Below, one piece after another: positions 1 through 64,000 of a DNA stretch of 64,000 nt (within the stretch, counting starts at the first letter, position 1; each line of letters begins with the position of its first letter). Both the position numbers and the translations under genes were made by a program. Under the pieces are notes generated by a model, which saw only the letters and a list, made by a program, of their open reading frames with translations, had not been told where the DNA came from and did no database searches. Source of the stretch: Armatimonadota bacterium (GTDB lineage: Bacteria > Armatimonadota > UBA5829 > DTJY01). The stretch spans positions 868 to 64,867 of the forward strand of contig JAGONM010000006.1 of assembly GCA_017993055.1 (NCBI GenBank), written 5' to 3'.

Positions 1-1
1 A

Positions 2-598
2 GCGTCAATGACTATCTCGGCGGCGAAGGCCCTGGCGGACGGGACACCGGTCACTCTGGCCGGCAAGACCATTTCCGCTGACTTCATGAACAGCTACTAT
101 ATCCAGGAACTCGACCGGTCTTCCGGAATTCTGGTTATGGGAGCCGGACCGAAGGCCGGATCGCTGGTGACCATCGGCGGTGTCATGGGCGCGAACGCCA
201 TGGGTGAACGCGCCATAATGGAACCGGTCACCTCCATCCTCTCGATTCCGGAGTCCGGCTCTGGGCCGGACGGCGTACTGATGCTGTCCAGGAACGTCGG
301 TGGCGGCGATCTCAACGCCTGGACCTTCGGCGTCACGGGCGGAATCGGGCCGAACAACGTCGGCCTGCTGGTGAAGGTCATCGGCAGGGTGTCTGGTCTC
401 GAGGATTATCAGTTCTTCGTGGAAGACGGGTCGTCTGGAGGGCCGATCAAGGTCATCGCATACGGGGTTGACCTCTCTGGTCTCTCAGCGGGAGACACCG
501 TGATCGTCACGGGTATCTCGTCTCTCGAGTACGACGGTTCGGGTCGCAAGGCGCTGATCCGCGTGGCGAGTGCGAGCGGAGTACAGAAGAAGAACTGA
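2..598 (+). CDS. 3' fragment of a secreted enzyme (gene starts upstream of the window) ending in the shared ~190-aa C-terminal domain
   Basis: The open frame runs from the window edge to the stop at 596-598. The translation aligns along its full length with the C-termini of the 3312..6974 amidase and the 30690..32597 subtilisin (FYIxExDRSxG ... GPNNVGLLV ... GRV ... FxExDGS ... VGDxLxVTGISSxE). Confidence 0.6.
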   Translation, partial: ASMTISAAKALADGTPVTLAGKTISADFMNSYYIQELDRSSGILVMGAGPKAGSLVTIGGVMGANAMGERAIMEPVTSILSIPESGSGPDGVLMLSRNVGGGDLNAWTFGVTGGIGPNNVGLLVKVIGRVSGLEDYQFFVEDGSSGGPIKVIAYGVDLSGLSAGDTVIVTGISSLEYDGSGRKALIRVASASGVQKKN

Positions 599-839
599 GG
601 AATCCGATATCGGTTCGTGGGCTTGGGGCGGGACTCACACTCTCGCCCCAACTTCTGTCTCTCCGTGATGACGGATTTAGCGGTGTGAGACGCCGGCGGA
701 TACTCATGCAGACTCACGGCAGGAACACCGCGTTCCGTGGGCGAACCTGTTGACGTGACAGAGGCCGTCGTGCAGTGGAACCTGCCGTCTGGGGCGGTTC
801 CTGCGTGCGCGGCCTGCATTCCGCACGGGAGGTGCGAGC

Positions 840-1052
840 ATGTTCTATTATGTGCTTCAGGTCTGCAAGGCGCTCATAGTCATAGGGGCGCTCAACTGGG
901 GTCTGGTGGGATTCTTCGGGTTCGATCTGGTGGAGGCGATCTTCGGCAAGAAGAGCGTGCTGTCCCGGGTCGTGTATGCCCTCGTCGGCCTTGCGGCGCT
1001 GGTCCACGTTCTGGCCTACCTAGCATGGAAGCTCAGGTTGTACGGCGCGTGA
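840..1052 (+). CDS. DUF378 family small membrane protein
   Basis: 70 aa with two TM helices and the DUF378 hallmark GALNWGLVGFFGFDLV. Confidence 0.8.
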   Translation: MFYYVLQVCKALIVIGALNWGLVGFFGFDLVEAIFGKKSVLSRVVYALVGLAALVHVLAYLAWKLRLYGA

Positions 1053-1124
1053 CGCGGCCCGGCGCGCCGTTCTTGCCCGGTCGAAACGCGACGGCTCGGC
1101 GCTCCGGCCCGTCAGGCTCTTGTT

Positions 1125-2177
1125 CTACTGCCCGATAGGGGCCAGGTGAACGACGCCGTCCACGATGTATGCTATCCACTTGCCGTCGGGTGACCAGGAC
1201 GGCTGGCCCTCGATTTCGGGGGTGTCGGTCAGCCTCTGCACGACCGTGCCGTCGTCGCTGGCGATCCACAGGTCTGATGATGTGATCTCGTGCCCGTCGT
1301 CCGTCGTCCTCTCGAAAACGATGTAGGCCCCGTCCGGCGACCAGGCCGGGTTGGAGCCGTTGCCGAGTTCTATCACGTTCGTGGTGTCGCTGCTCGCGAT
1401 GTAGAGGTTGCCGCTCAACCCGCTGACCGCATAGTCGCCTCTTCCATCGCCGACGGGGTTGAAATACCCGGGTTCACCTTCTACGTCGAGGAGTTTCCTG
1501 CGGTTGCCGTTCTCGTCCACGACCCAGAGCAGGTTGTCCGGGTCGGTGTACAGGCTTCCCGCGGAGAGCGCGGCATCGGACTTTCGAGGCTGCGAGACCA
1601 GCAGGCCGAGCGCGGTGAACGTGGCCCCGGTGATCCGGCCCATCAGCATCGCTCCGGTGACCGCGGCGGCCTTTGAGAGAGTGCCGTTGCCCCCGGACAG
1701 GCTCCGCGAGCGCAGTACCTTGCCGTCCTTGTCAACGGTGACCAGTTCGTCTCCCGAACGATAGGTGATGCCGTCCTTGTCCCACGTCGGAGGGAGCAGA
1801 TCGTTCAGGGTCGGGGTGATCTCCCGACTCTCCCCGTCGCGCCCGGCGACGTTCAGGCGCATGCCCATTCCCTCCTCGTCCCTCGTGCGGTATGCGATGT
1901 TCCGGCCGTCGGGCGACCAGGCGAACTTCCAGCCTGCGAGAGGCGCGTCGGATATCTGGCGCAGATTGCCGTAGACGTCTGCGATGTACAGCCCGCCGTA
2001 CTTGTCGCCGGCGAGCGCGATGCCCTGTCCGTCCGGAGCCCACTTCGGCGAGGCGTATACTCCCTGCAGGCCGAGCTTCACGCTGTCGCCGAGGGTGAAT
2101 GCCGCTGCCGTGCTCGGCAGGGCGGCCAGAAAGGCGGCCGCCGAGAGCCAAGTCAATCGCCTGCACGCTCTCATCAC
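1125..2177 (-). CDS. TolB-like WD40/PD40 beta-propeller protein, secreted
   Basis: N-terminal signal peptide (LSAAAFLAALPSTAAA). Repeated PD40 motifs (WSPDGKWIAY, AWSPDGAYIVF, WSPDGRNIAY). Confidence 0.7.
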   Translation of the reverse strand: MMRACRRLTWLSAAAFLAALPSTAAAFTLGDSVKLGLQGVYASPKWAPDGQGIALAGDKYGGLYIADVYGNLRQISDAPLAGWKFAWSPDGRNIAYRTRDEEGMGMRLNVAGRDGESREITPTLNDLLPPTWDKDGITYRSGDELVTVDKDGKVLRSRSLSGGNGTLSKAAAVTGAMLMGRITGATFTALGLLVSQPRKSDAALSAGSLYTDPDNLLWVVDENGNRRKLLDVEGEPGYFNPVGDGRGDYAVSGLSGNLYIASSDTTNVIELGNGSNPAWSPDGAYIVFERTTDDGHEITSSDLWIASDDGTVVQRLTDTPEIEGQPSWSPDGKWIAYIVDGVVHLAPIGQ

Positions 2178-3199
2178 TTTTCCTCCTGGAGCGCCGAACC
2201 GGGAAGCTTCGGGTTGTAGACCGATGTCATCGTGAACCTCATGCCGACGTCGTGAGCCAGCAGTTCCTGTTCCTTCTTGAACTGCTCCGCGACTTCGGGA
2301 TGCGTGTCAGCCGGTGCCGCCGCCTCTGAGGCATCAATCCTATTCGCACCCAGGTCCGCGGTTATCTCGACCGTACCGGAAACCCGCGCTATCCTTCCCT
2401 CCTCGTATGCGAAGTGCATGTAGAACTCGCCCCTCTCGGTGCCGGACAGGACTCGAGCATCCACTTCGGCGGTAGCCGCGGCATTCGGCTCTCCCTCCGG
2501 CGAGTTGCCGGGTTTCAGTTTGAACGGCGTCTCGTAGCTCGTTGTGATCTTGGCGCAGTCCGCCGAATCCAGAACCTCGAAGCCTTCGAGCCGGGACGTT
2601 GCCTTTGCCGTGATCGGGTCCTGCCCGGGCAGTTCTATCTTGTACTCGTGTTCCCACGTGTCTCCGGCTTTGAGTTCCTTATCAGGGAAACCGGTCGAAA
2701 TGAGTTGCGTCAGTGTCTTCGACATCTCCTGCTGACCTTGGGAGTCGGCGGACACGGCGAGCTCCTCCAGGCCGCTCAGCTTGCTGACTTTTCCGGCCTT
2801 GTCCATCTCGAATCGCAGGGACGGTATCGTGAGTGTGATCTCGCCGAAGTCGGGCAGGGTGAGCGCTCCCCTTATCATGTGCCATTCCATCGTCCATGGG
2901 CCGCCCTCCGGTGACTCGGTCTTGGCGCGCTGGAGGAACGTGAGTTCGCTCCTGGTCTCGAGTTTGGACTTCTCGGTCTGGCCCGCGAGGCGGAAGGAAC
3001 CCTTGCCGATGATGGTCATGTCGTACCGTTGGTACTCACCGGGTTTGAACTTGTACTCGAGTCGCAGGCTCTCGGGAGGTGATGCTACTGCTCCGCCTTC
3101 GTCCGCCGAAGTCTGGGCGTCAACCGCCAGCGCTGCGGACGAGAGGAGCAGGAAGGCTGAGACCACTGTAAGAGAACGGCGGATGCTTGGCATGATCAC
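2174..3199 (-). CDS. hypothetical secreted protein
   Basis: Signal peptide MIMPSIRRSLTVVSAFLLLSSAALA. A 4-nt ATGA overlap with the downstream TolB-like gene indicates an operon. No recognisable domain. Confidence 0.5.
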   Translation of the reverse strand: MIMPSIRRSLTVVSAFLLLSSAALAVDAQTSADEGGAVASPPESLRLEYKFKPGEYQRYDMTIIGKGSFRLAGQTEKSKLETRSELTFLQRAKTESPEGGPWTMEWHMIRGALTLPDFGEITLTIPSLRFEMDKAGKVSKLSGLEELAVSADSQGQQEMSKTLTQLISTGFPDKELKAGDTWEHEYKIELPGQDPITAKATSRLEGFEVLDSADCAKITTSYETPFKLKPGNSPEGEPNAAATAEVDARVLSGTERGEFYMHFAYEEGRIARVSGTVEITADLGANRIDASEAAAPADTHPEVAEQFKKEQELLAHDVGMRFTMTSVYNPKLPGSALQEEK

Positions 3200-3311
3200 T
3201 CCTGTGCACGTTCCTCTCCGGAGCGCGCGAGACGGGTTGTGCTGGAACGGGTATGGATTGGAGAGGGATACCCGAGTGCCCCGTGCCGTGGGGTATCCCT
3301 CTCGGCGAACT

Positions 3312-6300
3312 CTACTGATACGTTACGACGTCCGAATCGCGTCGCGGTCGAAGCAGCCTGATAAGGTCGGCTCCCGCGGTTTCGACGCTGCTCACGCCGG
3401 TGATCCTGACGTACTGGTTGACTGCCGGCGGAGATGCCAGCGTTGTCGTATCTACTTTCACCCCGATGAAGCCGGACCCGTCGTCGAGGTTGGATCCGTC
3501 GTCAATGTAGCAGAATCCGGGCTCCGAGTGCGTGACGCGTCCTGCGGTGGAGACCAGAAGCCCGACGTTGTTCGGGCCCTGCGCGCCGGCGAGTCCGGGC
3601 GTATAGGTGTTGAGCGATCCGCCTCCGAGATAGCGGTTGCCGAGGAGGATCGAGGCGGGAACTCCCGCCGCGCCGCCGGAGTAGATTGACGCGTCCTGCA
3701 TGGTCCGCTCGCCCCCGACGGTCGCCATTGTTCCCGCGACGGTCAGCGCGTATCCTTCGCCCGGGCCGACGCCTTCCACCCGCATTCCGGATGATCTGTC
3801 GCTCTCCTCGATGTAGAACTCACCCGAGAAGTCGGCTGCGGCCACACCCGTGAGTATGGCGAGAAGCGTACCGTCGGGGAAGCCCTTGGCCTCCGCTATA
3901 TTCGCAACGGCCTGCACGACCTGAATGCCGTCGGACATGCCGATGGCCCCCTGAAGCCCGAGACCGTTCTCTGCCTTGACGGAGAAGTAATACGTCTGTC
4001 CAACGCTCAGGGAGAGGCCGTTCTCCTCGGCCGACTGCGACGCGGCCTGCGTCCAGCCGAGCACATCCGTCGCGCCCGGGTTCGTGCCGATCGCATACCA
4101 ATACTTAGTGATCCCGGACTCCGAGTCGTCCGCTCCCCACCATGAAGCCCCGAGCCGGGTCTTGGAGGCGCTGTACTTCCCTTCGTCCAGTACGACCGGT
4201 GCAGTCGGCGGTGTAATGTCATACTGATACGGGCCGAGATCAGCCGTCCCGTTCGGCACGCCGTCGGCGTTCAATCCCTGGAGGTGAAGGTACCAGCTTC
4301 CTCCTGAAGTGGCGGCCAATGGAAGGTCGCCGCTCGACCAGACGGACTCCGAGCCGGTGAAGGAATGCGTGCCGCTTTGGTTCCACGCGTAGCGGTACGA
4401 GTCCACGCGGCCGTCGCCGAACCCGCCCACCGCGGCAAACGCGAAGTCGGGTGTTCCGTACCAGGTGGAGACCGACCGGTTGCAGGCGACGTTCGATGAA
4501 CTCGGCGGCACCGAGAGCGTCCACCTGGTCGCCGCGGCCGAAGACAGGCTGTTCAGCGTGCCGTTGTACGCCTTCGCGTAACGGGTGTAGGCCGTGTTCG
4601 GCGCGAGGCCGGACTCGTCAAGGCTGAAGACCGTGCCTGTCCCGTTCTGAACGTTAGCCGTCCCCTTCACGGTCTGGCCTGCGTCGAGCAGCCTGAACCC
4701 CATCTCCCTGTTGGAGGTGTCGGTAAGGGTCCAGCGGATGCTGCTCGTGGAGAGGGCGACCGGCGCGCCCATGGTGGGAGGGGTCGGCGCCGTCGCGTAC
4801 ATCGCGCAGTCGTCGAACCATGCGGTCTGGTTCACCCGATAGTGAAACCCGTAGGCTACCATACTCATCCCGAAAGTCTGGGTGTCGATGGTTCTCTCCG
4901 CCGTGCACACAAGCGAGTCATCAATGTAGAACGCCACCTCGTTTCCGGACCCGGTGTATGGCTGGACGTCTATCGTCAGCTTGTGCCATCCGACGGCCCG
5001 AGCCCTGGCCGCCGCTCCCGGCCAGTACCATCCGGTGCACCCCGCACCGCACACCTTGTAGTACCCGCCGCTGTAGGTGCTGAACGATCCCGGCGCCACG
5101 GAGTAAGTGCCGAGATAGTATATCGCCTTGACCGCGCCGGATCCGTCGAGGCACCTGACCTGGAGTCCCTGCCGGCTGCTGTCGTACGACGCAGGGTCGT
5201 AGAACCAGCTCTCGAACTTCGCCGCCGCGAAAGCGGGCGTGAAGGTATGGCCGAGCAGACATCCCAGAGTCGAGATGCCGGAGTCAACAGTTCTGATCGA
5301 CCCGCTTCCGGCAAACGTTCCGTGGTTCACCCCGCCGTCCCAGACCGGTGGATTCGGGGAGGTCATGGGACTTTGTACGATGGCTTGCCAGAGGTTGCCG
5401 TCTATGGAGCCGAAGCCGTCCTGGAAAATCGGCACCGTGCTGGGATGCGTGCCTCCCGTCGCCGTGTTCGAGGCCCCTGACACGTTGCCGGCGACGTCGT
5501 ATGCCTTCACGAAGTAGCTGTAACTCGTGTTCTGGGTCAGCCCGTTGTCCTGGTAAATCGTCGAGGACGTCCTGCCGACCTCGGCGCTGTTGCGGTAGAC
5601 TATGTAGCCCGCCAGCCCCGAGCCGCCGGTGTCGGTAGATGCGCTCCACGACAGGTTGATCTGTGACGGGGACGCGCCGACCGCGGTCAGCCCCGACGGG
5701 TTTGTCGGCGCGGTGGTATCCGTCGGGGTAAGGCTGAAGTCCTTGGTCGTCGTCTGGCCCGCAGTTACCGCAGCCGTCCCGGAGGCGGAAGCGAAGCCGG
5801 CTTTCGAGACCGTAAGCGTGTAGGTCGCGGCGTCGAGGTTGCTGAATGTATATACCCCGGAACTGTTGGTTGTGGTGGATGCCCCGCCGCTGACGGAGAC
5901 GTCGGCTCCCGAGATGACTTGGCCGTTGGCCGCGTTACGCACCGTGCCGGTGATAGTCCCCTTTGCCGGGGTAACGGTGATCTGGAAATAGACGCCGCCG
6001 TATCCGAACCATGCGGTGCCTTCCTTAACGAGCCGCCAGTACTCGGTGTAGACGCCCGGGGTCTGCGGCGCCGTCATGATGAAGCTGAAGCGTCCTATTC
6101 CGTTCGGCCCCACGGAGCTCTGGTCGAGGCTGGTCGGTCGGTTCGGTCCTATCCAGTTGCCGGCGGTGTAGAACGGGCTGCTCCTGTCCTGCGGGTTCCA
6201 GGTCCCGAGCCGCACCGGGTTGCTTCCGCCGGTGTACCATGTCTCCGTGCCGGTGTTCTTGTACTCCACCCAGACGATGGCGGTGCTGCCGGCCATCATC

Positions 6301-6974
6301 GTCGCCTGGTACGACTGGTTGTTGTAGGACGAATCGAGTGCCACGCCGCCCACGTCGTAGACCGGCTGCCCGTAGTGGGCCTGCATCGCGTGCAGGTAGG
6401 CTCTCGCGGCCTCATGCCGATAGGCGGGGTTGCCGAGCTTTGAGGCGTCGGTCGGATTGCTGATGAATGCCACCTCGGCGAGTATCGCCGCCATGTTCGT
6501 GTACGAGAGAACGTAGAAGGTAGCCGTCTTGTTCCCGCGGTTGTAAGTGCCCATGTGCGACACCAACTCGGCGTTCGTCCTGTTCCTGAGGTCGTACGCC
6601 GTCGAGCTGTCGTCTGGGTGGCAGAAGGTCTCGGTCCCGTTCGCCGAGGGGTCGCTGAAGGAGTTGCAGTGCGTGCAGAGGAACCTGTGCGCGCCGAAGT
6701 TATTCGCGATGTCGCATCGGCCCTGCAGCGACACGTAGGTGTCCGTCGTTCTGGTCATCACGACGGTTGCGGCATCGAGCTGGAACATATCCCTGGTTCG
6801 AAGGCCTATGTCCAGGTTGATGTCGGATTCCCTGAGTCCGTTGCCGACCGCGCCGGGGTCCGACCCGCCGTGCCCCGGGTCTATGCATATCTTTGCCCCG
6901 GAAAGCGTGGCTGATAGCGGCAGGCAGCACGTTGCGCAGAGCAACAGGCTGACAAGCAGAGTGGTCATTCTCAT
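3312..6974 (-). CDS. multidomain secreted N-acetylmuramoyl-L-alanine amidase (Amidase_3 catalytic domain, Ig-like domain, carboxypeptidase-regulatory-like domain, FN3, shared C-terminal domain)
   Basis: The N-terminus has a signal peptide then KICIDPGHGGSDPGAVGNGL...CDIANNFGAHRFLCTHCNSF, the Amidase_3/AmiC signature. There is a CarboxypepD_reg-like segment (GTITGTVRNAANGQVISGADVSV...YTLTVSKAGF) and an FN3 (PSGLTAVGASPSQINLSWSASTD...GYIVYRN). The last ~190 aa match the shared CTD. Confidence 0.85.
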   Translation of the reverse strand: MRMTTLLVSLLLCATCCLPLSATLSGAKICIDPGHGGSDPGAVGNGLRESDINLDIGLRTRDMFQLDAATVVMTRTTDTYVSLQGRCDIANNFGAHRFLCTHCNSFSDPSANGTETFCHPDDSSTAYDLRNRTNAELVSHMGTYNRGNKTATFYVLSYTNMAAILAEVAFISNPTDASKLGNPAYRHEAARAYLHAMQAHYGQPVYDVGGVALDSSYNNQSYQATMMAGSTAIVWVEYKNTGTETWYTGGSNPVRLGTWNPQDRSSPFYTAGNWIGPNRPTSLDQSSVGPNGIGRFSFIMTAPQTPGVYTEYWRLVKEGTAWFGYGGVYFQITVTPAKGTITGTVRNAANGQVISGADVSVSGGASTTTNSSGVYTFSNLDAATYTLTVSKAGFASASGTAAVTAGQTTTKDFSLTPTDTTAPTNPSGLTAVGASPSQINLSWSASTDTGGSGLAGYIVYRNSAEVGRTSSTIYQDNGLTQNTSYSYFVKAYDVAGNVSGASNTATGGTHPSTVPIFQDGFGSIDGNLWQAIVQSPMTSPNPPVWDGGVNHGTFAGSGSIRTVDSGISTLGCLLGHTFTPAFAAAKFESWFYDPASYDSSRQGLQVRCLDGSGAVKAIYYLGTYSVAPGSFSTYSGGYYKVCGAGCTGWYWPGAAARARAVGWHKLTIDVQPYTGSGNEVAFYIDDSLVCTAERTIDTQTFGMSMVAYGFHYRVNQTAWFDDCAMYATAPTPPTMGAPVALSTSSIRWTLTDTSNREMGFRLLDAGQTVKGTANVQNGTGTVFSLDESGLAPNTAYTRYAKAYNGTLNSLSSAAATRWTLSVPPSSSNVACNRSVSTWYGTPDFAFAAVGGFGDGRVDSYRYAWNQSGTHSFTGSESVWSSGDLPLAATSGGSWYLHLQGLNADGVPNGTADLGPYQYDITPPTAPVVLDEGKYSASKTRLGASWWGADDSESGITKYWYAIGTNPGATDVLGWTQAASQSAEENGLSLSVGQTYYFSVKAENGLGLQGAIGMSDGIQVVQAVANIAEAKGFPDGTLLAILTGVAAADFSGEFYIEESDRSSGMRVEGVGPGEGYALTVAGTMATVGGERTMQDASIYSGGAAGVPASILLGNRYLGGGSLNTYTPGLAGAQGPNNVGLLVSTAGRVTHSEPGFCYIDDGSNLDDGSGFIGVKVDTTTLASPPAVNQYVRITGVSSVETAGADLIRLLRPRRDSDVVTYQ

Positions 6975-7221
6975 GTTTCAGCACCTCTCTAGATAACTTG
7001 CGTAGCGATCACGGGGTCTCGCCGACGCGTCACGGAACTTGGGGATTCGTTCGCAGCCCCTGGCGCGGAGCGGCGGCGCGGGGATGACCTGAGCGCCACT
7101 ACTCCACTCTAGCCGTCATGGCACACATTTCCACCCGGACAGCCCAGAACAGGCAACAATACCGGGTTTCGCGTCCTCCGGCGTCCGCCGGAACCTCTCT
7201 CCAGGGGCTCGGGCGGACGGT

Positions 7222-7246
7222 CCGGGGAGGCTCCGAGCCTCCCCGG
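7222..7246 (-). terminator. GC-rich hairpin (10-bp stem CCGGGGAGGC/GCCTCCCCGG, 5-nt loop) downstream of the 7264..8289 amidase
   Basis: Lies 18 nt after the stop codon. No U-tract, which is common in high-GC genomes. Confidence 0.35.
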
Positions 7247-7263
7247 ACGACGATCGCGAGATG

Positions 7264-8289
7264 TCAGTTCTTGTGCCACTTGACCGCGTCGGCGACCACG
7301 ACGTATCCGCTTCCTGTCCAGCAGGAGAGCTTCGTCGGGTAGCCGGTCCCGGTCCCGAGGTTGAACGCGCCGAGGCTGTTCCACTTCCCGCCGTTCACCT
7401 GCTGGTTGACCGAGACGGTAGTCGTTCCGCCGGTGTTGGTCACCAGGTAAGGCGCGGACGGCGAGCGGTTCGTCCCCTGCGGCCACCATGCGTAGACCGT
7501 CCAGGAGCCCGACGCTGTGATGTTCGGCGTGAACGACGCTGCGTCGGAGACGGCCGCGGTGCTGCGGAACCTGTAACTCGTACCGTACTTGTCGGTCGAG
7601 GAGGTGCCGGTCGACCAGTTGGCGCTGCACGAGAACGACCCGCTGGTGTTGTCAATGATGATGTCAGCAACCGTGGCCGGGTCGTGCGGGGTCTCGCCGT
7701 AGTGGCTCTGAGTGCCGTGAAGGTAGGCGCGTGCAGCCTCCTGACGGTAGCTGGCGTTGCCCAGTTTCGCTGCGTCCCCGGCATTGTCTATGAATGCCAC
7801 CTCTCCCAGGATCGCCGGCGCGACGGTGTTGACCAGCACGTAGAAGTTGGCGGTCTTGACGCCGCGGTTGTAGGTCCCCATGTGCGAGACGATCTCGGGA
7901 TTGACCCTGTTTCGCAGATCCGCTGCAGTCCCGGACGACGAGTACGAGAACGTCTCCGTGCCGTAGCCGCCGCCCGCGTTGCAGTGGGTGCATATGAATC
8001 TGTTAGCGCCGAAGTTGTTCGAAATGTCGCAGCGTCCCTGGAGCGAGACGTACACGTCGGTCGAACGGGTCCTCTTCGTGCTGGCGCCGTCCAGAACGAA
8101 GAGGCTGTTCATTCTGTTGCCGATGTCGAGGTTGATCGTCTTCTCCTGAAGGCCGTTGCCAACCGCGCCCGGATCGGACCCGCCGTGGCCCGGGTCGATG
8201 CAGATCTTCTGCCCCGCCACCCCGCCGAAGGCGAAGCCGGCGGACAGAACAAACGCCGTCATCAGAGCGATTGTGAGTACCTTCTTCAT
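7264..8289 (-). CDS. secreted N-acetylmuramoyl-L-alanine amidase (Amidase_3) with a C-terminal DIIIDN-type domain
   Basis: Signal peptide MKKVLTIALMTAFVLSAGFAFG. Catalytic core near-identical to the 3312..6974 paralog (KICIDPGHGGSDPGAVGNGL, CDISNNFGANRFICTHCNAG). A GGAGG RBS lies upstream. The C-terminal ~130 aa (TVADIIIDNTSGSFS...WPQGTNRS...) is shared with the GHL10 gene. Confidence 0.85.
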   Translation of the reverse strand: MKKVLTIALMTAFVLSAGFAFGGVAGQKICIDPGHGGSDPGAVGNGLQEKTINLDIGNRMNSLFVLDGASTKRTRSTDVYVSLQGRCDISNNFGANRFICTHCNAGGGYGTETFSYSSSGTAADLRNRVNPEIVSHMGTYNRGVKTANFYVLVNTVAPAILGEVAFIDNAGDAAKLGNASYRQEAARAYLHGTQSHYGETPHDPATVADIIIDNTSGSFSCSANWSTGTSSTDKYGTSYRFRSTAAVSDAASFTPNITASGSWTVYAWWPQGTNRSPSAPYLVTNTGGTTTVSVNQQVNGGKWNSLGAFNLGTGTGYPTKLSCWTGSGYVVVADAVKWHKN

Positions 8290-8386
8290 CTGTTGAATCC
8301 TCCTTTTCGCTTACCCAGCAAACCAAGCAGATATGCACTCCTACTTGCCAGTTCTCCTTCGCACCACCTCCCTGTAGTGTCGGAAT

Positions 8387-8406
8387 CGGCGTCGAAACGG
8401 ACGCCG
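8387..8406 (-). terminator. hairpin (7-bp stem CGGCGTC/GACGCCG) just downstream of the GHL10 stop
   Basis: 14 nt after the stop at 8420. No U-tract. Confidence 0.3.
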
Positions 8407-8419
8407 ACGGTCCCTGTCG

Positions 8420-11227
8420 CTATTGGTACTCCACTGTGAATCGGACGAAGTCGCTCGAGCTCGAGTAGCTCGAGGTCCTCGTCACGTACTGTCTCAGCCT
8501 GATTCCTCCGGTCGAAGAGATGTAGGCCGCGGGCGAGGTGGTGGTCCAGTTCACGGTAGTGTCGGTCGTGCCCACCGTGCGGCTGTCTATCTGCACCCAC
8601 GAAGACGTGGTCCAGTTGTACGCGTAGAGCTTCTGATTGAGCGAAGCGGAGAGCTTGCCGTCGAAGGTCAGCGTCAGCTTGCTGACACTCGCCGGGGCCT
8701 CCGATATCGTCACCGCGGCGTACCAGTCGACCAGGTAGTTCTTGCTGACCCTGGCCGCGTTGAGGACGTAGTACGACGAGTCGTTGGCCGCGAGATTGCC
8801 GACTCCTCCGGACACCACGGTACCCCTGGTTCTCGTGATGGATGTCGGGGCATAGTTCTTCACCTGCACGCCGCCTGGAGTCGTCGCCTGGGCCGGGCCG
8901 CTCTGTGCAGATTCGTTAGCCGCCGCATCGTACGCGCTCACCGTGTAGGTGTAGGTCGTGCTCGGCGAACAAGTGGTGTCGGAGTAGCTGGTGGTCCCAC
9001 TCGTGCCGATCTGCGACCCTCCGCGGAAGACCTTGTACCCCGCCACTCCGACGTTGTCGGTCGAAGCGTTCCAGGTCAGGTTGATCTGGGTCTGCGAGAC
9101 CGCAGTGGCCGTGAGGCCGGTCGGAACCGTAGGGGCCTGCGTGTCGGGCGCGCAGTAGACGAACTTCACCGCGTCGGCCATGACGTTCAGCGACGTCTCG
9201 TTGGTCCCGTTTCCGAGTTTTATGTATCCTGCGGTGCCGACTGCAAACGGCTTGGCGGCGGCGAGGAGATTCCACTGCCCGCCTCCTGTCTGCTGGTTCA
9301 CGTTCACAGTTTGGCTGCCGCCGTTCCAGTAGACCGTGTATGGGGCCTTGGTCGAGCGGTTGCTCCCCTGCGGGTACCAGCAGTACGTGTCGTAGCTGCC
9401 CGCCGTGAGGATGCTCGGCGTCCATCTCGCCCACTTCGTCTCGCTGGTGGCCGTGGTGCAGTAATAGTAGTCGCTGCCGTACTTGTCAGTTGCGGCAGTA
9501 CCCGTGGTCCACGCCCCGGAGAGCGTGCAGGCCGGGTTGTCTATGATGATGTCGGCGACGGTGTCGCCGGCGGCGGTCGTGAACGTGTAGTCGCCCGACA
9601 CGGCCTGGTTGCCGGCGCCGTCCTTCGACTTGACGCGATAGTGATAGAGCGTGCTCGCGGTCAGGCCGGTTAGCTGTACCGTGTGAGAAGTGACTAGCGC
9701 GGGATTCTCGGTGGTCAGACTGCCGTAAGATGTGGTCGGCCCATACTCCACCTGGCTTGTCGCGGCCTCGTCGGTCGCCCACTGAATCTTGGCGTTCGTC
9801 GCCTGCACGTCAGTCGCCCCTACACCCGAGATCATCGGGGGCGCGGCGTCCGTTCCGACAACGAGGTTGAGAGTCGCAACCTGCCCGGCCGTGATCGTGA
9901 CTTGACCGGTGCCGTTCGTATAGCCTGCCGCCGAAGCCGTCACGGTATACGTTCCGGGGGCAAGGTCCACGAAGCCGTAGAACCCCGTGCCGCTGTTCTT
10001 CGCGGACTGGGTGGACACCGTCACGGTCGCCGGGTAGACGACCGCGCCGGAGGAGTTCTTGACCGTCCCCTTCAGGAACCCGAGGGTCGGGCTGGCTATC
10101 CAGCTCATGGTCGGCACTGCCTGCGGAGTCGCAAACGGGCCCGCCAGCAGCGCGGCCTTGAAGGCGTCCCTGTCTACGGTGCCGCTGTTCGTCACCCTGT
10201 AGCTGTAAGCCTGTACGCCCGGCAGCGGCTTGGCCTGCGCGTAGGCGATCTGCGTCATGGAGTTGGAGACCGTGTTCAGGTACGACCCCTGGGCAACGTA
10301 GATGTGATGGCCGTACTGCTGGTTGGCGTACGTGTCGACCCAGCCGTTGAAGGTGCTGTTTGTGGCCGTGTAGGCCATCGGGCTTCCGTAGTCCAGGTAG
10401 TGCTTCTGCATCCAGAGGTCCCAGTTCTGGAAGTAGGTGTTGCTGCCCGTGGTCGAGGAGTTCCATATCGCGGCGCCCATCTTGATGGTCGGCTTGACCG
10501 CCTTGGCCTCAAGGTACATTCTCTTGACCAGGTTTGTCACCTGGTCGCGCCTCCAGTTGGACCACTGAGCGTCGCCGCTCGAAGGCTGTCCCGAGAGACC
10601 GTACTCCGCGTTGTATCGAGCCACGGAGGTGGGGTTGTAGCCCCAAGTCGTGCCCGGGTAGCGGATGTAGTCAAGGCAGAAACCGTCAATGTCGTAGTTG
10701 TTGATGATCTCCATGAACACGTTGGTGTGCCAGTTCTCGACTTCCGGGTGCCCGAAGTCCAGGTAGCTCATGTTGCTCCCGTCGAACATCGCGCCGGTGT
10801 CGGTGAGGGAGAACCACTCCGGGTGCGTGTTGAAGACGTGGTTGGGTACTGTGGTCGCGGGAGGAGTCTGGCTGGTCCATACGCGTCCGACCACCACCCA
10901 TGCGTGGACCTCCAACCCCCGCGCATGGGCCTTCGCCACGATGTCCGCCAGGCAGTCGTAACCTGCTTGCGGCGTGACGTTGATCCCCGTCGGCTCGTAC
11001 GACGAGGTGTAGTAAGCGTCACCTCGCTTGCGCATCTCGACGATGACGGTGTTGGCGTTGCACGCCGCTGCGTAGTCGAGCATGGCGGTGGTCGCCGTCG
11101 GGTTTTCATAGCCCGACCCCCAGGCGTCTACCCAGAACGCCCGGTGCTCGGCGGCTCCTGCGGGTGCGGCAGCGCACGCGAGAGCCAGCGCGAGCAGAAG
11201 AATCACTGCCCATTTCGTGTCCGACAT
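8420..11227 (-). CDS. secreted GH10-like (GHL10/YngK-type) glycosyl hydrolase with CarboxypepD_reg-like, two FN3 and a DIIIDN-type domain
   Basis: I place the start at an internal ATG (MSDTKWAVILLLALALACAAAPAGA signal peptide, GGAG RBS) rather than the ORF-track start. HRAFWVDAWGSGY...LEVHAWVVVGRVW is typical of the GHL10 TIM barrel. The downstream modules were recognised by motif. Confidence 0.8.
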   Translation of the reverse strand: MSDTKWAVILLLALALACAAAPAGAAEHRAFWVDAWGSGYENPTATTAMLDYAAACNANTVIVEMRKRGDAYYTSSYEPTGINVTPQAGYDCLADIVAKAHARGLEVHAWVVVGRVWTSQTPPATTVPNHVFNTHPEWFSLTDTGAMFDGSNMSYLDFGHPEVENWHTNVFMEIINNYDIDGFCLDYIRYPGTTWGYNPTSVARYNAEYGLSGQPSSGDAQWSNWRRDQVTNLVKRMYLEAKAVKPTIKMGAAIWNSSTTGSNTYFQNWDLWMQKHYLDYGSPMAYTATNSTFNGWVDTYANQQYGHHIYVAQGSYLNTVSNSMTQIAYAQAKPLPGVQAYSYRVTNSGTVDRDAFKAALLAGPFATPQAVPTMSWIASPTLGFLKGTVKNSSGAVVYPATVTVSTQSAKNSGTGFYGFVDLAPGTYTVTASAAGYTNGTGQVTITAGQVATLNLVVGTDAAPPMISGVGATDVQATNAKIQWATDEAATSQVEYGPTTSYGSLTTENPALVTSHTVQLTGLTASTLYHYRVKSKDGAGNQAVSGDYTFTTAAGDTVADIIIDNPACTLSGAWTTGTAATDKYGSDYYYCTTATSETKWARWTPSILTAGSYDTYCWYPQGSNRSTKAPYTVYWNGGSQTVNVNQQTGGGQWNLLAAAKPFAVGTAGYIKLGNGTNETSLNVMADAVKFVYCAPDTQAPTVPTGLTATAVSQTQINLTWNASTDNVGVAGYKVFRGGSQIGTSGTTSYSDTTCSPSTTYTYTVSAYDAAANESAQSGPAQATTPGGVQVKNYAPTSITRTRGTVVSGGVGNLAANDSSYYVLNAARVSKNYLVDWYAAVTISEAPASVSKLTLTFDGKLSASLNQKLYAYNWTTSSWVQIDSRTVGTTDTTVNWTTTSPAAYISSTGGIRLRQYVTRTSSYSSSSDFVRFTVEYQ

Positions 11228-11726
11228 CTGATAGCACTCCTTTCGATGGTCGGGGGAGCCCATCTCGCTCCCGATAGCGAAGCTGATAGTGGAGAGACTG
11301 GTGTGTTGCACCCGCCGCGGCGCAAACCGGCGAGATTCGGGCGTGGGCCTGCCGGGAGACACGAACGGCGCGGTGCGGAAGATGCTTGTGAGAGATGTTG
11401 GATCGGGCCTCCGCGCGCAAACTCTGCACGGACGCCGGTGTTGAGGATCAGTCGTGCTTGGTCTTGCATGGCGAAAGAAACGCGGCTGGTCGAATGAGCC
11501 CTTCCCGGGTCCTTGTGTCTCCGGGCGCGATCTTCCGAAGCGCGCTGGATGTTCCGCCGGGCCCGCGCGGTTCATGCTCTCGTTCGAGCTCACCCGCACA
11601 GGACTCGGCCAGTCAGCGCACTATCCCTGTGAAACATTTTCTACCATACTCTCCAAAATGTCAAGTGCCCGCAGCAGTTTTTTTCGGTCGCTCGCATGAA
11701 GGCGTTCGGTTACCCGTCCGACCGCA

Positions 11727-11755
11727 TTGACAGATCAGACCTCGCGGTGTAATCT
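11727..11755 (+). promoter_or_regulatory. sigma70-like promoter (TTGACA-17-TAATCT)
   Basis: Consensus -35 with a 17-nt spacer and a good -10, about 35 nt upstream of the GGAGG RBS of the 11790 gene. Confidence 0.4.
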
Positions 11756-11789
11756 GTCGGCGGGTCCGCACGAAGGAGGTGCGTCCAAA

Positions 11790-12863
11790 TTGCCGTTCAC
11801 TCTGTCGCGGGGGTTCCTGCTGTTCTCTCTCGTCCTGCTCTTTGTTCCGGGAGCGAGTGCCGAAGACCAAGGCAACTCGGCGGCCGAACTGGCGACCACC
11901 GGACGCCGGCTGGAGGGCGTCGGGAAGCTGAAGTGGACCGACGGAATGTGCACGTTCATCGGATCGCTGAACGCCTGCCTGAACTATGTTGGGGAGAAGA
12001 CGACATATCCTTATCTGATGGGTGTCTCTGGGGCGGCGTTTGCCACTCGCTTCCATCCGGCATGGTCCGCTTCCTCCGCCGACGCCGCGCTTGACGATCG
12101 GCACGCCTCTTTCGCGCTGGCGGCCGTCGGTTACTCGTACTCCTGGTCGGACGGCGGCCGTGAGGCCGTGGTGCGCGGTATAGACGCCGGAGTGCCGGTG
12201 GTTGCAGCCGGGCTCTCCCGGTCGAACCACTGGGGCTTGGTGACGGGCTACAGGTTCGACGGGGAGTCGTTTCTCTGCCGGCGGTACGGAGACGAGTCCG
12301 ACGACTACTCGGCCAGCGACAAGGTCCCCTCCAACGCGTTGGTCCTTCTTCGGAGGCGCGAAGCACCCTCTATCGTCCGCGGCGCCCGTGACTCCGTCGC
12401 GCGGGCCGTCGGGTTTGCCCGAGGCGATACTGAGCCGAAGGACGCAGGGTACGCCGCCGGTTTTGCCGCGATGGACGCCTGGATCGAAGCCTTGAGATCA
12501 CGGAGGCTGCGCTCGATGTCGGGGAAGGATCTCGAGTCCACAGCGACCGTCAACGCGTGGCTGTTCAACAGCCTCATAGACGCCAGATACGCGGCGGTGA
12601 CCTATCTCAACTGGGTGGCTACCGTGGCCAAGGGTGACGCAAGAGCCTCCTGCGCTGAGGCGGCGTCTCTATACGGGCAGGAAGTGGACGTCCTGAAGGA
12701 GGCGCGCGCCTGCGTCAGATACCCGCAGAACGTGGCGTCGGGCCCGAAGTGGTCCGTTGAGACGCGCGCGTGCCAGGCGGAAGCACTCCGTAACGCGCTG
12801 GTGAAGGAGAGAGCCGCCGTAGAGGCTCTGGAGCGGGCGCTCGCCGATCCCGACGGGTGGTAG
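11790..12863 (+). CDS. hypothetical secreted protein
   Basis: I place a TTG start at MPFTLSRGFLLFSLVLLFVPGASA (a classic signal peptide) 8 nt downstream of GAAGGAGGTG. A sigma70-like promoter lies at 11727-11755. No recognisable domain. Confidence 0.5.
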   Translation: MPFTLSRGFLLFSLVLLFVPGASAEDQGNSAAELATTGRRLEGVGKLKWTDGMCTFIGSLNACLNYVGEKTTYPYLMGVSGAAFATRFHPAWSASSADAALDDRHASFALAAVGYSYSWSDGGREAVVRGIDAGVPVVAAGLSRSNHWGLVTGYRFDGESFLCRRYGDESDDYSASDKVPSNALVLLRRREAPSIVRGARDSVARAVGFARGDTEPKDAGYAAGFAAMDAWIEALRSRRLRSMSGKDLESTATVNAWLFNSLIDARYAAVTYLNWVATVAKGDARASCAEAASLYGQEVDVLKEARACVRYPQNVASGPKWSVETRACQAEALRNALVKERAAVEALERALADPDGW

Positions 12864-12896
12864 AGGCGATGCCGTGAGCGACGCCGGCCTGGCAGT

Positions 12897-13907
12897 TCAG
12901 GCCGCCGAGGGCGGTCTTTCGCGCAGGCACTCTGCAGGCAGCGTCGCATCGAGCCGCGCCTCGATCTGACCCGTGATCTCGACCCCTGCTGCGTCGAGCG
13001 CCAGCAGCAGCGCGCCGACGACTGGCTCGTACCTCGGCGTGATCACCCGTGCCTTCGGTGCGACGGGCAAGATCGTCTGCTTGACCGTCTCGATCAGCAG
13101 AGGCCCCTTGCCCTTGAAGACGCTTCCGGCGAGAACCACCTCGAGTTCCTCTTCGCAGAGGTCCAGTTTCCTGATGAGGGCGTTTGCGGAGACGCCGGCC
13201 TCTCTGCCGAACCGCACGATAAGTTCCCTCGCGACCTCGTCTCCATCGAAGGCCGCCTCGAAGCATATCGGGCAGAGTCCGGGAATCCTCTGATGCGGTT
13301 CGCGGTTGTAGTAGAGGTATCGCGCAAGCTCGTACAGGTCTTCGTAGCCGAAGAACTCAAGCACCTTCTGCTCCAGAACGGTCTTCCTGCCGCGGCCGTC
13401 CCACGATCGGTAGGCATGATGCAGCACCTCCCGGGCTATGGTGTGCCCTCCGCCGACGTCGCCGTACAGAAAGCCCTCCGATATGTACCGTACCTCTCGG
13501 CCGTCAAGGCCTATCCCCGCCCCGTTGAAACCGCTGCCCATTATCACGCAGACCCCGTACGGGCGAGTGACGCCCGCCCGCAGGCCCGCGATTGAGTCGT
13601 TCTTTACAGTGCATTCTCGGGCGACGTGAAGGTCCTCCATCGCCTCGGTGAGCATCTCAAAGTCCTCGGGGTAGAAGTCCGCTCCCGCAAGGGCGAACAC
13701 TCCGTGCCGGACATCGGATTTCTCAGGCCCGCCCTGACGGAGGGCCCGCTCGACGCACTTCAGTATGTTCACCTTCGCGGTCTGCAGGCCGACGACTTCG
13801 TAGCTGCCCGGTCCGGCCTTTCCGAACCCGACGATCGTGCCGTCCATGTCGGCCGCAAGGCAGAACGACTTGCTGCCTCCCGCATCAACGCCGATGACGT
13901 AACTCAC
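12897..13907 (-). CDS. BadF/BadG/BcrA/BcrD-type ATPase (N-acetylglucosamine kinase-like sugar kinase)
   Basis: N-terminal YVIGVDAGGSKSFCLAADMDGTIVGFGKAGPGS is the ASKHA-fold phosphate-1 motif of NagK/BadF kinases. Adjacent to the GH4 gene with a 13-nt gap. Confidence 0.7.
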   Translation of the reverse strand: MSYVIGVDAGGSKSFCLAADMDGTIVGFGKAGPGSYEVVGLQTAKVNILKCVERALRQGGPEKSDVRHGVFALAGADFYPEDFEMLTEAMEDLHVARECTVKNDSIAGLRAGVTRPYGVCVIMGSGFNGAGIGLDGREVRYISEGFLYGDVGGGHTIAREVLHHAYRSWDGRGRKTVLEQKVLEFFGYEDLYELARYLYYNREPHQRIPGLCPICFEAAFDGDEVARELIVRFGREAGVSANALIRKLDLCEEELEVVLAGSVFKGKGPLLIETVKQTILPVAPKARVITPRYEPVVGALLLALDAAGVEITGQIEARLDATLPAECLRERPPSAA

Positions 13908-13920
13908 GTAAACCTCCGGA

Positions 13921-15204
13921 TCACCTTCCAGCCGTCCTGAACTGCGGCAGATACTCAGCGTTAGCCTCGAGTATCCTGTCCAGCAGGGACTTCGCCGTCG
14001 TGTAGGACGGGACCAGCGGGTGCGACACCAGCGCCTGCAGGGCGGTCCGCCGCGACCCGGTTACAGCCGCCCGAACCGCTAGTTCCTCGTACGATTTCAC
14101 TGCCTGCAGCAGCCCGCGAATCTCCAGTGGAACATCTCCTATCGCCAGGGGATGCGCCCCCGAGCCGTCCACCACGCAGTTCGTCTCGATCGCGCACTCG
14201 GACGGCAGGCAGGGAATCGTGCTCCCGTTCCGTGTGTTGACTATGTGCAGTTCCTTCTTGTCGTTGTAGATCGCGCTGGCCAGGGATACTGCGGCGGTCG
14301 AGTAATGGGCGCCGCCGCGTTTCTCGAGCTCCTTCGGCTTCTTCTTCAAGTTCGGATCCTTGTACTTCTCGATCAGAGCGGCCTCGACTTCCGACACGAT
14401 GTCCCCGCGGGTCTTCCCGGTCTTCATGAGCGCTTCGAACACCTTGTCCCTCGCGTAGTAGTAATGCAGGTATCCGTTCGGGATCATACCGTACGTTCTC
14501 ATCCACGCGCGGTCCTCCTTCGGCCGGCCCGCGAGCGACTTCCTGACGGCTTCCTTGGTAACGTCCTTGCCCTTGACCGTGACCTTCGTGACCCAGCTGA
14601 GGTGGTTCAGCCCGACATACGCGAGGAGCAGGTCCTCCGGCCGAGCTGCGAGCTTCGTAGCGAGGCTCTTCGTCATACCGATCGGGACGTTGCAGAGGCC
14701 GATCACCTTGGTCTTCGTGTGCTTGAGAAGCGCCTCGGTCATGATGCCGCTCGGATTGGTGAAGTTGATCCACCATGCATCCGGCGCGAGCTTCTCGATG
14801 TCACGGGCGATGTCGAGCATGACCGGGACCGTCCGGAGCGCCTTCGCGAACCCGCCCGGACCGGTGGTCTCCTGACCGAGGATTCCGAATTCGAGCGGTA
14901 TGTGCTCGTCCCTGATGCGGGCGGGTATGCCGCCGACCCTGATCTGTGTCACGACGAAGTCCGCGCCCTCCAGGGCCTTGCGGCGGTCGGTGACGAGCTG
15001 CACTCTGGCTCCGGTTCCGGCCTTCTCGACCATCCGCGCCGCAAGGCCGCCGACGATCTTGAGCTTCGCCTTGTCAATGTCCATCAGAGCGATGCTCGTG
15101 GCCGGCAGTTCCCTCCTCCGCTTGATGAACCCCTCGATCAGCTCCGGGGTATATGTGCTTCCCGCACCGATCACGCAGATCTTCAACGCATCCATACCAT
15201 CCAC
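13921..15204 (-). CDS. glycoside hydrolase family 4 (NAD+/Mn2+-dependent 6-phospho-glycosidase-like)
   Basis: N-terminal Rossmann motif KICVIGAGSTYTPELIEGF, typical of GH4 (CelF/MelA-like). Length ~427 aa. Confidence 0.8.
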   Translation of the reverse strand: MDGMDALKICVIGAGSTYTPELIEGFIKRRRELPATSIALMDIDKAKLKIVGGLAARMVEKAGTGARVQLVTDRRKALEGADFVVTQIRVGGIPARIRDEHIPLEFGILGQETTGPGGFAKALRTVPVMLDIARDIEKLAPDAWWINFTNPSGIMTEALLKHTKTKVIGLCNVPIGMTKSLATKLAARPEDLLLAYVGLNHLSWVTKVTVKGKDVTKEAVRKSLAGRPKEDRAWMRTYGMIPNGYLHYYYARDKVFEALMKTGKTRGDIVSEVEAALIEKYKDPNLKKKPKELEKRGGAHYSTAAVSLASAIYNDKKELHIVNTRNGSTIPCLPSECAIETNCVVDGSGAHPLAIGDVPLEIRGLLQAVKSYEELAVRAAVTGSRRTALQALVSHPLVPSYTTAKSLLDRILEANAEYLPQFRTAGR

Positions 15205-15377
15205 CGCCTCGTTATGAAGTGCAAACGCCGTGGAGAACTCTCTATGGCAACTACATGGGATATTACGTCTCGACGGCTTCTCATCCTCCTCGCAAGAACT
15301 GTCTTTCGCGGTTGCGAAGCATTGAACATCGGAGTAGAATGCAGGCGTCCGAGGCTGCTATGGGGAAGGGTATATTC

Positions 15378-16943
15378 ATGGACATGGTCCGGTCGTGGGT
15401 GCAGAAACGCGGGTATCTGTTTGCGGTTCTCTGTATCGCGAGCGCCACGGCGGTTTTCTACCCCGGCCGTGATTACTTCGCAAGACAGCAGTGGGCGCTG
15501 CTCTATCTTCCGGTGATCGTCCTTGTGGCAGGCACGAGCGGCAGCCGACCCGCGCTGGTCGCTGCGGTGCTGTCGTTTCTCGCATGGAACTACTTCTTTA
15601 TCCCGCCGTATCACACACTGGTCGTCGCAGATCCGATGGACTGGCTTTCTCTCCTGGTCTTCCTGTTGGTGGGGATCACCATGGGTATGCAGACTGTCCG
15701 CATAAGGCGCAGGGAGTTGCAGGCGCTGCTGGGCGAGAGAGAGGCCATGTTACTCAATAGATTCAGTTCGCACCTGGTCACGGAAATGAACACTGCCGGG
15801 ATGACGGATATGCTGCTGACGGAGATCGCGCAGTCTATGGGCGCGAACGCCGCTGCGCTCTATCTCTCGGACGACGAAGGGCAGTTCTCCTGTGCCGGAC
15901 GATCGCCGTCTCTTCCCGCCGACTCAGCCGACGACATCGGCAGGCTGGCCGCCTGGGTCTTTGATCATGCAGAGGCGATCGGACTTCCCGCCGGCAGGGG
16001 TTCAGCGGGGAGCGACCTCGGCGTGTGGCCGATCTCCGTCAACCACAACGACATTGTGCCGGGGAGTACTCGCAGAGACCTGTTCCTCCCCCTTCAGACC
16101 GCGTCGCGGGTTGAGGGGGTGCTCTACGTGGGAGAGAAGACCGACGGGTCGGGCTACGCCCTGCACGATGCCAGACTGCTGGTATCCATCGTCAACCAGG
16201 CCGCCGCTTTTCGCGAGAGACGCCGCCTCCAGCACGCCGCCAACCAGGCGGCTGCTCTGAAGGAGGCCGACAGGCTGAAGTCCGCGTTCATGTCCTCGAT
16301 CTCCCACGAGCTGAAGACGCCGCTTGCGGCGCTGACCGCCACGATCACCAGTCTGATCGAAGAGGATGTCGCCTGGGACCCCGATGCCATGAGGGCTGAA
16401 CTCCGCGCAGTCAGTGAGGATTTGGACCGCCTGAACGACAGCATAGGTTCTCTCCTCGATCTGTCGAGGCTGGAGTCGAATGCCTGGGTGCCGCGGATTG
16501 AACCCTGTGAGGTCGGCGATATCATCGGTCTGGCGGTCTCCAGGGTCCGGGGCAAGCACAAGGAGCGAATAGACTTCTCGGTGCCGGACGATCTGCCGCT
16601 GATCTCGGTCGATTTCCATCAATGGGCGCGAGCGCTGGAGAACATCATCGAGAATGCGCTCGCGTACAGCGATCCCGACAAGTCCGTGTGCGTCGGGGCG
16701 TCCCACGACGCGGCTGGGACCAGGATCTGGGTAGAGGATCTCGGGCCGGGTATTGGCCCGCAGGAACGGACACGTGTCTTCGAGAAGTTCTATCGAGGCG
16801 ACGCTGCCCGGAACGTGGCCTCGGGCACGGGTCTTGGTCTTGCCATCGCCAAAGAGATCGTTCAGTCCCACGGCGGTAGTATTTTTGTCGAAGACGTGCA
16901 GCCGCACGGCGCTCGGTTCGCCATTCTACTTCCTGATTCTTAG
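15378..16943 (+). CDS. kdpD: KdpD C-terminal half: 4-TM domain, GAF, HisKA and HATPase sensor histidine kinase
   Basis: TM bundle (LFAVLCIASATAVFYP...), GAF domain, H-box SHELKTPLAAL, ATPase G-boxes ([13 protein letters not shown]). It lacks the KdpD N-terminal/Usp domains, which are encoded separately at 22537..23661. The start is placed at an internal ATG after a GGGGAAGGG RBS; 15339 is an alternative. Confidence 0.85.
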   Translation: MDMVRSWVQKRGYLFAVLCIASATAVFYPGRDYFARQQWALLYLPVIVLVAGTSGSRPALVAAVLSFLAWNYFFIPPYHTLVVADPMDWLSLLVFLLVGITMGMQTVRIRRRELQALLGEREAMLLNRFSSHLVTEMNTAGMTDMLLTEIAQSMGANAAALYLSDDEGQFSCAGRSPSLPADSADDIGRLAAWVFDHAEAIGLPAGRGSAGSDLGVWPISVNHNDIVPGSTRRDLFLPLQTASRVEGVLYVGEKTDGSGYALHDARLLVSIVNQAAAFRERRRLQHAANQAAALKEADRLKSAFMSSISHELKTPLAALTATITSLIEEDVAWDPDAMRAELRAVSEDLDRLNDSIGSLLDLSRLESNAWVPRIEPCEVGDIIGLAVSRVRGKHKERIDFSVPDDLPLISVDFHQWARALENIIENALAYSDPDKSVCVGASHDAAGTRIWVEDLGPGIGPQERTRVFEKFYRGDAARNVASGTGLGLAIAKEIVQSHGGSIFVEDVQPHGARFAILLPDS

Positions 16944-16958
16944 TTGGAGCGCAGCGCG

Positions 16959-17657
16959 ATGAGCATACCTGAGAGACGCGCCAGGATTCTGGTGATTGAC
17001 GACGAAGAGCAGATTCGTCGGGCGCTCAAGACCATCCTGGCCGTGCGCCATTACGAGGTCATCCTGGCCGCCGACGGGGACGAGGGGCTCGACCTGGCAG
17101 TGGACCACAGTCCTGATCTGGTGATACTGGATCTCTCGATGCCGGGCACGAGCGGCCTCGACGTCTGCCGGGATCTGCGCGCATGGTACAATGGGCCGAT
17201 CCTCGTGCTATCCGTCCGCTCGGGGGATGCGGACAAGATCAGCGCGCTTGACCTGGGCGCCGACGACTATCTGACGAAGCCTTTTTCCGCCGGAGAACTG
17301 CTGGCGCGGATCAGGGCCCTCCTTCGACGTGCATCCGGAATCCCGGCGGCCCCTCCGGTCATATCCGCCGGGGACTTGGAGATAGATATCGCAACCCGCC
17401 GCGTTACGCGGTCCGGCGCTGACATCGAGTTGACCCGGACCGAGTTTGACATTCTCGCCTATCTTGCGCAGAATGCCGACCGGGTCGTGACCTCTAGGAT
17501 GATCCTGGAGCAGGTCTGGGGTCCCGAATACGGCGAGGACACTCAGACGCTGCGGGTGCACATCAGCCATCTTCGCAAGAAGATTGAGTCCCATTCCTCG
17601 GTCCCCCGCTACATCCTCACCGAACCGGGCGTCGGCTTCCGATTCTCCATCTCCTGA
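16959..17657 (+). CDS. kdpE: OmpR-family response regulator KdpE
   Basis: Receiver domain (ILVIDDEEQIRRAL...DLVILDLSMPG) plus a winged-helix DNA-binding domain (RVHISHLRKKIE). Immediately downstream of the KdpD kinase. Confidence 0.9.
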   Translation: MSIPERRARILVIDDEEQIRRALKTILAVRHYEVILAADGDEGLDLAVDHSPDLVILDLSMPGTSGLDVCRDLRAWYNGPILVLSVRSGDADKISALDLGADDYLTKPFSAGELLARIRALLRRASGIPAAPPVISAGDLEIDIATRRVTRSGADIELTRTEFDILAYLAQNADRVVTSRMILEQVWGPEYGEDTQTLRVHISHLRKKIESHSSVPRYILTEPGVGFRFSIS

Positions 17658-17663
17658 CCATTA

Positions 17664-17680
17664 TTTATGGAATCTTTACA
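17664..17680 (+). promoter_or_regulatory. predicted KdpE operator: direct repeat TTTATG-N5-TTTACA
   Basis: CATTATTTATGGAATCTTTACACCTGCCCG closely resembles the E. coli kdpFABC KdpE box CATTTTTATACTTTTTTTACACCCCGCCCG (half-sites TTTATA / TTTACA spaced 5 bp apart). It is centred about 60 bp upstream of the predicted TSS, as in E. coli. Confidence 0.5.
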
Positions 17681-17719
17681 CCTGCCCGACCCTGCTTAAC
17701 CTCGATTTTACCCCCATGT

Positions 17720-17728
17720 TGGTACAAT
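17720..17728 (+). promoter_or_regulatory. extended -10 promoter element (TGgTACAAT) for the kdp transcript
   Basis: TGnTAnAAT match about 45 bp downstream of the KdpE box. TSS predicted near 17735. Confidence 0.35.
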
Positions 17729-17749
17729 ACCATTGCGGAGGAAATGGAG

Positions 17750-17878
17750 ATGGTGCGGATGATTACACAACTCCTTCAAATGCTCGCACTGCTGGCCTTC
17801 CTGGGACTCTGCCGGCTGTATGTTTCCTGGCAGTTGGCCTGCTGGGGCGAGGCCTGCAGACGGCGGAGACTCAGATGA
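17750..17878 (+). CDS. candidate small hydrophobic ORF in the kdpFABC leader (42 aa)
   Basis: ATG 8 nt after GGAGG, right after the predicted TSS. It encodes MVRMITQLLQMLALLAFLGLCRLYVSWQLACWGEACRRRRLR: one TM-like segment and a basic tail. Its stop overlaps the next small ORF's start (ATGA). Speculative. Confidence 0.25.
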   Translation: MVRMITQLLQMLALLAFLGLCRLYVSWQLACWGEACRRRRLR

Positions 17879-17961
17879 TGGCGGATCTCCTGTACCTTGT
17901 CGTCATGATGTCCTTTCTCGGTCTGTGCCTCTGGTACGTCCGTGGCGCGGACAGCCTGTGA
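17875..17961 (+). CDS. candidate second small hydrophobic ORF (28 aa, KdpF-like composition)
   Basis: MMADLLYLVVMMSFLGLCLWYVRGADSL, translationally coupled to the previous small ORF, 13 nt upstream of kdpF. Speculative. Confidence 0.25.
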   Translation: MMADLLYLVVMMSFLGLCLWYVRGADSL

Positions 17962-17974
17962 TACGGGAGCCGCG

Positions 17975-18064
17975 ATGAACATCGAATACTTGGTAGTCGG
18001 CATGATCGCGGTGGGGCTTCTGGTCTACCTCGTCTGGGCGCTTCTCAGACCTGATCGACTCTGA
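17975..18064 (+). CDS. kdpF: K+-transporting ATPase subunit F
   Basis: 29-aa hydrophobic peptide MNIEYLVVGMIAVGLLVYLVWALLRPDRL matching the KdpF consensus (...LLVYLVYALLRPEkF). Lies 10 nt upstream of kdpA. Confidence 0.7.
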   Translation: MNIEYLVVGMIAVGLLVYLVWALLRPDRL

Positions 18065-18074
18065 GTGAGAATGG

Positions 18075-19811
18075 ATGCTTCCGATGAGAACTGTCGATCT
18101 TGCGCAGATAGGAATCGTCGTCGCCTTGGTCATCATGGTTGCGAGACCGCTCGGCGCGTACATGGCGCGGGTGTTCAGCGGGGGTCGAACACTACTCGAC
18201 CCGGCGCTCTGCCCGATCGAGCGCGTAATCTACCGGACGTGCGGAATCGACCCGAACGACGAGATGCGCTGGACGACCTACACCGCGACGATGCTCGTCT
18301 TCAACTTCGTCGGCATGATCTTCCTCTACCTCGTGCTGCGCCTCCAGTGTGTCCATCCGCTCAATCCGCAGCAGTTCGGGGGATTCCGCCCGGATCTGGC
18401 GTTCAACACCGCAGTGAGCTTCGTCTCCAACACCAACTGGCAGGCCTATGCGGGCGAAACTACGGCCAGCTACCTGACCCAGATGGCAGGGCTGACCGTC
18501 CAGAACTTCCTCTCGGCGGCGACGGGTGTCGTGTTGGCGATAGCACTCTTCCGGGGACTCACGCGCCGCGGAGCTAACGAGATCGGCAATTTCTGGGTGG
18601 ATATCACACGATGCATCCTGTGGGTCCTGCTACCGATGTCTATCGTGTGCGCTCTAGCGCTCGTGTCGCAGGGGGTCATACAGAACCTCTCCCCGCACAT
18701 GGTTGCGACCACAATGGAGGGCCGACACCAGATGATCGCCCAGGGGCCTGTCGCATCTCAGGAGGCGATCAAGATGATCGGCACGAATGGCGGCGGATTC
18801 CTCAACGCGAACTCCGCCCATCCTTATGAGAACTCAACTCCTCTGACGAACCTGATCGAGATGCTTTCGATCTTCGCCATCCCCGCGGGGCTCACGTACA
18901 CCTTTGGCCGGTTCGCCGGCAACCAGCGTCAGGGATGGGTGTTCTTTTCCGCGATGATGATTCTCTTTCTTGCCGGACTTGGTGTGACGTACTGGGCGGA
19001 GTCCGCCGCGAACCCAAACCTTGCCTCACTCGGGGTTGACCAGGCAGCCGGCACCGCTCAGAGCGGCGGCAACATGGAGGGCAAGGAGGTCCGATTCGGG
19101 ATTGCCAACTCGGTGCTCTTCGCAACCATGACAACTGATGCGTCCTGCGGCGCGGTGAACAGCATGCACGACAGCTATACCCCGCTCGGGGGAGGGATGC
19201 TGATGCTGAACATCGCGCTAGGCGAGGTGATCTTCGGCGGCGTGGGAGCGGGGATGCTGGGCATTATCGTCTTTGCCGTTCTCGCGGTTTTCATCGCCGG
19301 ACTAATGGTCGGGCGCACTCCCGAATACCTTGGGAAGAAGATCGAGCCGAAGGAGATGAAGATGGCGATGCTGGCAGTGTTGGTCGTCGCGGCAAGCGTG
19401 CTCTGTGTCGGCGCGCTCGCATCTAGCGTCGCGCCGGGGCTTGTCGGGCGGCTGAACGCGGGTCCTCACGGCCTTTCCGAGATACTCTATTCCGCCACAT
19501 CGGCAAGCGGTAACAACGGAAGCGCGTTCGCCGGACTGACGTCTGGCACACCGTTCTACGATCTCATTCTGGGTCTGGCCATGCTTATCGGACGGTTTCT
19601 CTTCATCATCCCGACGATGGCGATCGCCGGATCGATGGTCGCCAAGAGGACCGTCCCGGAGACTAGTGGCACATTCCCGACGACTGGCGGCCTGTTCGTC
19701 TGCCTGGTCGTCGCGGTTATACTGATCATTGGGGCGTTGACCTTCTTCCCGGCGTATGCGCTCGGCCCGATTGTCGAGCATTTCCTGATGCACGCGGGAC
19801 AAACGTTCTAG
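18075..19811 (+). CDS. kdpA: K+-transporting ATPase subunit A
   Basis: 578 aa, polytopic, KdpA-like throughout (MTNGGGF-type selectivity segments, e.g. [19 protein letters not shown]). Confidence 0.95.
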
Positions 19812-19843
19812 CTGGAGGGGTGCGAGAGGTGGACGTAACAGGC

Positions 19844-21913
19844 ATGACCGATGTCGCGCGAAGTGAGTTTGGTGCAGGCCGTGGCAAGAATCGGAGAGTG
19901 CCGCAGAGCGAGTTGATCAAACAGGCGGTGATCCGGTCGTTCGCGAAGCTCGACCCGAGAAGCCTCGCCCGCAATCCGGTGATTTTCGTGACCGAGGTCG
20001 GAAGCGCCGTCTGTACAGGCTACGTCTTCCTGGCCCTGGTGCGGGCCTCGGGCGATATCGCCTTCCTGGGCGGCATAGCGGCTTGGCTCTGGTTCACCGT
20101 TCTTTTCGCCAACTTCGCCGAAGCCATGGCCGAGGGTCGTGGAAAGGCACAGGCCGATAGTCTGCGCAAGATGAAGACCGACACGATGGCGAATCTGCGC
20201 GCTGACGGCGAGATCCGGCGGGTACCGGCCACGGAGCTCCGGAAAGGCGACACCGTGGTGATCTCCGCGGGCGAGACCATACCCGGCGATGGCGATGTTA
20301 TCGAAGGCATCGCATCGGTCGATGAGTCCGCCATTACAGGTGAATCCGCTCCGGTCATCCGCGAGAGCGGCGGGGACAGGAGTGCGGTCACCGGCGGGAC
20401 GAAGGTACTCTCAGACCAGATTGTCGTGCGAATCACTTCCGAGCCGGGCGAAACCTTCCTCGACTGCATGATCTCTTTGGTGGAAGGGGCATCGAGGCGG
20501 AAGACGCCCAACGAGATGGCTCTGGATATCCTGCTCGCCGGGCTGACGATCATCTTCCTTCTCGTCGCGGTGACCCTCCAGGCGTTTGCGATCTACTCGG
20601 GCGGCGCAGTGCCGATCTCCGTGCTCGTCGCTCTGCTCGTCTGTCTGATACCAACCACCATCGGTGGCCTCCTTTCCGCGATCGGCATCGCGGGGATGGA
20701 CAGGCTGATCCGACACAACGTCCTCGCCATGTCCGGCCGCGCCGTCGAGGCTGCCGGAGATATCGACACCCTATTGTTGGACAAGACCGGTACGATCACC
20801 CTGGGCAATCGGCAGGCCGGCGAGTTCGTTCCCATGCCCGGCGTCGAACTGAGCGAGGTCGCCGACGCTGCGCAGTTGTCTTCTCTCAGCGACGAGACAC
20901 CCGAGGGGCGGAGCATCGTGGTGCTCGCGAAGAACAGCTTCGGGCTCCGAGGGCGGCACATCAACGAGGCCGAGGCGCGGTTCGTACCGTTCACGGCGGA
21001 GACGAGGATGAGCGGCATTGATCTGAACGGTCGGCACATCCGGAAGGGTGCGGTCGACTCCGTGGTCTGCTGGGTGAGGCAGCAGGGAGGAGAGTCGCCG
21101 CCTGAGTTGGACGTAGTCGTGAAACGAATCTGCAGTTCGGGAGGGACTCCCCTTGCAGTCGCCGAGGGTGATCGGATACTCGGCGTGGTCCACCTCAAGG
21201 ATGTCGTCAAGGGGGGCATACAGGAGCGATTCGGCCAACTGAGGGCGATGGGGATTCGCACCGTCATGGTTACCGGAGACAACCCGATAACCGCATCTTG
21301 GATTGCTCGGGAGGCCGGGGTTGACGACTTCCTGGCGCAGGCCAGCCCGGAAAACAAGCTGGAACTGATCCGGAAGGAGCAGGCGCGGGGCAAGCTCGTG
21401 GCGATGACCGGGGACGGCACAAACGATGCTCCCGCGCTTGCACAGGCCGACGTCGGGGTCGCGATGAACACAGGCACGACCGCCGCCAAGGAGGCCGGGA
21501 ACATGGTCGATCTGGACTCCAATCCGACAAAGCTCATTGAGATTGTTGAGATCGGAAAGCAGTTGCTGATGACCCGAGGGGCGTTGACGACCTTCAGCAT
21601 CGCTAACGATGTCGCGAAGTATTTCGCGATCATCCCCGCGATATTTGCTGGGACGTACCCGGTGCTTAACAAGCTCAACATCACGCATCTGAACTCCCCG
21701 CACAGTGCGGTCTTGTCCGCGGTGATCTTCAATGCGCTGATCATCGTCGCTCTGATCCCGCTCGCGCTCAGGGGTGTGCGATACCGGCCGCTCGGGGCAG
21801 GGGCGCTTCTCAGGAACAACCTGCTTGTGTACGGCTTGGGAGGGTTGATCGCTCCATTCATCGGCCTGAAGTTGCTGGATCTGCTTCTGGTGGCTCTCGG
21901 TCTGGCCGGTTAG
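19844..21913 (+). CDS. kdpB: K+-transporting P-type ATPase subunit B
   Basis: P-type ATPase motifs DKTGTIT and [12 protein letters not shown]. The N-terminus is KdpB-like. The ORF-track start at 19820 abuts the RBS with no spacer, so I place the start at the ATG at 19844 after GAGAGGTGG. Confidence 0.9.
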
Positions 21914-21929
21914 ATAAGGTGTCTCAACC

Positions 21930-22502
21930 ATGTTACGGCACGTCGTGATATCTACGAAACTGATCCTGCTCAGTACGGTCCTGCTCGGTCTGTTCTATCC
22001 CTGGGCGATCACAGGCATCGCCCAGGTAGTGTGGCCCGACCGGGCGAATGGGAGCTTGGTGGAACGGAACGGCTGCATCGTGGGTTCGATGCTGATCGGA
22101 CAGGCCTTCTCGCGGCCCGAGTACTTTCATCCTCGACCGTCTGCCGCGGGAGAAGGCTATGATGCATCGGCATCGGCCGGCTCGAATCTGGGGCCGACTA
22201 GCAGGGTGCTCAGAGACCGCGTAAGCGCGGACGTTCGTAGACTGATCAGGGAGAACCCGGGGCTGAGGCGCGGCGCGATCCCGGTGGACATGGTGACCGC
22301 GTCAGCGAGCGGGCTGGATCCGGACATCTCTCCTGCGAACGCATACTCCCAGGCCGCGCGGGTCGCCGCCGTACGGGGGATGACGCTCGCCGAGATGCGA
22401 AATCTCATCCGCGAGAACACGACGCCCCGGCAGTTCGGCATTCTCGGAGAGCCGAGGGTGAACGTGCTCCGGCTCAATATGGCTCTCCAGGGGTTGCCAT
22501 GA
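21930..22502 (+). CDS. kdpC: K+-transporting ATPase subunit C
   Basis: 190 aa with a single N-terminal TM helix (LILLSTVLLGLFYPWAITGIAQ). KdpC family. Confidence 0.9.
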   Translation: MLRHVVISTKLILLSTVLLGLFYPWAITGIAQVVWPDRANGSLVERNGCIVGSMLIGQAFSRPEYFHPRPSAAGEGYDASASAGSNLGPTSRVLRDRVSADVRRLIRENPGLRRGAIPVDMVTASASGLDPDISPANAYSQAARVAAVRGMTLAEMRNLIRENTTPRQFGILGEPRVNVLRLNMALQGLP

Positions 22503-22536
22503 TCCCATTCGTCCTATCCGTTCTCGAGGTTCCATA

Positions 22537-23661
22537 GTGACCGAAGAACAATCCGAACTGCGATCGCATGTCGCCGATAGTCGCGGCCGTCTGAAGATCT
22601 TCCTCGGCGCAGTGCCCGGAGTGGGCAAGACGTTCAGGATGCTCTCGGAGGCCCACCGACGTTTCGCGCGCGGGGAAGACGTGGTGATCGGCCTCATCGA
22701 GACCCACGGACGCCCCGCGACAGCGGAACTGATCGAGGGTCTCGAGCAGATCCCTCTGAAGCAGATCGAATATCGCGGCAAGACATTTCACGAGCTGGAC
22801 ACGGCCGCCGTGATAGAGCGCAAACCCGAATGGGTCCTCGTGGATGAGATGGCTCACACCAACGTCCCCGGCACAGTCCACGCCAAACGATGGCAGAGCA
22901 TCGATGAGATACGCAACGCCGGCATCAACGTGATCTCGACGCTCAACATCCAGCACTTGGATAGCCTTAACGACACGGTTTTGGAGCTGACCGGCGTTCG
23001 AGTGAGGGAGACCATTCCGGATTCCGTCGTCATGGAAGCGGACGAGGTGGAGTTGGTGGACCTGACCCCGGATGCCGTAATCAATCGGCTGAGGCGCGGG
23101 GATATATACCGCGAAGAGAAGATCTCCCAGGCGCTCGCCAATTTCTTCAAGAAGGGGAACATCGTGGCGCTTCGGGAGCTTGCTCTGCGAATGACCGCCG
23201 ATGAGGTGGACGTACAGCTGCATCAGTACATGCAGAACCACCACATGGAGCAGGCCAAGCTCGCGCGCGAGCATATCGTCGTGGCGGTCGCTCCTCGTCT
23301 GCTCTCGCTGAAGCTCGTTCGCAGGGGCTACAGGCTAGCGCGGCGCACTCAGGGCGACTTCGTCTGCGTATACGTGCGCGTGCCGGGCTCGACGCCCGGC
23401 AGGAGGGAACTGCACATCCTCGAGGAAGTCCGCGACCTCACTCGAAACCTCGGCGGCGAGTGGGCGGAACTCCAGGGTGACTCCATCGCCGAGGAACTGA
23501 TCAAGTACGTGCGCGAATCCGGGACCACGCTTATCGTGATGGGGCAGTCCGCACGCAGGCGATGGAACGAGATCGTGCGAGGCTCGATCGTCAACCGGAT
23601 CATGCGCGAGATAAAGAATGTGGACATCCTAGTGATCGCTCACACCGAAGAGGAAGAATGA
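22537..23661 (+). CDS. kdpD: KdpD N-terminal sensor domain (PF02702-like, Walker A) plus Usp domain, as a stand-alone protein
   Basis: LKIFLGAVPGVGKTFRMLSEAHRR...LVDEMAHTNVPG...RWQSIDEIRNAGINVISTLNIQHLDSLND aligns closely with the N-terminus of E. coli KdpD. The C-terminal Usp fold ends at ILVIAHTEEEE. GTG start 34 nt after kdpC. Confidence 0.85.
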   Translation: MTEEQSELRSHVADSRGRLKIFLGAVPGVGKTFRMLSEAHRRFARGEDVVIGLIETHGRPATAELIEGLEQIPLKQIEYRGKTFHELDTAAVIERKPEWVLVDEMAHTNVPGTVHAKRWQSIDEIRNAGINVISTLNIQHLDSLNDTVLELTGVRVRETIPDSVVMEADEVELVDLTPDAVINRLRRGDIYREEKISQALANFFKKGNIVALRELALRMTADEVDVQLHQYMQNHHMEQAKLAREHIVVAVAPRLLSLKLVRRGYRLARRTQGDFVCVYVRVPGSTPGRRELHILEEVRDLTRNLGGEWAELQGDSIAEELIKYVRESGTTLIVMGQSARRRWNEIVRGSIVNRIMREIKNVDILVIAHTEEEE

Positions 23662-23978
23662 ACGGAATCTTAATGTCTGTCCAGCCTGAGTTCACGCCTG
23701 CTTCACACAGCATCTGCTACACTGGCAGTACTCGAACTGTGCGGATGCGAGGGGAACGCAGTGACAACTACCGCAGCGACTCCTGGACTTTCCTTCGCGG
23801 CGATGTGCGCATGTCCCCGGCATGCAACCCGCCTGCACTGCTGCGTGAAGGTCGAGCAAAAGGCCAACTGCGGTGTCACTCATCCCCGACGCGGATGGTG
23901 CGTGCGCATGCCGGACGAGGCTGAGTCGACGGGTGATCCGGCATCGACCGGCAAGCCCGTCGGATCCCGGAGGATGAA

Positions 23979-25892
23979 ATGCTCTATTGGATCAGGCGAC
24001 TGCTGATCGGGAATCCCATACCCTCCTCGAGAGCGATACATGAGAGGTTGTCGAAGTTCATCGCGCTGCCCGTCTTCGGATCGGACCCGATCTCATCGGT
24101 CGCCTACGCTACTGAGGAAATTCTGCTCGCACTGATCCTCATCGGCCCGCTGCTGATCACGCACTCCAACGCGCTAATCTATATCGCCGTCGCGATCGTT
24201 ACCCTGATGACGATAGTGGCCACCTCGTATCGCCAGACGATCTTCTCGTATCCTTCCGGCGGCGGGGCATACATTGTGGCGAAGGACAATCTCGGCACGA
24301 CTCCGGGCCTCTTTGCAGGAGCCGCCCTGATGATCGACTACGTCCTGACCGTGGCGGTAAGCGTATCGTCCGGTGTTGCGGCCGTTCTATCCTTTCTGCC
24401 CCACTACCAGCACTATCACGTCGAGCTTGCCGTCTGCGTGGTGATATTCATAGCCCTCGCGAACCTGCGCGGTGTTCGGGAGTCCGGAGCGCTGTTCGCC
24501 CTGCCGACTTACGTCTTCGTCGGGAGCGCGCTGACGCTCGTGGCGATGGGTGTGTACCGGATATTCACCGATGCCGGCTTTGCTGTCCCTCCTCCGCCTG
24601 CAGGCTCCGTGCCCGAACCGGTGCACCTCGGCGCGTCAGGTCTCCTGCTGGGTTTTCTTATCCTGAGGGCATTTGCCAGTGGCTGCGCGGCCATGACCGG
24701 GACGGAAGCGGTGAGCAATGGGATACCCGCGTTCCGCCCCCCGGAGTCCAAGAACGCTGCAGCGACTCTGGTGATCATGATATCACTGCTGGCGACACTG
24801 TTCATAGGGATCTCTTTCGTCGCGTGGAAAGGGCACGTGATTCCGATGGAGCAGACAGCAGCAGGGTACCAGACCGTGCCGTCGCAGATCGCGGCAGCGG
24901 TCTTTGGGAGGAACTGGTTCTACTATCTCTTCCAGGTCTCCACTGCTCTGATACTGATACTGGCCGCCAACACGAGTTTCGCCGACTTCCCGCGCCTCGG
25001 TTCCATCATGGCGCGTGACCGTTTCCTGCCTAGACAACTCTACAATCTCGGCGACAAACTCGTCTACTCAAACGGAATCGTCGTGCTGTCGCTCCTTGCG
25101 GTCACCCTGATCGTAGTGTTCCGGGGGGTAGTGAATGCCCTGATACCGTTGTACGCGATTGGTGTGTTTCTCTCGTTCACGCTGTCGCAGTCGGGAATGG
25201 TCAGGCATTTCATCCGCCTCAGACAGCGGGGGTGGCGTCGCGGCGTGATCATCAGCGGAGTGGGGGCCGTCGCGACCGCGATCGTCTGCATCGTGCAGGC
25301 GGTCACCAAGGCCTCGGAGGGGGCGTGGATCGTTCTCATTCTCATACCGACACTCGTATACGTGTTCTCGAGGATCAACAAGCACTACGTTGCTCTCGGC
25401 AACGAACTCCGACTTACCCCGGAGGACAGCTTTGTTCCGATCGACAACGTGGTACTCGTTCTGACTCCGTCGCTGCACAAGGGTGTACTGCCCGCACTGG
25501 AATACGCGAAGTCCCTGTCCGCACAGGTGCGTGCGATACACGTGGAGACCGATCCGCTCGATACCGAACTTCTTGTGGAACGCTGGGACAAGTGGAGTGG
25601 TGGAATCCCTCTTATCATCCTCGAATCTCCATACAGGTCGCTGGTCGGTCCGCTGATGGAGTACCTCGACGAAGTCAAGGAGGAGAGCGGCAACCAGATG
25701 GTCACTGTCGTACTCCCCGAGTTCGTGACCGGCAAGTGGTGGCACCGCATTCTCCACAACCAGTCCGGACTCATGCTCAAGTTCGCGCTCCTGTTCAAGG
25801 ACGGTATCGTCACGTCGAATATCCGATACCATCTTGCCGGGCGGATGAACGGCAGGCGCCGTGCTGCTGCCCGCCAGACTCCATCCTTGTGA
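23979..25892 (+). CDS. kimA: KimA (YdaO)-like APC-superfamily K+/H+ symporter
   Basis: The N-terminus LYWIRRLLIGNPIPSS...LSKFIALPVFGSDPISSVAYATEEIL...SYPSGGGAYIVAKDNLG closely matches B. subtilis KimA (MYHSIKRFLIGKPL...YAYPQGGGAYIVSKENLG). 12 TM helices plus a cytoplasmic C-terminal domain. Confidence 0.8.
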   Translation: MLYWIRRLLIGNPIPSSRAIHERLSKFIALPVFGSDPISSVAYATEEILLALILIGPLLITHSNALIYIAVAIVTLMTIVATSYRQTIFSYPSGGGAYIVAKDNLGTTPGLFAGAALMIDYVLTVAVSVSSGVAAVLSFLPHYQHYHVELAVCVVIFIALANLRGVRESGALFALPTYVFVGSALTLVAMGVYRIFTDAGFAVPPPPAGSVPEPVHLGASGLLLGFLILRAFASGCAAMTGTEAVSNGIPAFRPPESKNAAATLVIMISLLATLFIGISFVAWKGHVIPMEQTAAGYQTVPSQIAAAVFGRNWFYYLFQVSTALILILAANTSFADFPRLGSIMARDRFLPRQLYNLGDKLVYSNGIVVLSLLAVTLIVVFRGVVNALIPLYAIGVFLSFTLSQSGMVRHFIRLRQRGWRRGVIISGVGAVATAIVCIVQAVTKASEGAWIVLILIPTLVYVFSRINKHYVALGNELRLTPEDSFVPIDNVVLVLTPSLHKGVLPALEYAKSLSAQVRAIHVETDPLDTELLVERWDKWSGGIPLIILESPYRSLVGPLMEYLDEVKEESGNQMVTVVLPEFVTGKWWHRILHNQSGLMLKFALLFKDGIVTSNIRYHLAGRMNGRRRAAARQTPSL

Positions 25893-25991
25893 CAACCGCG
25901 CTCGTGAGACCGGCGTGTCTCTTGCAGAGGCAGGTCGAAGATCGTCCCGCGCCGAACAGTTCACTGGCATCAGTCTGGAAAGGCGGCGCCG

Positions 25992-27200
25992 GTGAGAACT
26001 GCTGTATCCATCGTCAAGTGCGAAGACTACACGCCGTCGAACGTCCTCCGGGCCGTTAGGGAAGCGGTTGACCTTATAGGCGGCATCGAGCGGTTCGTCA
26101 CGTTCGGCGAGAAGGTGCTCATCAAGCCCAACCTGCTGTCCCCTCATCCGCCGGAACACGCCGTCACTACGCATCCCGCTGTCGTCGAAGCGGTCGTAGG
26201 CCTCGCGGCCGCGTCCGGAGCCAGGTGCGTGATCGGCGACTGCCCCTCGATCCGCGCCGACACTCCGGTGGGCTACGAGCATCTCCTGAGAGTCACCGGC
26301 ATGGCCGACGTTCTGCAGCGAACCGGGGCGACCTCGCTCCGCTTGGACGAACGCCGAATGGAGCGCGAGGTACCCGATGCCCGAGTCTTTCGCAGCATAA
26401 CGCTGACCGAGGCTCTCAATGGTGGAGAGGCTCTGATCAGTGTCTGCAAGTTCAAGACTCACGAGCTGACGCTTCTCTCGGGAGCGGTCAAGAACCTCTT
26501 CGGCCTGATTCCGGGGCGTCGCAAGTTGCAGTACCACCTTCAGGCGGGCAGCAATCCCGAGATGTTCGCTCAGATACTCGTGGACCTGCTTCGAGCGGTC
26601 CGGCCGACTCTCTCGATCATGGACGGCATCGTCGGCATGGACGGGCAGGGTCCGGCTGCCGGTCGGAGGCGCACCTTCGGCGTGATCATCGCATCGTCCG
26701 ATCCGGTCGCGCTCGATGCGGTCGCCTGCGCGGCCGCTGGCGTCGATCCGATGGAGATTCCTACTCTCAGGCTCGCGCATGAGCAGGGGGTCGGTGTCGC
26801 CGATCTCTCGCAGATACAGGTCGTCGGTGCTGCGGTGAGCGAAGTGCGCATCGAGGACTTCCTCATGCCTCCCAGAGGGGATATCGTGAGCCGCCTGCCG
26901 AAACCTCTATATCGGATGCTCCGCAACCAGTTGGTGCGCAAGCCTGTCTTCATTCGGAAGAGGTGCTCCGGCTGCCGGAGCTGTGTGAAGACCTGCGCGG
27001 TTGAGGCCATAGCCGGGAAGGGTAAGAACCTGCGGGTTGACTACGCGGCGTGTATTCGGTGTTACTGCTGCCAGGAAGTGTGCCCCGAGCAGGCGATCAG
27101 ACTCGCGATGAGCCCGCTCAGGAGTTTCGTCGAGGCCGCGCGGCGGGTCAGGAGGAAACTGCGGCGCCTGTTCCGAAGTGAAGCATCCGTTGGAAAGTGA
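25992..27200 (+). CDS. DUF362 domain protein with a C-terminal 2x[4Fe-4S] ferredoxin domain
   Basis: DUF362-like N-terminus (VKCEDYTP...VLIKPNLLSPHPPEHAVTTHP). C-terminal CSGCRSCVKTCAVEAI / CIRCYCCQEVCPEQAI are two CxxCxxCxxxCP clusters. Confidence 0.7.
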   Translation: MRTAVSIVKCEDYTPSNVLRAVREAVDLIGGIERFVTFGEKVLIKPNLLSPHPPEHAVTTHPAVVEAVVGLAAASGARCVIGDCPSIRADTPVGYEHLLRVTGMADVLQRTGATSLRLDERRMEREVPDARVFRSITLTEALNGGEALISVCKFKTHELTLLSGAVKNLFGLIPGRRKLQYHLQAGSNPEMFAQILVDLLRAVRPTLSIMDGIVGMDGQGPAAGRRRTFGVIIASSDPVALDAVACAAAGVDPMEIPTLRLAHEQGVGVADLSQIQVVGAAVSEVRIEDFLMPPRGDIVSRLPKPLYRMLRNQLVRKPVFIRKRCSGCRSCVKTCAVEAIAGKGKNLRVDYAACIRCYCCQEVCPEQAIRLAMSPLRSFVEAARRVRRKLRRLFRSEASVGK

Positions 27201-27243
27201 GTCTAATGATTGTATCCAGTCTCGTATCCGAGAGGAGAGTGCC

Positions 27244-28677
27244 ATGAAGAAAGTGCTTCTGCTGTTCATCGTTTCATTGATCGCCTTCACCCCGGTGTTC
27301 GCGGCCGGGACTGCCGGTGAGCCGAAGGATGTCGAGCTTACCGTCTACAATCAGAACTTCGCCCTCGTCAAGGAGCAGAGGGAGATGACCCTGACACAGG
27401 GGATCAACTACGTCTCCGTGCTGGATGTCGCGTCTCAGATCGAGCCGACGTCCGTCGCCTTCAAGTCGCTCACCGATCCCGAGGGTGTCGTCGTCCGCGA
27501 GCAGAACTACCAGTACGATCTGGTCAGCCCCGACACGATCCTGAACAAGTCGATCGGCAAGAAGGTGAAGATTCGCCGGATTGTCGAGGGCAGAGTCGTC
27601 GAGCAGGATGGGGTCCTTCTTAGTTCCGCACAGAACGGTCGGGTCATCCAGACCGCGACCGGCATACTCCTCGACCCGTCGGGCGAGATCGAGGTTCAGG
27701 AGCTTCCGGGCGGACTGGTGTCCACGCCGACGCTCATGTGGAAGCTCGAGGCGGACAAGGCGGGCGCGCACAACACGCAGGTCTCCTACCTGACGAACGG
27801 CGTGGGTTGGATGGCGGACTACGTGGCGGTCGTGGATCCGCTCGACAAGTTCGTGGACATCACCGGGTGGGTTACGCTGAACAACGGAAGCGGCGCGACT
27901 TACGAGAACGCATCGCTCAATCTCATGGCAGGCGACGTGCGGAGGATTCAGCCGCAGTACAAGGACTACGAGGGCGGGTTCGGCGGACTCGAGATGGCTC
28001 GAGTTGCCGCAGCTCCCCAGTTCGAGGAGAAGTCGTTCTTCGAGTACCATCTCTACACGCTTCAGGGGAAGACGACCGTCCGAGACAAGGAGACCAAGCA
28101 GATCACGCTGATGACCGCCGCGCAGGTGCCGTCGAAGAAAATCTACATCTACGATGGGCGCAAGCAGTGGTGGTGGTCCTACCGCTACGGCAACTACCGG
28201 CCCGGCGAGAGCTACGATGTGTCGGCGAACAAGAAGGTAAACGTGCTGGTCGAGATCGCCAACACCAGGGAGAACAACCTCGGTATCCCGCTCCCGAAGG
28301 GGCGCGTTCGCGTCTACAAGCAGGAAGCCGGCGCGAACCAGCATTTCGTCGGCGAGGATGAGATAGATCACACCCCGAAGGACGAGAAGATCCGCCTCTA
28401 CCTCGGCGACGCGTTCGACATCGTCGGCGAGCACACGCGGGCCAACTTCCGCCGGATCAGCAACATCGAGGTCGAGGAGAGTTTCGAGATCAGCCTGCGC
28501 AACCACAAGGATGCACCGGTGACGATCACCGTCGTCGAGCATCTCTTCGGCGACTGGAGAATCCTTCAGTCGAGCCACAAGTACGAGAAGAAGGATGCCT
28601 CCACGGCCGAGTTCCTGGTCGAGGTGCCCAAGGACGGCGAGGTCAAGGTTACCTACACCGCCCGGACCAAGTGGTAG
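27244..28677 (+). CDS. secreted DUF4139/DUF4140-like (MuiA-like) protein
   Basis: Signal peptide MKKVLLLFIVSLIAFTPVFA with GGAGAG upstream. The N-terminus (VELTVYNQNFALVKEQREMTL...) resembles the DUF4140 N-terminal domain of mucoidy-inhibitor-like proteins. Called from memory of the family, so moderate. Confidence 0.45.
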   Translation: MKKVLLLFIVSLIAFTPVFAAGTAGEPKDVELTVYNQNFALVKEQREMTLTQGINYVSVLDVASQIEPTSVAFKSLTDPEGVVVREQNYQYDLVSPDTILNKSIGKKVKIRRIVEGRVVEQDGVLLSSAQNGRVIQTATGILLDPSGEIEVQELPGGLVSTPTLMWKLEADKAGAHNTQVSYLTNGVGWMADYVAVVDPLDKFVDITGWVTLNNGSGATYENASLNLMAGDVRRIQPQYKDYEGGFGGLEMARVAAAPQFEEKSFFEYHLYTLQGKTTVRDKETKQITLMTAAQVPSKKIYIYDGRKQWWWSYRYGNYRPGESYDVSANKKVNVLVEIANTRENNLGIPLPKGRVRVYKQEAGANQHFVGEDEIDHTPKDEKIRLYLGDAFDIVGEHTRANFRRISNIEVEESFEISLRNHKDAPVTITVVEHLFGDWRILQSSHKYEKKDASTAEFLVEVPKDGEVKVTYTARTKW

Positions 28678-28741
28678 ATCGGATTCGAGGATCGTCAGCG
28701 CCGGAGGGTCACTCCGGCGCTGACGGCATGTCTCCGGCCGA

Positions 28742-30463
28742 CTAGGTTTTCCTGCCGAGCATCAGCTTCGCGTTGTCCTCGCCGCCGTTCACCAGGTATA
28801 GGAGCGGCGTCGGGCGGTCCACTCCCTCGACGAACGCCGGTCTCGCGGCCCACTTCGCCTGGGAGAACACGTTGTTGAGGTCCATCCAGTACTGCAGCCG
28901 GGCGACGCTGAGTCCCTGGATCATGTGCAGGTGGTTCGCCGGCGGGTAGTGCTTGTACTCGTTCATGCTCGCGTACTTCGGCACGACGAAGGTGTGCGGC
29001 CAAGTGGGAGTGGTACTCTGACCGAGCGCGGTCGCCAGCTTCTCAGGCACGTCGGCCGTCGTCGCCTCGTCCCAACTCAGGCCGAACATGTCGGAGAGGC
29101 TGCTGTAAGTGATCCTGCCGGCGATGCCCTCGAGTCCTCCCGGAGAGACGAATGTCACCGAGTTCCCGAGCCCGGGGAAGTACCCCTCATCCGCCAGCGG
29201 CATGCTCACCCCCGACAGTATCTCCTTCACGGAGGCGCCGGGCTTCGCCGCCCAGTCGAGCGACGCGCTGCCGGAGTTGTCTCCGTCCACCAGTCCCTTC
29301 TCGGCCCACACCTGATTCTTCGGCAGTTTCACGCCCGACTTCGCCGCCAATGCCTCCAGTTCCCAGCGCTCCCAGACCTTGCGGAAGTCCATGAAGAGGG
29401 GCGGATTCCCGCCGGTGAGGGCGCTCATGAAGAGCATCGTGAGCAGGCCCTGTACGTCGGCCTCCGTCGCGAACGGAATCGGGACCTTCCGTCCGTTGTG
29501 ATCGAACGTCGAGTTGAAGAACGACTCCATTGCGTCGGCTACGGGCAGGGGGATGCCCCGCGCGTCCGATCCCCACTCCAGCTGGCTCATGAAACCGCCG
29601 CCGACCGCGTTCAGGTCGCGCATCAGGTCGCGGGTGATGAGGTAGAGCGCGAGGCTCCGATCGAATCGCTCCGAGTCGGCTTGGTCGCGGAGTTCCAGCC
29701 TCTCCCCGACATGCCGGTCAATGAACGCGCGAAACGCCTTCAGTTCCTTCGGATCGTAGCCCTCCTTCTGAAGCATGTCAGCCAGGAGCTTCATGTCGAG
29801 CCTTGTGATCTCGATGCCGAACTGCCTGCGAGTGGGAAGAATGTGCGCCAGCGCCGTCTCCATGCCCATCGAGTCGTGTCCGAAGACCACCACGCGGCTG
29901 CCCTTCAACGCCTGGGTTGCTACGGCCGCCGAAGCCCAGTCCGTGAGCGCCTGCGCGGTCTGGTCGGTCATGACGGGCTTGAGGCCGGAATCAGGCCATG
30001 TGCCGACGTTCAGGTGGGAGAGCCTGCCGTACTGGGCGAGCGCGCCGTTCACCGCGTGCGCGAAAACGACTCCCGGTTTCGGCCCGCTGTTCCCGCAGGT
30101 GAAGTTTATCGGCGTGTCCTTCGGAAACTGCTGGAGGAGTGATATCACGCTGAGTTGAGGAAATGCCCATGTGTCGGGCGTGCAGACGAGCACCCGGACG
30201 CCTGCGTCCTGAAACTGTGCGGCGACCGCATCAGCCTGCTTTTCTCCATCAACCAGTATCGGTGTGTAGACGACCCGGGCGGGCGAGCCGTCGGGCATCT
30301 TGACCCCGCCGGCAAGTGCGTCCGCGGCCATCCTGACGATGTTCCGGCATCGCTGGCGGCTGTCTTTGTCAATGCGGGGGTCGCCCGCGCAGAAGACCCC
30401 TATCGCGGGAGTGTTCTTCTCCATCCTAGCGGCGCTGTCCGCGAGCGCTGTTGCCTTTGCCAT
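28742..30463 (-). CDS. fucI: L-fucose isomerase family protein
   Basis: Shares conserved FucI blocks with E. coli FucI (FGHDSMGM, NSTFDHNGRK / NSSFDWNG, WPHTFVVPK / TWPTTWFAPR, LVNGGEDNA). I place the start at the internal MAKATALAD, which has a GGGGA RBS. Both isomerases also share a MAKATA-type N-terminal motif, which may be coincidental. Confidence 0.75.
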   Translation of the reverse strand: MAKATALADSAARMEKNTPAIGVFCAGDPRIDKDSRQRCRNIVRMAADALAGGVKMPDGSPARVVYTPILVDGEKQADAVAAQFQDAGVRVLVCTPDTWAFPQLSVISLLQQFPKDTPINFTCGNSGPKPGVVFAHAVNGALAQYGRLSHLNVGTWPDSGLKPVMTDQTAQALTDWASAAVATQALKGSRVVVFGHDSMGMETALAHILPTRRQFGIEITRLDMKLLADMLQKEGYDPKELKAFRAFIDRHVGERLELRDQADSERFDRSLALYLITRDLMRDLNAVGGGFMSQLEWGSDARGIPLPVADAMESFFNSTFDHNGRKVPIPFATEADVQGLLTMLFMSALTGGNPPLFMDFRKVWERWELEALAAKSGVKLPKNQVWAEKGLVDGDNSGSASLDWAAKPGASVKEILSGVSMPLADEGYFPGLGNSVTFVSPGGLEGIAGRITYSSLSDMFGLSWDEATTADVPEKLATALGQSTTPTWPHTFVVPKYASMNEYKHYPPANHLHMIQGLSVARLQYWMDLNNVFSQAKWAARPAFVEGVDRPTPLLYLVNGGEDNAKLMLGRKT

Positions 30464-30637
30464 GATAAGTCCCCATGAGGTTGAAATCGGTCTCGGCCAT
30501 TCTATCAGATGGATATACCCCTGGCAACCCGATGTAGTTGGAACAGATGCGTCGGATTCCGAGTCAAACCAACTGGCGCATGGCAAATCCCGTATTCACC
30601 GGGTTCGTCTCGGACTGACGGCGAAAGCCGCTCGACA

Positions 30638-30646
30638 TGGTATAAT
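30638..30646 (+). promoter_or_regulatory. extended -10 promoter (TGgTATAAT) for the subtilisin gene
   Basis: Perfect TATAAT with an upstream TG, 44 nt before the subtilisin ATG, inside the divergent fucI/protease intergenic region. Confidence 0.4.
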
Positions 30647-30689
30647 ATCATGTAGGAAGACCTGTGCGTCCTGCCAGGAGGTATCCCCG

Positions 30690-32597
30690 ATGTTCCGCGC
30701 AAAGAGAAGCATCCTTTTCCTGATGATAGCCCTCTTCGGTCTGTCCGTCTCGTTTGCGGCTGCCGGCCGCGAGAGGTACAGAGACGGCGAGATACTAGTC
30801 AAGTTCAAACCCGGTGCCAGGGCGAACCTCGTGTCGGCCGCCTTGGGGGCGACGGTTCGCCGGTCCCTGCCGCGCATCGGCGTGCATCATCTTAAGCTCA
30901 AACCCGGCCGCTCCGTAGAGGACTCCGTTGCGAAGTTCCGCAAGAACCCCAATGTCGTATGGGCCGCTCCGAACCATGTATTGCGCCTTGACGCCACCAT
31001 GCCCGACGACGAGTGGTTCGAGGGCCAGGAATGGTGCATCCCCGAGTTGGAGATATGCATCCCCAGCGGGGGTCAGTGGGGCCTCTACAACCCCGACGGT
31101 CGGTACGACATCCACGCGCCGGAGGCATGGGACATCGAGCAGGGCTCGGATTCAACTATTATCGCAATCGTGGACACCGGCATCCAGTCCTACCATTGGG
31201 ACCTCGGCGGCAAAGTGATAGACGGGTACAATGCCCTTGATGGCTCGTCGGATACCGATGACGACCACATGCACGGCACCTTCGTCGCCAGCGTGGCGGC
31301 TGCCAATACGAACAATGCAGAAGGGGTTGCGGGGGTGGATTGGAACGCGCTCCTCATGCCGATCAAGGTGCTCGACTCGACCGGTGAGGGCGACGAGGCC
31401 GGCGCCGCGGAGGGAATCATCTGGGCCGTGGATCACGGTGCCAGGATCATCAACATGAGCTTCGGGACCTACGATCACGTGCAGGCGCTCGAGGACGCCG
31501 TGAACTATGCATGGAACGCGGGATGCTTAGTAGTCGCGGCGAGTGGCAATGACGACCTGGACGACGCAACCGATCGTCACTACCCGTCGTACTATCCGGT
31601 CTGCATCTCTGTCGGCGCGTCCAACGAGTATGACCGCCGGTGCACCTCTGCGGACTGGATACTCGGCGGCAGCAACTACGGGGATTCGCTCGACGTGTTG
31701 GCGCCCGGCAACAACATCTACGGCGCGGTCCCCGGCTACTACGATCCGTGGTTTGAGGAGTGGACCGAGTACGAGGCCATGTCGGGAACATCCGCGGCCG
31801 CTCCCTTTGTCTCCGGACTGGCGGGCCTGATCTGGGCGCACAACCCGACCTGGGATAACCGGCAGGTCCGCGATCAGATCGAGCGCACCTGCGACGACAT
31901 AGGCGCGACCGGATGGGACCGATTCTCGGGGTGGGGAAGGATCAACGCATTCAGGTCCCTATCGGAGAGCCCGACCGTCTATGCAAGCATCGGCGAGGTG
32001 CTCGGTCAGTCGGACGGGGCGAATGTGAGTCTTCCCGGCAGGGTGGTCACCGCTGGAATCACTGATTTCGGCGATCGTTTCTACATCGAGGAGGCCGATC
32101 GGTCAGCGGGTGTCATGGTCTACTGCGGACCCGGCACAACCGTCGCGGCGGCGATCGGCGACCGGGTGAGAGTCAACGGCAAGCTGTCGTCGGTGAACGG
32201 CGAGCGCGCGCTGATAACCCCTTCCGTGACGCCTGACGGGACCGGTACGCTGCCCCGTCCTCTGGGGATGCCGGCTCGGGCGGTTGGCGGCGCTCTCGCG
32301 GCGTACGGCGGCGAAACGCCCGGCGTCGGTCTCTACAACTGCGGGCTGCTGGTGCGTGTCTGGGGTCGCGTCAAGTCCGTCGGCTGGAACTATTTCTACC
32401 TCGAGGATGGTTCCGGGCTGATAGACGGATCGGGATTCCAGGGACTCAAGGTGTTCGTGGGAAGCGCGCCCAAACCGGCTGTTGGTGACTATCTGTCCGT
32501 GACCGGAATCAGCTCGGTCGAGTCCCCCGAAGGCACGGGGGTTCGTCTGCCGGTGATCCGGGTGCGAAAGGCGGATGACGTGCGGAAACTCAACTAG
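30690..32597 (+). CDS. secreted subtilisin-like S8 serine protease with I9 propeptide and shared C-terminal domain
   Basis: AGGAGGT RBS then MFRAKRSILFLMIALFGLSVSFAAAG signal peptide. Catalytic triad D (AIVDTGI), H (HGTFVASVAAA), S (GTSAAAPFVSGLAGL). The last ~200 aa match the shared CTD. Confidence 0.9.
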   Translation: MFRAKRSILFLMIALFGLSVSFAAAGRERYRDGEILVKFKPGARANLVSAALGATVRRSLPRIGVHHLKLKPGRSVEDSVAKFRKNPNVVWAAPNHVLRLDATMPDDEWFEGQEWCIPELEICIPSGGQWGLYNPDGRYDIHAPEAWDIEQGSDSTIIAIVDTGIQSYHWDLGGKVIDGYNALDGSSDTDDDHMHGTFVASVAAANTNNAEGVAGVDWNALLMPIKVLDSTGEGDEAGAAEGIIWAVDHGARIINMSFGTYDHVQALEDAVNYAWNAGCLVVAASGNDDLDDATDRHYPSYYPVCISVGASNEYDRRCTSADWILGGSNYGDSLDVLAPGNNIYGAVPGYYDPWFEEWTEYEAMSGTSAAAPFVSGLAGLIWAHNPTWDNRQVRDQIERTCDDIGATGWDRFSGWGRINAFRSLSESPTVYASIGEVLGQSDGANVSLPGRVVTAGITDFGDRFYIEEADRSAGVMVYCGPGTTVAAAIGDRVRVNGKLSSVNGERALITPSVTPDGTGTLPRPLGMPARAVGGALAAYGGETPGVGLYNCGLLVRVWGRVKSVGWNYFYLEDGSGLIDGSGFQGLKVFVGSAPKPAVGDYLSVTGISSVESPEGTGVRLPVIRVRKADDVRKLN

Positions 32598-33083
32598 AGC
32601 TGTCGTAGGGCGATGAAATAAGGAGGGCAGATGGCAGACTCTGGTGGCATCCGGCCGTGCGTCCCGTAGAGACGGGATTGTTTGCGTTAGCCTGAGGGAG
32701 GCTATCGAGTCTACCGCCTGCCCCTTGCGCGGTACAACTATGCTAACACAGGTTCGGCTCATCTGCTATAGGTAATTTTACCAGTTTTGGGAACACGGTG
32801 TGAACGCGTCGTCAACTCTACGGCGCCGCTCGGAGGGGACACAACCCCCGGCTGTCCTCGTCGAGCGCGAATTGCCTGCAAAGGTCGCCCAGCTTTCTGA
32901 GCGCGCTGTCCGCGGCCTCGCTGGAACCCGGACCTGAGGCGCAGAGTGACATCTCGAGCAGCGCGGTCGCTTCCTCGTGAGTGAAGGAAATGCTCTTCTC
33001 CAACAGGTGATCCCCCCTGATACTGACCGGCCTTGCCGTGATCTTGCTGTCAGACAGAGTATCGGGTCAGGGGGAATAGGCGC

Positions 33084-33590
33084 TTACCTGTCAGAATTCC
33101 CGGTTTCGACTCCGAGGGCATCCATGACTTCCTGAGGAAGGCTGTGAGCGTCGAGCAGTTTGCAGATGTCCCGCAGAGCCTGGCGCGCTTTGGCGGCCGA
33201 GTACACACGCATCCATCCGTCTTCCACCGCCTGGATGAACTCCTCCTCGTGCAGGATCGAGTACTGCCAGTCGGGCTCCACGTCTGCCTCGAGCACGAGT
33301 CCGACTCCCTTCCACGTCCCGTCGGCCTGGTGCAGGGGGGACTGGCACGAGATGCGGTAGTACCCCGTCGGCCTCTTCTCGTCGTCCAGGTACGCGACGA
33401 CGCTGTACCAGTCGTCCATGAAGTCGAACCTGAGACCTGTCGAGCCGTGATGGCCGTTCCGGGGCGCTTGCGGCACGGTGAACTGAGTTATCAACAGCCC
33501 CGGGAGCTGTGCGACCAACTCGTTCTCGAACTGCTGAGAAGCGCTGCCATACTGTCTGAAACTGAACCTTGCTGCTTCAGAACGGGCCAC
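33084..33590 (-). CDS. hypothetical protein (possibly DUF402-like)
   Basis: 168-aa ORF with protein-like composition, whereas the antisense ORF 33144..33731 is Arg/Leu-rich. Family assignment is weak. Confidence 0.4.
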   Translation of the reverse strand: MARSEAARFSFRQYGSASQQFENELVAQLPGLLITQFTVPQAPRNGHHGSTGLRFDFMDDWYSVVAYLDDEKRPTGYYRISCQSPLHQADGTWKGVGLVLEADVEPDWQYSILHEEEFIQAVEDGWMRVYSAAKARQALRDICKLLDAHSLPQEVMDALGVETGNSDR

Positions 33591-33655
33591 TGCATGCTCC
33601 TGGAGTGCGTATGGGATACTCGGAGTGACAGGCCGTCTCTACGTCGGCCGCCGGG

Positions 33656-34030
33656 TCACTCGGTCGGCATCTTCAGCGCCTTCTTTGCCTTCTTGACGAG
33701 CACCTCTGGGTCGAACGGCTTCATAATGTAGTCGGATACCCAGAGCTGCCTCGCCTCGTCCACGGAGATGCTCGCGGTCTTCGCGGTAAGCATGATGACG
33801 GGTACCTTGGAGGTCTTCCTGCGGGAGCGGATCTGCCGCAGAACCTCCATGCCGTCCATCAGAGGCATCATTATGTCGAGTATCACGAGATCAGGCATCT
33901 CCGCCTCAACGAGCGCGAGCCCGCTCTGCCCGTCCGCGGCGGTGATCGTGTCGAAACCTTCCTTCTCAAACCTGAACTGGAGCAGGCGGACTACATCCGC
34001 TTCGTCATCCACTATCAACACCCTGGCCAT
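33656..34030 (-). CDS. single-domain CheY-like response regulator
   Basis: VLIVDDEADVVRLL...PDLVILDIMMPLMDG...VIMLTAK receiver motifs and no output domain. The ORF-track start overlaps the kinase gene by 1 nt, so I place the start at the internal ATG. Confidence 0.75.
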   Translation of the reverse strand: MARVLIVDDEADVVRLLQFRFEKEGFDTITAADGQSGLALVEAEMPDLVILDIMMPLMDGMEVLRQIRSRRKTSKVPVIMLTAKTASISVDEARQLWVSDYIMKPFDPEVLVKKAKKALKMPTE

Positions 34031-34080
34031 GTCTCCACCTCCCTCGTATGCGTTCGGCGTGCCGACCGCGAGGCTCGTCA

Positions 34081-36354
34081 CTATCCGACTGCGGCGATCG
34101 GTATCGTAAAGCTGAAGGTGCTGCCGTGACCCTTTTCGCTTTCGACCCAGATCTTTCCTCCGTGCATCTCGACCAGATGCTTCGTGATCGCCAGCCCGAG
34201 TCCGGTCCCTCGGATCTGTCTGACGGAATCGCTCTCTCCGCGGTAGAACATCTGGAAGAGCTTGCCGCGCTCCTCAGGTGCGATTCCCATGCCGGTGTCT
34301 ATCACCTTGATCAACACGTTCTTGTCCACGCGGTAAGCGGTCAGTTTGATGGTAGTAGAATCGGCGCTGTACTTGACCGCGTTCGAGACGAGATTCGCGA
34401 GGATTTGTCCGAGCCTGTTCGCGTCCGCCCGCACGGGCGGCAGGTCAGCCTCCACGTCGGTCACTATCGAGATGCTCTTCTCGTCCGCAAGGGCCTTCAG
34501 CGATTCTAGTTCGTGCTCGCACACCTCGGTGAGGTCCACCGGCGTCAGCACCAGGTCGAGTCGCCCGGACTGGATCTTGGATATGTCGAGCAGATCGTTC
34601 ACGAGCGCCACCAGCCGGTCCGTGTTCCGGCTCACAGTTGTGAGAAACTCAGTCTGCACCTCATTCAGTTCGCCCGAGTGTCCCGCCAGTATGGTCTTAA
34701 CGTAACCCTGGATCGAGGTCAGCGGCGTCCTCAGTTCATGGGATACGAGCGAGACGAACTCGGTCTTGAGATGGCTGATCTCCTCAAGTGCGCGCCGCGT
34801 AACCTCTTCCTTGAGCAGTCTCTCGTCGAGCAGCGCTCGCTGCAGTGCGATTGCGGACGTGCGCGACGCCGTCTGCAGCAGTTCGTGTTCGGAGGGCTGG
34901 AGTTTCTTCGCATCCCTGAAGTAGAGGCTGAACACCCCGATCGGCTCATCGGCCGGAATGAGCGGCACGGCGATCACGGACGTGTAGCTCTCCATGCGCG
35001 CCATCTCTCGCCAGGCCGCGAATCGGCGGTCCTTGAACACGTTGCTGATCGCATAAATCTTCTTGTTGCGGATGGCGAGCGCGGCCGGACTCTGCCCGTT
35101 CGGCGTGTCGGGCGCTATGGATACCTGCACGTTCTCGTTGGCAACCCGGGTGTACTCGTCGGACAGGCCGTAGATCGCGCCTGTCTGCAGGTACATTCCC
35201 GTCTCGTCGAGCAGCCTGATGGACCCGAACTTCGCGCCGAACGACAGGCACATGTGCGATACGACGAACGTGAGGGCGCTCGGAACGTCGAGGGCGGACG
35301 CCAGTTCCTGCGCGAGACGGTAGAGTATCTTCTGCTCCGATAGACGCCTCTTCGCCTGTTCGTACAGCCGGGCGTTCTCTATCGCAACCGCCGCCTGTCC
35401 GGCGAGGGAGAGCAGTAGGTGCTGGTCTTCCTCCGTGAACCATTTCGGCTCAGTGCACGCGACCGTGAGGACTCCTATTGTCTTGGATTCGAGGAGCAGC
35501 GGGACTGAGACCATCGAGGAAATCGGTTCAGCATCGTTCGGGAAATAGTCCATGCGCGGCTCGGACCGGCAGTCGTTCACTATGAGCGGCGTTCCGTGCT
35601 CTGCCACCCAGCCGGGCACCCCCTGGCCTACTTTGAGCCGGATTCGCTTCATGGTCTGCTTGCCGAGCCCCTGCGAAGCGCGGATGACCATGTCGCCGGT
35701 GCTCGGCTCGATCAGCCTGACGCTGCTTATGTCCGTGCCGAGAAGCCGATTAGCCTCGTCCATGACTACGTTCAGCGCCCAGCGGGTGTTCGTGGATGCG
35801 CCGATTGTCTGCGCCACCTTCGAGATCGCGTCGAGCGCGTCGGAACGGTGCCGCGCCTCTTCCAGCAGTCGGGCGGTCTCGATGGCCGCCCCCGCCTGAT
35901 TCGCCAGAAGGAACACCGGCTCGAGCCTTTCGGAAAGTATCCTGCCCGACTTGTTCCAGAACGCCGCGAGAATCCCGGCGGGAGAGCCTTTGTGGACTAT
36001 CGGGACGATGACCGCCGCCCCGAGCGACTTCTTGCGTGCCAATGTGCGAAGTCCCGGGTGCTCTGCAATCTCAGTCAGGATCAGAGGCTCGAGAGCGGTC
36101 GCCGACTCGGCGGGGAACTGGCCCCCGAGGGAGTCTACCAGGCCTCTTGCGACGTCTGTCGGCAGGTTGTAGCTCGCGCCGTAGAAATAGACCTTCCTCT
36201 GCTTGTCGTGAAGGGCTATCCAGCTCGCATCAGCATTGGCGAGGTTGACCGTCGCCTCGACGACGGTCTGCGCGAGGTCGTGAAGCTCAGGGCTGGCGGA
36301 GAGCATGCGCCCGATCTCGTATAGAGTGGACAGTTCCCAGTGCAGGTCTCTCAT
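34081..36354 (-). CDS. multi-GAF sensor histidine kinase (3 GAF domains, HisKA, HATPase)
   Basis: Three GAF-like blocks followed by the H-box [11 protein letters not shown] and ATPase motifs ([18 protein letters not shown]). Confidence 0.85.
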
Positions 36355-36366
36355 CAGAGAGCCCTC

Positions 36367-37176
36367 CTAGATAGTGATCTCCATCCCGTCGTAGGCCACC
36401 TGGATCCCTTCCGCGGCCACGCAATCGGCGATCTCTTCGTGTAACACTCCGGCATTGTGCGAGAAGTGCGTCAGGACGTAGATGCCGTCGGCGAAACTGC
36501 CGATCTCCTCCAGGCGGTGCTTCATCGCAAATACCTTTTCGAACCCCATATGCCCCTTTCCTCCCGAGCCGGGCCCACTCGTACATTCGGAGATCACCAC
36601 GTCGAACGCGTGTTTCCTGAAGAAATCCCATGTCTCCTCCGGGTATTCGCCGAAGTCGCACGCGTAGAGGGCCGTCCATCCGCCGGACTGCACCACGTAG
36701 TTGAAACAGAGATCGTCGGGCATGTGCAGGGCAACGACCGGCGTGAAAGTGTAGCCTTCGACCTCGACCGGCTTGTACGGCTCGAGTTCGTGCAGAGTGG
36801 CCGTGGTGTCCGCGTGGCTGCCGAGCACCTCGGCCGCGCGCGTCACTACCGTCTTGTTCCCGTGGATGCTGAGCGGATTTGGGTGGCACTTGGCAAACCC
36901 GGGTACGAGCCAGTGCAGCTCCCGGAAGGAGAAATGGTCGAAGTGCGGATGCGTGATGAACAGGTTCTCGAGGTCGACCGTGTTCAGTCCCAGGATCGTA
37001 GTGTGATACCAGATGTCCGGCGATAGATCGATCAGATGCCTGCCGCCGAACACTGCCGACGAACGGCTGCGATATTCCTTGCCGCCCAGCACTCTAGCCT
37101 TGGTGCATGTCGGGCATCCGCAGTATATCGAGGGAATCCCTTCAGCGGCGGCGGTGCCGAGTATCTTGATGTGCAT
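36367..37176 (-). CDS. MBL-fold metallo-hydrolase
   Basis: THPHFDHF (HxHxDH) motif in a ~270-aa protein. 12 nt from the kinase gene and 2 nt from the GH38 gene. Confidence 0.75.
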   Translation of the reverse strand: MHIKILGTAAAEGIPSIYCGCPTCTKARVLGGKEYRSRSSAVFGGRHLIDLSPDIWYHTTILGLNTVDLENLFITHPHFDHFSFRELHWLVPGFAKCHPNPLSIHGNKTVVTRAAEVLGSHADTTATLHELEPYKPVEVEGYTFTPVVALHMPDDLCFNYVVQSGGWTALYACDFGEYPEETWDFFRKHAFDVVISECTSGPGSGGKGHMGFEKVFAMKHRLEEIGSFADGIYVLTHFSHNAGVLHEEIADCVAAEGIQVAYDGMEITI

Positions 37177-37178
37177 GT

Positions 37179-39839
37179 CTACTTGTCCTCCAATGTGAAC
37201 TCCACCGTGACGATCTTCTTCGCCGGCACGTCGAACTTGACGACGCCGTCCGCGCCCATGATTAATTCACGCTCCGGCTCCTCGTTCAGGTTGGTCGCCC
37301 TGGCGGACGCAGCGCGATCCATTCGGACGGTGGCACCGTGAATCTGCTTGTCAAGGATGTTGAAGAACCGAACGATCACCGTATCCCTGTCCTCCGCCTT
37401 CTTGACGGCGGTTACCAGCAGTTCTGACGGCGTGACATCTAGGAAGCTGTGCGCCATCGGAAGGTCGCCGTCATGTGCGTCGGTCTGGATGCAGTACATC
37501 GGCACATCATGCTGGTGTGCCTGGACCCAGACCCTGGCTTCTTCCCAACTGTCGGCGTGAGGCACGATGGAATATTCGAAGCGATGAAGACCGGGCCACT
37601 GCGCGCCGGGAGTCAGCTTCGCTCCCGGTGCGTCCGATCCGCCGCTCAACCGTCCAACGCTCCGCTGAAGCGTTAGGGCGACCGTTCGCTCCGAGTCGTC
37701 GTAGACCTCGTACTCCGGCATGCCCCTGTTGACAATCGTCAAGCCGCGAGTACCGTCGTTTACATCGACCCACACGCGCTGAGGATAGTACGGCGCGGCG
37801 TTAGCCCAGTCCGCCGGCGGACGAACGGGCCGCGTCACGACGTCGAACTGCCCCTCCGCATGCGAAACGTCGGTGTCAATCCCGCTGGCGAACAGCACTC
37901 GCAACCGGTGGTCCTTCACGCGGTTATCGAACTCCGTGACGGCGTCGATCCTCGGCGAGCCGGCGGTGACTGTGAAGTAGCTCGTGTACGGGCAGTCGGC
38001 CATCTCGTCCGAGCGCCCCTTTCCGTCGGGGGTCGCGGACGCGGGCAATCGCATCATCCCCCGTATCCTCAGGACGGCGGTCACCGGATCTCCTGTCATG
38101 AGCGTGACCTCCGGGCTCGTACCGGCGGTCGTGACGATTCTGTCTTCGGCAGGCTTGCGGTAGAGGTACTCGTCGCCGACGTCCCCGCCGTCCTCGAGAA
38201 CGCCTACCTCTCGGAAATCCCCGATCTGAGGGGCAACGAGACTGCGGACGGTGATGCCCCCGCCGTCGGCTCTGATCTCCACCAGGCCGTTCGAGATGCT
38301 GTCTACGCCGAGAACGAAGTCCGACTGAATGCCGTCCTCATGATCGGCTGCCGGGTGGATCGTGTACGTTTTGTACCCACATGCTGGCACGTCTCTCGCG
38401 ACGAACTCGATCTCGAAGCGCCGGACCATCATGGCGAGCGGAAGCTCTATCGGCGAAAGCACCTGCTTCACCTGCAGTGATGAACCGACCTCGTAGTATG
38501 GGACTAAGTCTCCTCGGTCATCCCGAAGCTCGATCGCCTCGACGTACCGGGCCGGATCGGTTTCCGGCTTGTCGCGGACGGGATCGCCCGCTGGGATGTC
38601 GATCGTCGCGCGTATCCTGTCGGTCCTCGCCCAGTTGAGCGGGTTGAAGACGAGCAGGGCGTCGGAGTCGGTCTTGACCCGGGACGAGACGTATCCGAGG
38701 CCCCGATTCGTGAACTCCTCCGCGAGCTGTTGGACCTGCTGGAATCTCGGGACCATCTCGTCGTGCACCTGGTCGAGGCTGCAGCCGCAGATCGAGTCGT
38801 GCGGATGGTTCTGCATGAGGAGCTTCCATGCGTAGGTAAGGTAGTCCGCCGGGTACTCGCTGCCGAGCAGCCATGCGAACGTGGACGTCGGTTCCATGTA
38901 CTCCTCGAGCCAGTTCTCGGTCGCGTGGTTCGCTTGCTTCAGGTACATACGGCTTGACAGGGTGCCCGCCAGTACCGATCCACCCCGGTCCTCGCGCAAC
39001 TCGCCCCTGAACGTCTGCAGCGGTACACCGAGCCTATCGACGTCCGCCTTCACGGCACCCATGTAGGCGGGTAGAGTGCTGTGCACCAGTCGGTCGCCGT
39101 CGAGGCGCTCATTGACGCGCCTGAGGATGTCCGGCAGTCCTCTCTGCGCCTCCAGATGGTCGACGCCGTTCATCAGTAGAAGCTCGGGTACCGCGGCATG
39201 AGGAGCCATCCGCTCCCTGATGGCCTCAGTGTACTCGACCGCCTTCTCCGTGTCCGACGGAAACCGCTGCGCGTTGTTGTACCAGAATGCCATCAGTGAA
39301 GCGAGAACCTCGCTGCCGTCCGGCGATTCCCAGTGGAACTCCATCTTCCGATCGTCCGCAAGTTGGTAGCCGCGCCCGAAGATGGCGTTGTCGATTCCGA
39401 ACCCGCGAAAGATCTGCGGCATCTGCGAGATATTGCCGAACTGGTCGGGGATATAGCCGACCTTCATAGGTTTGCCGTACTTCTGGGCGGCCCTGTGTCC
39501 GATGAGGAGACTTCGGATTGTGGATTCGCCGCTGACGAGGTATTCGTCGTTGAGCTGGTACCAGGGCCCGACGAGTATCCGTCCATCGCGGATGTACGCG
39601 CGGAGCTTCTCCTCGTTCTGGGGCCGAATCTGCAGGTAGTCCTCCAGAACGATCGTCTGGCCGTCGAAGTTCCAGTACTTGAAGCCGGGGTCGGTGTCGA
39701 GTATCTCGAGCAGGTGGTCGATCAGATCTACCAGCCTAAGCCTGAACTGCTGAAATGTAAGATACCACTCGCGGTCCCAATGAGTATGCGAAACGACGTG
39801 CATTGTGCGGGACATCAGCTCCTCCACTTGCGCTCTCAA
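37179..39839 (-). CDS. glycoside hydrolase family 38 alpha-mannosidase
   Basis: N-terminal HVVSHTHWDREWY and YIPDQFGN motifs of the GH38 catalytic domain. ~880 aa. Confidence 0.85.
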   Translation of the reverse strand: MRAQVEELMSRTMHVVSHTHWDREWYLTFQQFRLRLVDLIDHLLEILDTDPGFKYWNFDGQTIVLEDYLQIRPQNEEKLRAYIRDGRILVGPWYQLNDEYLVSGESTIRSLLIGHRAAQKYGKPMKVGYIPDQFGNISQMPQIFRGFGIDNAIFGRGYQLADDRKMEFHWESPDGSEVLASLMAFWYNNAQRFPSDTEKAVEYTEAIRERMAPHAAVPELLLMNGVDHLEAQRGLPDILRRVNERLDGDRLVHSTLPAYMGAVKADVDRLGVPLQTFRGELREDRGGSVLAGTLSSRMYLKQANHATENWLEEYMEPTSTFAWLLGSEYPADYLTYAWKLLMQNHPHDSICGCSLDQVHDEMVPRFQQVQQLAEEFTNRGLGYVSSRVKTDSDALLVFNPLNWARTDRIRATIDIPAGDPVRDKPETDPARYVEAIELRDDRGDLVPYYEVGSSLQVKQVLSPIELPLAMMVRRFEIEFVARDVPACGYKTYTIHPAADHEDGIQSDFVLGVDSISNGLVEIRADGGGITVRSLVAPQIGDFREVGVLEDGGDVGDEYLYRKPAEDRIVTTAGTSPEVTLMTGDPVTAVLRIRGMMRLPASATPDGKGRSDEMADCPYTSYFTVTAGSPRIDAVTEFDNRVKDHRLRVLFASGIDTDVSHAEGQFDVVTRPVRPPADWANAAPYYPQRVWVDVNDGTRGLTIVNRGMPEYEVYDDSERTVALTLQRSVGRLSGGSDAPGAKLTPGAQWPGLHRFEYSIVPHADSWEEARVWVQAHQHDVPMYCIQTDAHDGDLPMAHSFLDVTPSELLVTAVKKAEDRDTVIVRFFNILDKQIHGATVRMDRAASARATNLNEEPERELIMGADGVVKFDVPAKKIVTVEFTLEDK

Positions 39840-39930
39840 TCGCCACTTCCAGCCGGTAACGGGTGGGCCGCAACCGCCGATTCCTCTGTTCGACGCGCGG
39901 CCGAATCATTCCTGTGCAGGGCGGTCGCGG

Positions 39931-39959
39931 TTGACAAACTGTGAAGATTATGGTAAACT
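39931..39959 (+). promoter_or_regulatory. sigma70-like promoter (TTGACA-17-TAAACT) for the LuxR-family gene
   Basis: Consensus -35 with a 17-nt spacer, in the 300-nt gap between the divergent GH38 and LuxR genes. Confidence 0.4.
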
Positions 39960-40142
39960 TATGGCGTGAAGGCGATGCGGCCATGATGCTGGTTTACCGG
40001 TCTGGCGTGTTTCCGTCACAATCGCAGAATAGTCTGTGCTTTCGCCCTGTACCATTCATCTCGGCGGCGGAGTTCTCAGAGCCGCAGGGCGAATATGGAG
40101 TTGTACGTTGCTTCCGGGGAAGTACGCGCGGGAGTCACACAA

Positions 40143-40400
40143 ATGGACACTATCGACTCGTCCGAGCATCAAGAAGAGACGTTGATCAGGCTCACAAAAA
40201 GGGAGATCGAGGTCCTGAAACTCGTGCTCGAGGGCAAGTCCAGCAAGGAAGTAGCCACGGGCCTGTGTTGCAGCAAACGGACCGTTGATTTCCACCTGGC
40301 GCGAGTGTACGAGAAACTGCAGGTTTCGAACAGGGTGCAGGCGATGCGTCGCGCCGCGTTGTTGGGGTTGATCCCGAACAGCGTTGACGGCAACGGTTGA
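40143..40400 (+). CDS. LuxR-family HTH transcriptional regulator (small, HTH-only)
   Basis: LTKREIEVLKLVLEGKSSKEVATGLCCSKRTVDFHLARVYEKLQV is a GerE/LuxR HTH. A consensus sigma70 promoter lies upstream at 39931-39959. Confidence 0.65.
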   Translation: MDTIDSSEHQEETLIRLTKREIEVLKLVLEGKSSKEVATGLCCSKRTVDFHLARVYEKLQVSNRVQAMRRAALLGLIPNSVDGNG

Positions 40401-40421
40401 CCAACGAGGCCGGCCGAACGC

Positions 40422-41507
40422 TCAGGATTCCCGGAAGGCGTCTCGGCCGGCCTTTACTAATGCCTCTATGTTTTCAAACGGCGCGTCTCTCGGTATGTCA
40501 TCCGCGCTCCCCAGAATGTACCCCGTCGGCCCCAGGACTTCGATGCATCGTGTTGACTCGGCGTAGACCTCCTCCGGAGTTCCTCTAAGCAGCAGCAGGG
40601 TGCTGACTCCGCCCTTGAGGCAGACCCGGTCTCCCACGGCGCGCCTTACTCTCTCGAGCCTCACCCCTCCGTCCACGTCAAGCGGCTCCACTGCGTCCAC
40701 CCCGGTGTCAGCCATCAGGCCGAGAATCGGCTCCGAGTTCCCGCAAATGTGGAGGTAGACCTTGACGCCGAGCGACTGAAACGCCCGCGCGGCTCGATGG
40801 TGACAGGGTAGGCAGAAGCGTTCGTACATTGCCGGCGAAATGATGCTGGGGGATGCCCAGGCGTCTCCGATGTAGATGCCGTCAACACCTGCCTGAATCA
40901 GGGCCTTGCCTGCCTCTATGGAGATGTCGGTGGCGCGTTCCATCGCTTCCCGCACGAAGATGGGATCGTCGGTTAGGTCTACGAGTGCCTGATCCGACCC
41001 GCGCCACGCTGCGAGCGAGTTCATTGTCTGCCCGGCGGCGACTCCCGCCACGAACGCATCCTGCCCGACGGTTTCTACCATCCGCGTCACGGAGTCGGTG
41101 TATCCTTCCTCGACGTATGAGGATGCCTGCTTGACGGGTATCCTGTCGAGATCGCGCTTGTTCTCGAGGAGTGGCTTCGCGGCCAGAGCCACAGGCATGT
41201 CGTCCTCGGGGAGCCGCGCCGTCGGAACGCCTCTTGCGTCGAGCAGATAGGTAATCCCGTCGCAAACCGACGTTCTGGGCTGTTGGGCGCCTCTCGGAGG
41301 GCCGAATCCAATCTCGAAGCCGTCGAAGCCGAATCTGCGGTGGAGAGCGCTCAACCCCTCGTGGATCAGTTCCTGGTGCATAGCCATATCCCGGAGCTTC
41401 CTGCCCAGGACTCTCGACCCGAAGTACGCGGTCACCACTGGGAAGACGGGTACGCGGTCCACCGGCTCTTGATTCATCGCCGCCAGGACTCTCTGCTTCG
41501 GTGTCAT
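40422..41507 (-). CDS. uroporphyrinogen decarboxylase (URO-D) family protein, MtaA/CmuA-like
   Basis: MTPKQRVLAAMNQEPVDRVPVFP... and overall URO-D fold similarity. I place the start at the internal Met conserved in the family. Confidence 0.65.
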   Translation of the reverse strand: MTPKQRVLAAMNQEPVDRVPVFPVVTAYFGSRVLGRKLRDMAMHQELIHEGLSALHRRFGFDGFEIGFGPPRGAQQPRTSVCDGITYLLDARGVPTARLPEDDMPVALAAKPLLENKRDLDRIPVKQASSYVEEGYTDSVTRMVETVGQDAFVAGVAAGQTMNSLAAWRGSDQALVDLTDDPIFVREAMERATDISIEAGKALIQAGVDGIYIGDAWASPSIISPAMYERFCLPCHHRAARAFQSLGVKVYLHICGNSEPILGLMADTGVDAVEPLDVDGGVRLERVRRAVGDRVCLKGGVSTLLLLRGTPEEVYAESTRCIEVLGPTGYILGSADDIPRDAPFENIEALVKAGRDAFRES

Positions 41508-41660
41508 CATGATCTGTTGCTGAGGCAGGATCATCATATCAGGGCGCATGGGGCATGTCAAAACCGTTGTACAGGAGCCTTCCGGTGTTGTAGAATGACG
41601 TGCGTCTCGAATGACGGTCCTCGACCTGGGTGCCGAGGACCGGAGAGGAATCCGATTCCC

Positions 41661-42305
41661 ATGGGCAAGGATCGCGTGACATCGCTCGTGACCGCGCTGG
41701 TCGCCGGGGCTGTCATCTTTGGACTGTACAGGTTCCAAGCCGAATACCACGAGTACCACGACTACCTGGTGACGAATGTCGCTGCTCTGCTATGGGTGCC
41801 GATGCTGTCCGTGATGCTGATCCTGCGGCGGGAGCCCGACTCGTTCGGGTTCGGCCTTGGAGACATGCGGCACGGAATGCGTCTGGCGGCGGTTCTCTAT
41901 TTCGCCGTGCTGCCGTTCCTCATCTACGCCTCCACGCGCAGTGACTTCCGTCAGTACTACCCGATTCAGAAATGGGCCGGAGACAGTCTCTATTTGTTCG
42001 CTTACTTCGAACTCACCTACGGCATGTATCTCTTCTGCTGGGAGTTCTTCTTCCGGGGCTTCACGCTGTTCGGCCTCTCCAGGTCGCTAGGAGGGTTGAT
42101 TGCTGTTCTCGCGCAGGCGGCCGGGTTCGGCTTGCTGCACCTGGGCAAGCCTCCCCAGGAGGTGCTTGCTTCATTCGGTGCGGGGATCATCCTCGGCTTT
42201 CTGGCGCTGAGATCGAAGTCCTTCCTGCCGTGCTTCGTCGTCCATTGGGCGGCGGCGTTTACATTCGACGTACTGATCATCCTTGGGAAGAGGGGCGCGT
42301 TCTAA
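41661..42305 (+). CDS. CPBP-family (CAAX-type) intramembrane metalloprotease
   Basis: Motifs WEFFFRGF (EExxxR-like), FGLLHLG (FxxxH) and VVHWAAAF (H) in a polytopic ~214-aa protein. GGAGAGG RBS. Confidence 0.75.
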   Translation: MGKDRVTSLVTALVAGAVIFGLYRFQAEYHEYHDYLVTNVAALLWVPMLSVMLILRREPDSFGFGLGDMRHGMRLAAVLYFAVLPFLIYASTRSDFRQYYPIQKWAGDSLYLFAYFELTYGMYLFCWEFFFRGFTLFGLSRSLGGLIAVLAQAAGFGLLHLGKPPQEVLASFGAGIILGFLALRSKSFLPCFVVHWAAAFTFDVLIILGKRGAF

Positions 42306-42308
42306 CGG

Positions 42309-42926
42309 CTAGTATCCTCGCACCAGCGCGATGACCCGTCCTATCAGCCTGCAGTCCCGCTCACCCATCGCAATCGGGCAGTAAGCGGGGTTCTCCGGCG
42401 CGAGCACCGCGCTCCCGTCGTGCAGCCTCAACCGCTTGACCGTCGCTTCATCTCCGAGTAGCGCCGCAACAAGGTCCCCGTCATCCGCCGTCTGTTGCGC
42501 GCGGATGATGACGAAATCGCCTTCCAGGATGTGAGCGCCCACCATGCTGTCGCCCCTGACGCGCAGTGCGAAGACCGTGTCGGCATTGTGCAGCATGGAT
42601 CTCGGTACGGAGAGCTCGCCCTCCATGTTGTCGATTGCCAGCAGAGGCGCGCCGGCGGCGATCGTGCCGAGTATCGGCACCCGGGCGAGACCCTCGGCAG
42701 CCGGCTCGACTGACGGACGCAGCACCTTGATGCCTCTGGAGAGGCTCTCCCTCCGGATGAAGCCCTTCCGTTCGAGCGCGTCTAGATGGACCGTGACTCC
42801 CCTGAGGCTCTTGATCCCGAACTCCGCGCCGATCTCGCGTATCGATGGGGGGTAGCCCTTTTCGTTTGTGAATCTGACGACGAACTCCAGCACAGCGCGC
42901 TGTCTGGCCGTGAGCAGTTTCGACAT
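42309..42926 (-). CDS. lexA: LexA repressor
   Basis: N-terminal winged HTH (LTARQRAVLEFVVRFTNEKGYPPSIREIG). The Ala-Gly cleavage site (GTIAAGAPL) and S24 peptidase Ser/Lys (RVRGDSMV...TVKRL) are present. GAGGAG RBS. Confidence 0.85.
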   Translation of the reverse strand: MSKLLTARQRAVLEFVVRFTNEKGYPPSIREIGAEFGIKSLRGVTVHLDALERKGFIRRESLSRGIKVLRPSVEPAAEGLARVPILGTIAAGAPLLAIDNMEGELSVPRSMLHNADTVFALRVRGDSMVGAHILEGDFVIIRAQQTADDGDLVAALLGDEATVKRLRLHDGSAVLAPENPAYCPIAMGERDCRLIGRVIALVRGY

Positions 42927-43028
42927 GGCGATCTCCTCTGAGGCAATCTCATTCGGATTGTATGCCGGACTTCCGTCTACGTCAAGCGAGTGTCTCGAAC
43001 GCCCTGGCCCCATGAGCCGTCGAAGGAC

Positions 43029-43047
43029 TCCACGACCGTTCCGTGGA
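43029..43047. promoter_or_regulatory. perfect inverted repeat TCCACG-N7-CGTGGA in the divergent lexA / glycosidase intergenic region (candidate operator)
   Basis: 6-bp perfect arms around a 7-bp spacer (ACCGTTC). About 100 bp upstream of lexA and about 60 bp upstream of the 43106 gene. Confidence 0.3.
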
Positions 43048-43105
43048 ATCTGCCTGGAAAGAGTCAGGCGATTCGGCTGCGAACGCTCGGCCTCTCGGAG
43101 GGAAT

Positions 43106-46100
43106 ATGAATGAACTTGTTGGGCAGAGGGTTGAGATAGCTCAGTTTGGCCGGTTCAGCTATTGGACCGGTGACGGCCCGCTGACGCTGAGCAGACAAGA
43201 TGCTCCCGAACTCGGCGGCTGTCATCTGCCGGTGGACGGAGAAGGGCAGGAGGGATCGCACATCGGCGTAGAGTGGGAGAACGCCAGGCAGTTCTCCAGG
43301 GTCGAGGCTCGGTTCGCGGAAGCCTTTTCCAGAATCTGCGACGTGCGACTCCAGTACTGGGCGCACAACTGGCCCCCCGATCTCGACGGCGGTTGGACGG
43401 CCGTTGACGACCTCTTCCACGGGCGTTGGGTCACAGCGAACGGAGAGGCCGCTATCGAGGGCGATACCTGGAGTTTCGTGTTCGATCCGCTCGATATTAC
43501 CGAGATTCACCGCGCGCAGGATTTCGCAGTGCATTACAGGCAGTCCCTTCGGGTGCGCCTGCTCTTCCCGGACGGTCTCAGCCCGGCAGTCGCCGAGCTG
43601 ATGGTGTTCTCTGATTCCGTTTGGCGCGAGGCTGCGCTTCGTGTCGAGTTTGGTCTGTGCGAGCAGGGGGTGACCTACGCCGGACCGGTGGGAGTTCACA
43701 ACGGCTGCGTCCTCTCCGCCGACGAGAGCGATCCGCGATCGGTCGCCCTGCGCGTGCTGTATGCCGACACGCGCAACTACGGCGAGGGACTGAGCATCGC
43801 CTATGCCCCCGATCGCACGGTCGTAACCGTCTCGGGGGTCGAGAGGGACTTCTCGTTCCTGGTGACTGATGCGCTCCGGGCGGGGGTCTGCATTCCGGAT
43901 TTCGGTGTCTTCGTCGGCGAGGCAGGAAGGGGCGGCTACGAGGCGTGGAATGAGTCGCGGCCCGACGACGCGCCGGTCCCTATCTACGACAGGGTTCTTG
44001 ACGAGCCGGAGCAAGACTACTTGCGCGCAAGCAGGGAGATCCCACAACTGATCAAGACGAGGCAGGACAAGTTCGGCAGGTACGTACCGATAGGCTGCGA
44101 CGCCAACCGCCAGGAGTTCGCCGTTCGCTTCAATGGCGACGTCTTTGCCGACAAGTACGAGTTGAAACTCGTAGGGCGAGATCCCGCGAAGCTTCTCTGG
44201 CCCGGGAACAGCCTGTGGTTCAAGTTCCCGACCGGCGATCCCCCCGATTTCCGCGAGCGGGAGGACGGGACTCAGCAGTCGGCGCGGAACGGCTGCCTTC
44301 CGATCTACACGAGTGTTTGGAGGGATCGCGAGTTCATCCATGAGATGACCGTCTTCTCCGCACTGCTTCACGAATCTCCATGGGAGGAGGACAAGAAGCG
44401 GGGTGATGAGCCGATGGTCGCGCTGTCCCGCGTCGGGATACGCAACACGACCGACGAGAAGCGGCGTACAAGGTTCTGGATAGTCATAGAACAGCCCGAA
44501 AAGCTTAGCATAGATGATCAGGGTTTCGTATATGCGGAGGGGCGCCTTCGCGACGACCACGTCCCCGACTCCGCGAGTGGCAAGCGCTGGGTCGTGGAAG
44601 GCTATTCCGCTCGCAGGCTTCGAGCTCAGATGCGGACGAACGGCGTCGGCAAGGTTTCTGCCACCCCGTGCTGTTATCAGCCTCATGAAGTGACCAGCTT
44701 TGCCAACGCAGTCGCATATGATATCGAACTCGAGCCCCGGCAGAGCCACGAAATCGAGCTGTTCATTCCCTTCATAACCTTTTCTGGTGACGAAGGCCGT
44801 GATGCCGTTGCGTCCCTCGACTATGACGCCAAACTGGCGGAGATGACCGCCTTCTGGGAGGCCCAGATCGGCGCGGGGGCCAGGATCCAGGTCCCTGAGG
44901 AACTCCTGACTGACTTCAACAAGGCGAACGTCGCCCACATTGCCATCACCGCCGACAAGGACACAGACACCGGGCTCTACATTGTCGGCGCGGGCACCTG
45001 GAGATATCAGGTCTTCGGCACTGAGACGGTTGAGCAGTGCCGCGCGCTAGATCTCCGCGGCTACCACGACAGAGCGCGTAAGTACATCACGCCGTTTGTG
45101 GAACTGCAGGGCACACGCCGGATGGACGGCCGCTTCAAGACTCAGGCGGGAGCCTTCCACGGGGTCCGTGTCAACGATTCCTACGATTACCAGGTCGGTG
45201 ATTACAGCGTGGACCATGGGACGGTGCTGTGGTGGCTGTGTGAGCATTACAAGCTGACGCGTGACGTTGAGTGGCTTGGGAGCGTCGCTCCGAACATCAT
45301 CGCCGCGTGCGATTACGTTACGTTCGAGCGTCAGGCCACAATGGAGACCGACGCATCCGGCCAGAGAGTCCGGCAGTTCGGGCTCCTGCCGCCTGCCCAC
45401 CTGGACGACAACCCGGAGTGGCAGTACTGGTACGTTGTGAACGCACTCGCCTATCGAGGGATGACCGTTGCAGGAGAAGTGCTCGCAGAGATCGGTCACG
45501 CGGACGCCTCGCGCATCGCTGCCGATGCGAAGGCATACGGTGACGATATCCGCCGCTCGCTCGCGAGATCCATCGAACTGGCGCCTGTAGTGGGCCTCGC
45601 GGACGGCAGCTACATCCCGCAGACGCCCGTGAGGTGTCTGCTGAGGGGGCGAGATATCGGATGGATTCGCGAGTCGCTGTTCGGCGCGGTCTTCAACATG
45701 GACTGCGGTCTCATCGAGTACGACTCCGCGGAGGCCACATGGATACTCAAGGACTTCGAGGACAACATCTCCGTTTCCCGTCGAGTCGGACGGCAGGTTG
45801 ACCTCGAACGCTTCTGGTTCAGCCAGGGTGGGCTTACAATCCAGTCCAACTTGCTGCCGAATACTTTGGTATACCTGGCGCGTGGGCAGGTCGAGCATGC
45901 GCTCAGGGCCTTCTACAACAGCATGGCCGCCAATCTCTATGCCGACGTGCGCTGCTTCACCGAGCATCCCGTGGCCGCATACGGCCTCGGCGTCGGGCCG
46001 TTCTACAAGACGCCTGACGAATCGGCTTTCATCACCTGGCTCCGCTACCTGCTGCTGATGGAACGGGGCAGCGATCTGATTCTCGCGCCCGGAACTCCCA

Positions 46101-46387
46101 GGTCGTGGCTGGGGGACGGCAAGGAGATTCTTGCGGAGGAGATGCCGACGTACTTCGGACCGGTGAGTCTGCGAATCGCGTCTAGGGTGAATAGCGGGCG
46201 GATCCATGCCGAGATCGTCCCTCCGAAGCGGAATCCGCCGGCGCGGCTCCTGCTGCACATTCGGCACCCGGAGGGAGTGCCCATGAGAGGGGCGACGGTC
46301 AACGGTTCGCCGCATGCGTCTTCCGGCGAACTGGTTGTCGTCGAGTGTCCGTTCCCCGACAAGATCGAGATAGTCGCGGAGTATTGA
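43106..46387 (+). CDS. large (~1090 aa) uncharacterised six-hairpin glycosidase-like protein
   Basis: GGAGGG RBS. No signal peptide seen. The C-terminal third resembles (alpha/alpha)6 glycosidases and is paralogous to the C-terminal region of the next gene (LLHIRHPEG...VTVNG...VVVE... versus HLRIRHPEG...VSVPG...VVIRG...IEY). Confidence 0.5.
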   Translation: MNELVGQRVEIAQFGRFSYWTGDGPLTLSRQDAPELGGCHLPVDGEGQEGSHIGVEWENARQFSRVEARFAEAFSRICDVRLQYWAHNWPPDLDGGWTAVDDLFHGRWVTANGEAAIEGDTWSFVFDPLDITEIHRAQDFAVHYRQSLRVRLLFPDGLSPAVAELMVFSDSVWREAALRVEFGLCEQGVTYAGPVGVHNGCVLSADESDPRSVALRVLYADTRNYGEGLSIAYAPDRTVVTVSGVERDFSFLVTDALRAGVCIPDFGVFVGEAGRGGYEAWNESRPDDAPVPIYDRVLDEPEQDYLRASREIPQLIKTRQDKFGRYVPIGCDANRQEFAVRFNGDVFADKYELKLVGRDPAKLLWPGNSLWFKFPTGDPPDFREREDGTQQSARNGCLPIYTSVWRDREFIHEMTVFSALLHESPWEEDKKRGDEPMVALSRVGIRNTTDEKRRTRFWIVIEQPEKLSIDDQGFVYAEGRLRDDHVPDSASGKRWVVEGYSARRLRAQMRTNGVGKVSATPCCYQPHEVTSFANAVAYDIELEPRQSHEIELFIPFITFSGDEGRDAVASLDYDAKLAEMTAFWEAQIGAGARIQVPEELLTDFNKANVAHIAITADKDTDTGLYIVGAGTWRYQVFGTETVEQCRALDLRGYHDRARKYITPFVELQGTRRMDGRFKTQAGAFHGVRVNDSYDYQVGDYSVDHGTVLWWLCEHYKLTRDVEWLGSVAPNIIAACDYVTFERQATMETDASGQRVRQFGLLPPAHLDDNPEWQYWYVVNALAYRGMTVAGEVLAEIGHADASRIAADAKAYGDDIRRSLARSIELAPVVGLADGSYIPQTPVRCLLRGRDIGWIRESLFGAVFNMDCGLIEYDSAEATWILKDFEDNISVSRRVGRQVDLERFWFSQGGLTIQSNLLPNTLVYLARGQVEHALRAFYNSMAANLYADVRCFTEHPVAAYGLGVGPFYKTPDESAFITWLRYLLLMERGSDLILAPGTPRSWLGDGKEILAEEMPTYFGPVSLRIASRVNSGRIHAEIVPPKRNPPARLLLHIRHPEGVPMRGATVNGSPHASSGELVVVECPFPDKIEIVAEY

Positions 46388-46391
46388 GCAA

Positions 46392-49300
46392 GTGGAGGCA
46401 TCGAGCCGATCGCACTGGAAGGGCAAAGAAGTGAAGGCAGCGCTTTCTGCCGTCGTTACGGGGGTGATTCTTATGGCAATCGGTACTTCTACCGGCACCG
46501 CTCAGCCGGGTTTCGAGTACGTCACCGATATTCCGCACGTGGTCGTCCATAACGCGCAGGGGTGGGGGGCGCTCGGGATGGATACCTGCGCCCATGCACC
46601 GGGCATCACGCCGCTCCCGATGCAGATCCGTGACAAGATCTATGCCAAGGGACTCGGACATCACGCGTCCGGCGAGATCGTCATCGACCTCGAAGGCCTG
46701 TACGATCGCTTCGAGGCCGAGGTCGGCGTCCAGAAGCAGGCGTCGAATACCGGCAGCGTCGTTTTCCAGGTCTATGTGGATGATGCGAAGCGGTTCGACA
46801 GCGGTGTCATGCGAGAGTCGGACGCCGCGAAACCGATCAGTATCCCGCTCGACTGCGCCTCCGAGCTCCGGCTGGTGGCGCTCGATGCCGGCGATGGCAT
46901 CACGTGCGACTGCGCGAACTGGGCGGAGGCTCGCCTGACTCTCTCCGCTAACCCAAAGCCGGTCGCCGCCCGGGAGTTCGCAGATGTCGCTCCATTCGCC
47001 CGCGTCGTTACCTTCGACCCGAAGCGCATGACCGGCTCGAACGCGAACCGTGTCCAGGAGTTCCAGACCGGCGACCTCTTTCTCGACACCGACCTGCTCC
47101 CGAACGATGCCGGCAAGTATGTCGTCCCATTGAAGGACGGCCAGTCGTGCATCGGACTCCAGTGGCTCGAACGACGAATCCTGCGGGAGGTCGGCGTCGA
47201 GTTCGCGGACGGCCAGGCCGTGCCCTCGACGGAGAGCGTGCAGATCCAGGCATGGGTCGGCGAGTCTCCCTGGCAGGGCGGATGGCATCCGATCGAGGGG
47301 AAGCTTGCCCGGGACGGAACGCTACTCAGCATGAAGATCGATCGCATTAACAGCCCCGAGATCGGCGGAGGCACGTGGAAAATCCGCTGGATCTGGCCGC
47401 AGTCTGATAAGCCCGCGACCGTCAGACGCCTGATCGCATCGACCGGCGCGCGGTGGAGTACCGCCGATATCCGCCTCGAGATAGCTGACGTGTCACCCTC
47501 GGGGAGCGCCTGCATCGAGATGTACAACGGCGAGATCGTCTCCCCCGGACCCGGGCTGTCCTGCACGTGGGACAAGTCGAAGCCGATCCACCTCACGATC
47601 CGCTATCTCAAGTCCCGATCATGGGAGTCCGACCGCACGGTGATCCGGTTCAGCGACGAGGGCTTCGCATACGGCATAGCGGTGGATGACCTGCTTTGCC
47701 GAAAGGCCGTCTGGATGCAGGATCACTACCTGTTTGCAACCGTAGAGCCCGATGGCCCATCGTTTCTGAACTACCTGAAGCAGATTGAGGGCAAGGAGAC
47801 GATACTGGAACGCGTTCGCAAGATGCCCGACCAGACGTTCGAGCAGGCGATGGCCAAGGCGCACAACCCGATCCAGGACAACGGCCCGACGATGCTCTCG
47901 CTCGCCTGCGACAACCACAAGTTCGTGGTCGAGCAGGATGGCTCCATCCGGTTCGCCGTCCCCGGAGCGGCTTCCAATCCCGCCGGTGGCGACCTCCGCG
48001 AGCTGACATGCGTTCTCCGACCCGGCTTCGGCACGAAGGACCTCGGCCGGCCGGAGCGAGTGCTCGACGATGACTGGCTTCCCAATCCCCTGATGACCTG
48101 GCATGACGCAGACGTGAGCTACCTCGAGAAGTGTTACGTCACGCCCTATGATGCGTCCGCCTCATCCGGCGAGTGGCCTTACATCAACGCGACGCCAATG
48201 CTTCACTCCATCATCGCGATCCGCAACGCCGGCTCGGCGCCGGCTGATGTCCGCATGAGCCTTACTTTCCTCGCCGACGCTGCGAGCGGTCAAACAGCCG
48301 AACTGACGACGGAAGGTCGGCGAACCATCGTCCATTCAGGTGGAAAGATCCTCGCTGTAGTGGACGGATCATGGCCGGACTCGGTGCAGTGGCTCCGCCA
48401 CAACGGGTCGGTCGCCTTCCAGGCGATGCTGAAGCCGAAGGAACTCGTGAAGTGCCACGTCTGCATCCCTTCATGGGAACTGACGCCGGAGCAGCACTCC
48501 CAGATCAGGGTCAGCGATTCGCTGCACGAGAGATTCGCCAAGCATTGGAGCGACGTGCTGAAGCCGGCGATGAATGTGACGATCCCCGATCCACTGCTCG
48601 AGAACGTGATCCGCGCTTCGCAGGTCCACTGCCTCATCGCCGCCCGGAACGAGGAGAACGGAAAGCGCATCGCCCCGTGGATATCCTCCGACCGATACGG
48701 CCCCCTCGAATCGGAGGCGAACTCGATCGTCCGCGGGATGATGCTCATGGGCCAGACCGACTTTGCCCGCAAGTCGCTCGACTTCTTCATCAAGCGCTAC
48801 AGCCCCGAGGGATTCCTGACGACGGGCTACACGCTGATGGGAACGGGCTGGCACCTCCAAACGCTGGGCGAGTACTTCGATCTCACCCAGGACAAGCCGT
48901 GGATGGACCAGGTTGCGGGCGACGTCGAGCGCGCGTGCAAGTGGATTGTGGATCAGCGTGCGAAGACAAAGGTCCTCGGACCCGATGGGACGAAGCGGCC
49001 CGAATACGGACTCATGCCGCCGGGGGTACAGGCCGACTGGAACGCCTTTGCCTATCACTTCGCGCTTGACGGCTACTACTACGCCGGCCTGAAGGAGGCC
49101 TCGGAGGCACTGGCGGCCGTCCGAAACTCGTGGGCACAGGGCTTCCTCGCCGACGCCGCCGAGTTCAGGCAGGACATCCTCGACGCGTACGCCTGGACCA
49201 CCAACCGCGCGCCCGTCGTTCCTCTGCGGGACGGCACGTGGGTGAGTTACTACCCCGGGCAGCTCCACTGCCCCGGCCCGACCGGCATCTTCTTCCCCGG

Positions 49301-50048
49301 CGAGGACGGCAACCGGAGTTGGTGCTACGACGTCGAGCTTGGAGCGCACCACCTCGTGCCGCAGGGAGTGATCGAGCCGACCCGGAAGCAGGTGGCGTCC
49401 ATTCTCGACCACATGGAGGACGTGCAGTTCCTCGCCGACGGCTGGTTCGACTACCCCGCGGAGAAGAACGAGGCGGACTGGTTCGATCTCGGCGGCTTCT
49501 CGAAGGTCCAGCCCTACTACACGCGCAACGCGGAGATCTACGCGATGACCGACGACGTGAAGCCGTTCATCCGCTCGTACTTCAACACGCTCGCGAGCCT
49601 GCTCAACACCGAGAATCTCTCGCTCTGGGAGCATTTCCGCAACGCCGGCGCATGGAACAAGACGCACGAGACCGGCTACTTCCTCCAGCAGACGGCATGG
49701 ATGTTCGTGCGCGAGCGCTCCGATGAGTTGTGGCTCGCGCCGTTCGTGACCGACCGCTGGCTGGAGGACGGCAAGGTCGTCGAAATACGGAACGCGCCTA
49801 CCCGGCTGGGGAAGGTTGGCTACCGGATCGAGTCGCACGTAGCAGACGGCTTCATCGAGGCCACGATAGACCTCTCCGCCGCGCGCGGTGTCCTGGCCGT
49901 CCACCTCCGGATCCGCCATCCCGAGGGCAAGACCCCGAAGTCGGTGAGCGTGCCGGGGATGGACAAGCCCTACTTCCGCGAACCCGAGTCCGAGGTCGTC
50001 ATCCGCGGCAAGATCCCGGGGACTCTGAAGGTCCGGATCGAATACTGA
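46392..50048 (+). CDS. large (~1218 aa) secreted glycosidase-like protein with an N-terminal NPCBM-like carbohydrate-binding module
   Basis: N-terminal signal/TM segment (AVVTGVILMAIGTSTGTA). NPCBM-like block GLGHHASGEIVIDLEGLYDRFEAEVGVQKQASNTGSVVFQVYVDD...ELRLVALDAGDGITCDCANWAEARL. The C-terminal catalytic-like region is paralogous to 43106..46387. 4-nt gap to the upstream gene. Confidence 0.55.
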   Translation: MEASSRSHWKGKEVKAALSAVVTGVILMAIGTSTGTAQPGFEYVTDIPHVVVHNAQGWGALGMDTCAHAPGITPLPMQIRDKIYAKGLGHHASGEIVIDLEGLYDRFEAEVGVQKQASNTGSVVFQVYVDDAKRFDSGVMRESDAAKPISIPLDCASELRLVALDAGDGITCDCANWAEARLTLSANPKPVAAREFADVAPFARVVTFDPKRMTGSNANRVQEFQTGDLFLDTDLLPNDAGKYVVPLKDGQSCIGLQWLERRILREVGVEFADGQAVPSTESVQIQAWVGESPWQGGWHPIEGKLARDGTLLSMKIDRINSPEIGGGTWKIRWIWPQSDKPATVRRLIASTGARWSTADIRLEIADVSPSGSACIEMYNGEIVSPGPGLSCTWDKSKPIHLTIRYLKSRSWESDRTVIRFSDEGFAYGIAVDDLLCRKAVWMQDHYLFATVEPDGPSFLNYLKQIEGKETILERVRKMPDQTFEQAMAKAHNPIQDNGPTMLSLACDNHKFVVEQDGSIRFAVPGAASNPAGGDLRELTCVLRPGFGTKDLGRPERVLDDDWLPNPLMTWHDADVSYLEKCYVTPYDASASSGEWPYINATPMLHSIIAIRNAGSAPADVRMSLTFLADAASGQTAELTTEGRRTIVHSGGKILAVVDGSWPDSVQWLRHNGSVAFQAMLKPKELVKCHVCIPSWELTPEQHSQIRVSDSLHERFAKHWSDVLKPAMNVTIPDPLLENVIRASQVHCLIAARNEENGKRIAPWISSDRYGPLESEANSIVRGMMLMGQTDFARKSLDFFIKRYSPEGFLTTGYTLMGTGWHLQTLGEYFDLTQDKPWMDQVAGDVERACKWIVDQRAKTKVLGPDGTKRPEYGLMPPGVQADWNAFAYHFALDGYYYAGLKEASEALAAVRNSWAQGFLADAAEFRQDILDAYAWTTNRAPVVPLRDGTWVSYYPGQLHCPGPTGIFFPGEDGNRSWCYDVELGAHHLVPQGVIEPTRKQVASILDHMEDVQFLADGWFDYPAEKNEADWFDLGGFSKVQPYYTRNAEIYAMTDDVKPFIRSYFNTLASLLNTENLSLWEHFRNAGAWNKTHETGYFLQQTAWMFVRERSDELWLAPFVTDRWLEDGKVVEIRNAPTRLGKVGYRIESHVADGFIEATIDLSAARGVLAVHLRIRHPEGKTPKSVSVPGMDKPYFREPESEVVIRGKIPGTLKVRIEY

Positions 50049-50113
50049 CCCGGCCGCCACGGCGATACAACCGATCCCGCTCCGAATGGGAAGCATCCCG
50101 TCTGTGCCGGGAA

Positions 50114-50136
50114 GGTTCCCAATTCGTTTGGGAACC
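50114..50136. terminator. bidirectional hairpin (9-bp stem GGTTCCCAA/TTGGGAACC, 5-nt loop) between the convergent glycosidase and pgi genes
   Basis: Perfect stem-loop in the 111-nt convergent intergenic region. Confidence 0.4.
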
Positions 50137-50159
50137 CTCCCGAAGGCAACTCGAATGGG

Positions 50160-51923
50160 CTACTTAGCCGTCAGGCTGAGGATGATTCCGACCAGTGCGT
50201 TCATGCCTTTCTTGAGATCCGCGCCGAGGTGGATTCGGAGCACCCGGCAGCCCTTCTCTCGCAGCGAGATGAAGTCCCCCATCGCCTGCGCGTCCTTCAG
50301 CGCCCCGAACGAGTAGACCTCGCCGGGGATGGGGACATCCTTCAGGTCGTCGGCCGTGATCTGGATGAACAGGCCCGTGTTCGGCCCGCCCTTGTGGAAC
50401 TGGCCGGTGCTGTGCAGGAATCTCGGGCCGTATCCGACGGTCACCGCGGCCTTGAGGTGGTCGGCGAGGGCGGACCTGATCGTCTTCAGGGCAACCTCGG
50501 CCTCGGCCGTGCGGCGCGTGAAGGCCATCAGCGCCACATAGTTGCCCGGCTCGAATCGCCTGAGGTGGGCGTCGAGCACCGCCTCGACCGATGCATTCTC
50601 GTACGAGCCGTTCTGTCGAATCTCATCCAGGATAAAGCCGGTCTCGTCGTCGGCGTAGGCGGCCAGGATTCCGTTGTCGGCGAGCTTGGTCTGGGCGGGC
50701 AGGGCGTTCTTCTGCTCATACTCCTTGATGAGTTCGCCGGTGATCTTCTTGCTGCTGCCCACGTTCTTCTGGTCGAACGCATTGACGGCAAGGAGCGCGC
50801 TCGCTACCGCTGTCGCCATCTCCCACCGAAAATACTCCTGGCCGATGTGAGTGGGGTTCTCTATATCTATGGTCACCAGTGGATGGCCTGCGTCGGCCAG
50901 TGCATCTGCCTTCACGTCCAAGCTGTCGTCCTTGGCGCCTTTGAGTTTCGTGTAGACGAAGAGGCGGTCGGCTCCATACATTTCGGATGGGCCGACGGGC
51001 TCGCCCTCGACCGGCAAGACGCCGCGCCCGTTCTTCCCGGTGCTCTCGGCGACGAGCTGCTCCACCCAGCAGCCCAGGCTCTCGATTTCGGGCGAGAAGA
51101 GAAGCGTCATCTTGTCGCGGCCTCGCATCGCGCATTCCGCCATGATCGCGCCGAGCGCCACGCCGGGGTTGTTCGGCCCGGGGCGCTGGTCGCTGCACTC
51201 CTCCATCATCTCCCGGGCGCTCTCCAGCATGCCCTTCACGTCAACGCCGATCAGTGCCGCGGGAACGAGCCCGAAGTACGAGAGAGCGGAGTACCGCCCG
51301 CCGATGTCCGGCATGTTGATGAACACCCGGCGGAATCCCCTGTCCCCGGCTTCGTGTTGCAGCCAACTGCCGGGGTCGGTAATCGCGGCGAAGTTCCGTC
51401 CGTCGCCGAGCTTGTCGAGGAAGTACCGATATGCCGACTTCGTCTCGATCGTTCCTCCGGACTTGCTCGAAACGACGAAGAGTGCGTTCGCGAGGTCAAT
51501 CTGCGCTTCAACGTCCAGCACGGCCTGGGGGACGGTGCTGTCGAGGACGAGCAGCTTGGGGAAGCCCTGCTTGCTGCCGAACGTGAGGTAGGAGACCTCA
51601 GGGCTGAGGCTGCTCCCTCCCATGCCGAGCACGATGACCGACGTGATTCCCGCGTCCTTGATCTCCTGCGCGAAACCCATCAACTCCTCGACGCGGTTGA
51701 GCATCGTGGACGGGACGTCGAGCCATCCCAGGCGATCAACGAGTTCCTTCGTCCCTGCGGGCTGCTTCCACGGTGCGGCGTCCTTCGCCCAGATCAGCCT
51801 GGTGAGCTGCTGGCGGTCCCACGACTCCAGCGCGGCGTCGACGATCTCCTGATACTGCCCGAGATTCGCGGAAAACGCGCCGTTCCCGCTTCCATAGGTA
51901 ATGCTCTCTGAGCCTGTTTTCAT
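50160..51923 (-). CDS. pgi: glucose-6-phosphate isomerase
   Basis: PGI signature 1 (DIGGRYSALSYFGLVPAAL) and the SIS motif VIVLGMGGSSLSPEV. Confidence 0.85.
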   Translation of the reverse strand: MKTGSESITYGSGNGAFSANLGQYQEIVDAALESWDRQQLTRLIWAKDAAPWKQPAGTKELVDRLGWLDVPSTMLNRVEELMGFAQEIKDAGITSVIVLGMGGSSLSPEVSYLTFGSKQGFPKLLVLDSTVPQAVLDVEAQIDLANALFVVSSKSGGTIETKSAYRYFLDKLGDGRNFAAITDPGSWLQHEAGDRGFRRVFINMPDIGGRYSALSYFGLVPAALIGVDVKGMLESAREMMEECSDQRPGPNNPGVALGAIMAECAMRGRDKMTLLFSPEIESLGCWVEQLVAESTGKNGRGVLPVEGEPVGPSEMYGADRLFVYTKLKGAKDDSLDVKADALADAGHPLVTIDIENPTHIGQEYFRWEMATAVASALLAVNAFDQKNVGSSKKITGELIKEYEQKNALPAQTKLADNGILAAYADDETGFILDEIRQNGSYENASVEAVLDAHLRRFEPGNYVALMAFTRRTAEAEVALKTIRSALADHLKAAVTVGYGPRFLHSTGQFHKGGPNTGLFIQITADDLKDVPIPGEVYSFGALKDAQAMGDFISLREKGCRVLRIHLGADLKKGMNALVGIILSLTAK

Positions 51924-52067
51924 GCTGCTCCCCGTCCGGCGGATGGTCTGCGGTCGATGCTCGCATATTCTACCCCAACCACGGGATACTCGGCAAGATG
52001 CGGTTGGGAGGATTGTCTGCCTGGCGGGCCGAATCTACCCGGTAGCGACTGCAACGACCGGAGGTAA

Positions 52068-52478
52068 GTGAATGAGCAGGAGGACGAAATGAACATGCCG
52101 TTCGGAGAGATCAAGAACAAGATGCTCGAGATGCGTTTTTCATCGGCAGACTACTCCATCGCGACGGTGCTGACCGCTGTGAGGGAGCATCTGGACCTGC
52201 TGCAGGAGATGGGCGTGAAGTTCCTCGGTGCGGCGACCGAGGTGTATGCCGGGCCTACGCCGGTGTTCCGGCCCACGGACATCAAGGCCGTCTTCGAGTA
52301 CGCCGGCTCGGGCGACGGCAAGGGATGTCTCGAGCGAGCCTACGAGGTCGTCTGGCAGGGAGTGGTCAACACCTTCCCCGACGAGAGCGAATGGGCGGAA
52401 GCGAAAGGTGCTTTCGCCGGATACATCCTGTCGCAGGCGGATCTGCTCAGGGCACGGACCGAAGGAGCCAGGGAGTAA
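52068..52478 (+). CDS. hypothetical protein
   Basis: 136-aa ORF with protein-like composition, 173 nt upstream of the DUF2207-like gene. No family recognised. Confidence 0.35.
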   Translation: MNEQEDEMNMPFGEIKNKMLEMRFSSADYSIATVLTAVREHLDLLQEMGVKFLGAATEVYAGPTPVFRPTDIKAVFEYAGSGDGKGCLERAYEVVWQGVVNTFPDESEWAEAKGAFAGYILSQADLLRARTEGARE

Positions 52479-52651
52479 GGAGTTCAGACGTCCAGGATCA
52501 GAGGAGAGAACCCGACCCGGCTGCGAATGAGGCGAGAGGCAGCATCGAATGGCGGTCCGGCCGTGCGACCTCCGGGCATTGCCTATCGCAGATCGCGCGG
52601 CTTCGCTGATTGGGGTCAGTCGGTTTTCCGGTGGTCGCTCGTAGCATCTAC

Positions 52652-54256
52652 ATGCGCAGACTCGTACCATACCTGACAGTCTTGCTGTTGCTCGTCGCCT
52701 TGACGACGGGGTATGCCCTCGACGCCCGGATGAAGTGGGTCGAGGTTGATGTCTCGCCGCACGCGAACGGTTTCGCCGATGTCGTCTACAAGATCCGGTG
52801 GAACGTCGTCAGCGGGGAGATGCACGCATTCTACTTCATGGGCTTCGGCGGCGCTGAGCCGACCTTCTCGCGAGAGCAGTGCTACGCGATCGATTCCGGC
52901 GGTCGGCGATACGGGCTCGATATAGCGAACCTCGGGGGCGGCAAGTACGACATTGTTCTGGCTGACGGCGCGGGCGCCGGATCGGGTGAGGTCACCTTCA
53001 TCCTTCCCTATGCCACGGACCTCGCCGGCGCGGGGATGCTCGACCTCACTAAGAGCGAGTTCGGCGAACTCGTGGTTTTCAACTGGTCGCCCGTGGAATG
53101 GGATCAGCCGCTCGAGCACGAGACGATCTACCTTCACTATCCCATCCAGGTGGAGGGTGAGCAGGTGACGCCCGAGCGCCTCGCGGAGGTCGGTTTCCGC
53201 ACGGAGAAGTTCGTAAACGAGCGATACCTCATCAGCTACTATGGACAGAAGTACGAGGGTACCTACTGGCTGACTGTCCGCTTCCACAGGAAAGACCTGC
53301 AGGCGCGTTACAACATGCGCGTGCAGGCCTATGTGTACTCGAAGTTCTTCCCGAACTTGCGGATTCCTGACTCGACCGGAGGGACCGGTCCTTCGTCTCT
53401 CGTCCCGAAGTCCTGGCCCGGACGTATCACTATCGCGATCCTGTTGGCGGTCGGCCTGGTGGGCATCGCGGTGGCGATGGTTCGTAAGAAGTACATGGCC
53501 TATTCAGCCGCCGCCGCCGAGATGGATGCCATTCGCTGGGATCGGACCGACTGGGTGCCGCCGAAGATAAAGGTCAGCAGCTTCCGCCAGGCCGGAAAGG
53601 TGGCGGATCTGCACCCGATCGAGGCTGCGTTCCTGCTCGATATCCCTGCGAACATGATTCTCGCCGCGATCGTGCTCGAGTTGGAGCGGAGGGGTCTGTT
53701 CAAGGTTCTGTCGCCCGATCCCCTTCGCGTCGAGCGCCTGTACCCCATCGGAGCGCTTCCCGACAAGCTCTACGAGGACATGATGTGGAACGCTGTCCGT
53801 GATGACGGTAAGCTCGACGACGGCGAGCTGAAGGCGGTGATCGAGCACATCGCGGACAATGTGCAGACGAAGTGCTGGGATTGCGACCTTGAGGCCACGA
53901 AGGAGTTCTACCGCAAGCAGATCAGGGAGCAGTTCGAGATCGCCGAGAAGAGCGGCACGGACGGGACGTATGATTCATGGGGGCACTCCTGGTCGCGGTA
54001 CTATGCATATCAGTTCCATCAGTACTCTCAGGGCAAGGAAACAGACGTGAGTCGGGGTATGCAGAAGGAACTGCCTTCACAGGGGATGGTCTCGGCGGCG
54101 GCAATTCGCGCGGACGCCTGTCACTCTGCCTGCTACGTTCACACCGCCTGCCACGACGCCTGCCACGATGCCTGTCACTCGGCCTGCCATTCAGCGTGCC
54201 ATTCGGCCTGCCATTCCGCATGCCATTCCGCGTGCGTGAGCGGGGGCGCGCGATGA
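52652..54256 (+). CDS. DUF2207-like membrane protein ending in an (Ala-Cys-His-Ser/Asp)n Cys-His repeat tail
   Basis: Signal/TM MRRLVPYLTVLLLLVALTTGYA. DUF2207-like N-terminal domain (VEVDVSPHANGFADVVYKIRWNVVSGEMHAFYF). Mid-protein TM (ITIAILLAVGLVGIAVAMV). The C-terminus reads ADACHSACYVHTACHDACHDACHSACHSACHSACHSACHSACVSGGAR, in place of the Gly-rich tail usual for DUF2207. Its stop overlaps the start of the rSAM gene (ATGA). Confidence 0.7.
   Translation: MRRLVPYLTVLLLLVALTTGYALDARMKWVEVDVSPHANGFADVVYKIRWNVVSGEMHAFYFMGFGGAEPTFSREQCYAIDSGGRRYGLDIANLGGGKYDIVLADGAGAGSGEVTFILPYATDLAGAGMLDLTKSEFGELVVFNWSPVEWDQPLEHETIYLHYPIQVEGEQVTPERLAEVGFRTEKFVNERYLISYYGQKYEGTYWLTVRFHRKDLQARYNMRVQAYVYSKFFPNLRIPDSTGGTGPSSLVPKSWPGRITIAILLAVGLVGIAVAMVRKKYMAYSAAAAEMDAIRWDRTDWVPPKIKVSSFRQAGKVADLHPIEAAFLLDIPANMILAAIVLELERRGLFKVLSPDPLRVERLYPIGALPDKLYEDMMWNAVRDDGKLDDGELKAVIEHIADNVQTKCWDCDLEATKEFYRKQIREQFEIAEKSGTDGTYDSWGHSWSRYYAYQFHQYSQGKETDVSRGMQKELPSQGMVSAAAIRADACHSACYVHTACHDACHDACHSACHSACHSACHSACHSACVSGGAR
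54116..54236 (+). repeat. about 10 tandem copies of a 12-nt unit (gcctgccaytc-n) encoding A-C-H-S/D
   Basis: Direct reading gives gcc tgt cac tct / gcc tgc cac gac / gcc tgc cac gat / gcc tgt cac tcg / gcc tgc cat tca / gcg tgc cat tcg / gcc tgc cat tcc / gca tgc cat tcc / gcg tgc gtg agc. The repeat is coding, at the 3' end of the DUF2207-like gene. Confidence 0.75.
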
Positions 54257-55590
54257 AGAGCGCGAGGTCGATTCGTGGTCTGGCCTGGATTGACGGTTTC
54301 GTCAGGAACATCCGGCCGCACGTCTTCGTCCGCAGGCGAGACAGCCTGCTCATCCTGATGCCGAACCAGGCCTATCATCTGAACCGTACCGGCGTCTACC
54401 TGCTCAGCCGGACCCTCGCCGGAGAGCCGATCAGCCGCGTGCTTGGTCGGGCGATCGCGAAGCAGGACCAGACTGATGAGCGAGTGCAAGAGGTCAACGA
54501 CTTCTTCTGCGACGTCCGAGCGCTCGTGATGGGATGCCTGTGCGAGGGGCAGGGTAGGCGGGCCGTCGAACAGGTGCCGTTCCGCCGTAGCGGGAGTATC
54601 CTGCCGGTGTTGAGCGAGATAGCGGTGACCTATCGGTGCAACCTCGAGTGCCGATTCTGCTATGCCGGGTGCAGTTGCGCGAAGAAGCCCGATTCGGCCG
54701 AGATGACGGCCGCCGAGGTCGAGGTGGTACTGCGAAGGATACGCAACGAGGCTGAGGTCCCCAGTGTCAGCTTCACTGGTGGGGAGCCGACGATCCGAGA
54801 CGACCTGCCGAGGCTGATTCGCTCGGCTGTACGCATCGGACTCAGGGTCAACCTGATCACGAACGGCACGCTCTTGACGGATTCGCTAGCGCGAGAATTG
54901 AAGCGTGCGGGGCTTAGGAGTGCTCAGGTCAGCATCGAGGCCCCGACCGCTGAGGTCCACGATGGACTCACCGGCGTCCCGGGTTCGTTCGAGCGCACGG
55001 TCTGTGGGATCGAGGCATTGAAGGGCCGGGGTATCTACGTCCACACGCACACGACCATCAACCGCGTGAACGCCCGGCATGTGGGAGATATGCCCGCGCT
55101 GGCGAAATCACTCGGTCTGCAGAGGCTCTCGATGAACATGGTGATGCCTTGCGGAACGGCTGGAACCGGCGAGACCGCGCTTCGATACGGTGATGTCGGG
55201 GATCTCGTACGGCTGGTGAAACGTCGCGCAAGGGACGCCGGCGTCGAGTTCATGTGGTATTCGCCGACCCCGTACTGTGTGTTCAACCCGATCGCCGCCG
55301 GCCTCGGCGGAAAAGCTTGTGCTGCGTGCGACGGCCTGCTGAGCGTCGCCTCGAACGGCGATGTGCTTCCTTGCTCCAGCCTCGCCGATCCGGTGGGTAA
55401 TCTGCTCGATCGGAGTTTTGACGGCGTCTGGAACTCGGATCGCGCGCTCTACTATCGAAACAGGGAGTACGTGCCGGCGGAGTGTCGCTCGTGCGGGCGC
55501 CTCAAACTCTGCAGCGGGGCGTGTCCGATCTACTGGGGCGCCTTTGGCTGCGAAGAACTGGTGGGCGCGAGCACGGAAGCGATCGAATGA
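54253..55590 (+). CDS. radical SAM/SPASM-domain peptide-modifying enzyme with an N-terminal PqqD-like RRE
   Basis: CNLECRFCYAG (CxxxCxxC). The C-terminal SPASM Cys cluster is CAACDGLLSVASNGDVLPCS...CRSCGRLKLCSGACP. The first ~100 aa (LLILMPNQAYHLNRTGVYLLSRTLAGEPISRVLGRAI...VNDFFCDVRALV) look like a PqqD-like RiPP recognition element. Start codon overlaps the upstream stop. Confidence 0.85.
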   Translation: MKSARSIRGLAWIDGFVRNIRPHVFVRRRDSLLILMPNQAYHLNRTGVYLLSRTLAGEPISRVLGRAIAKQDQTDERVQEVNDFFCDVRALVMGCLCEGQGRRAVEQVPFRRSGSILPVLSEIAVTYRCNLECRFCYAGCSCAKKPDSAEMTAAEVEVVLRRIRNEAEVPSVSFTGGEPTIRDDLPRLIRSAVRIGLRVNLITNGTLLTDSLARELKRAGLRSAQVSIEAPTAEVHDGLTGVPGSFERTVCGIEALKGRGIYVHTHTTINRVNARHVGDMPALAKSLGLQRLSMNMVMPCGTAGTGETALRYGDVGDLVRLVKRRARDAGVEFMWYSPTPYCVFNPIAAGLGGKACAACDGLLSVASNGDVLPCSSLADPVGNLLDRSFDGVWNSDRALYYRNREYVPAECRSCGRLKLCSGACPIYWGAFGCEELVGASTEAIE

Positions 55591-55617
55591 AGATCGCGAC
55601 TCCGTGTTCTGATCGGG

Positions 55618-56679
55618 GTGGAGATGGCTGCGAAGAAAGAGAGACTTGAGTTTGCCATAGCATCAGGGATGCCCCTCGGGCCGAGGACGGTGTTGATCGC
55701 ATGCCTGATGTTCGCCGGCTTCGCGATTCAGCTCACCGTCTCGGTCTTGCTGGGATGGCTCTCGTTCCTCGCGGGCTGTCTGCTCGGTATCATCCGAGGC
55801 AGGAGCAACGCTCCGAAGATTCAGGGAAAGGGCGAGTGGGCGAACACGACGATTGAGGAACTGGAGCAGATCGAGAAGCTCTCCATCAGGATCCGCAGTT
55901 GGCGCGAGCGGACGGACGCCTTCCGCGCGACTTCCTGCGGCGGCTGCGTCATGACCCTCATCGGATTGCTCGCTCTTTTCATCTCGACCTTCCTGATCGG
56001 GAAGTACGTTGACCGGGTCGCGGACGGATACGAAATGTTCGCCAGGATGTTCCTGCCTGCGGTCAATGGGGGGTTGATCGCTTCGGTCTGGGTGATGGAT
56101 GTGCTTACGGTTTTTGTGCCCATCTGGTTCGCGGGCGGCATCTCTGCCTGGGAGCCGCCCGAACTCCCGCGCAAGGCGAAGTACCTGCTGGATATCCACA
56201 GGAGCTACAAGTTGGAGCCGGAGCTGGAGTTCGCCCCGAGCCTCCATGTGCAGAAGAAAGACGATCGCGCCATTCCGACCGACGCCCGGCTGATGATCAA
56301 GTTCAGGGGCGCGCCGAAGGAGTTCCTCGGCGTCCAGGTCCAGATATCGCTGAACAGCGTGCAGGGTACCAACTACCCTTACTGCTACGCCGTGATTCTT
56401 GCGAAGAAGGAGTTCGGTCTCGTGCGCCGCGCTCAAGAGTATCTCAAGGACGGCGACCAGACGGGGCTGCTCGGCCTGTTCAAGTCGGAGAACGACCGCA
56501 AGGAAATGGCGCACCAGAAGTTCGCCGATTCGATCGTGGAGACCGAGTCGCAGACCGACGTGGATGTCGTAGTGATCCGCCAGGTGACCGTCGGCAGAGG
56601 CTATCACACGACCGAGGAGCAGGCGATCGGGGTCGTGTCGGACGCGCTCGATCTTGCTCGACTCGTTCTGAAGACGTAG
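55618..56679 (+). CDS. hypothetical polytopic membrane protein (operon member)
   Basis: Several predicted TM helices in the N-terminal half and a soluble C-terminal half. 27 nt after the rSAM gene and 14 nt before pepF. Confidence 0.5.
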   Translation: MEMAAKKERLEFAIASGMPLGPRTVLIACLMFAGFAIQLTVSVLLGWLSFLAGCLLGIIRGRSNAPKIQGKGEWANTTIEELEQIEKLSIRIRSWRERTDAFRATSCGGCVMTLIGLLALFISTFLIGKYVDRVADGYEMFARMFLPAVNGGLIASVWVMDVLTVFVPIWFAGGISAWEPPELPRKAKYLLDIHRSYKLEPELEFAPSLHVQKKDDRAIPTDARLMIKFRGAPKEFLGVQVQISLNSVQGTNYPYCYAVILAKKEFGLVRRAQEYLKDGDQTGLLGLFKSENDRKEMAHQKFADSIVETESQTDVDVVVIRQVTVGRGYHTTEEQAIGVVSDALDLARLVLKT

Positions 56680-56693
56680 GCTGAATTGCGGAG

Positions 56694-58478
56694 GTGGTTT
56701 CCATGGCATCAGATAGCCCTCCGACCTGGGATTTGTCGGACCTGTACGGAGCAGTTGACGATCCGCGCATCGAGGAGACGCTTGTCGGGCAGCTTCGGCG
56801 GGCGGACGTGTTTGCGCGCAGGTATAGGGGTCGGATCAACCTGCCGGATGTCACGGCCGACGCGCTCTGGGGCGCGATCGTCGAGTATGAGACGATCCTG
56901 CAGGAACTCGACAAGCCGCTAACCTACGCTTCTCTCCTATTCGCCGCCGACACGAGTGATCCCGTGCGCGGGGCTTTCCTGCAGAGCATGCGTGAGCGCC
57001 ACTCCGAGATTACCATCCGTATGATGTTCTTCGAGCTCGAGTTGACGCAGATTCCCGAGGATCAGATGGCTGGACTGGTGAGCAATGACGTGCTTGACGA
57101 GTACCGGCACTACATCTGGGCCGAGCGCCTTTTTCGCCAGCACCGGCTGACTGAGCCTGAGGAGAGAATCCTGGAAGAGAAGGCGAACACCGGGCGGCGG
57201 GCTTTCACCCGCCTGTTCGAGCAGACGACTTCAAATATCGCGTTCGATGTAGACGGCGGGACGCGAACCCTGCCGGAGATCCTGGCACTCATCCGCGACC
57301 CCGACCGCGAACTGCGTCGGGCGGCCGCGGAATCCCTCACGTCTGGACTGCGGGACAACTCCGCGACGCTGACCTACATCTTCAACACGTTGATTCAGGA
57401 CAAAGCGACGGACGACCGGCTCAGGAGCTACCGATCACCCGAGCAGGCCCGGCATCTGTCCAACGAGCTCGAATCCGATACTGTTGAGTTGGTCGTCGAG
57501 ACTGCGGTGGCGAACTACCCTCTGGTTGGCAGGTACTATGGGCTCAAGCGCGAGATTCTGGGTCTCGACAAGTTGATGCACTATGACCGCTACGCTCCGC
57601 TCTTCCAGACCAGGGAGTGCGTCCCGTTCGCCCGCGCCCGGGAGATCGTCCTTTCATCGTTCGATCGTTTCAGCCCAATGATCGGCGGCGCGGCGAAGGA
57701 GTTCTTCGATCGCAACTGGATTGACGCCGAGCCTCGGAAGGGCAAGCGAGGCGGAGCGTTCTGCTCCTACGTCACCCCCGACCTGCATCCGTACGTCTTC
57801 GTGAACTACCTCGACCGCATGGACGACGTGATGACGCTCGGGCACGAGTTGGGCCACGGTGTACACTCCTCGCTGGCTGGCAGTCAGAGCTACTTCAACT
57901 TCGCCTCGGTCCTGCCCGTTGCCGAGCTGGCCAGCACTTTCGGCGAGATGCTTGTATTCGAAACGCTCCAGTCGCAGGCGGTTCTCGACGATAAGCTCGC
58001 GCTCTACGCCGAGAAGATCGAGGGCGCTTTCGCGACGATCTTCCGCCAGGCCGCGATGTACCGCTTCGAGCAGGCGATCCATGCGGAACGTCGGGAGAGG
58101 GGCGAGTTGACTGCGGAGCGTTACGGTGAGCTTTGGCAACATTTCCAGCGGGAGATGTTCGGCGACTCCGTGGAACTCGGGGACGAGCACGGTCTCTGGT
58201 GGATGTACGTACCGCACTTCATCAATTCGCCATTCTACGTCTACGCGTACACGTTCGGCGAACTGCTGGTGATGTCGCTCTATGCGATGTACAAGAGGGA
58301 GGGGGAGGTCTTCGTCTCGAAGTATACTGAACTACTCAAGGCCGGCGGCTCGATGACCCCGGCGGATATGCTCAGCCGCGTGGGGATTGACATCGGCGAC
58401 CGTGCCTTCTGGCAGGCCGGAGTGGATGTCCTGGCTGGACTCGTGGACGATTTTGAGCGACTCTGGAGAAATAAATGA
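56694..58478 (+). CDS. pepF: M3B-family oligoendopeptidase F
   Basis: HELGHGVHS zinc-binding HExxH motif. Length and overall similarity fit PepF. Confidence 0.85.
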   Translation: MVSMASDSPPTWDLSDLYGAVDDPRIEETLVGQLRRADVFARRYRGRINLPDVTADALWGAIVEYETILQELDKPLTYASLLFAADTSDPVRGAFLQSMRERHSEITIRMMFFELELTQIPEDQMAGLVSNDVLDEYRHYIWAERLFRQHRLTEPEERILEEKANTGRRAFTRLFEQTTSNIAFDVDGGTRTLPEILALIRDPDRELRRAAAESLTSGLRDNSATLTYIFNTLIQDKATDDRLRSYRSPEQARHLSNELESDTVELVVETAVANYPLVGRYYGLKREILGLDKLMHYDRYAPLFQTRECVPFARAREIVLSSFDRFSPMIGGAAKEFFDRNWIDAEPRKGKRGGAFCSYVTPDLHPYVFVNYLDRMDDVMTLGHELGHGVHSSLAGSQSYFNFASVLPVAELASTFGEMLVFETLQSQAVLDDKLALYAEKIEGAFATIFRQAAMYRFEQAIHAERRERGELTAERYGELWQHFQREMFGDSVELGDEHGLWWMYVPHFINSPFYVYAYTFGELLVMSLYAMYKREGEVFVSKYTELLKAGGSMTPADMLSRVGIDIGDRAFWQAGVDVLAGLVDDFERLWRNK

Positions 58479-59551
58479 TCGAACCAAAACCCGATTTCGA
58501 GCGCCTGCTCACCGCGCTGACCTGCTCCGGTGAACCGGACCGTGTACCGTTGGCCGAACTCGGCATAAGCTACGAGGTGATGTCCGGTTTCATGGGTGCG
58601 CCTGTAACGTGCTTCGAAGAGGCCGTCAGGTTCTTTGAGAAGGCGGGCTATGACTACCTCAAGGTGACGCCTCTCTACGACTGGAACCCCGAGAGGCGCG
58701 TTCCGAAGGAGGGAGTGCGCTCGGCCACCGGCCAGTTCAGCGCGAACACTGAGGATGAGATTCAGATCCGATATGCCTCCGAGGGTGCGGGTGTCATCAC
58801 CTCGATGGACGAGTTCGAGACCTACCCTTGGATGGACGTCGAGGACGTGGACTACTCGGTCTATCAGAAGGCGAACGACCTGCTCCCTGATGGCATGAGG
58901 ATCATCGGCCACCAGGGCGACATATTCACCCAGGGCTGGACGCTCATGGGGTTCGAGACACTTTCGTGGAAGATGATGGACGAGCCAGAACTCGTCGAGG
59001 CCGTCATGAACAAGACCGGCGAGATCATCTACAGCATTTTCGAGGTGATCGCCGAGCAGGAGAACATCGGAGCGCTCTGGATCTCGGACGACATCGCGTA
59101 TACGGAAGGGCTGATGGTATCACCGATCTTTCTGCGAGAGCACGTCTTCCCGTGGTTCAAGCGCATCGGGAACCTTGCGCGGGGCTTAGGCGTCCCATAC
59201 TTGTACCATTCCGACGGCGATCTCTGGCAGGTCATGCCCGATCTGCTCGACGATATCGGGTTCAACGCTCTCCAGCCCATCGAGCCGAAAGCGATGGATA
59301 TCCGCGAGTTGAAGCAGAAGATCGGTGACCGCGTGTGTCTGATTGGGAATCTTGATCTGGGCTATACGCTCACCCGTGGGACGCCGGAGGAGGTCGTCGA
59401 GGAGACGAAGGGACTCATCCGCGACGTGGCGCCGGGTGGAGGCTATTGCGTCGGGTCGAGCAATACGGTGCCGTACTATGTTCCCGCTGGCAACTACAAG
59501 GCGATGGTCGAGGCCACGCTCGAGTTCGGCAGGTACCCCATAGAGTTTTGA
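58475..59551 (+). CDS. URO-D family protein (MtaA/CmuA-like methyltransferase or decarboxylase fold)
   Basis: MIEPKPDFERLLTALTCSGEPDRVPLAELG... resembles the uroporphyrinogen-decarboxylase/MT2 family. 4-nt ATGA overlap with pepF. Confidence 0.7.
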   Translation: MIEPKPDFERLLTALTCSGEPDRVPLAELGISYEVMSGFMGAPVTCFEEAVRFFEKAGYDYLKVTPLYDWNPERRVPKEGVRSATGQFSANTEDEIQIRYASEGAGVITSMDEFETYPWMDVEDVDYSVYQKANDLLPDGMRIIGHQGDIFTQGWTLMGFETLSWKMMDEPELVEAVMNKTGEIIYSIFEVIAEQENIGALWISDDIAYTEGLMVSPIFLREHVFPWFKRIGNLARGLGVPYLYHSDGDLWQVMPDLLDDIGFNALQPIEPKAMDIRELKQKIGDRVCLIGNLDLGYTLTRGTPEEVVEETKGLIRDVAPGGGYCVGSSNTVPYYVPAGNYKAMVEATLEFGRYPIEF

Positions 59552-59634
59552 GTTCTCAGTAATCCGGCTGGAGTCTGGAGTGGCGACTGACCACTGACTG
59601 CTGAGGGCTGCTTCTCGCGAAAGGAATAGACGAC

Positions 59635-60297
59635 ATGAGAGCAAGATATCTGGTCGCGCTCGCGATCTTAGCGCTGGCATTGGCGCTTGCAGGCTGCGGT
59701 GGAGGTGGCGGTGGCACGACTCTGGTCACCACCAACATCACCGGAAGAGCGGTGGACATCGCCGGCAACGGTATTGACGGGGCGACTGTTGAAGTCGACA
59801 CCGGGGCTGCGGCGCCCATATCGTCCGCCACCTCTGGTGGTGGCTACTATACCCTTCCGGGTGTTCCCGTCAACGCTGATCTAACCCTGATCGTCCACAA
59901 CTCCGGCAATACCTACCAGTACGGCGGCGTGCGCGTCAATCCCCCATTGAGCGGTCCGACGACCCCTATGGACATAGTGGTAACGTCTTACGCGCCTTCC
60001 GTTGGCTCAACGATCAGCATCCTGCCTGCGGATTCTCAGATCTGGGCGACCACCAACCCGAGTTACAGGGTCGTGCTCGATTCCAACTCGTCAACGGTCT
60101 ATGCAGTCTGGACGGTCACCGGTGCCACCGGTCACGTCGTGGATGGGGAATACTTCATGCTCACGCCGGGACCCGTCGGCACGACTGTGCGTCTGAGGGC
60201 CATGGTGCGACTGTCAAACGGTCAGGTCGTAACCGCCGAGAGGACGATGACAGTCGTGCCCGCCGATGACGACGTCCCGCCTCCTCCTCCTACGTAG
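59635..60297 (+). CDS. lipoprotein with a CarboxypepD_reg-like domain
   Basis: Lipobox LALAGC followed by a Gly run (CGGGGGG), then ITGRAVDIAGNGIDGATVEVD. Confidence 0.6.
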   Translation: MRARYLVALAILALALALAGCGGGGGGTTLVTTNITGRAVDIAGNGIDGATVEVDTGAAAPISSATSGGGYYTLPGVPVNADLTLIVHNSGNTYQYGGVRVNPPLSGPTTPMDIVVTSYAPSVGSTISILPADSQIWATTNPSYRVVLDSNSSTVYAVWTVTGATGHVVDGEYFMLTPGPVGTTVRLRAMVRLSNGQVVTAERTMTVVPADDDVPPPPPT

Positions 60298-60462
60298 TCA
60301 GCAGTCTGCGTGTGCGACTTGTTTCGGGGAGGCTTAAAGTCGAGATGGTCAGCGCATCGCGGCCGTAAGCCTATCCTGCCGCTTGCCCGCAGAGTAGTTC
60401 CCTGCTATAATCTCCCACGTCAAATGGCATTCTTCCCGGCACCTCAGGGAACGTGCCATCCT

Positions 60463-62022
60463 ATGACAGGAGACGACGCCGTGCTCGTTCGAGTGGACTC
60501 CAGCGCAATCCTGGGCGTAGACGCCTACGTGGTCGAGGTCGAGGTAGACGTCGCCATGGGTATGTCCTCCTTCACGATCGTCGGTCTGCCGGACGCCGCG
60601 GTCAAGGAGTCTGGGGAGCGTGTCAGAGCAGCCATCCGTAATACCGGCTGCGAGTTTCCCTACAACAAGCGCATCACCGTCAACCTGGCGCCCGCCGATA
60701 TCAAGAAGGTCGGCCCGATCTACGACCTTCCCATCGCAGTCGGCATCCTCGGGGCCAGCGGGCAAGTCTCCCGGGAGTTCCTGGACGAAATGATGGTCGT
60801 CGGCGAACTGTCACTCGACGGCGCCGTCCGTTCGGTGCATGGCGTCCTCCCGATGGCCCTCGCCGCGAGGGATTCCGGCAAGAAGTACCTTGTCGTTCCC
60901 CAGGATAACACCCGCGAGGCGGCCGTCGTGGACGGGATAGGTGTCTACCCGGTTGGGTCCCTCACCGAGGTTATGGAACTGATGGAGGACGTCGGCAGCA
61001 AGGCGCCCGCTCATGTGGACCTCGGCACTTTCGATCTAAACCGGCCGCACTACGACCTCGATTTCGCCGATGTCAAGGGGCAGGAGCACGTCAAGCGCGC
61101 GCTCGAAGTCGCCGCCGCCGGTGGACACAACATCCTCATGATCGGCCCGCCCGGAAGCGGCAAGACAATGCTCGCCCGGCGGATTCCCGGCATACTCCCG
61201 CCGATGAACCTCGACGAGGCGCTCGAGACGACCAAGCTCTTCAGCGTGAGCGGCCGGCTGGACTCGAGCACATCGCTCGTCACTACGCGCCCGTTCCGCT
61301 CGCCCCATCACACGATCTCGAACGCCGGACTCAGCGGCGGAGGAACATATCCCCAGCCGGGGGAGGTCAGCCTGGCGCACCACGGCGTGTTGTTTCTCGA
61401 CGAGCTTCCCGAGTTCCGGCGCGATGTGCTCGAGATCCTCCGCCAGCCGCTCGAAGATGGGCACGTGACGATCAGCCGCGTCGCCGGGTCGCTCACGTAT
61501 CCCGCCCGGTTCATGCTCGTGGGGGCGATGAACCCCTGTCCCTGCGGCTTCTTCAGCGACCCGACGCGCCCCTGCACCTGCCACCCCGGGCTGATCAACA
61601 AGTATCTGCAGCGCATCTCCGGCCCGCTGCTCGATCGGATTGACATACACATCGAGGTCCCGCGCCTCCGAGACCAGGAACTCGTGAACGTCCCGACCGG
61701 CGAGACCTCGACCGCGATCCGCACGAGGGTCGAGCGCGCTCGGGAGACCCAGCGGGTTCGGTTCGGCTCGAACGGCGCCGGAATCTACTGCAACGCGCAC
61801 ATGGGCGCCAAGCAGATCCGGCAGTACTGCGTTGCGAAGGATGACGTCAAAGACCTGCTCAAGACGGCAATCAATCAGCTCAACCTCTCCGCCCGCGCCT
61901 ATGATCGCATCCTCAAGCTCGCGCGCACGATTGCGGATCTTGAGGGTGTCGAGGATATCACGCTCGCCCACGTCGCCGAAGCGGTCCAGTACCGGAGTCT
62001 CGATAGGAAGCTCTGGGGCTAG
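60463..62022 (+). CDS. yifB: YifB/ComM family Mg-chelatase-like AAA+ ATPase
   Basis: N-terminal Lon-like domain ([22 protein letters not shown]). Walker [10 protein letters not shown]. Characteristic C-terminal domain. I place the start at the internal ATG; 60424 is also possible. Confidence 0.85.
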
Positions 62023-62033
62023 GACGTGCTATA

Positions 62034-62222
62034 ATGAAAGTGCGTGCTGTGATCAAGCGAATCGAGGATGACGGTTGGTATCGGGTTAGAATGCGGGGGA
62101 GTCATCGGCAGTTCAGACACCCCGCGAAGCCCGGAGTGGTTACCATTGCCGGTCATCCGAACAAGGACATGCATCCTGAAACCCTGCGCAGTGTCTGGCG
62201 ACAGGCTCAGATAGGAGATTGA
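62034..62222 (+). CDS. hicA: HicA-family mRNA interferase toxin
   Basis: 62 aa, with WYRVRMRGSHRQFRHPAKPGVVTIAGHPNKDMHPETL, the HicA/YcfA fold. Confidence 0.8.
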   Translation: MKVRAVIKRIEDDGWYRVRMRGSHRQFRHPAKPGVVTIAGHPNKDMHPETLRSVWRQAQIGD

Positions 62223-62225
62223 CGA

Positions 62226-62441
62226 ATGAGGAACTACCTGGTCGTCTATGAGCATGAGGGCGATAGTTGGAGTGCCTACGTCCCGGACCTGCCGGGATGC
62301 GTCGCTGCTGCTGACTCGAGGGGAAAGGTGTCCTCTCTCATCCGTGAAGCGATCGAGTTCCATATCGAAGGAATGCGTGCAGACGGCCTCCCCATCCCTG
62401 AACCGAAGGCCGACGCCGAACGTATGGACGTTGCCGCCTGA
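62226..62441 (+). CDS. hicB: HicB-family antitoxin (UPF0150)
   Basis: 71 aa: YLVVYEHEGDSWSAYVPDLPGCVAAADSRGKVSSLIREAIEFHIEG. 3 nt after hicA. Confidence 0.75.
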   Translation: MRNYLVVYEHEGDSWSAYVPDLPGCVAAADSRGKVSSLIREAIEFHIEGMRADGLPIPEPKADAERMDVAA

Positions 62442-62696
62442 TACTTTTGCATCACAGGCAACTGACGCGCCGGCACGATCGCGGACCTCCAGGGATCGGA
62501 GGGCATAGTACTCGCCCACGAGGTCGAGACGGTGCAGTACTGGAGTGCTGCTGCATGTCGCGACATCGGCGCTCTGAAGTGTGTGTTTCCGCAGCCTGCC
62601 TTGATATACATCCCGACCCCGACTCCAGCATGCGCGTCTTCCTCCCGACGATGATTGGTGAGAACACGTAGTTCACGTCCGATGGGGAGGGACCCG

Positions 62697-63599
62697 ATGT
62701 CACGACTCAGATACCTTTCACTCGTCGCGCTCACGCTCCTTGCGAGCGCATCTTTCTCGGCAGCCAAGCCGACACCCCCGCCCGCTGCGGCGATCCCGAA
62801 GGTAGTCCGGGCGCAGGCCTTCGAACTGACCGACGCTGCCGGAAAGACACGTGCTTGGCTCGGCGTTTCCGACGACGGTGCGACCGTGCTGAAGCTCCTG
62901 GACGGAGAAGGCAAGACCAAAGTGCTCGTGGACTCTGACGGCCTGATCGAGGTTCTCGATGCCGAGGGCAAGGCGCGAGTGACCGTCGGGGCTATGGGCG
63001 ATGGCTATGGGATCGGCCTTCTCGACTCCAAAGGCACGATCCGGGCAGACCTGCGCGTGGATTCCGGCAACGCCCCGTCGGTGACTGTGAGGGACGCGGC
63101 TGGCAAGATGCGCGGCACGCTCGCGATGTCCGATGACGAGCCGCTTCTGATCCTCAAGGATGCCAAGGATGAAGGGGCGCGTATGGCCCTGGATATGGAG
63201 GACTCGCTTCCCGTGCTCTCGCTCTGGGACACAGCCGGTAAGCCGCGCGCATCCTACTCGCTGACGGAGGGCGGTGCGCTTCTGCAGATGACTGACGCCG
63301 GCGGCAAGTCCCTCGCGGAGATGGCCGCGGCCGGCGATCGGCCGAGCCTCATTCTCCAGGATCACAAGAGCAAGATGGCCGCGTTCCTGGGGTTCACCGA
63401 CGATACCGATCTGTCGCTGCTACTCCAGAACGGTCAGCAGAAGACACAGATCGGCCTGCTGCTCTACGGTACGGACCCGACGCTGGCGATCGCTCACCCG
63501 AACGGGAATCCGGCGGCGAGCATGCGGATCGGCGGTGACGGCGCGCCGTATGTCCGCACATCGGACAAGGACAACGTCACGATCTGGAAGTCGCCGTAG
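62697..63599 (+). CDS. secreted protein built from ~11 degenerate ~21-aa repeats
   Basis: GGGGAGGGA RBS and signal peptide MSRLRYLSLVALTLLASASFSAA. The repeat pattern is hydrophobic-x-D-x-x-G-K-x-R-x-x-L, recurring about every 21 aa. Confidence 0.55.
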   Translation: MSRLRYLSLVALTLLASASFSAAKPTPPPAAAIPKVVRAQAFELTDAAGKTRAWLGVSDDGATVLKLLDGEGKTKVLVDSDGLIEVLDAEGKARVTVGAMGDGYGIGLLDSKGTIRADLRVDSGNAPSVTVRDAAGKMRGTLAMSDDEPLLILKDAKDEGARMALDMEDSLPVLSLWDTAGKPRASYSLTEGGALLQMTDAGGKSLAEMAAAGDRPSLILQDHKSKMAAFLGFTDDTDLSLLLQNGQQKTQIGLLLYGTDPTLAIAHPNGNPAASMRIGGDGAPYVRTSDKDNVTIWKSP

Positions 63600-63619
63600 C
63601 GTTCTTCTGTCGGGGACGG

Positions 63620-63901
63620 CTATCGTTTCGATACGAGCCACCACTGAGGTGTCCGCCGGTCCGCGTAGTCGAGATACATCTCGAATTCTCCTCCCTCGGC
63701 GCATCGGACGACGAAGTACCTGCGGTGTCGGCGCGTGAACCACGTCCGGCTCTTCTCGCGGGCCGTGCCGTATCCCGTGTCCGCCCACTCCTTGAGCAGC
63801 TCGACGACGTGGAACGTTTCGCCCTGCCAGACGAAGCTCACCGGCGTCGGCGAACTCTCGCTCTTCTCGACCTCGATCTTCTCTCCCAGGAACTCGGTCA
63901 T
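63620..63901 (-). CDS. hypothetical small protein
   Basis: 93-aa ORF with protein-like composition. No family recognised. Confidence 0.35.
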   Translation of the reverse strand: MTEFLGEKIEVEKSESSPTPVSFVWQGETFHVVELLKEWADTGYGTAREKSRTWFTRRHRRYFVVRCAEGGEFEMYLDYADRRTPQWWLVSKR

Positions 63902-64000
63902 GGTCGCTCACCTGAATCCGAGTTTACCATCATGTCGTCCTCGTGACAATCCATGTTCTCGTCTATGATATACTGATCTAGTCGTTCGCACTTGGGGGGA

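Follow-up and report, generated by a model that had tools for sequence, protein, structure and literature searches.

KdpD encoded by two genes on either side of kdpFABC in an Armatimonadota bacterium: a conserved arrangement of an already catalogued type

The N-terminal domain of KdpD works on its own as an atypical serine kinase, switching off the pump subunit KdpB at the serine of its TGES loop, S162 (Silberberg 2024, Nat Commun 15:3223, PMC11018627). In E. coli this activity needs the Walker A motif, the Walker B residues D109/E110, R190 and W39. An isolated KdpD 1-230 construct phosphorylates KdpB, as does the natural KdpD/Usp protein of Deinococcus geothermalis, a short form that acts on E. 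coli KdpB by itself; ATP-dependent KdpB phosphorylation without autophosphorylation has been demonstrated only for these E. coli and D. geothermalis proteins (PMC11018627). The E. coli activity is K+-dependent only in a membrane or lipid environment, and the serine-kinase gene is reportedly kept 3′ of the pump genes (PMC11018627). In the same survey, a 'KdpD/Usp + TM/GAF/DHpCA' class, with KdpD split over two chains, was found in 140 of 5495 species, mainly Acidobacteriota (31/37) and Chloroflexota (15/25), with one of five Armatimonadota; species in which a full-length KdpD is also present were filed as full-length. The published table has 922 species with KdpD/Usp-only proteins and without any KdpD-type kinase, and 122 of its 131 cyanobacteria have KdpD/Usp only (PMC11018627). 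As cited there, the first published 'split sensor-kinase kdpD gene' is that of Alicyclobacillus acidocaldarius (Schleussinger, Schmid and Bakker 2006, BBA 1759:437). In Deinococcus radiodurans, kdpBAC-kdpD-N is accompanied by a divergent kinase/regulator operon, the regulator of which is needed for kdp induction (Dani et al. 2017, PMC5716572).

In the window, i.e. the whole 64-kb stretch of DNA analysed here, KdpD is encoded by two separate genes, kdpD-C and kdpD-N, that bracket kdpFABC on the + strand (Table 1). The plus-strand order is kdpD-C, kdpE, a KdpE box, three small ORFs including kdpF, kdpA, kdpB, kdpC, kdpD-N and a kimA homologue. By BLASTP, the N half corresponds to residues 14-376 of E. 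coli KdpD (43% identity, 3e-93) and the kinase half to residues 397-882 (29% identity, 7e-48), so that the halves are complementary without overlap and the break falls at the junction between the Usp domain and the first transmembrane segment. No second KdpD-type sequence is present in the 64-kb window. Four further species-level loci (L089, L090, L166/L167, L168) have their genes in the same direction and succession, kinase-regulator-(F)ABC-kdpD-N, with proteins 51-74% identical to those of the window.

Table 1. Features of the split kdpD locus (positions in the window).
Feature	Position	Strand	Remarks
Sigma-70-like promoter candidate, TTGCGA-17-TAGAAT	15312..15340	+	Before kdpD-C; weak candidate, 9/12 matches in a consensus scan
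kdpD-C	15378..16943	+	521 aa; four hydrophobic segments/DUF4118, GAF, HisKA, HATPase_c; membrane-anchored histidine-kinase half
kdpE, response regulator	16959..17657	+	232 aa from ATG 16959; ORF opens at TTG 16944
KdpE-box direct repeat, TTTATG-GAATC-TTTACA	17664..17680	+	Directly after kdpE; putative binding site
-10-like hexamer, TACAAT	17725..17730	+	45 nt 3′ of KdpE box, without a good -35; putative promoter element
Small hydrophobic ORF	17744..17878	+	44 aa; loosely conserved in relatives
Hydrophobic ORF, 27-28 aa type, MMADLLYLVVMMSFLGLCLWYVRGADSL	17875..17961	+	Directly 5′ of kdpF; conserved
kdpF	17975..18064	+	29 aa; TIGR02115, 32.6 bits, above cut-off; Pfam Potass_KdpF
kdpA	18075..19811	+	PF03814, 4e-240
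kdpB	19820..21913	+	P-type ATPase with TGES serine; Pfam
kdpC	21930..22502	+	PF02669, 7e-70
kdpD-N	22537..23661	+	374 aa; soluble KdpD domain and Usp; putative atypical serine kinase
kimA homologue	23979..25892	+	K+/H+ symporter, APC superfamily; phmmer to B. subtilis KimA

The kinase half matches the Pfam families DUF4118 (2e-25), HisKA (2e-11) and HATPase_c (2e-20), and neither PF02702 nor Usp was found in its ORF by the same search. Its GAF match of 24.6 bits stays below the Pfam cut-off of 27, although the region still aligns end to end with E. coli 397-882. Among NCBIfam models the KdpD equivalog scores best (positions 397-882 of its 895), and the H box SHELKTPL and the N, G1 and G2 boxes align with those of E. 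coli KdpD. In the N half, which ends before any transmembrane segment, Pfam finds PF02702 (KdpD; 6e-94, profile 2-210 of 210) and Usp (9e-10) and no kinase domain. Residues 14-230 match PDB 2R8R, the KdpD N-terminal region (6e-68), and the predicted (AF2) structure resembles both 2R8R and the KdpD Usp structure 7JI4. The best NCBIfam model, NF038185 ('KdpD-like non-kinase potassium sensor'), is matched over profile positions 14-372 of 373 with 413.8 bits, short of its cut-off of 550. The best 120 homologues of each half are all stand-alone proteins, those of kdpD-C having about 500-590 aa and no PF02702. These HMM results confirm the domain assignments made in a sequence-only reading of this DNA, whose coordinates, including the kinase start at 15378, and gene order, kdpD(HK)-kdpE-kdpF-A-B-C-kdpD(N), were likewise accurate. 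That start is preceded at 7 nt by GGAAGGG and is better than the public one at ATG 15360 (NCBI record MBP6963517.1, 'DUF4118 domain-containing protein'); the open frame extends back to 15153, and its first 75 codons overlap an opposite-strand GH4 gene and look non-coding. The kdpE gene follows the kinase stop after 15 nt, with GGAG 9 nt before its ATG, and kdpD-N follows kdpC after 34 nt without a terminator-like site, with GAGG 7 nt before its GTG.

With KdpE and KdpFABC present, an N chain of KdpD and Usp domains encoded 3′ of kdpC and a second chain of KdpD-type TM, GAF and DHp/CA domains, the locus is best explained as a member of the two-chain class of Silberberg 2024, the absence of a full-length KdpD being judged within the 64-kb window alone. 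The framework of that study also carries over, with a serine kinase acting on KdpB S162 and a histidine kinase for transcription; it sorts proteins per species, however, and does not describe the order kdpD-C, kdpE, KdpE box, kdpFABC, kdpD-N, kimA. In A. acidocaldarius the N chain is likewise 3′ of the pump genes and the kinase separate (as related in PMC11018627), but by the title of the 2006 paper the halves stand in two divergent operons, whereas here all genes are on one strand. Deinococcus (D. radiodurans; D. geothermalis KdpD Q1J2K3) likewise encodes a KdpD/Usp protein (about 365 aa, 44% identical) behind kdpC and has a separate two-component system beside the kdp operon. There, in contrast, the operons are divergent, and what the HAMP-annotated kinase DR_B0082 has in common with the window kinase is the generic DHp/CA part alone (25% over 230 aa, from residue 294 onward); it does not represent a genuine C-terminal half of KdpD. 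An arrangement of the Deinococcus type, kdpD-N with an unrelated kinase, does not describe the window, the kinase of which has the KdpD TM/GAF region. The truncated KdpD of cyanobacteria (Anabaena, Synechocystis; kdpABGCD), which the sequence-only reading had rightly named as a precedent, likewise consists of KdpD and Usp domains alone, its gene closing the operon; the copy on a plasmid of Synechocystis PCC 6714 is 44% identical to kdpD-N, but its operon has no flanking KdpD-type kinase half or kdpE. The same reading had implied that the presence of both halves is unusual, which the Deinococcus loci and the 140 catalogued species contradict: the split is real and conserved but already catalogued, and hence an ordinary case.

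KdpE is 45% identical to its E. coli counterpart, consists of Response_reg and Trans_reg_C domains (Pfam; best NCBIfam model KdpE) and keeps the phospho-acceptor Asp as well as R193, R200 and T215, which contact the DNA (contact residues and box half-sites as defined in PMC3264566). The box behind its gene is the sole TTTAYR-N5-TTTAYA match in the 64-kb window, with 0 expected from 100 shuffles. In E. coli the box TTTATA-CTTTT-TTTACA is followed by CCCCGCCCG, and here CCTGCCCG stands at the matching place. Judged by sequence, this is a putative KdpE-dependent promoter, with 6-bp direct repeats of the TTTATA/TTTACA type 5 bp apart upstream of kdpF. No such repeat is present upstream of kdpD-C. 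In three related loci (L168, L089, L166) the interval from the regulator gene to kdpA contains KdpE-box-like repeats, and in L006 one lies upstream of kdpA, though without an adjacent regulator gene. Of the two small ORFs before kdpF, neither has an NCBIfam match (no family match for the 44-aa ORF), and a peptide like the second one precedes kdpF in 13 of 96 loci, from Armatimonadota-like, Gemmatimonadota and Rhizobiales genomes. Compared with E. coli (kdpFABCDE), all KdpD domains are present and collinear, and the locus keeps the KdpE box, the DNA-contact residues and the TGES target in KdpB; E. coli, however, has one KdpD polypeptide and kdpDE downstream of kdpC, whereas here the kinase and regulator genes are upstream. 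Since these would lie outside the KdpE-dependent transcript, only the serine-kinase half would be co-induced with the pump, unlike in E. coli.

The residues required for serine-kinase activity are largely retained in kdpD-N: the Walker A motif GAVPGVGKT at 24-32 (GVGKT 28-32), the Walker B residues D103/E104 and R184, which corresponds to R190, are invariant in 24 relatives (about 65-98% identity). The partner of R190 in the adenine-coordinating pair, W39, has F33 as its counterpart in the window, and at least 90% of the relatives carry Y there: aromatic residues, but not Trp. KdpB is 65% identical to E. coli KdpB, and a 19-residue TGES stretch is identical, which conserves both E161 and S162. 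These catalytic and target residues, together with the experiments on the E. coli and D. geothermalis proteins, point to kdpD-N as a serine kinase that phosphorylates KdpB. In its Usp domain, the Firmicute/S. aureus c-di-AMP motif (A/G/C)xSxSxxN(Y/F) is replaced by AVAPRLLSL, and the FTAxY of the alternative motif SxS-x20-FTAxY by FVCVY; the E. coli-type RxxxR-x8-WxAVY ((W/F)xxVY) fits better (RRGYR-LARRTQGD-FVCVY). The D. radiodurans homologue likewise lacks the c-di-AMP motif, yet a response to c-di-AMP is known for the related protein of D. geothermalis (PMC11018627), so the motif may not be diagnostic outside Firmicutes. No diadenylate cyclase (DAC) signature occurs within the 64-kb window; all five Armatimonadota species of the published table have a diadenylate cyclase (PMC11018627).

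The best explanation, to which we give about two chances in three, is a split KdpD of the catalogued type, in a K+-uptake cluster from an uncultured member of the Armatimonadota, whose halves divide the labour between transcriptional and post-translational control and do not need to reassemble. Such a division is the best reading because the catalytic residues of kdpD-N (W39 excepted) and the KdpB target are conserved. All functional statements on this locus rest on homology. By analogy with its homologues, kdpD-C would sense K+ via its transmembrane and GAF region and phosphorylate KdpE, which in turn would bind the box directly after its own gene and activate a promoter with a poor -35. A single KdpE-driven transcript would then comprise the small ORFs, kdpFABC and kdpD-N. 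The KdpD-N/Usp protein, made in step with the pump, would phosphorylate the TGES serine of KdpB and shut the pump at replete K+. The off-signal may be received by the Usp domain, for which c-di-AMP is a precedent, although the Firmicute binding motif is absent. This missing motif and the Phe in place of W39 count against the explanation. So does the membrane-dependent K+ response of the E. coli serine kinase, a sign that the N domain may communicate with the TM/GAF region; here such communication could persist in trans.

An unlikely though serious alternative is that the halves bind non-covalently and rebuild a full KdpD. The N half would then either adjust the activity of the histidine kinase/phosphatase or itself be gated by the membrane half, which senses K+. 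A reported trans-complementation in E. coli (Heermann 2000) makes interaction in trans possible, and an Anabaena-N/E. coli-C chimera reportedly functions (Ballal 2002; cited in PMC5401905). The stimulation of the E. coli serine kinase by K+ only in lipid would also fit, as would the break exactly at a domain junction and the presence of both halves in one cluster in five loci, the present one included. Against reassembly, there is no sequence sign of a docking surface between the halves, and in kdpD-C the first hydrophobic segment is preceded by only about 10 residues. In L004, L005 and L006 the kinase half does not adjoin the pump genes: the kinase/regulator pair is either 600 kb distant or missing from the flanking DNA. 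One relative, 73% identical, has about 600 kb between this pair and kdpFABC-kdpD-N, which means that adjacency is dispensable and that kdpD-N stays with the pump and not with the kinase half. Moreover, KdpD/Usp-only proteins work without a KdpD-type kinase in 922 species, and the D. geothermalis short form is active by itself. The sequence-only reading had taken the arrangement to suggest interaction in trans; the sequence lends this no support, proximity being equally explained by co-regulation, and the distant pair and the autonomous KdpB-phosphorylating role of the N half in the current experimental model weaken it further. Its interpretation is partly supported. Reassembly and division of labour are not mutually exclusive.

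Far less probable is a non-catalytic kdpD-N, i.e. a sensor or scaffold that tunes KdpE or the pump by binding and not by phosphorylation. The name of NF038185 and the lack of W39 favour such a role, but Walker A, Walker B D/E and R184 are invariant, which would make little sense in a protein with no nucleotide chemistry, and the intact TGES target and a natural short form shown to be a kinase argue against it.

That the split reflects mis-assembly or a recently broken full-length kdpD is effectively refuted, even though the DNA comes from a metagenome-assembled genome. Between the halves lie 5.6 kb with intact genes, a distance that the sequence-only reading had correctly held against a frameshift. 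Each half starts with a Shine-Dalgarno sequence and start codon of its own, both fall in deep clades of stand-alone proteins, the order is seen again in other species and samples on independent contigs, and the identical kdpD-N sequence is found on an independent ENA contig. KdpD is here naturally split.

The adjacent kimA homologue, which matches B. subtilis KimA (6S3K) over residues 2-619 (E = 3e-147, phmmer), probably belongs to the same K+-uptake cluster. A kimA gene adjoins kdpD in five further loci (L090, L139, L106, L121, L097), and in L165 it comes after the detached kinase/regulator pair.

On alignment with E. coli KdpD, the predicted products of kdpD-C (the transmembrane/GAF/histidine-kinase half) and kdpD-N (the KdpD domain plus Usp protein) are complementary halves of one sensor, the N half covering residues 14-376 (43% identity, E = 3e-93) and the kinase half residues 397-882 (29% identity, E = 7e-48). 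The chain is broken where the Usp domain meets the first transmembrane helix. The best NCBIfam models are KdpE for the window regulator and the KdpD equivalog, at profile positions 397-882 of 895, for the kinase half, which has four hydrophobic segments (the first about 10 residues from its N-terminal start) and intact H, N, G1 and G2 boxes. The N half matches the N-terminal region of KdpD in the crystal structure 2R8R (6e-68) and scores 414 bits against NF038185, the NCBIfam model of the KdpD short form, under the cut-off of 550. Its AlphaFold (AF2) model, with a moderate pLDDT of 70.8 (domain cores good, linker 177-242 poor), resembles 2R8R as well as 7JI4, the Usp domain of KdpD, and adds nothing to the sequence match. 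The kdpD-C frame is open back to 15153, and its 75 leading codons, which overlap a divergent GH4 gene, look non-coding; GGAAGGG lies 7 nt 5' of the ATG at 15378, and the public gene call starts at ATG 15360. Gene and domain analysis of the window confirmed the split KdpD around the kdp operon described in the sequence-only reading, whose coordinates and domain calls for both halves are correct. The sequence was matched to contig JAHZTK010000245.1 of the metagenome-assembled genome GCA_020047475.1, and NCBI labels the proteins as Armatimonadetes/Armatimonadota bacterium. A second two-component pair, a histidine kinase with an adjoining receiver domain, is also encoded in the window; its kinase matches kdpD-C in the GAF-to-CA part (27% identity) and has no DUF4118 part.

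Features of the kdp region and of comparison loci from relatives (L165 is the second locus in the L004 genome)
Feature	Sequence	Position	Strand	Content
kdpD-C	window	stop at 16943	+	DUF4118, weak GAF, HisKA, HATPase_c
kdpE	window	16959..17657	+	Response_reg + Trans_reg_C
KdpE box	window	17664-17680		TTTATG-GAATC-TTTACA
44-aa ORF	window	17744..17878	+	small, hydrophobic
27-28-aa ORF	window	17875..17961	+	hydrophobic
kdpF	window	17975..18064	+	29 aa; TIGR02115 above cut-off
kdpA	window	18075..19811	+	
kdpB	window	19820..21913	+	
kdpC	window	21930..22502	+	
kdpD-N	window	22537..23661	+	PF02702 KdpD domain E = 6e-94, Usp; 374 aa; no kinase part
KdpE-box-like element	window	23659..23675	+	TGAACG-GAATC-TTAATG
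kimA	window	23979..25892	+	'APC family permease'
second two-component pair	window	33713..35337	-	histidine kinase, receiver domain
KdpD-C, two ORFs	L165	6001..7642		
KdpE-box-like element	L165	8520..8536		TACACA-GAATC-TTAACA
27-28-aa ORF	relatives	L005 5345; L004 ~4950; L089 5337; L090 5370; L166 12731; L172, Rhizobium leguminosarum, 2019..2102		
27-28-aa ORF	relatives	L014, L058, L072, L077, L135/L136		

A frameshift or fusion artefact as the source of the split is rejected. An identical copy of the kdpD-N sequence is present on an independent ENA contig, and the co-oriented order kinase half-regulator-(F)ABC-N half is also found in L089, L090, L166/L167 and L168, where the kinase half is 51-60% and the N half 66-74% identical. 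The best 120 homologues of the N half are without exception KdpD+Usp proteins of 362-392 aa, and the best 120 of the kinase half all lack PF02702 and measure roughly 500-590 aa. Because the gene order is kept in relatives and the best homologues of each half stand alone, the split is old and stable and not a recent break. Adjacency of the kinase/regulator pair to kdpFABC-kdpD-N is not obligatory: in L004, L005 and L006 the pair does not adjoin these genes, and in the 5.4 Mb L004 genome it lies about 600 kb away. KdpD-C is called there, in L165, as two ORFs overlapping by 59 nt (470 aa and a 95-aa HATPase_c fragment), a call that is due to a frameshift or sequencing error. Congruence between the two halves when relatives are ranked by identity was discarded as a co-evolution signal, since KdpB gives the same ranks and the signal thus reflects species phylogeny only. 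A genome-collection scan with the single N-half protein as query found no relative, the species itself being absent from that collection; with an alignment as query, most of the matches were full-length KdpD from Proteobacteria, and close short forms numbered only three; a metagenome scan gave about nine close relatives among the matches listed, two of them informative.

The split arrangement is already known, Schleussinger et al. being cited for it by Silberberg et al. (2024, PMC11018627). Supplementary Data 2 of the latter work assigns 140 of 5495 species to the class in which KdpD/Usp is separate from TM/GAF/DHpCA, including 31/37 Acidobacteriota, 15/25 Chloroflexota and 1/5 Armatimonadota. 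In Deinococcus radiodurans, kdpBAC-kdpD-N is accompanied by a sensor kinase and a response regulator that are encoded divergently (Dani et al. 2017, PMC5716572). However, the likeness of the Deinococcus kinase to the window kinase is confined to the generic DHp/CA part, which places the locus, as seen in the 64-kb window, in the true-split class and not with the Deinococcus type. The window adds an Armatimonadota case with a single-strand gene order to a class of 140 species, which alone matters little. Another layout is present in L106 (1627..11947) and L014, where a kinase/regulator pair, led by the kinase in L106 and by the regulator in L014, lies upstream of kdpABC and is followed by a KdpD of about 640-840 aa that has N, Usp, TM and GAF but no DHp/CA; this corresponds to the published class 'Truncated DHpCA + TM/GAF/DHpCA'.

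The direct repeat of predicted KdpE half-sites between kdpE and kdpF starts 7 nt past the kdpE stop codon and is the sole match to the half-site pattern in 64 kb (0 expected by chance). It resembles the E. coli TTTATA-CTTTT-TTTACA, including the CCnGCCCG that follows, and is succeeded 45 nt downstream by a TACAAT hexamer; the window KdpE retains the DNA-contact residues R193, R200 and T215. The strict pattern has no match in the relatives. A relaxed pattern, with just two occurrences across the window, recovers similar repeats where they would be expected: in L168, L089 and L166 they lie after the regulator gene and before kdpA, and in L006, where no regulator gene adjoins, they precede kdpA. 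The kdpC-kdpD-N gap is 34 nt and contains no terminator-like site. We conclude that the kinase and regulator genes would lie outside the induced transcript; with the serine-kinase half predicted inside this KdpE-dependent transcript and the histidine-kinase half outside it, the two KdpD activities would be genetically separable at the locus.

The gene directly after kdpD-N encodes a clear homologue of the K+/H+ symporter KimA (6S3K, E = 3e-147). kimA adjoins kdpD also in L090, L139, L106, L121 and L097, and in the L004 genome a kimA of 79% identity comes after the detached KdpD-C/KdpE pair. This recurrent linkage to kdpD and to the KdpD-C/KdpE pair suggests that kimA is in the same regulon, and may outweigh the main finding in worth. 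Degenerate KdpE-box-like elements are present 5' of kimA in the window and in L165, with a -10-like hexamer about 42-45 nt past each (TACACT and TAAAAT, respectively), the same geometry as that of the kdp box and TACAAT. The window element and its hexamer imply a 250-nt kimA leader, in which neither a ydaO riboswitch (Rfam) nor a significant fold (z = -1.8) was found.

Silberberg et al. (2024, PMC11018627) showed that the N-terminal domain of KdpD works as an atypical serine kinase, which phosphorylates S162 of KdpB and inhibits the pump. The domain suffices for this in isolation, activity requires Walker A, D109/E110 of Walker B and the pair W39/R190, and a natural D. geothermalis KdpD/Usp protein phosphorylates E. 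coli KdpB on c-di-AMP addition. In kdpD-N, Walker A (GVGKT, 28-32), D103/E104 and R184 are present and invariant in 24 relatives, the W39 equivalent is F33 (Y in most relatives), and the KdpB TGES region of the window is identical to that of E. coli. Judged from these residues and the gene order, the most likely reading is a division of labour in which the kinase half and KdpE would handle transcription control and the N half, co-transcribed with its substrate pump, would act as a post-translational brake. Control by c-di-AMP is not claimed, because the Firmicute c-di-AMP motif is absent from the window Usp domain, where the region resembles the E. coli type. Diadenylate cyclase signature motifs were not found in a six-frame translation of the 64-kb window, and the enzyme is recorded in 5/5 Armatimonadota species (Silberberg et al. 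2024, PMC11018627). An Rfam search of 12000-27500, the c-di-AMP (ydaO) riboswitch included, gave nothing credible, with one chance snoRNA match (E = 0.42).

The sequence-only reading had further proposed that the two halves interact in trans. Its interpretation is partly supported. The interaction has a precedent in E. coli, as indicated by the title of Heermann 2000, and it fits the K+ dependence of the E. coli serine kinase, which is seen only in a lipid environment (PMC11018627). The window sequence offers nothing in favour of the interaction, and relatives with a detached kinase/regulator pair suggest that proximity of the halves is dispensable. It appears unlikely that the locus encodes a split tandem kinase in which the K+-sensing membrane half recruits KdpD-N/Usp in trans and gates it, and the KdpD-C/KdpE pair also drives kimA through the degenerate box in this lineage; if true, a high-affinity pump, the brake on it and a symporter would all be coordinated by one split sensor. 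The locus could serve as a clean natural test case for two questions: does the serine kinase depend on the K+-sensing membrane half, and which signal is read by a Usp domain that lacks the Firmicute c-di-AMP motif?

kdpF itself appears to be without annotation in the NCBI record, since exactly five numbers, for KdpE, KdpA, KdpB, KdpC and KdpD-N, separate the kinase half (MBP6963517) from KimA (MBP6963523). Immediately 5' of kdpF lies a conserved hydrophobic ORF of 27-28 aa, with a consensus of approximately M-x-D-(15 hydrophobic residues)-(L/F)(W/A)Y(V/T)R-x-(A/C)(D/E)RL-stop. By the strict pattern it is found in 13 of 96 loci, from Armatimonadota-like, Gemmatimonadota and Rhizobiales genomes. 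No NCBIfam model matches it, the PLSDB gene table of a RefSeq Rhizobium leguminosarum plasmid, which is incomplete, does not list it, and a literature search on a small ORF 5' of kdpF returned nothing relevant. The ORF may encode a leader peptide or a small Kdp subunit that has escaped recognition, and a conserved, unannotated gene for a 27-residue membrane peptide before kdpF in distant phyla may outweigh the main finding. Between the KdpE box and this ORF there is a third small hydrophobic ORF, of 44 aa, and loosely similar TM peptides with a C/W-Y...Q...W pattern occupy the same position in L004, L005, L089 and L166.

Follow-up and report, generated by a model that had tools for sequence, protein, structure and literature searches.

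A conserved His-x-Ala-Cys repeat tail on a bacterial membrane protein as the probable core of a protein-tethered, RiPP-like modification system

Introduction

Much new peptide chemistry comes from radical SAM/SPASM maturases, whose substrates are usually precursor peptides that are short and variable. In the ACGX system, which is described by a TIGRFAMs entry, peptides built from A-C-G-x repeats are encoded beside a radical SAM/SPASM enzyme. Among other enzymes of this class, HaaB joins His-C2 to Ala-C-beta on HAA (PMC11499958), PapB forms six thioethers on repeated CX3D motifs (PMC9413430), and both TvgB (PMC9062424) and TigE (PMC10878394) modify every copy of a short repeat, of four and six residues, respectively. 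In the cluster of cyclopropyl synthases, the motif GYW (residues 338–340 of TigE) is strictly conserved, and it is specific to that cluster (PMC10878394).

Here we describe a tandem coding repeat from an Armatimonadota bacterium, located in a stretch of 64,000 nucleotides (hereafter, the window), where it forms the C-terminal tail of a membrane protein (gene A) that is followed by the genes for a radical SAM/SPASM enzyme (gene B) and a further membrane protein (gene C; Table 1). No relevant literature was found on DUF2207 or on CXXX repeats with radical SAM enzymes, nor on the string ACHSACHS.

Relation to Described Systems

The family described by TIGR04117 (Syntroph_Cxxx) and PF27846 (tSAM_targ_Cxxx_rpt) shares with this locus a C-terminal array, with Cys at every fourth position, beside a radical SAM/SPASM gene. 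TIGR04117 was the only curated model to touch the tail (scan at E ≤ 10): the tail alone scored 15.0 bits against a cut-off of 50, homologues P0001, P0002, P0004, and P0005 scored 10–15.5 bits, and the match of PF27846 to P0002 was faint. The TIGR04117 profile has 98 positions, whereas the target here is a membrane protein of 534 aa, and the array there is one of Cys, whereas His and Ala are invariant here as well. By these sequence features, the system is a variation on the known Cys-repeat type of radical SAM target. The ACGX system (TIGR04340, rSAM_ACGX) similarly has a four-residue Ala-Cys period and an adjoining radical SAM/SPASM enzyme; however, B reaches 77.5 bits on TIGR04340 (cut-off 400), the third position is Gly there and His here, and a large membrane protein is the target in this case.

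The ranthi- and sactipeptide systems (PapB-PapA, CteB-CteA, and SkfB-SkfA) combine, like B, an RRE, a CxxxCxxC radical SAM domain, and a SPASM domain. In contrast to these systems, the tail has no conserved Asp, Glu, or Thr acceptor, and the cassette has neither a short precursor nor a conserved protease or exporter. Furthermore, Aux I, which in CteB and PapB has three Cys ligands and an open site that takes the substrate Cys (PMC10177961), seemingly has four Cys in B (a weak alignment). The triceptides (HaaB on H-A-A, HtkB on H-T-K) share the aromatic-X-X3 pattern with a free middle residue, a likeness seen in the H-x-A motif; cyclophane synthases of the HaaB, HtkB, and XyeB types are not among the best 25 of the 85 NCBIfam families matched by B. 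Unlike in the triceptides, an invariant Cys follows each unit, and 7–9 units stand in strict tandem on a membrane protein.

Similar to B, TvgB and TigE (on TVGG and TIGSVS repeats) are RS-SPASM enzymes with an RRE, and they act on a short tandem repeat copy by copy. They differ from this system in that B is missing the GYW motif and Val and Ile are absent from the repeat units. At the equivalent site (offset taken from the B–TigE alignment), B has an invariant F333-x-W335-Y336-S-P-T-P, and membership of B in the cyclopropyl-synthase clade was rejected on the missing GYW motif. With regard to the target protein, A resembles DUF2207 proteins (PF09972) in having an N-terminal extracytoplasmic beta-sandwich and then a transmembrane segment, whereas only the A family has this cytoplasmic domain and a His-x-Ala-Cys tail.

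The A-B-C Cassette

TABLE 1. Features of the cassette and its upstream gene, in window coordinates.
Feature	Positions	Strand	Description or basis
129-aa upstream protein	52089..52478	+	directly 5' of A
Gene A, 534-aa single-pass membrane protein with C-terminal repeat	52652..54256	+	homologues; AF2
A, signal-like helix, aa 5–18			before the beta-sandwich domain
A, extracytoplasmic beta-sandwich domain, aa 24–229	52721..53338	+	AF2 pLDDT about 80–90
A, transmembrane helix, aa 259–291	53426..53524	+	AF2 helix; basic VRKKY next
A, cytoplasmic domain, aa 305–473	53564..54070	+	winged-helix-like unit and helical bundle; AF2 pLDDT 75–85
A, repeat tail, aa 489–534	54116..54253	+	last 46 residues of A
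Gene B, 445-aa RRE-radical SAM-SPASM enzyme	54253..55590	+	Pfam; orthologues
B, N-terminal PqqD-like (RRE) domain, about aa 10–110	54280..54582	+	
B, CxxxCxxC motif, C129/C133/C136	54637..54660	+	invariant, 20-sequence alignment A3
B, SPASM Cys C342, C356, C359, C374, C411, C414, C420, C424	55276..55524	+	
Gene C, 351-aa protein	55624..56679	+	four predicted transmembrane helices and a cytoplasmic alpha/beta domain

The start of A at ATG 52652 agrees with that of homologue P0001 and with the 534-aa gene call in GCA_020047475.1 (L087), and the mechanical start at TTG 52610 was rejected. The AF2 model of A has a mean pLDDT of 70.9. In Foldseek, its beta-sandwich matched the one at the N-terminus of M1 aminopeptidases and of OST1/ribophorin I (E about 1e-7). 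Homologues of A score 15.9–24.1 bits on the DUF2207 model (cut-off 24.4), and the homologue fragment P0009 has a precomputed PF09972 hit; A of the window had no hit to PF09972 at E ≤ 0.01. Given the basic residues that follow the membrane helix, the positive-inside rule would place the C-terminal 240 aa of A in the cytoplasm. A WDCDLEAT motif is near-invariant in the cytoplasmic domain, with W409, D410, C411, D412, and L413 invariant in alignment A2. The cysteine of this motif was considered as an essential partner of the tail and rejected, given that Ala or Ser replaces it in several tail-bearing relatives.

The protein encoded by B is identical to MBP6963543.1. Its start is set by the alignment of orthologue starts and by the NCBI call of 445 aa; the + strand ORF 53977..55590, in which the frame of B runs back through the repeat, was therefore rejected. 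Pfam scores for B are 95 bits on PF04055 and 35 bits on PF13186. No NCBIfam model was matched at its cut-off, and the top scores were those of AhbD (147 bits) and NirJ2 (131 bits). Many SPASM families lie at about the same distance from B, such that the chemistry of B cannot be read from its sequence. Its nearest solved relatives (SkfB, PqqE, TigE, SuiB, anSME, and CteB) all modify peptides or proteins. The N-terminus has weak PF05402 matches, over one and the same region, in four of six orthologues (E 3e-4 to 2e-2), and a profile alignment of B with TigE (8VPO), which has an RRE (PMC10878394), begins at position 43, within that RRE. The SPASM cysteines were mapped residue by residue to CteB, SuiB, TigE, and anSME, and each is either invariant in 20 orthologues or conserved in 90% or more of them. 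In a weak pairwise alignment, C356, C359, C374, and C424 are the candidates for Aux I, and C359, which is missing in one of the 20 orthologues (L040), falls opposite the fourth Aux I ligand of anSME, C261. On this predicted domain order, the architecture of B is that of a peptide maturase.

Under about a dozen phylum labels, 80 genome loci carry the cassette, and the order A-B-C is kept at every one of the 84 retrieved loci that has enough flanking DNA. The A/B and B/C junctions commonly lie between −4 and +1 bp, with frequent 4-bp overlaps; in the window, the A/B junction is an ATGA overlap, with the ATG of B within the stop of A. The radical SAM linkage at which the initial annotation had hinted is very strong: relatives keep the tail and the radical SAM gene, in the synteny given above. 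C is 100% identical to MBP6963544.1, and its orthologues come after B at these loci as a family of membrane proteins of ~330 aa. The AF2 model of the window's C has a pLDDT of 82.9, and Foldseek of C against the PDB gave nothing significant (best E 0.05). No Pfam or NCBIfam family was found for A, C, or the 129-aa upstream protein. The gene for the latter lies on the same strand, 0–290 bp 5' of A, at 17 loci with the Armatimonadota/WOR-3 tail type, and the protein is a lineage-specific companion of the cassette.

A universal fourth gene was rejected on the basis of a neighborhood survey of the loci, in which no protease or exporter/transporter was common to the cassette across lineages; there is thus no hint of a released product. 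Individual neighbors include an M3 oligoendopeptidase in the window (56694..58478), a C11 peptidase at L001, and NifU-like and NifS-like genes directly 3' of the cassette at 17 Elusimicrobia loci.

Sequence and Conserved Unit of the Repeat

Read on the + strand, the tail is ACHS ACYVHT ACHD ACHD ACHS x5 ACVSGGAR*, with 9–10 Cys and 8–9 His within 46 residues; a peptide of two such units would be, for example, ...FVRSDACHDACHSACVSGGAH. The presence of a coding repeat with a 12-nt period at 54116–54236, as initially annotated, was borne out by this reading, by TRF (12-nt period at 54145–54235, 81–87% matches), and by a degenerate three-unit pattern, for which the repeat was the sole match, with 0 matches in 100 shuffles. 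The repeat had also been described as identical in nucleotide sequence over several units, which does not hold: none of its 12-mers in the window is identical to another, and the longest word that recurs exactly has 14 nt, with non-adjacent copies at 54179 and 54203. The 11-mer gcctgccattc, put forward as the exact unit, occurs twice only (54182 and 54206). Codon differences between units comprise 55 synonymous and 12 non-synonymous changes, the latter all S/D at the variable position.

That the + frame is real is shown by homologues at 35–72% identity, which keep the same peptide tail. The antisense ORFs 54175..54489 (−) and 53922..54353 (−) were rejected because both overlap conserved + strand genes, in agreement with the earlier treatment of the antisense reading as an artifact. 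The HAEW repeats that had been assigned to 53922..54353 (−) are in fact in 54175..54489 (−), and the former ORF reads NGMRNGRPNG. The pLDDT of the tail in the AF2 model of A is <50, and the model is therefore uninformative for this region.

Across the tails, the residue at His+2 is Ala in 99.2% of cases (746 of 752 His) and the residue at His+3 is Cys in 99.3%, whereas the residue at Cys+1 is His in only 84.8% (721 of 850 tail Cys) and is otherwise V, Y, P, A, or F, and never Gly. A further Cys stands at Cys+4 for 724 of the 850. The position between His and Ala varies freely (S, D, G, T, A, or N). Where residues are inserted, as in C-V-H-D-A-C and C-Y-V-H-T-A-C, the C-H adjacency is lost while H-x-A-C survives; the conserved unit is thus H-x-A-C, and not the C-H dyad that had been proposed as the repeating element. 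In one clade, the first unit has Tyr in place of His (ACYSACHN). The terminal ACVSGG/ACVSSG is conserved to the same degree as the repeat, and Val in the tails is confined to this terminal CVSGG and to rare CVHD insertions, the units reading A-C-H-[SDG]. The tail peptide is near-identical across phyla, the drift among units is mostly synonymous, and the copy number is nearly fixed, which places the tail under strong purifying selection.

Copy Number of the Repeat

Seven or eight units are present at 77 of the 80 loci (species-level genomes), and the window's own tail type has eight in 23 of its 24 members, which span 33–72% protein identity. Deep lineages differ, with about 1 to 10 units; the short-tailed loci L001 and L051 have four and five. 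At the strain level, L085, L086, and L087 (98.8–100% nucleotide identity) have the same tail over the covered parts, which for L086 are the last 108 nt only. In two independent near-identical assemblies (98.8–99.1% nucleotide identity), the copy number is the same and the tail has one synonymous change. Among adjacent units with the same peptide, 9 of 306 are nucleotide-identical, against 16.9 ± 4.0 expected under independent codon choice, such that adjacent identical units are rarer than expected, not commoner.

The initial annotation had regarded the array as recently expanded, as prone to slippage, and as likely to vary in copy number between strains. A recent origin is at odds with the presence of the array under about a dozen phylum labels and with the depletion of adjacent identical units, the window has no nucleotide-identical units and such neighbors are scarce across loci, and the copy number is unchanged in near-identical assemblies. 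Because the copy number is near-fixed and adjacent identical units are depleted, the reading by recent expansion or slippage fails; recent expansion and concerted evolution were both rejected. The repeat array is ancient and almost invariant, with about eight H-x-A-C units.

Discussion

It is likely, in our assessment, that the repeat is the conserved core of a protein-tethered, RiPP-like modification system in which the tail is modified by B; gene context and enzyme class make the tail very probably the substrate of this enzyme. A membrane protein of 534 aa is an atypical substrate for an RRE-bearing maturase, and this speaks against a modification reading. We know of no other RRE-bearing peptide maturase with a full-size membrane protein as its native substrate.

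The tail could instead be an unmodified Cys/His metal-binding sequence whose length drifts by slippage to give strain variants. Its Cys and His content is typical of metal binding, and unit numbers do range widely among deep lineages, although some of the short tails there may be assembly collapses. Against drift stand the absence of nucleotide-identical units in the window, the shortage of identical neighbors across loci, and the constancy of the copy number in most genomes and in near-identical strains. In addition, the obligatory, often overlapping RRE-rSAM-SPASM gene argues for modification, and the invariant Ala and the H-x-A-C spacing are not explicable by ligand geometry alone; taken together, an unmodified, drifting tail appears quite improbable. 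The Cys-rich tail might also serve as a platform on which Fe-S clusters or another cofactor dock or are assembled, as a partner of B and not its substrate, in line with the NifU-like and NifS-like genes of the Elusimicrobia loci. However, that neighborhood is limited to one lineage and may be plain synteny, B itself carries all of the Cys needed for three clusters, and RRE domains bind substrate peptides (PMC10878394), which together leave such a platform extremely improbable.

If the locus were a classical RiPP system, the crosslinked tail would be cut from A, its very long leader or carrier, and a small peptide with bioactivity or metal-chelating capacity would be released or exported. An RRE-rSAM-SPASM maturase beside a C-terminal core is the usual RiPP layout, and a peptidase gene lies near some loci, but the cassette has no accompanying protease or transporter that is kept from lineage to lineage, the core hardly varies among phyla, and the 490-residue "leader" is a folded membrane protein that is itself conserved; we consider release of a peptide unlikely. 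The cores of secreted RiPPs usually vary, and a strongly conserved core is more typical of cofactor precursors such as PqqA and MftA. The remaining reading lets B act off the repeat, by oxidation of a Cys in the manner of anSME or, like a cyclopropyl synthase, on the single invariant Val of the terminal C-V-S-G-G, with the array providing ligands only. The recognition motif of anSME, C/S-x-P/A-x-R, is not in the tail. The terminal motif is as well conserved as the repeat, TigE is among the closest solved relatives of B with an alignment that extends into the RRE, and TvgB modifies Val in TVGG (PMC9062424); yet B carries F-x-W-Y-S-P-T-P in place of GYW, the repeat units are devoid of Val and Ile, and a single-site reaction leaves the rigid spacing of the units unexplained. 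Off-repeat action is accordingly rated as very unlikely.

In the proposed tethered modification system, A would be anchored in the membrane, exposing its beta-sandwich to the outside and its last ~240 residues to the cytoplasm, and B, the product of the overlapping next gene, would probably dock via its N-terminal RRE just upstream of the tail. B would then act once per H-x-A-C unit, or 7–9 times per A protein; in each cycle, a 5'-deoxyadenosyl radical would take an H atom and one intra-unit crosslink would form, for a change of −2 Da per unit. This crosslink may be a three-residue cyclophane from His-C2 to Ala-C-beta, as made by HaaB on H-A-A, which would leave 8–10 thiols free, or a thioether from Cys-S to carbon within H-x-A-C, made iteratively as by PapB, which would leave the imidazoles free. 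We lean slightly toward the cyclophane, given the Tyr that stands for His in the first unit of one clade and the extra C359 of B, which is weakly aligned with anSME C261, as opposed to the three-Cys sites of CteB and PapB. The cyclophane alone does not explain the invariance of Cys, and the thioether leaves the joint invariance of His and Ala unexplained. The chemistry, whether serial His-Ala cyclophanes with free thiols or His/Ala-Cys thioethers, may be new.

We infer that the product would probably remain on A, as a rigid ladder on which Cys or His ligands are lined up at the inner membrane face, and that this ladder would cooperate with membrane protein C in, e.g., metal or redox handling. 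Metal binding by the tail, which the initial annotation had held plausible, remains so and is probably part of the story only; the residues left free by crosslinking could bind metal. More tentatively, we put forward the possibility that the ~eight crosslinked His-x-Ala-Cys units constitute a tethered prosthetic group which, together with C, forms a metal- or electron-handling module.

In this system, a conserved membrane protein appears to supply the substrate, its tail, with a core almost invariant under about a dozen phylum labels, and in this invariance the tail resembles cofactor precursors (PqqA, MftA) more than antibiotic peptides. Solving the bond on H-x-A-C and the species bound by the ladder could bring to light a new metal site or protein-derived cofactor, and it would assign function to three unannotated gene families. 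Hosts of the cassette belong mostly to uncultured, often anaerobic lineages; a cultured carrier, Desulfobulbus alkaliphilus DSM 24258, makes the question experimentally approachable.

Organization of the Repeat-Bearing Cassette

The 12-nt-period repeat in the window encodes the C-terminal tail of a membrane protein (A), whose gene is followed by those for an RRE-radical SAM-SPASM enzyme (B) and a second membrane protein (C). TRF detected the repeat (54145-54235, matches 81-87%), and forward-strand translation confirmed that it is coding, as proposed in the initial annotation: the final 46 residues of A read ACHS-ACYVHT-ACHD-ACHD-(ACHS)5-ACVSGGAR before the TGA stop codon, which the start codon of B (ATG, 54253) overlaps. 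A three-unit degenerate pattern (GCN TGY CAY NNN x3) occurs at this single site in the window, and matched in 0 of 100 shuffles. The antisense HAEW array lies in an ORF at 54175..54489 (-), rather than at 53922..54353 as originally placed.

Features of the cassette and its flanks
Feature	Position	Strand	Details
587-aa protein	50160..51923	-	L087 (same-strain assembly) copy with PGI (phosphoglucose isomerase) domain
129-aa protein upstream of A	52089..52478	+	without family match
Gene A, 534 aa	52652..54256	+	start agrees with P0001 (relative of A) and gene call in GCA_020047475.1
Signal-like helix of A	aa 5-18		AF2
Confident beta-sandwich of A	aa 24-229		AF2
Single transmembrane helix of A	aa 259-291		AF2
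Winged-helix-like plus helical domain of A	aa 305-473		AF2; cytoplasmic
WDCDLEAT motif of A	53874..53897		aa 408-415; cytoplasmic domain
12-nt-period repeat (tail of A)	54116-54253	+	translation, TRF
Gene B, 445 aa	54253..55590	+	identical to MBP6963543.1
Gene C, 351 aa	55624..56679	+	identical to MBP6963544.1
M3 family oligoendopeptidase	56694..58478	+	TIGR02290, 589 bits

The AF2 model of A (mean pLDDT 70.9) places a signal-like helix, a beta-sandwich, a transmembrane helix and a winged-helix-like plus helical domain ahead of the tail, where the model is uninformative (pLDDT <50). Structure comparison matches the beta-sandwich to the N-terminal domain of M1 aminopeptidases and OST1/ribophorin I (E ~1e-7). 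DUF2207 scores of A homologues fall slightly below the cut-off, and the exact sequence of A had no match in the look-up collection. Because basic residues follow the transmembrane helix, we infer that the tail is cytoplasmic. The WDCDLEAT motif is invariant among close relatives and absent from tail-less distant ones; its Cys is not strictly required, since several tail-bearing relatives have Ala or Ser there.

Conserved Unit and Stability of the Repeat

Across 99 distinct tails (752 His), the second residue after His is Ala in 99.2% of cases and the third is Cys in 99.3%, while the residue immediately after His is variable (S 494, D 155, G 56, T 20, A 15, N 5). Two insertion variants, C-V-H-D-A-C and C-Y-V-H-T-A-C (the second occurs in the window tail), disrupt Cys-His adjacency and retain H-x-A-C; in one clade the first His is replaced by Tyr (ACYSACHN). 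Given these near-invariant positions and the insertions that spare them, the alignments indicate that the functional unit is H-x-A-C. It is not the C-H dyad originally proposed: Cys precedes 95.9% of His, but His follows only 84.8% of Cys.

The repeat is neither young nor unstable. The initial annotation described several nucleotide-exact, recently expanded and slippage-prone units; in the window, all 12-mers of the repeat differ from one another, and the longest exact word (14 nt, at 54179 and 54203) occurs in non-adjacent copies. Codon differences between the window units are 55 synonymous vs. 12 non-synonymous, all 12 of the latter being Ser/Asp at the fourth position. Across loci, 306 pairs of adjacent units share their peptide sequence, and only 9 of these pairs are nucleotide-identical. 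This is a depletion relative to the 16.9 +/- 4.0 expected when codons were shuffled between the units of each locus (9 was reached in 498 of 500 shuffles). Compared with the nearest relatives, units show 1.9-2.0 differences from those at the same position, vs. 3.1-3.4 from other units.

Counted as [AVFM]-C-H-x, there are 8 units in 50 loci and 7 in 27, with 9, 5, and 4 in one each; collapsed assembly may account for some of the short tails. Copy number thus holds at 7 or 8 in 77 of 80 loci, although it differs between deep lineages, and the tail type of the window has 8 units in 23 of 24 loci spanning 33-72% protein identity. The suggested strain-to-strain variation was not seen in three further assemblies from this strain or one nearly identical to it, L085 (98.8%; SRR31933954), L086 (99.1%; SRR31836865; last 108 nt of the tail only) and L087 (100%), two of them from independent samples: over the covered parts, their tails match that of the window except for one synonymous change (54157 C>T).

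Distribution and Synteny

A word-index protein search recovered 12 relatives of A, of which all those of full length terminate in (x-C-H-x)n-ACVSGG or ACVSSGH. When one genome per species was scanned, 80 loci were located (best match, Armatimonadota at 72% identity), with labels including Armatimonadota, WOR-3, Sumerlaeota, Omnitrophota, Aminicenantes/Acidobacteria, Elusimicrobia, Planctomycetes, Lentisphaerae, Kiritimatiellae, Dehalococcoidia, Actinomycetota, and Desulfobacterota; one of the loci is from a cultured bacterium, Desulfobulbus alkaliphilus DSM 24258. Every locus with enough DNA has A, then B (43-76% identity), then C (25-64% identity), commonly with junctions of -4 to +1 bp.

When 1.84 billion representatives were scanned in full with HMMER, 609 relatives were recovered, 144 at E<=1e-30. 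Full-length distant members carry variant tails such as ACHSACVHDACHS, with up to 10 units or only 1-2, and in the most distant, AT-rich relatives the tail and the WDCD motif are both missing. In four distant relatives (P0132, P0141, P0146, P0151), the ACHSACVHDACHS tails have Val inserted before His, and in P0132 the His-x-Ala-Cys units are followed by a second array, made up of CDSS/CHSS units; these variants could help define the tolerance of B. In three high-GC relatives (P0038, P0114, P0040), the tail is read in the wrong frame (LPQRLPLGLPQCLPL...) and followed by hundreds more residues. Frameshifts or miscalled genes at the repeat are the probable cause, and they may keep members of the family from being recognized in databases.

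Enzyme B and the Proposed Modification

Named only "radical SAM protein" by NCBI, B has Pfam Radical_SAM and SPASM domains, an invariant C129xxxC133xxC136 motif, and eight invariant or nearly invariant SPASM cysteines in the orthologue alignment. Its N-terminal extension of ~110 residues has weak PqqD matches, in the same place in four of six orthologues, and aligns into the TigE RRE (PMC10878394). The nearest solved relatives (SkfB, PqqE, TigE, SuiB, anSME, CteB) all modify peptides or proteins, and B is of the peptide-maturase type. The frame of B is open upstream through the repeat (53977..55590, +; LPRRLPRCLSLGLPFSVPF...), and therefore mechanical ORF finding starts it within the tail of A, as does at least one public annotation (L087:3097-4467, 456 aa); this start was rejected in favor of 54253.

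No NCBIfam model reached cut-off for B (best, AhbD, 147 bits vs. 500), and none of the curated families compared accommodates the tail or B. Among described systems, this one comes closest to the "Cys-Xaa-Xaa-Xaa repeat radical SAM target" (TIGR04117/PF27846), although the tail scores 15 bits vs. a cut-off of 50. Like the tail of A, the ACGX repeat starts with A-C and has a four-residue period, but B scores too low for its enzyme (rSAM_ACGX, 77.5 vs. 400 bits) and the third residue of the unit differs; unlike cyclopropyl synthases, B lacks the GYW motif. A literature search on this A-B-C system found nothing. We consider it a radical SAM/SPASM maturation system for a Cys-repeat target of an unusual substrate class, in which the tail is probably the substrate of B. 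Modification probably occurs once per unit, as indicated by the obligatory, tight linkage of the enzyme gene to a near-invariant C-terminal repeat, by the activities of its solved relatives, and by the precedent of RS-SPASM enzymes that act on every copy of a short repeat, such as PapB (six thioethers on CX3D; PMC9413430) and TvgB and TigE (cyclopropylglycines on TVGG and TIGSVS; PMC9062424; PMC10878394).

Two bond types fit the invariant spacing, and we give them roughly equal weight. A His-C2 to Ala-C-beta cyclophane in each unit, as formed by HaaB on H-A-A (PMC11499958), would leave 8-10 thiols free, and agrees with the variability of the middle residue and with the replacement of His by Tyr in one clade. 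Alternatively, a thioether could link each Cys to the preceding His or Ala. B carries both C356 and C359 where CteB has one Cys and anSME has C255 and C261, so its Aux I may be fully protein-ligated; in CteB and PapB, by contrast, three Cys serve as ligands and one site is left for the Cys of the substrate (PMC10177961). This slightly favors the cyclophane, but the alignment is weak and C359 is missing in one orthologue.

We favor a modified tail that stays tethered to A, given the near-invariance of its core from phylum to phylum, the conservation of A as a folded membrane protein, and the lack of any protease or exporter consistently linked to the cassette in the loci examined. Such a tail would present Cys or His ligands in a row along the inner membrane face, and metal binding, which the initial annotation had suggested, is a possible end function. 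The observations of that annotation were confirmed in part and its interpretation partly supported.

Protein C and Neighboring Genes

C is annotated as a hypothetical protein by NCBI. Its predicted structure (pLDDT 82.9) combines an alpha/beta domain with four membrane helices and has no significant fold match in the PDB. No universal fourth gene accompanies the cassette across the loci examined. The 129-aa protein is kept 0-290 bp upstream of A, in the same orientation, in 17 Armatimonadota/WOR-3 loci with the ACHSACYVHTACHD tail type, and may be a lineage-specific fourth component. In 17 Elusimicrobia loci (L029, L035, L036, and 14 others), a 177-aa membrane protein lies directly upstream of the cassette and NifU-like and NifS-like (cysteine desulfurase) genes directly downstream (e.g., L035:10163-10996 and the next gene), which could reflect a link to Fe-S supply or mere lineage synteny. 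The oligoendopeptidase and 587-aa protein genes flanking the cassette in the window are ordinary, and neither is kept with it in other phyla. P0076, a 540-aa protein, resembles A over its N-terminal two thirds and the conserved C-terminal domain of C (…VQFQMAINNGPNGEVPYVYAVFITRG…) in its C-terminal part. Either the assembly is chimeric here or A and C are naturally fused; if real, the fusion would support a physical partnership between A and C.
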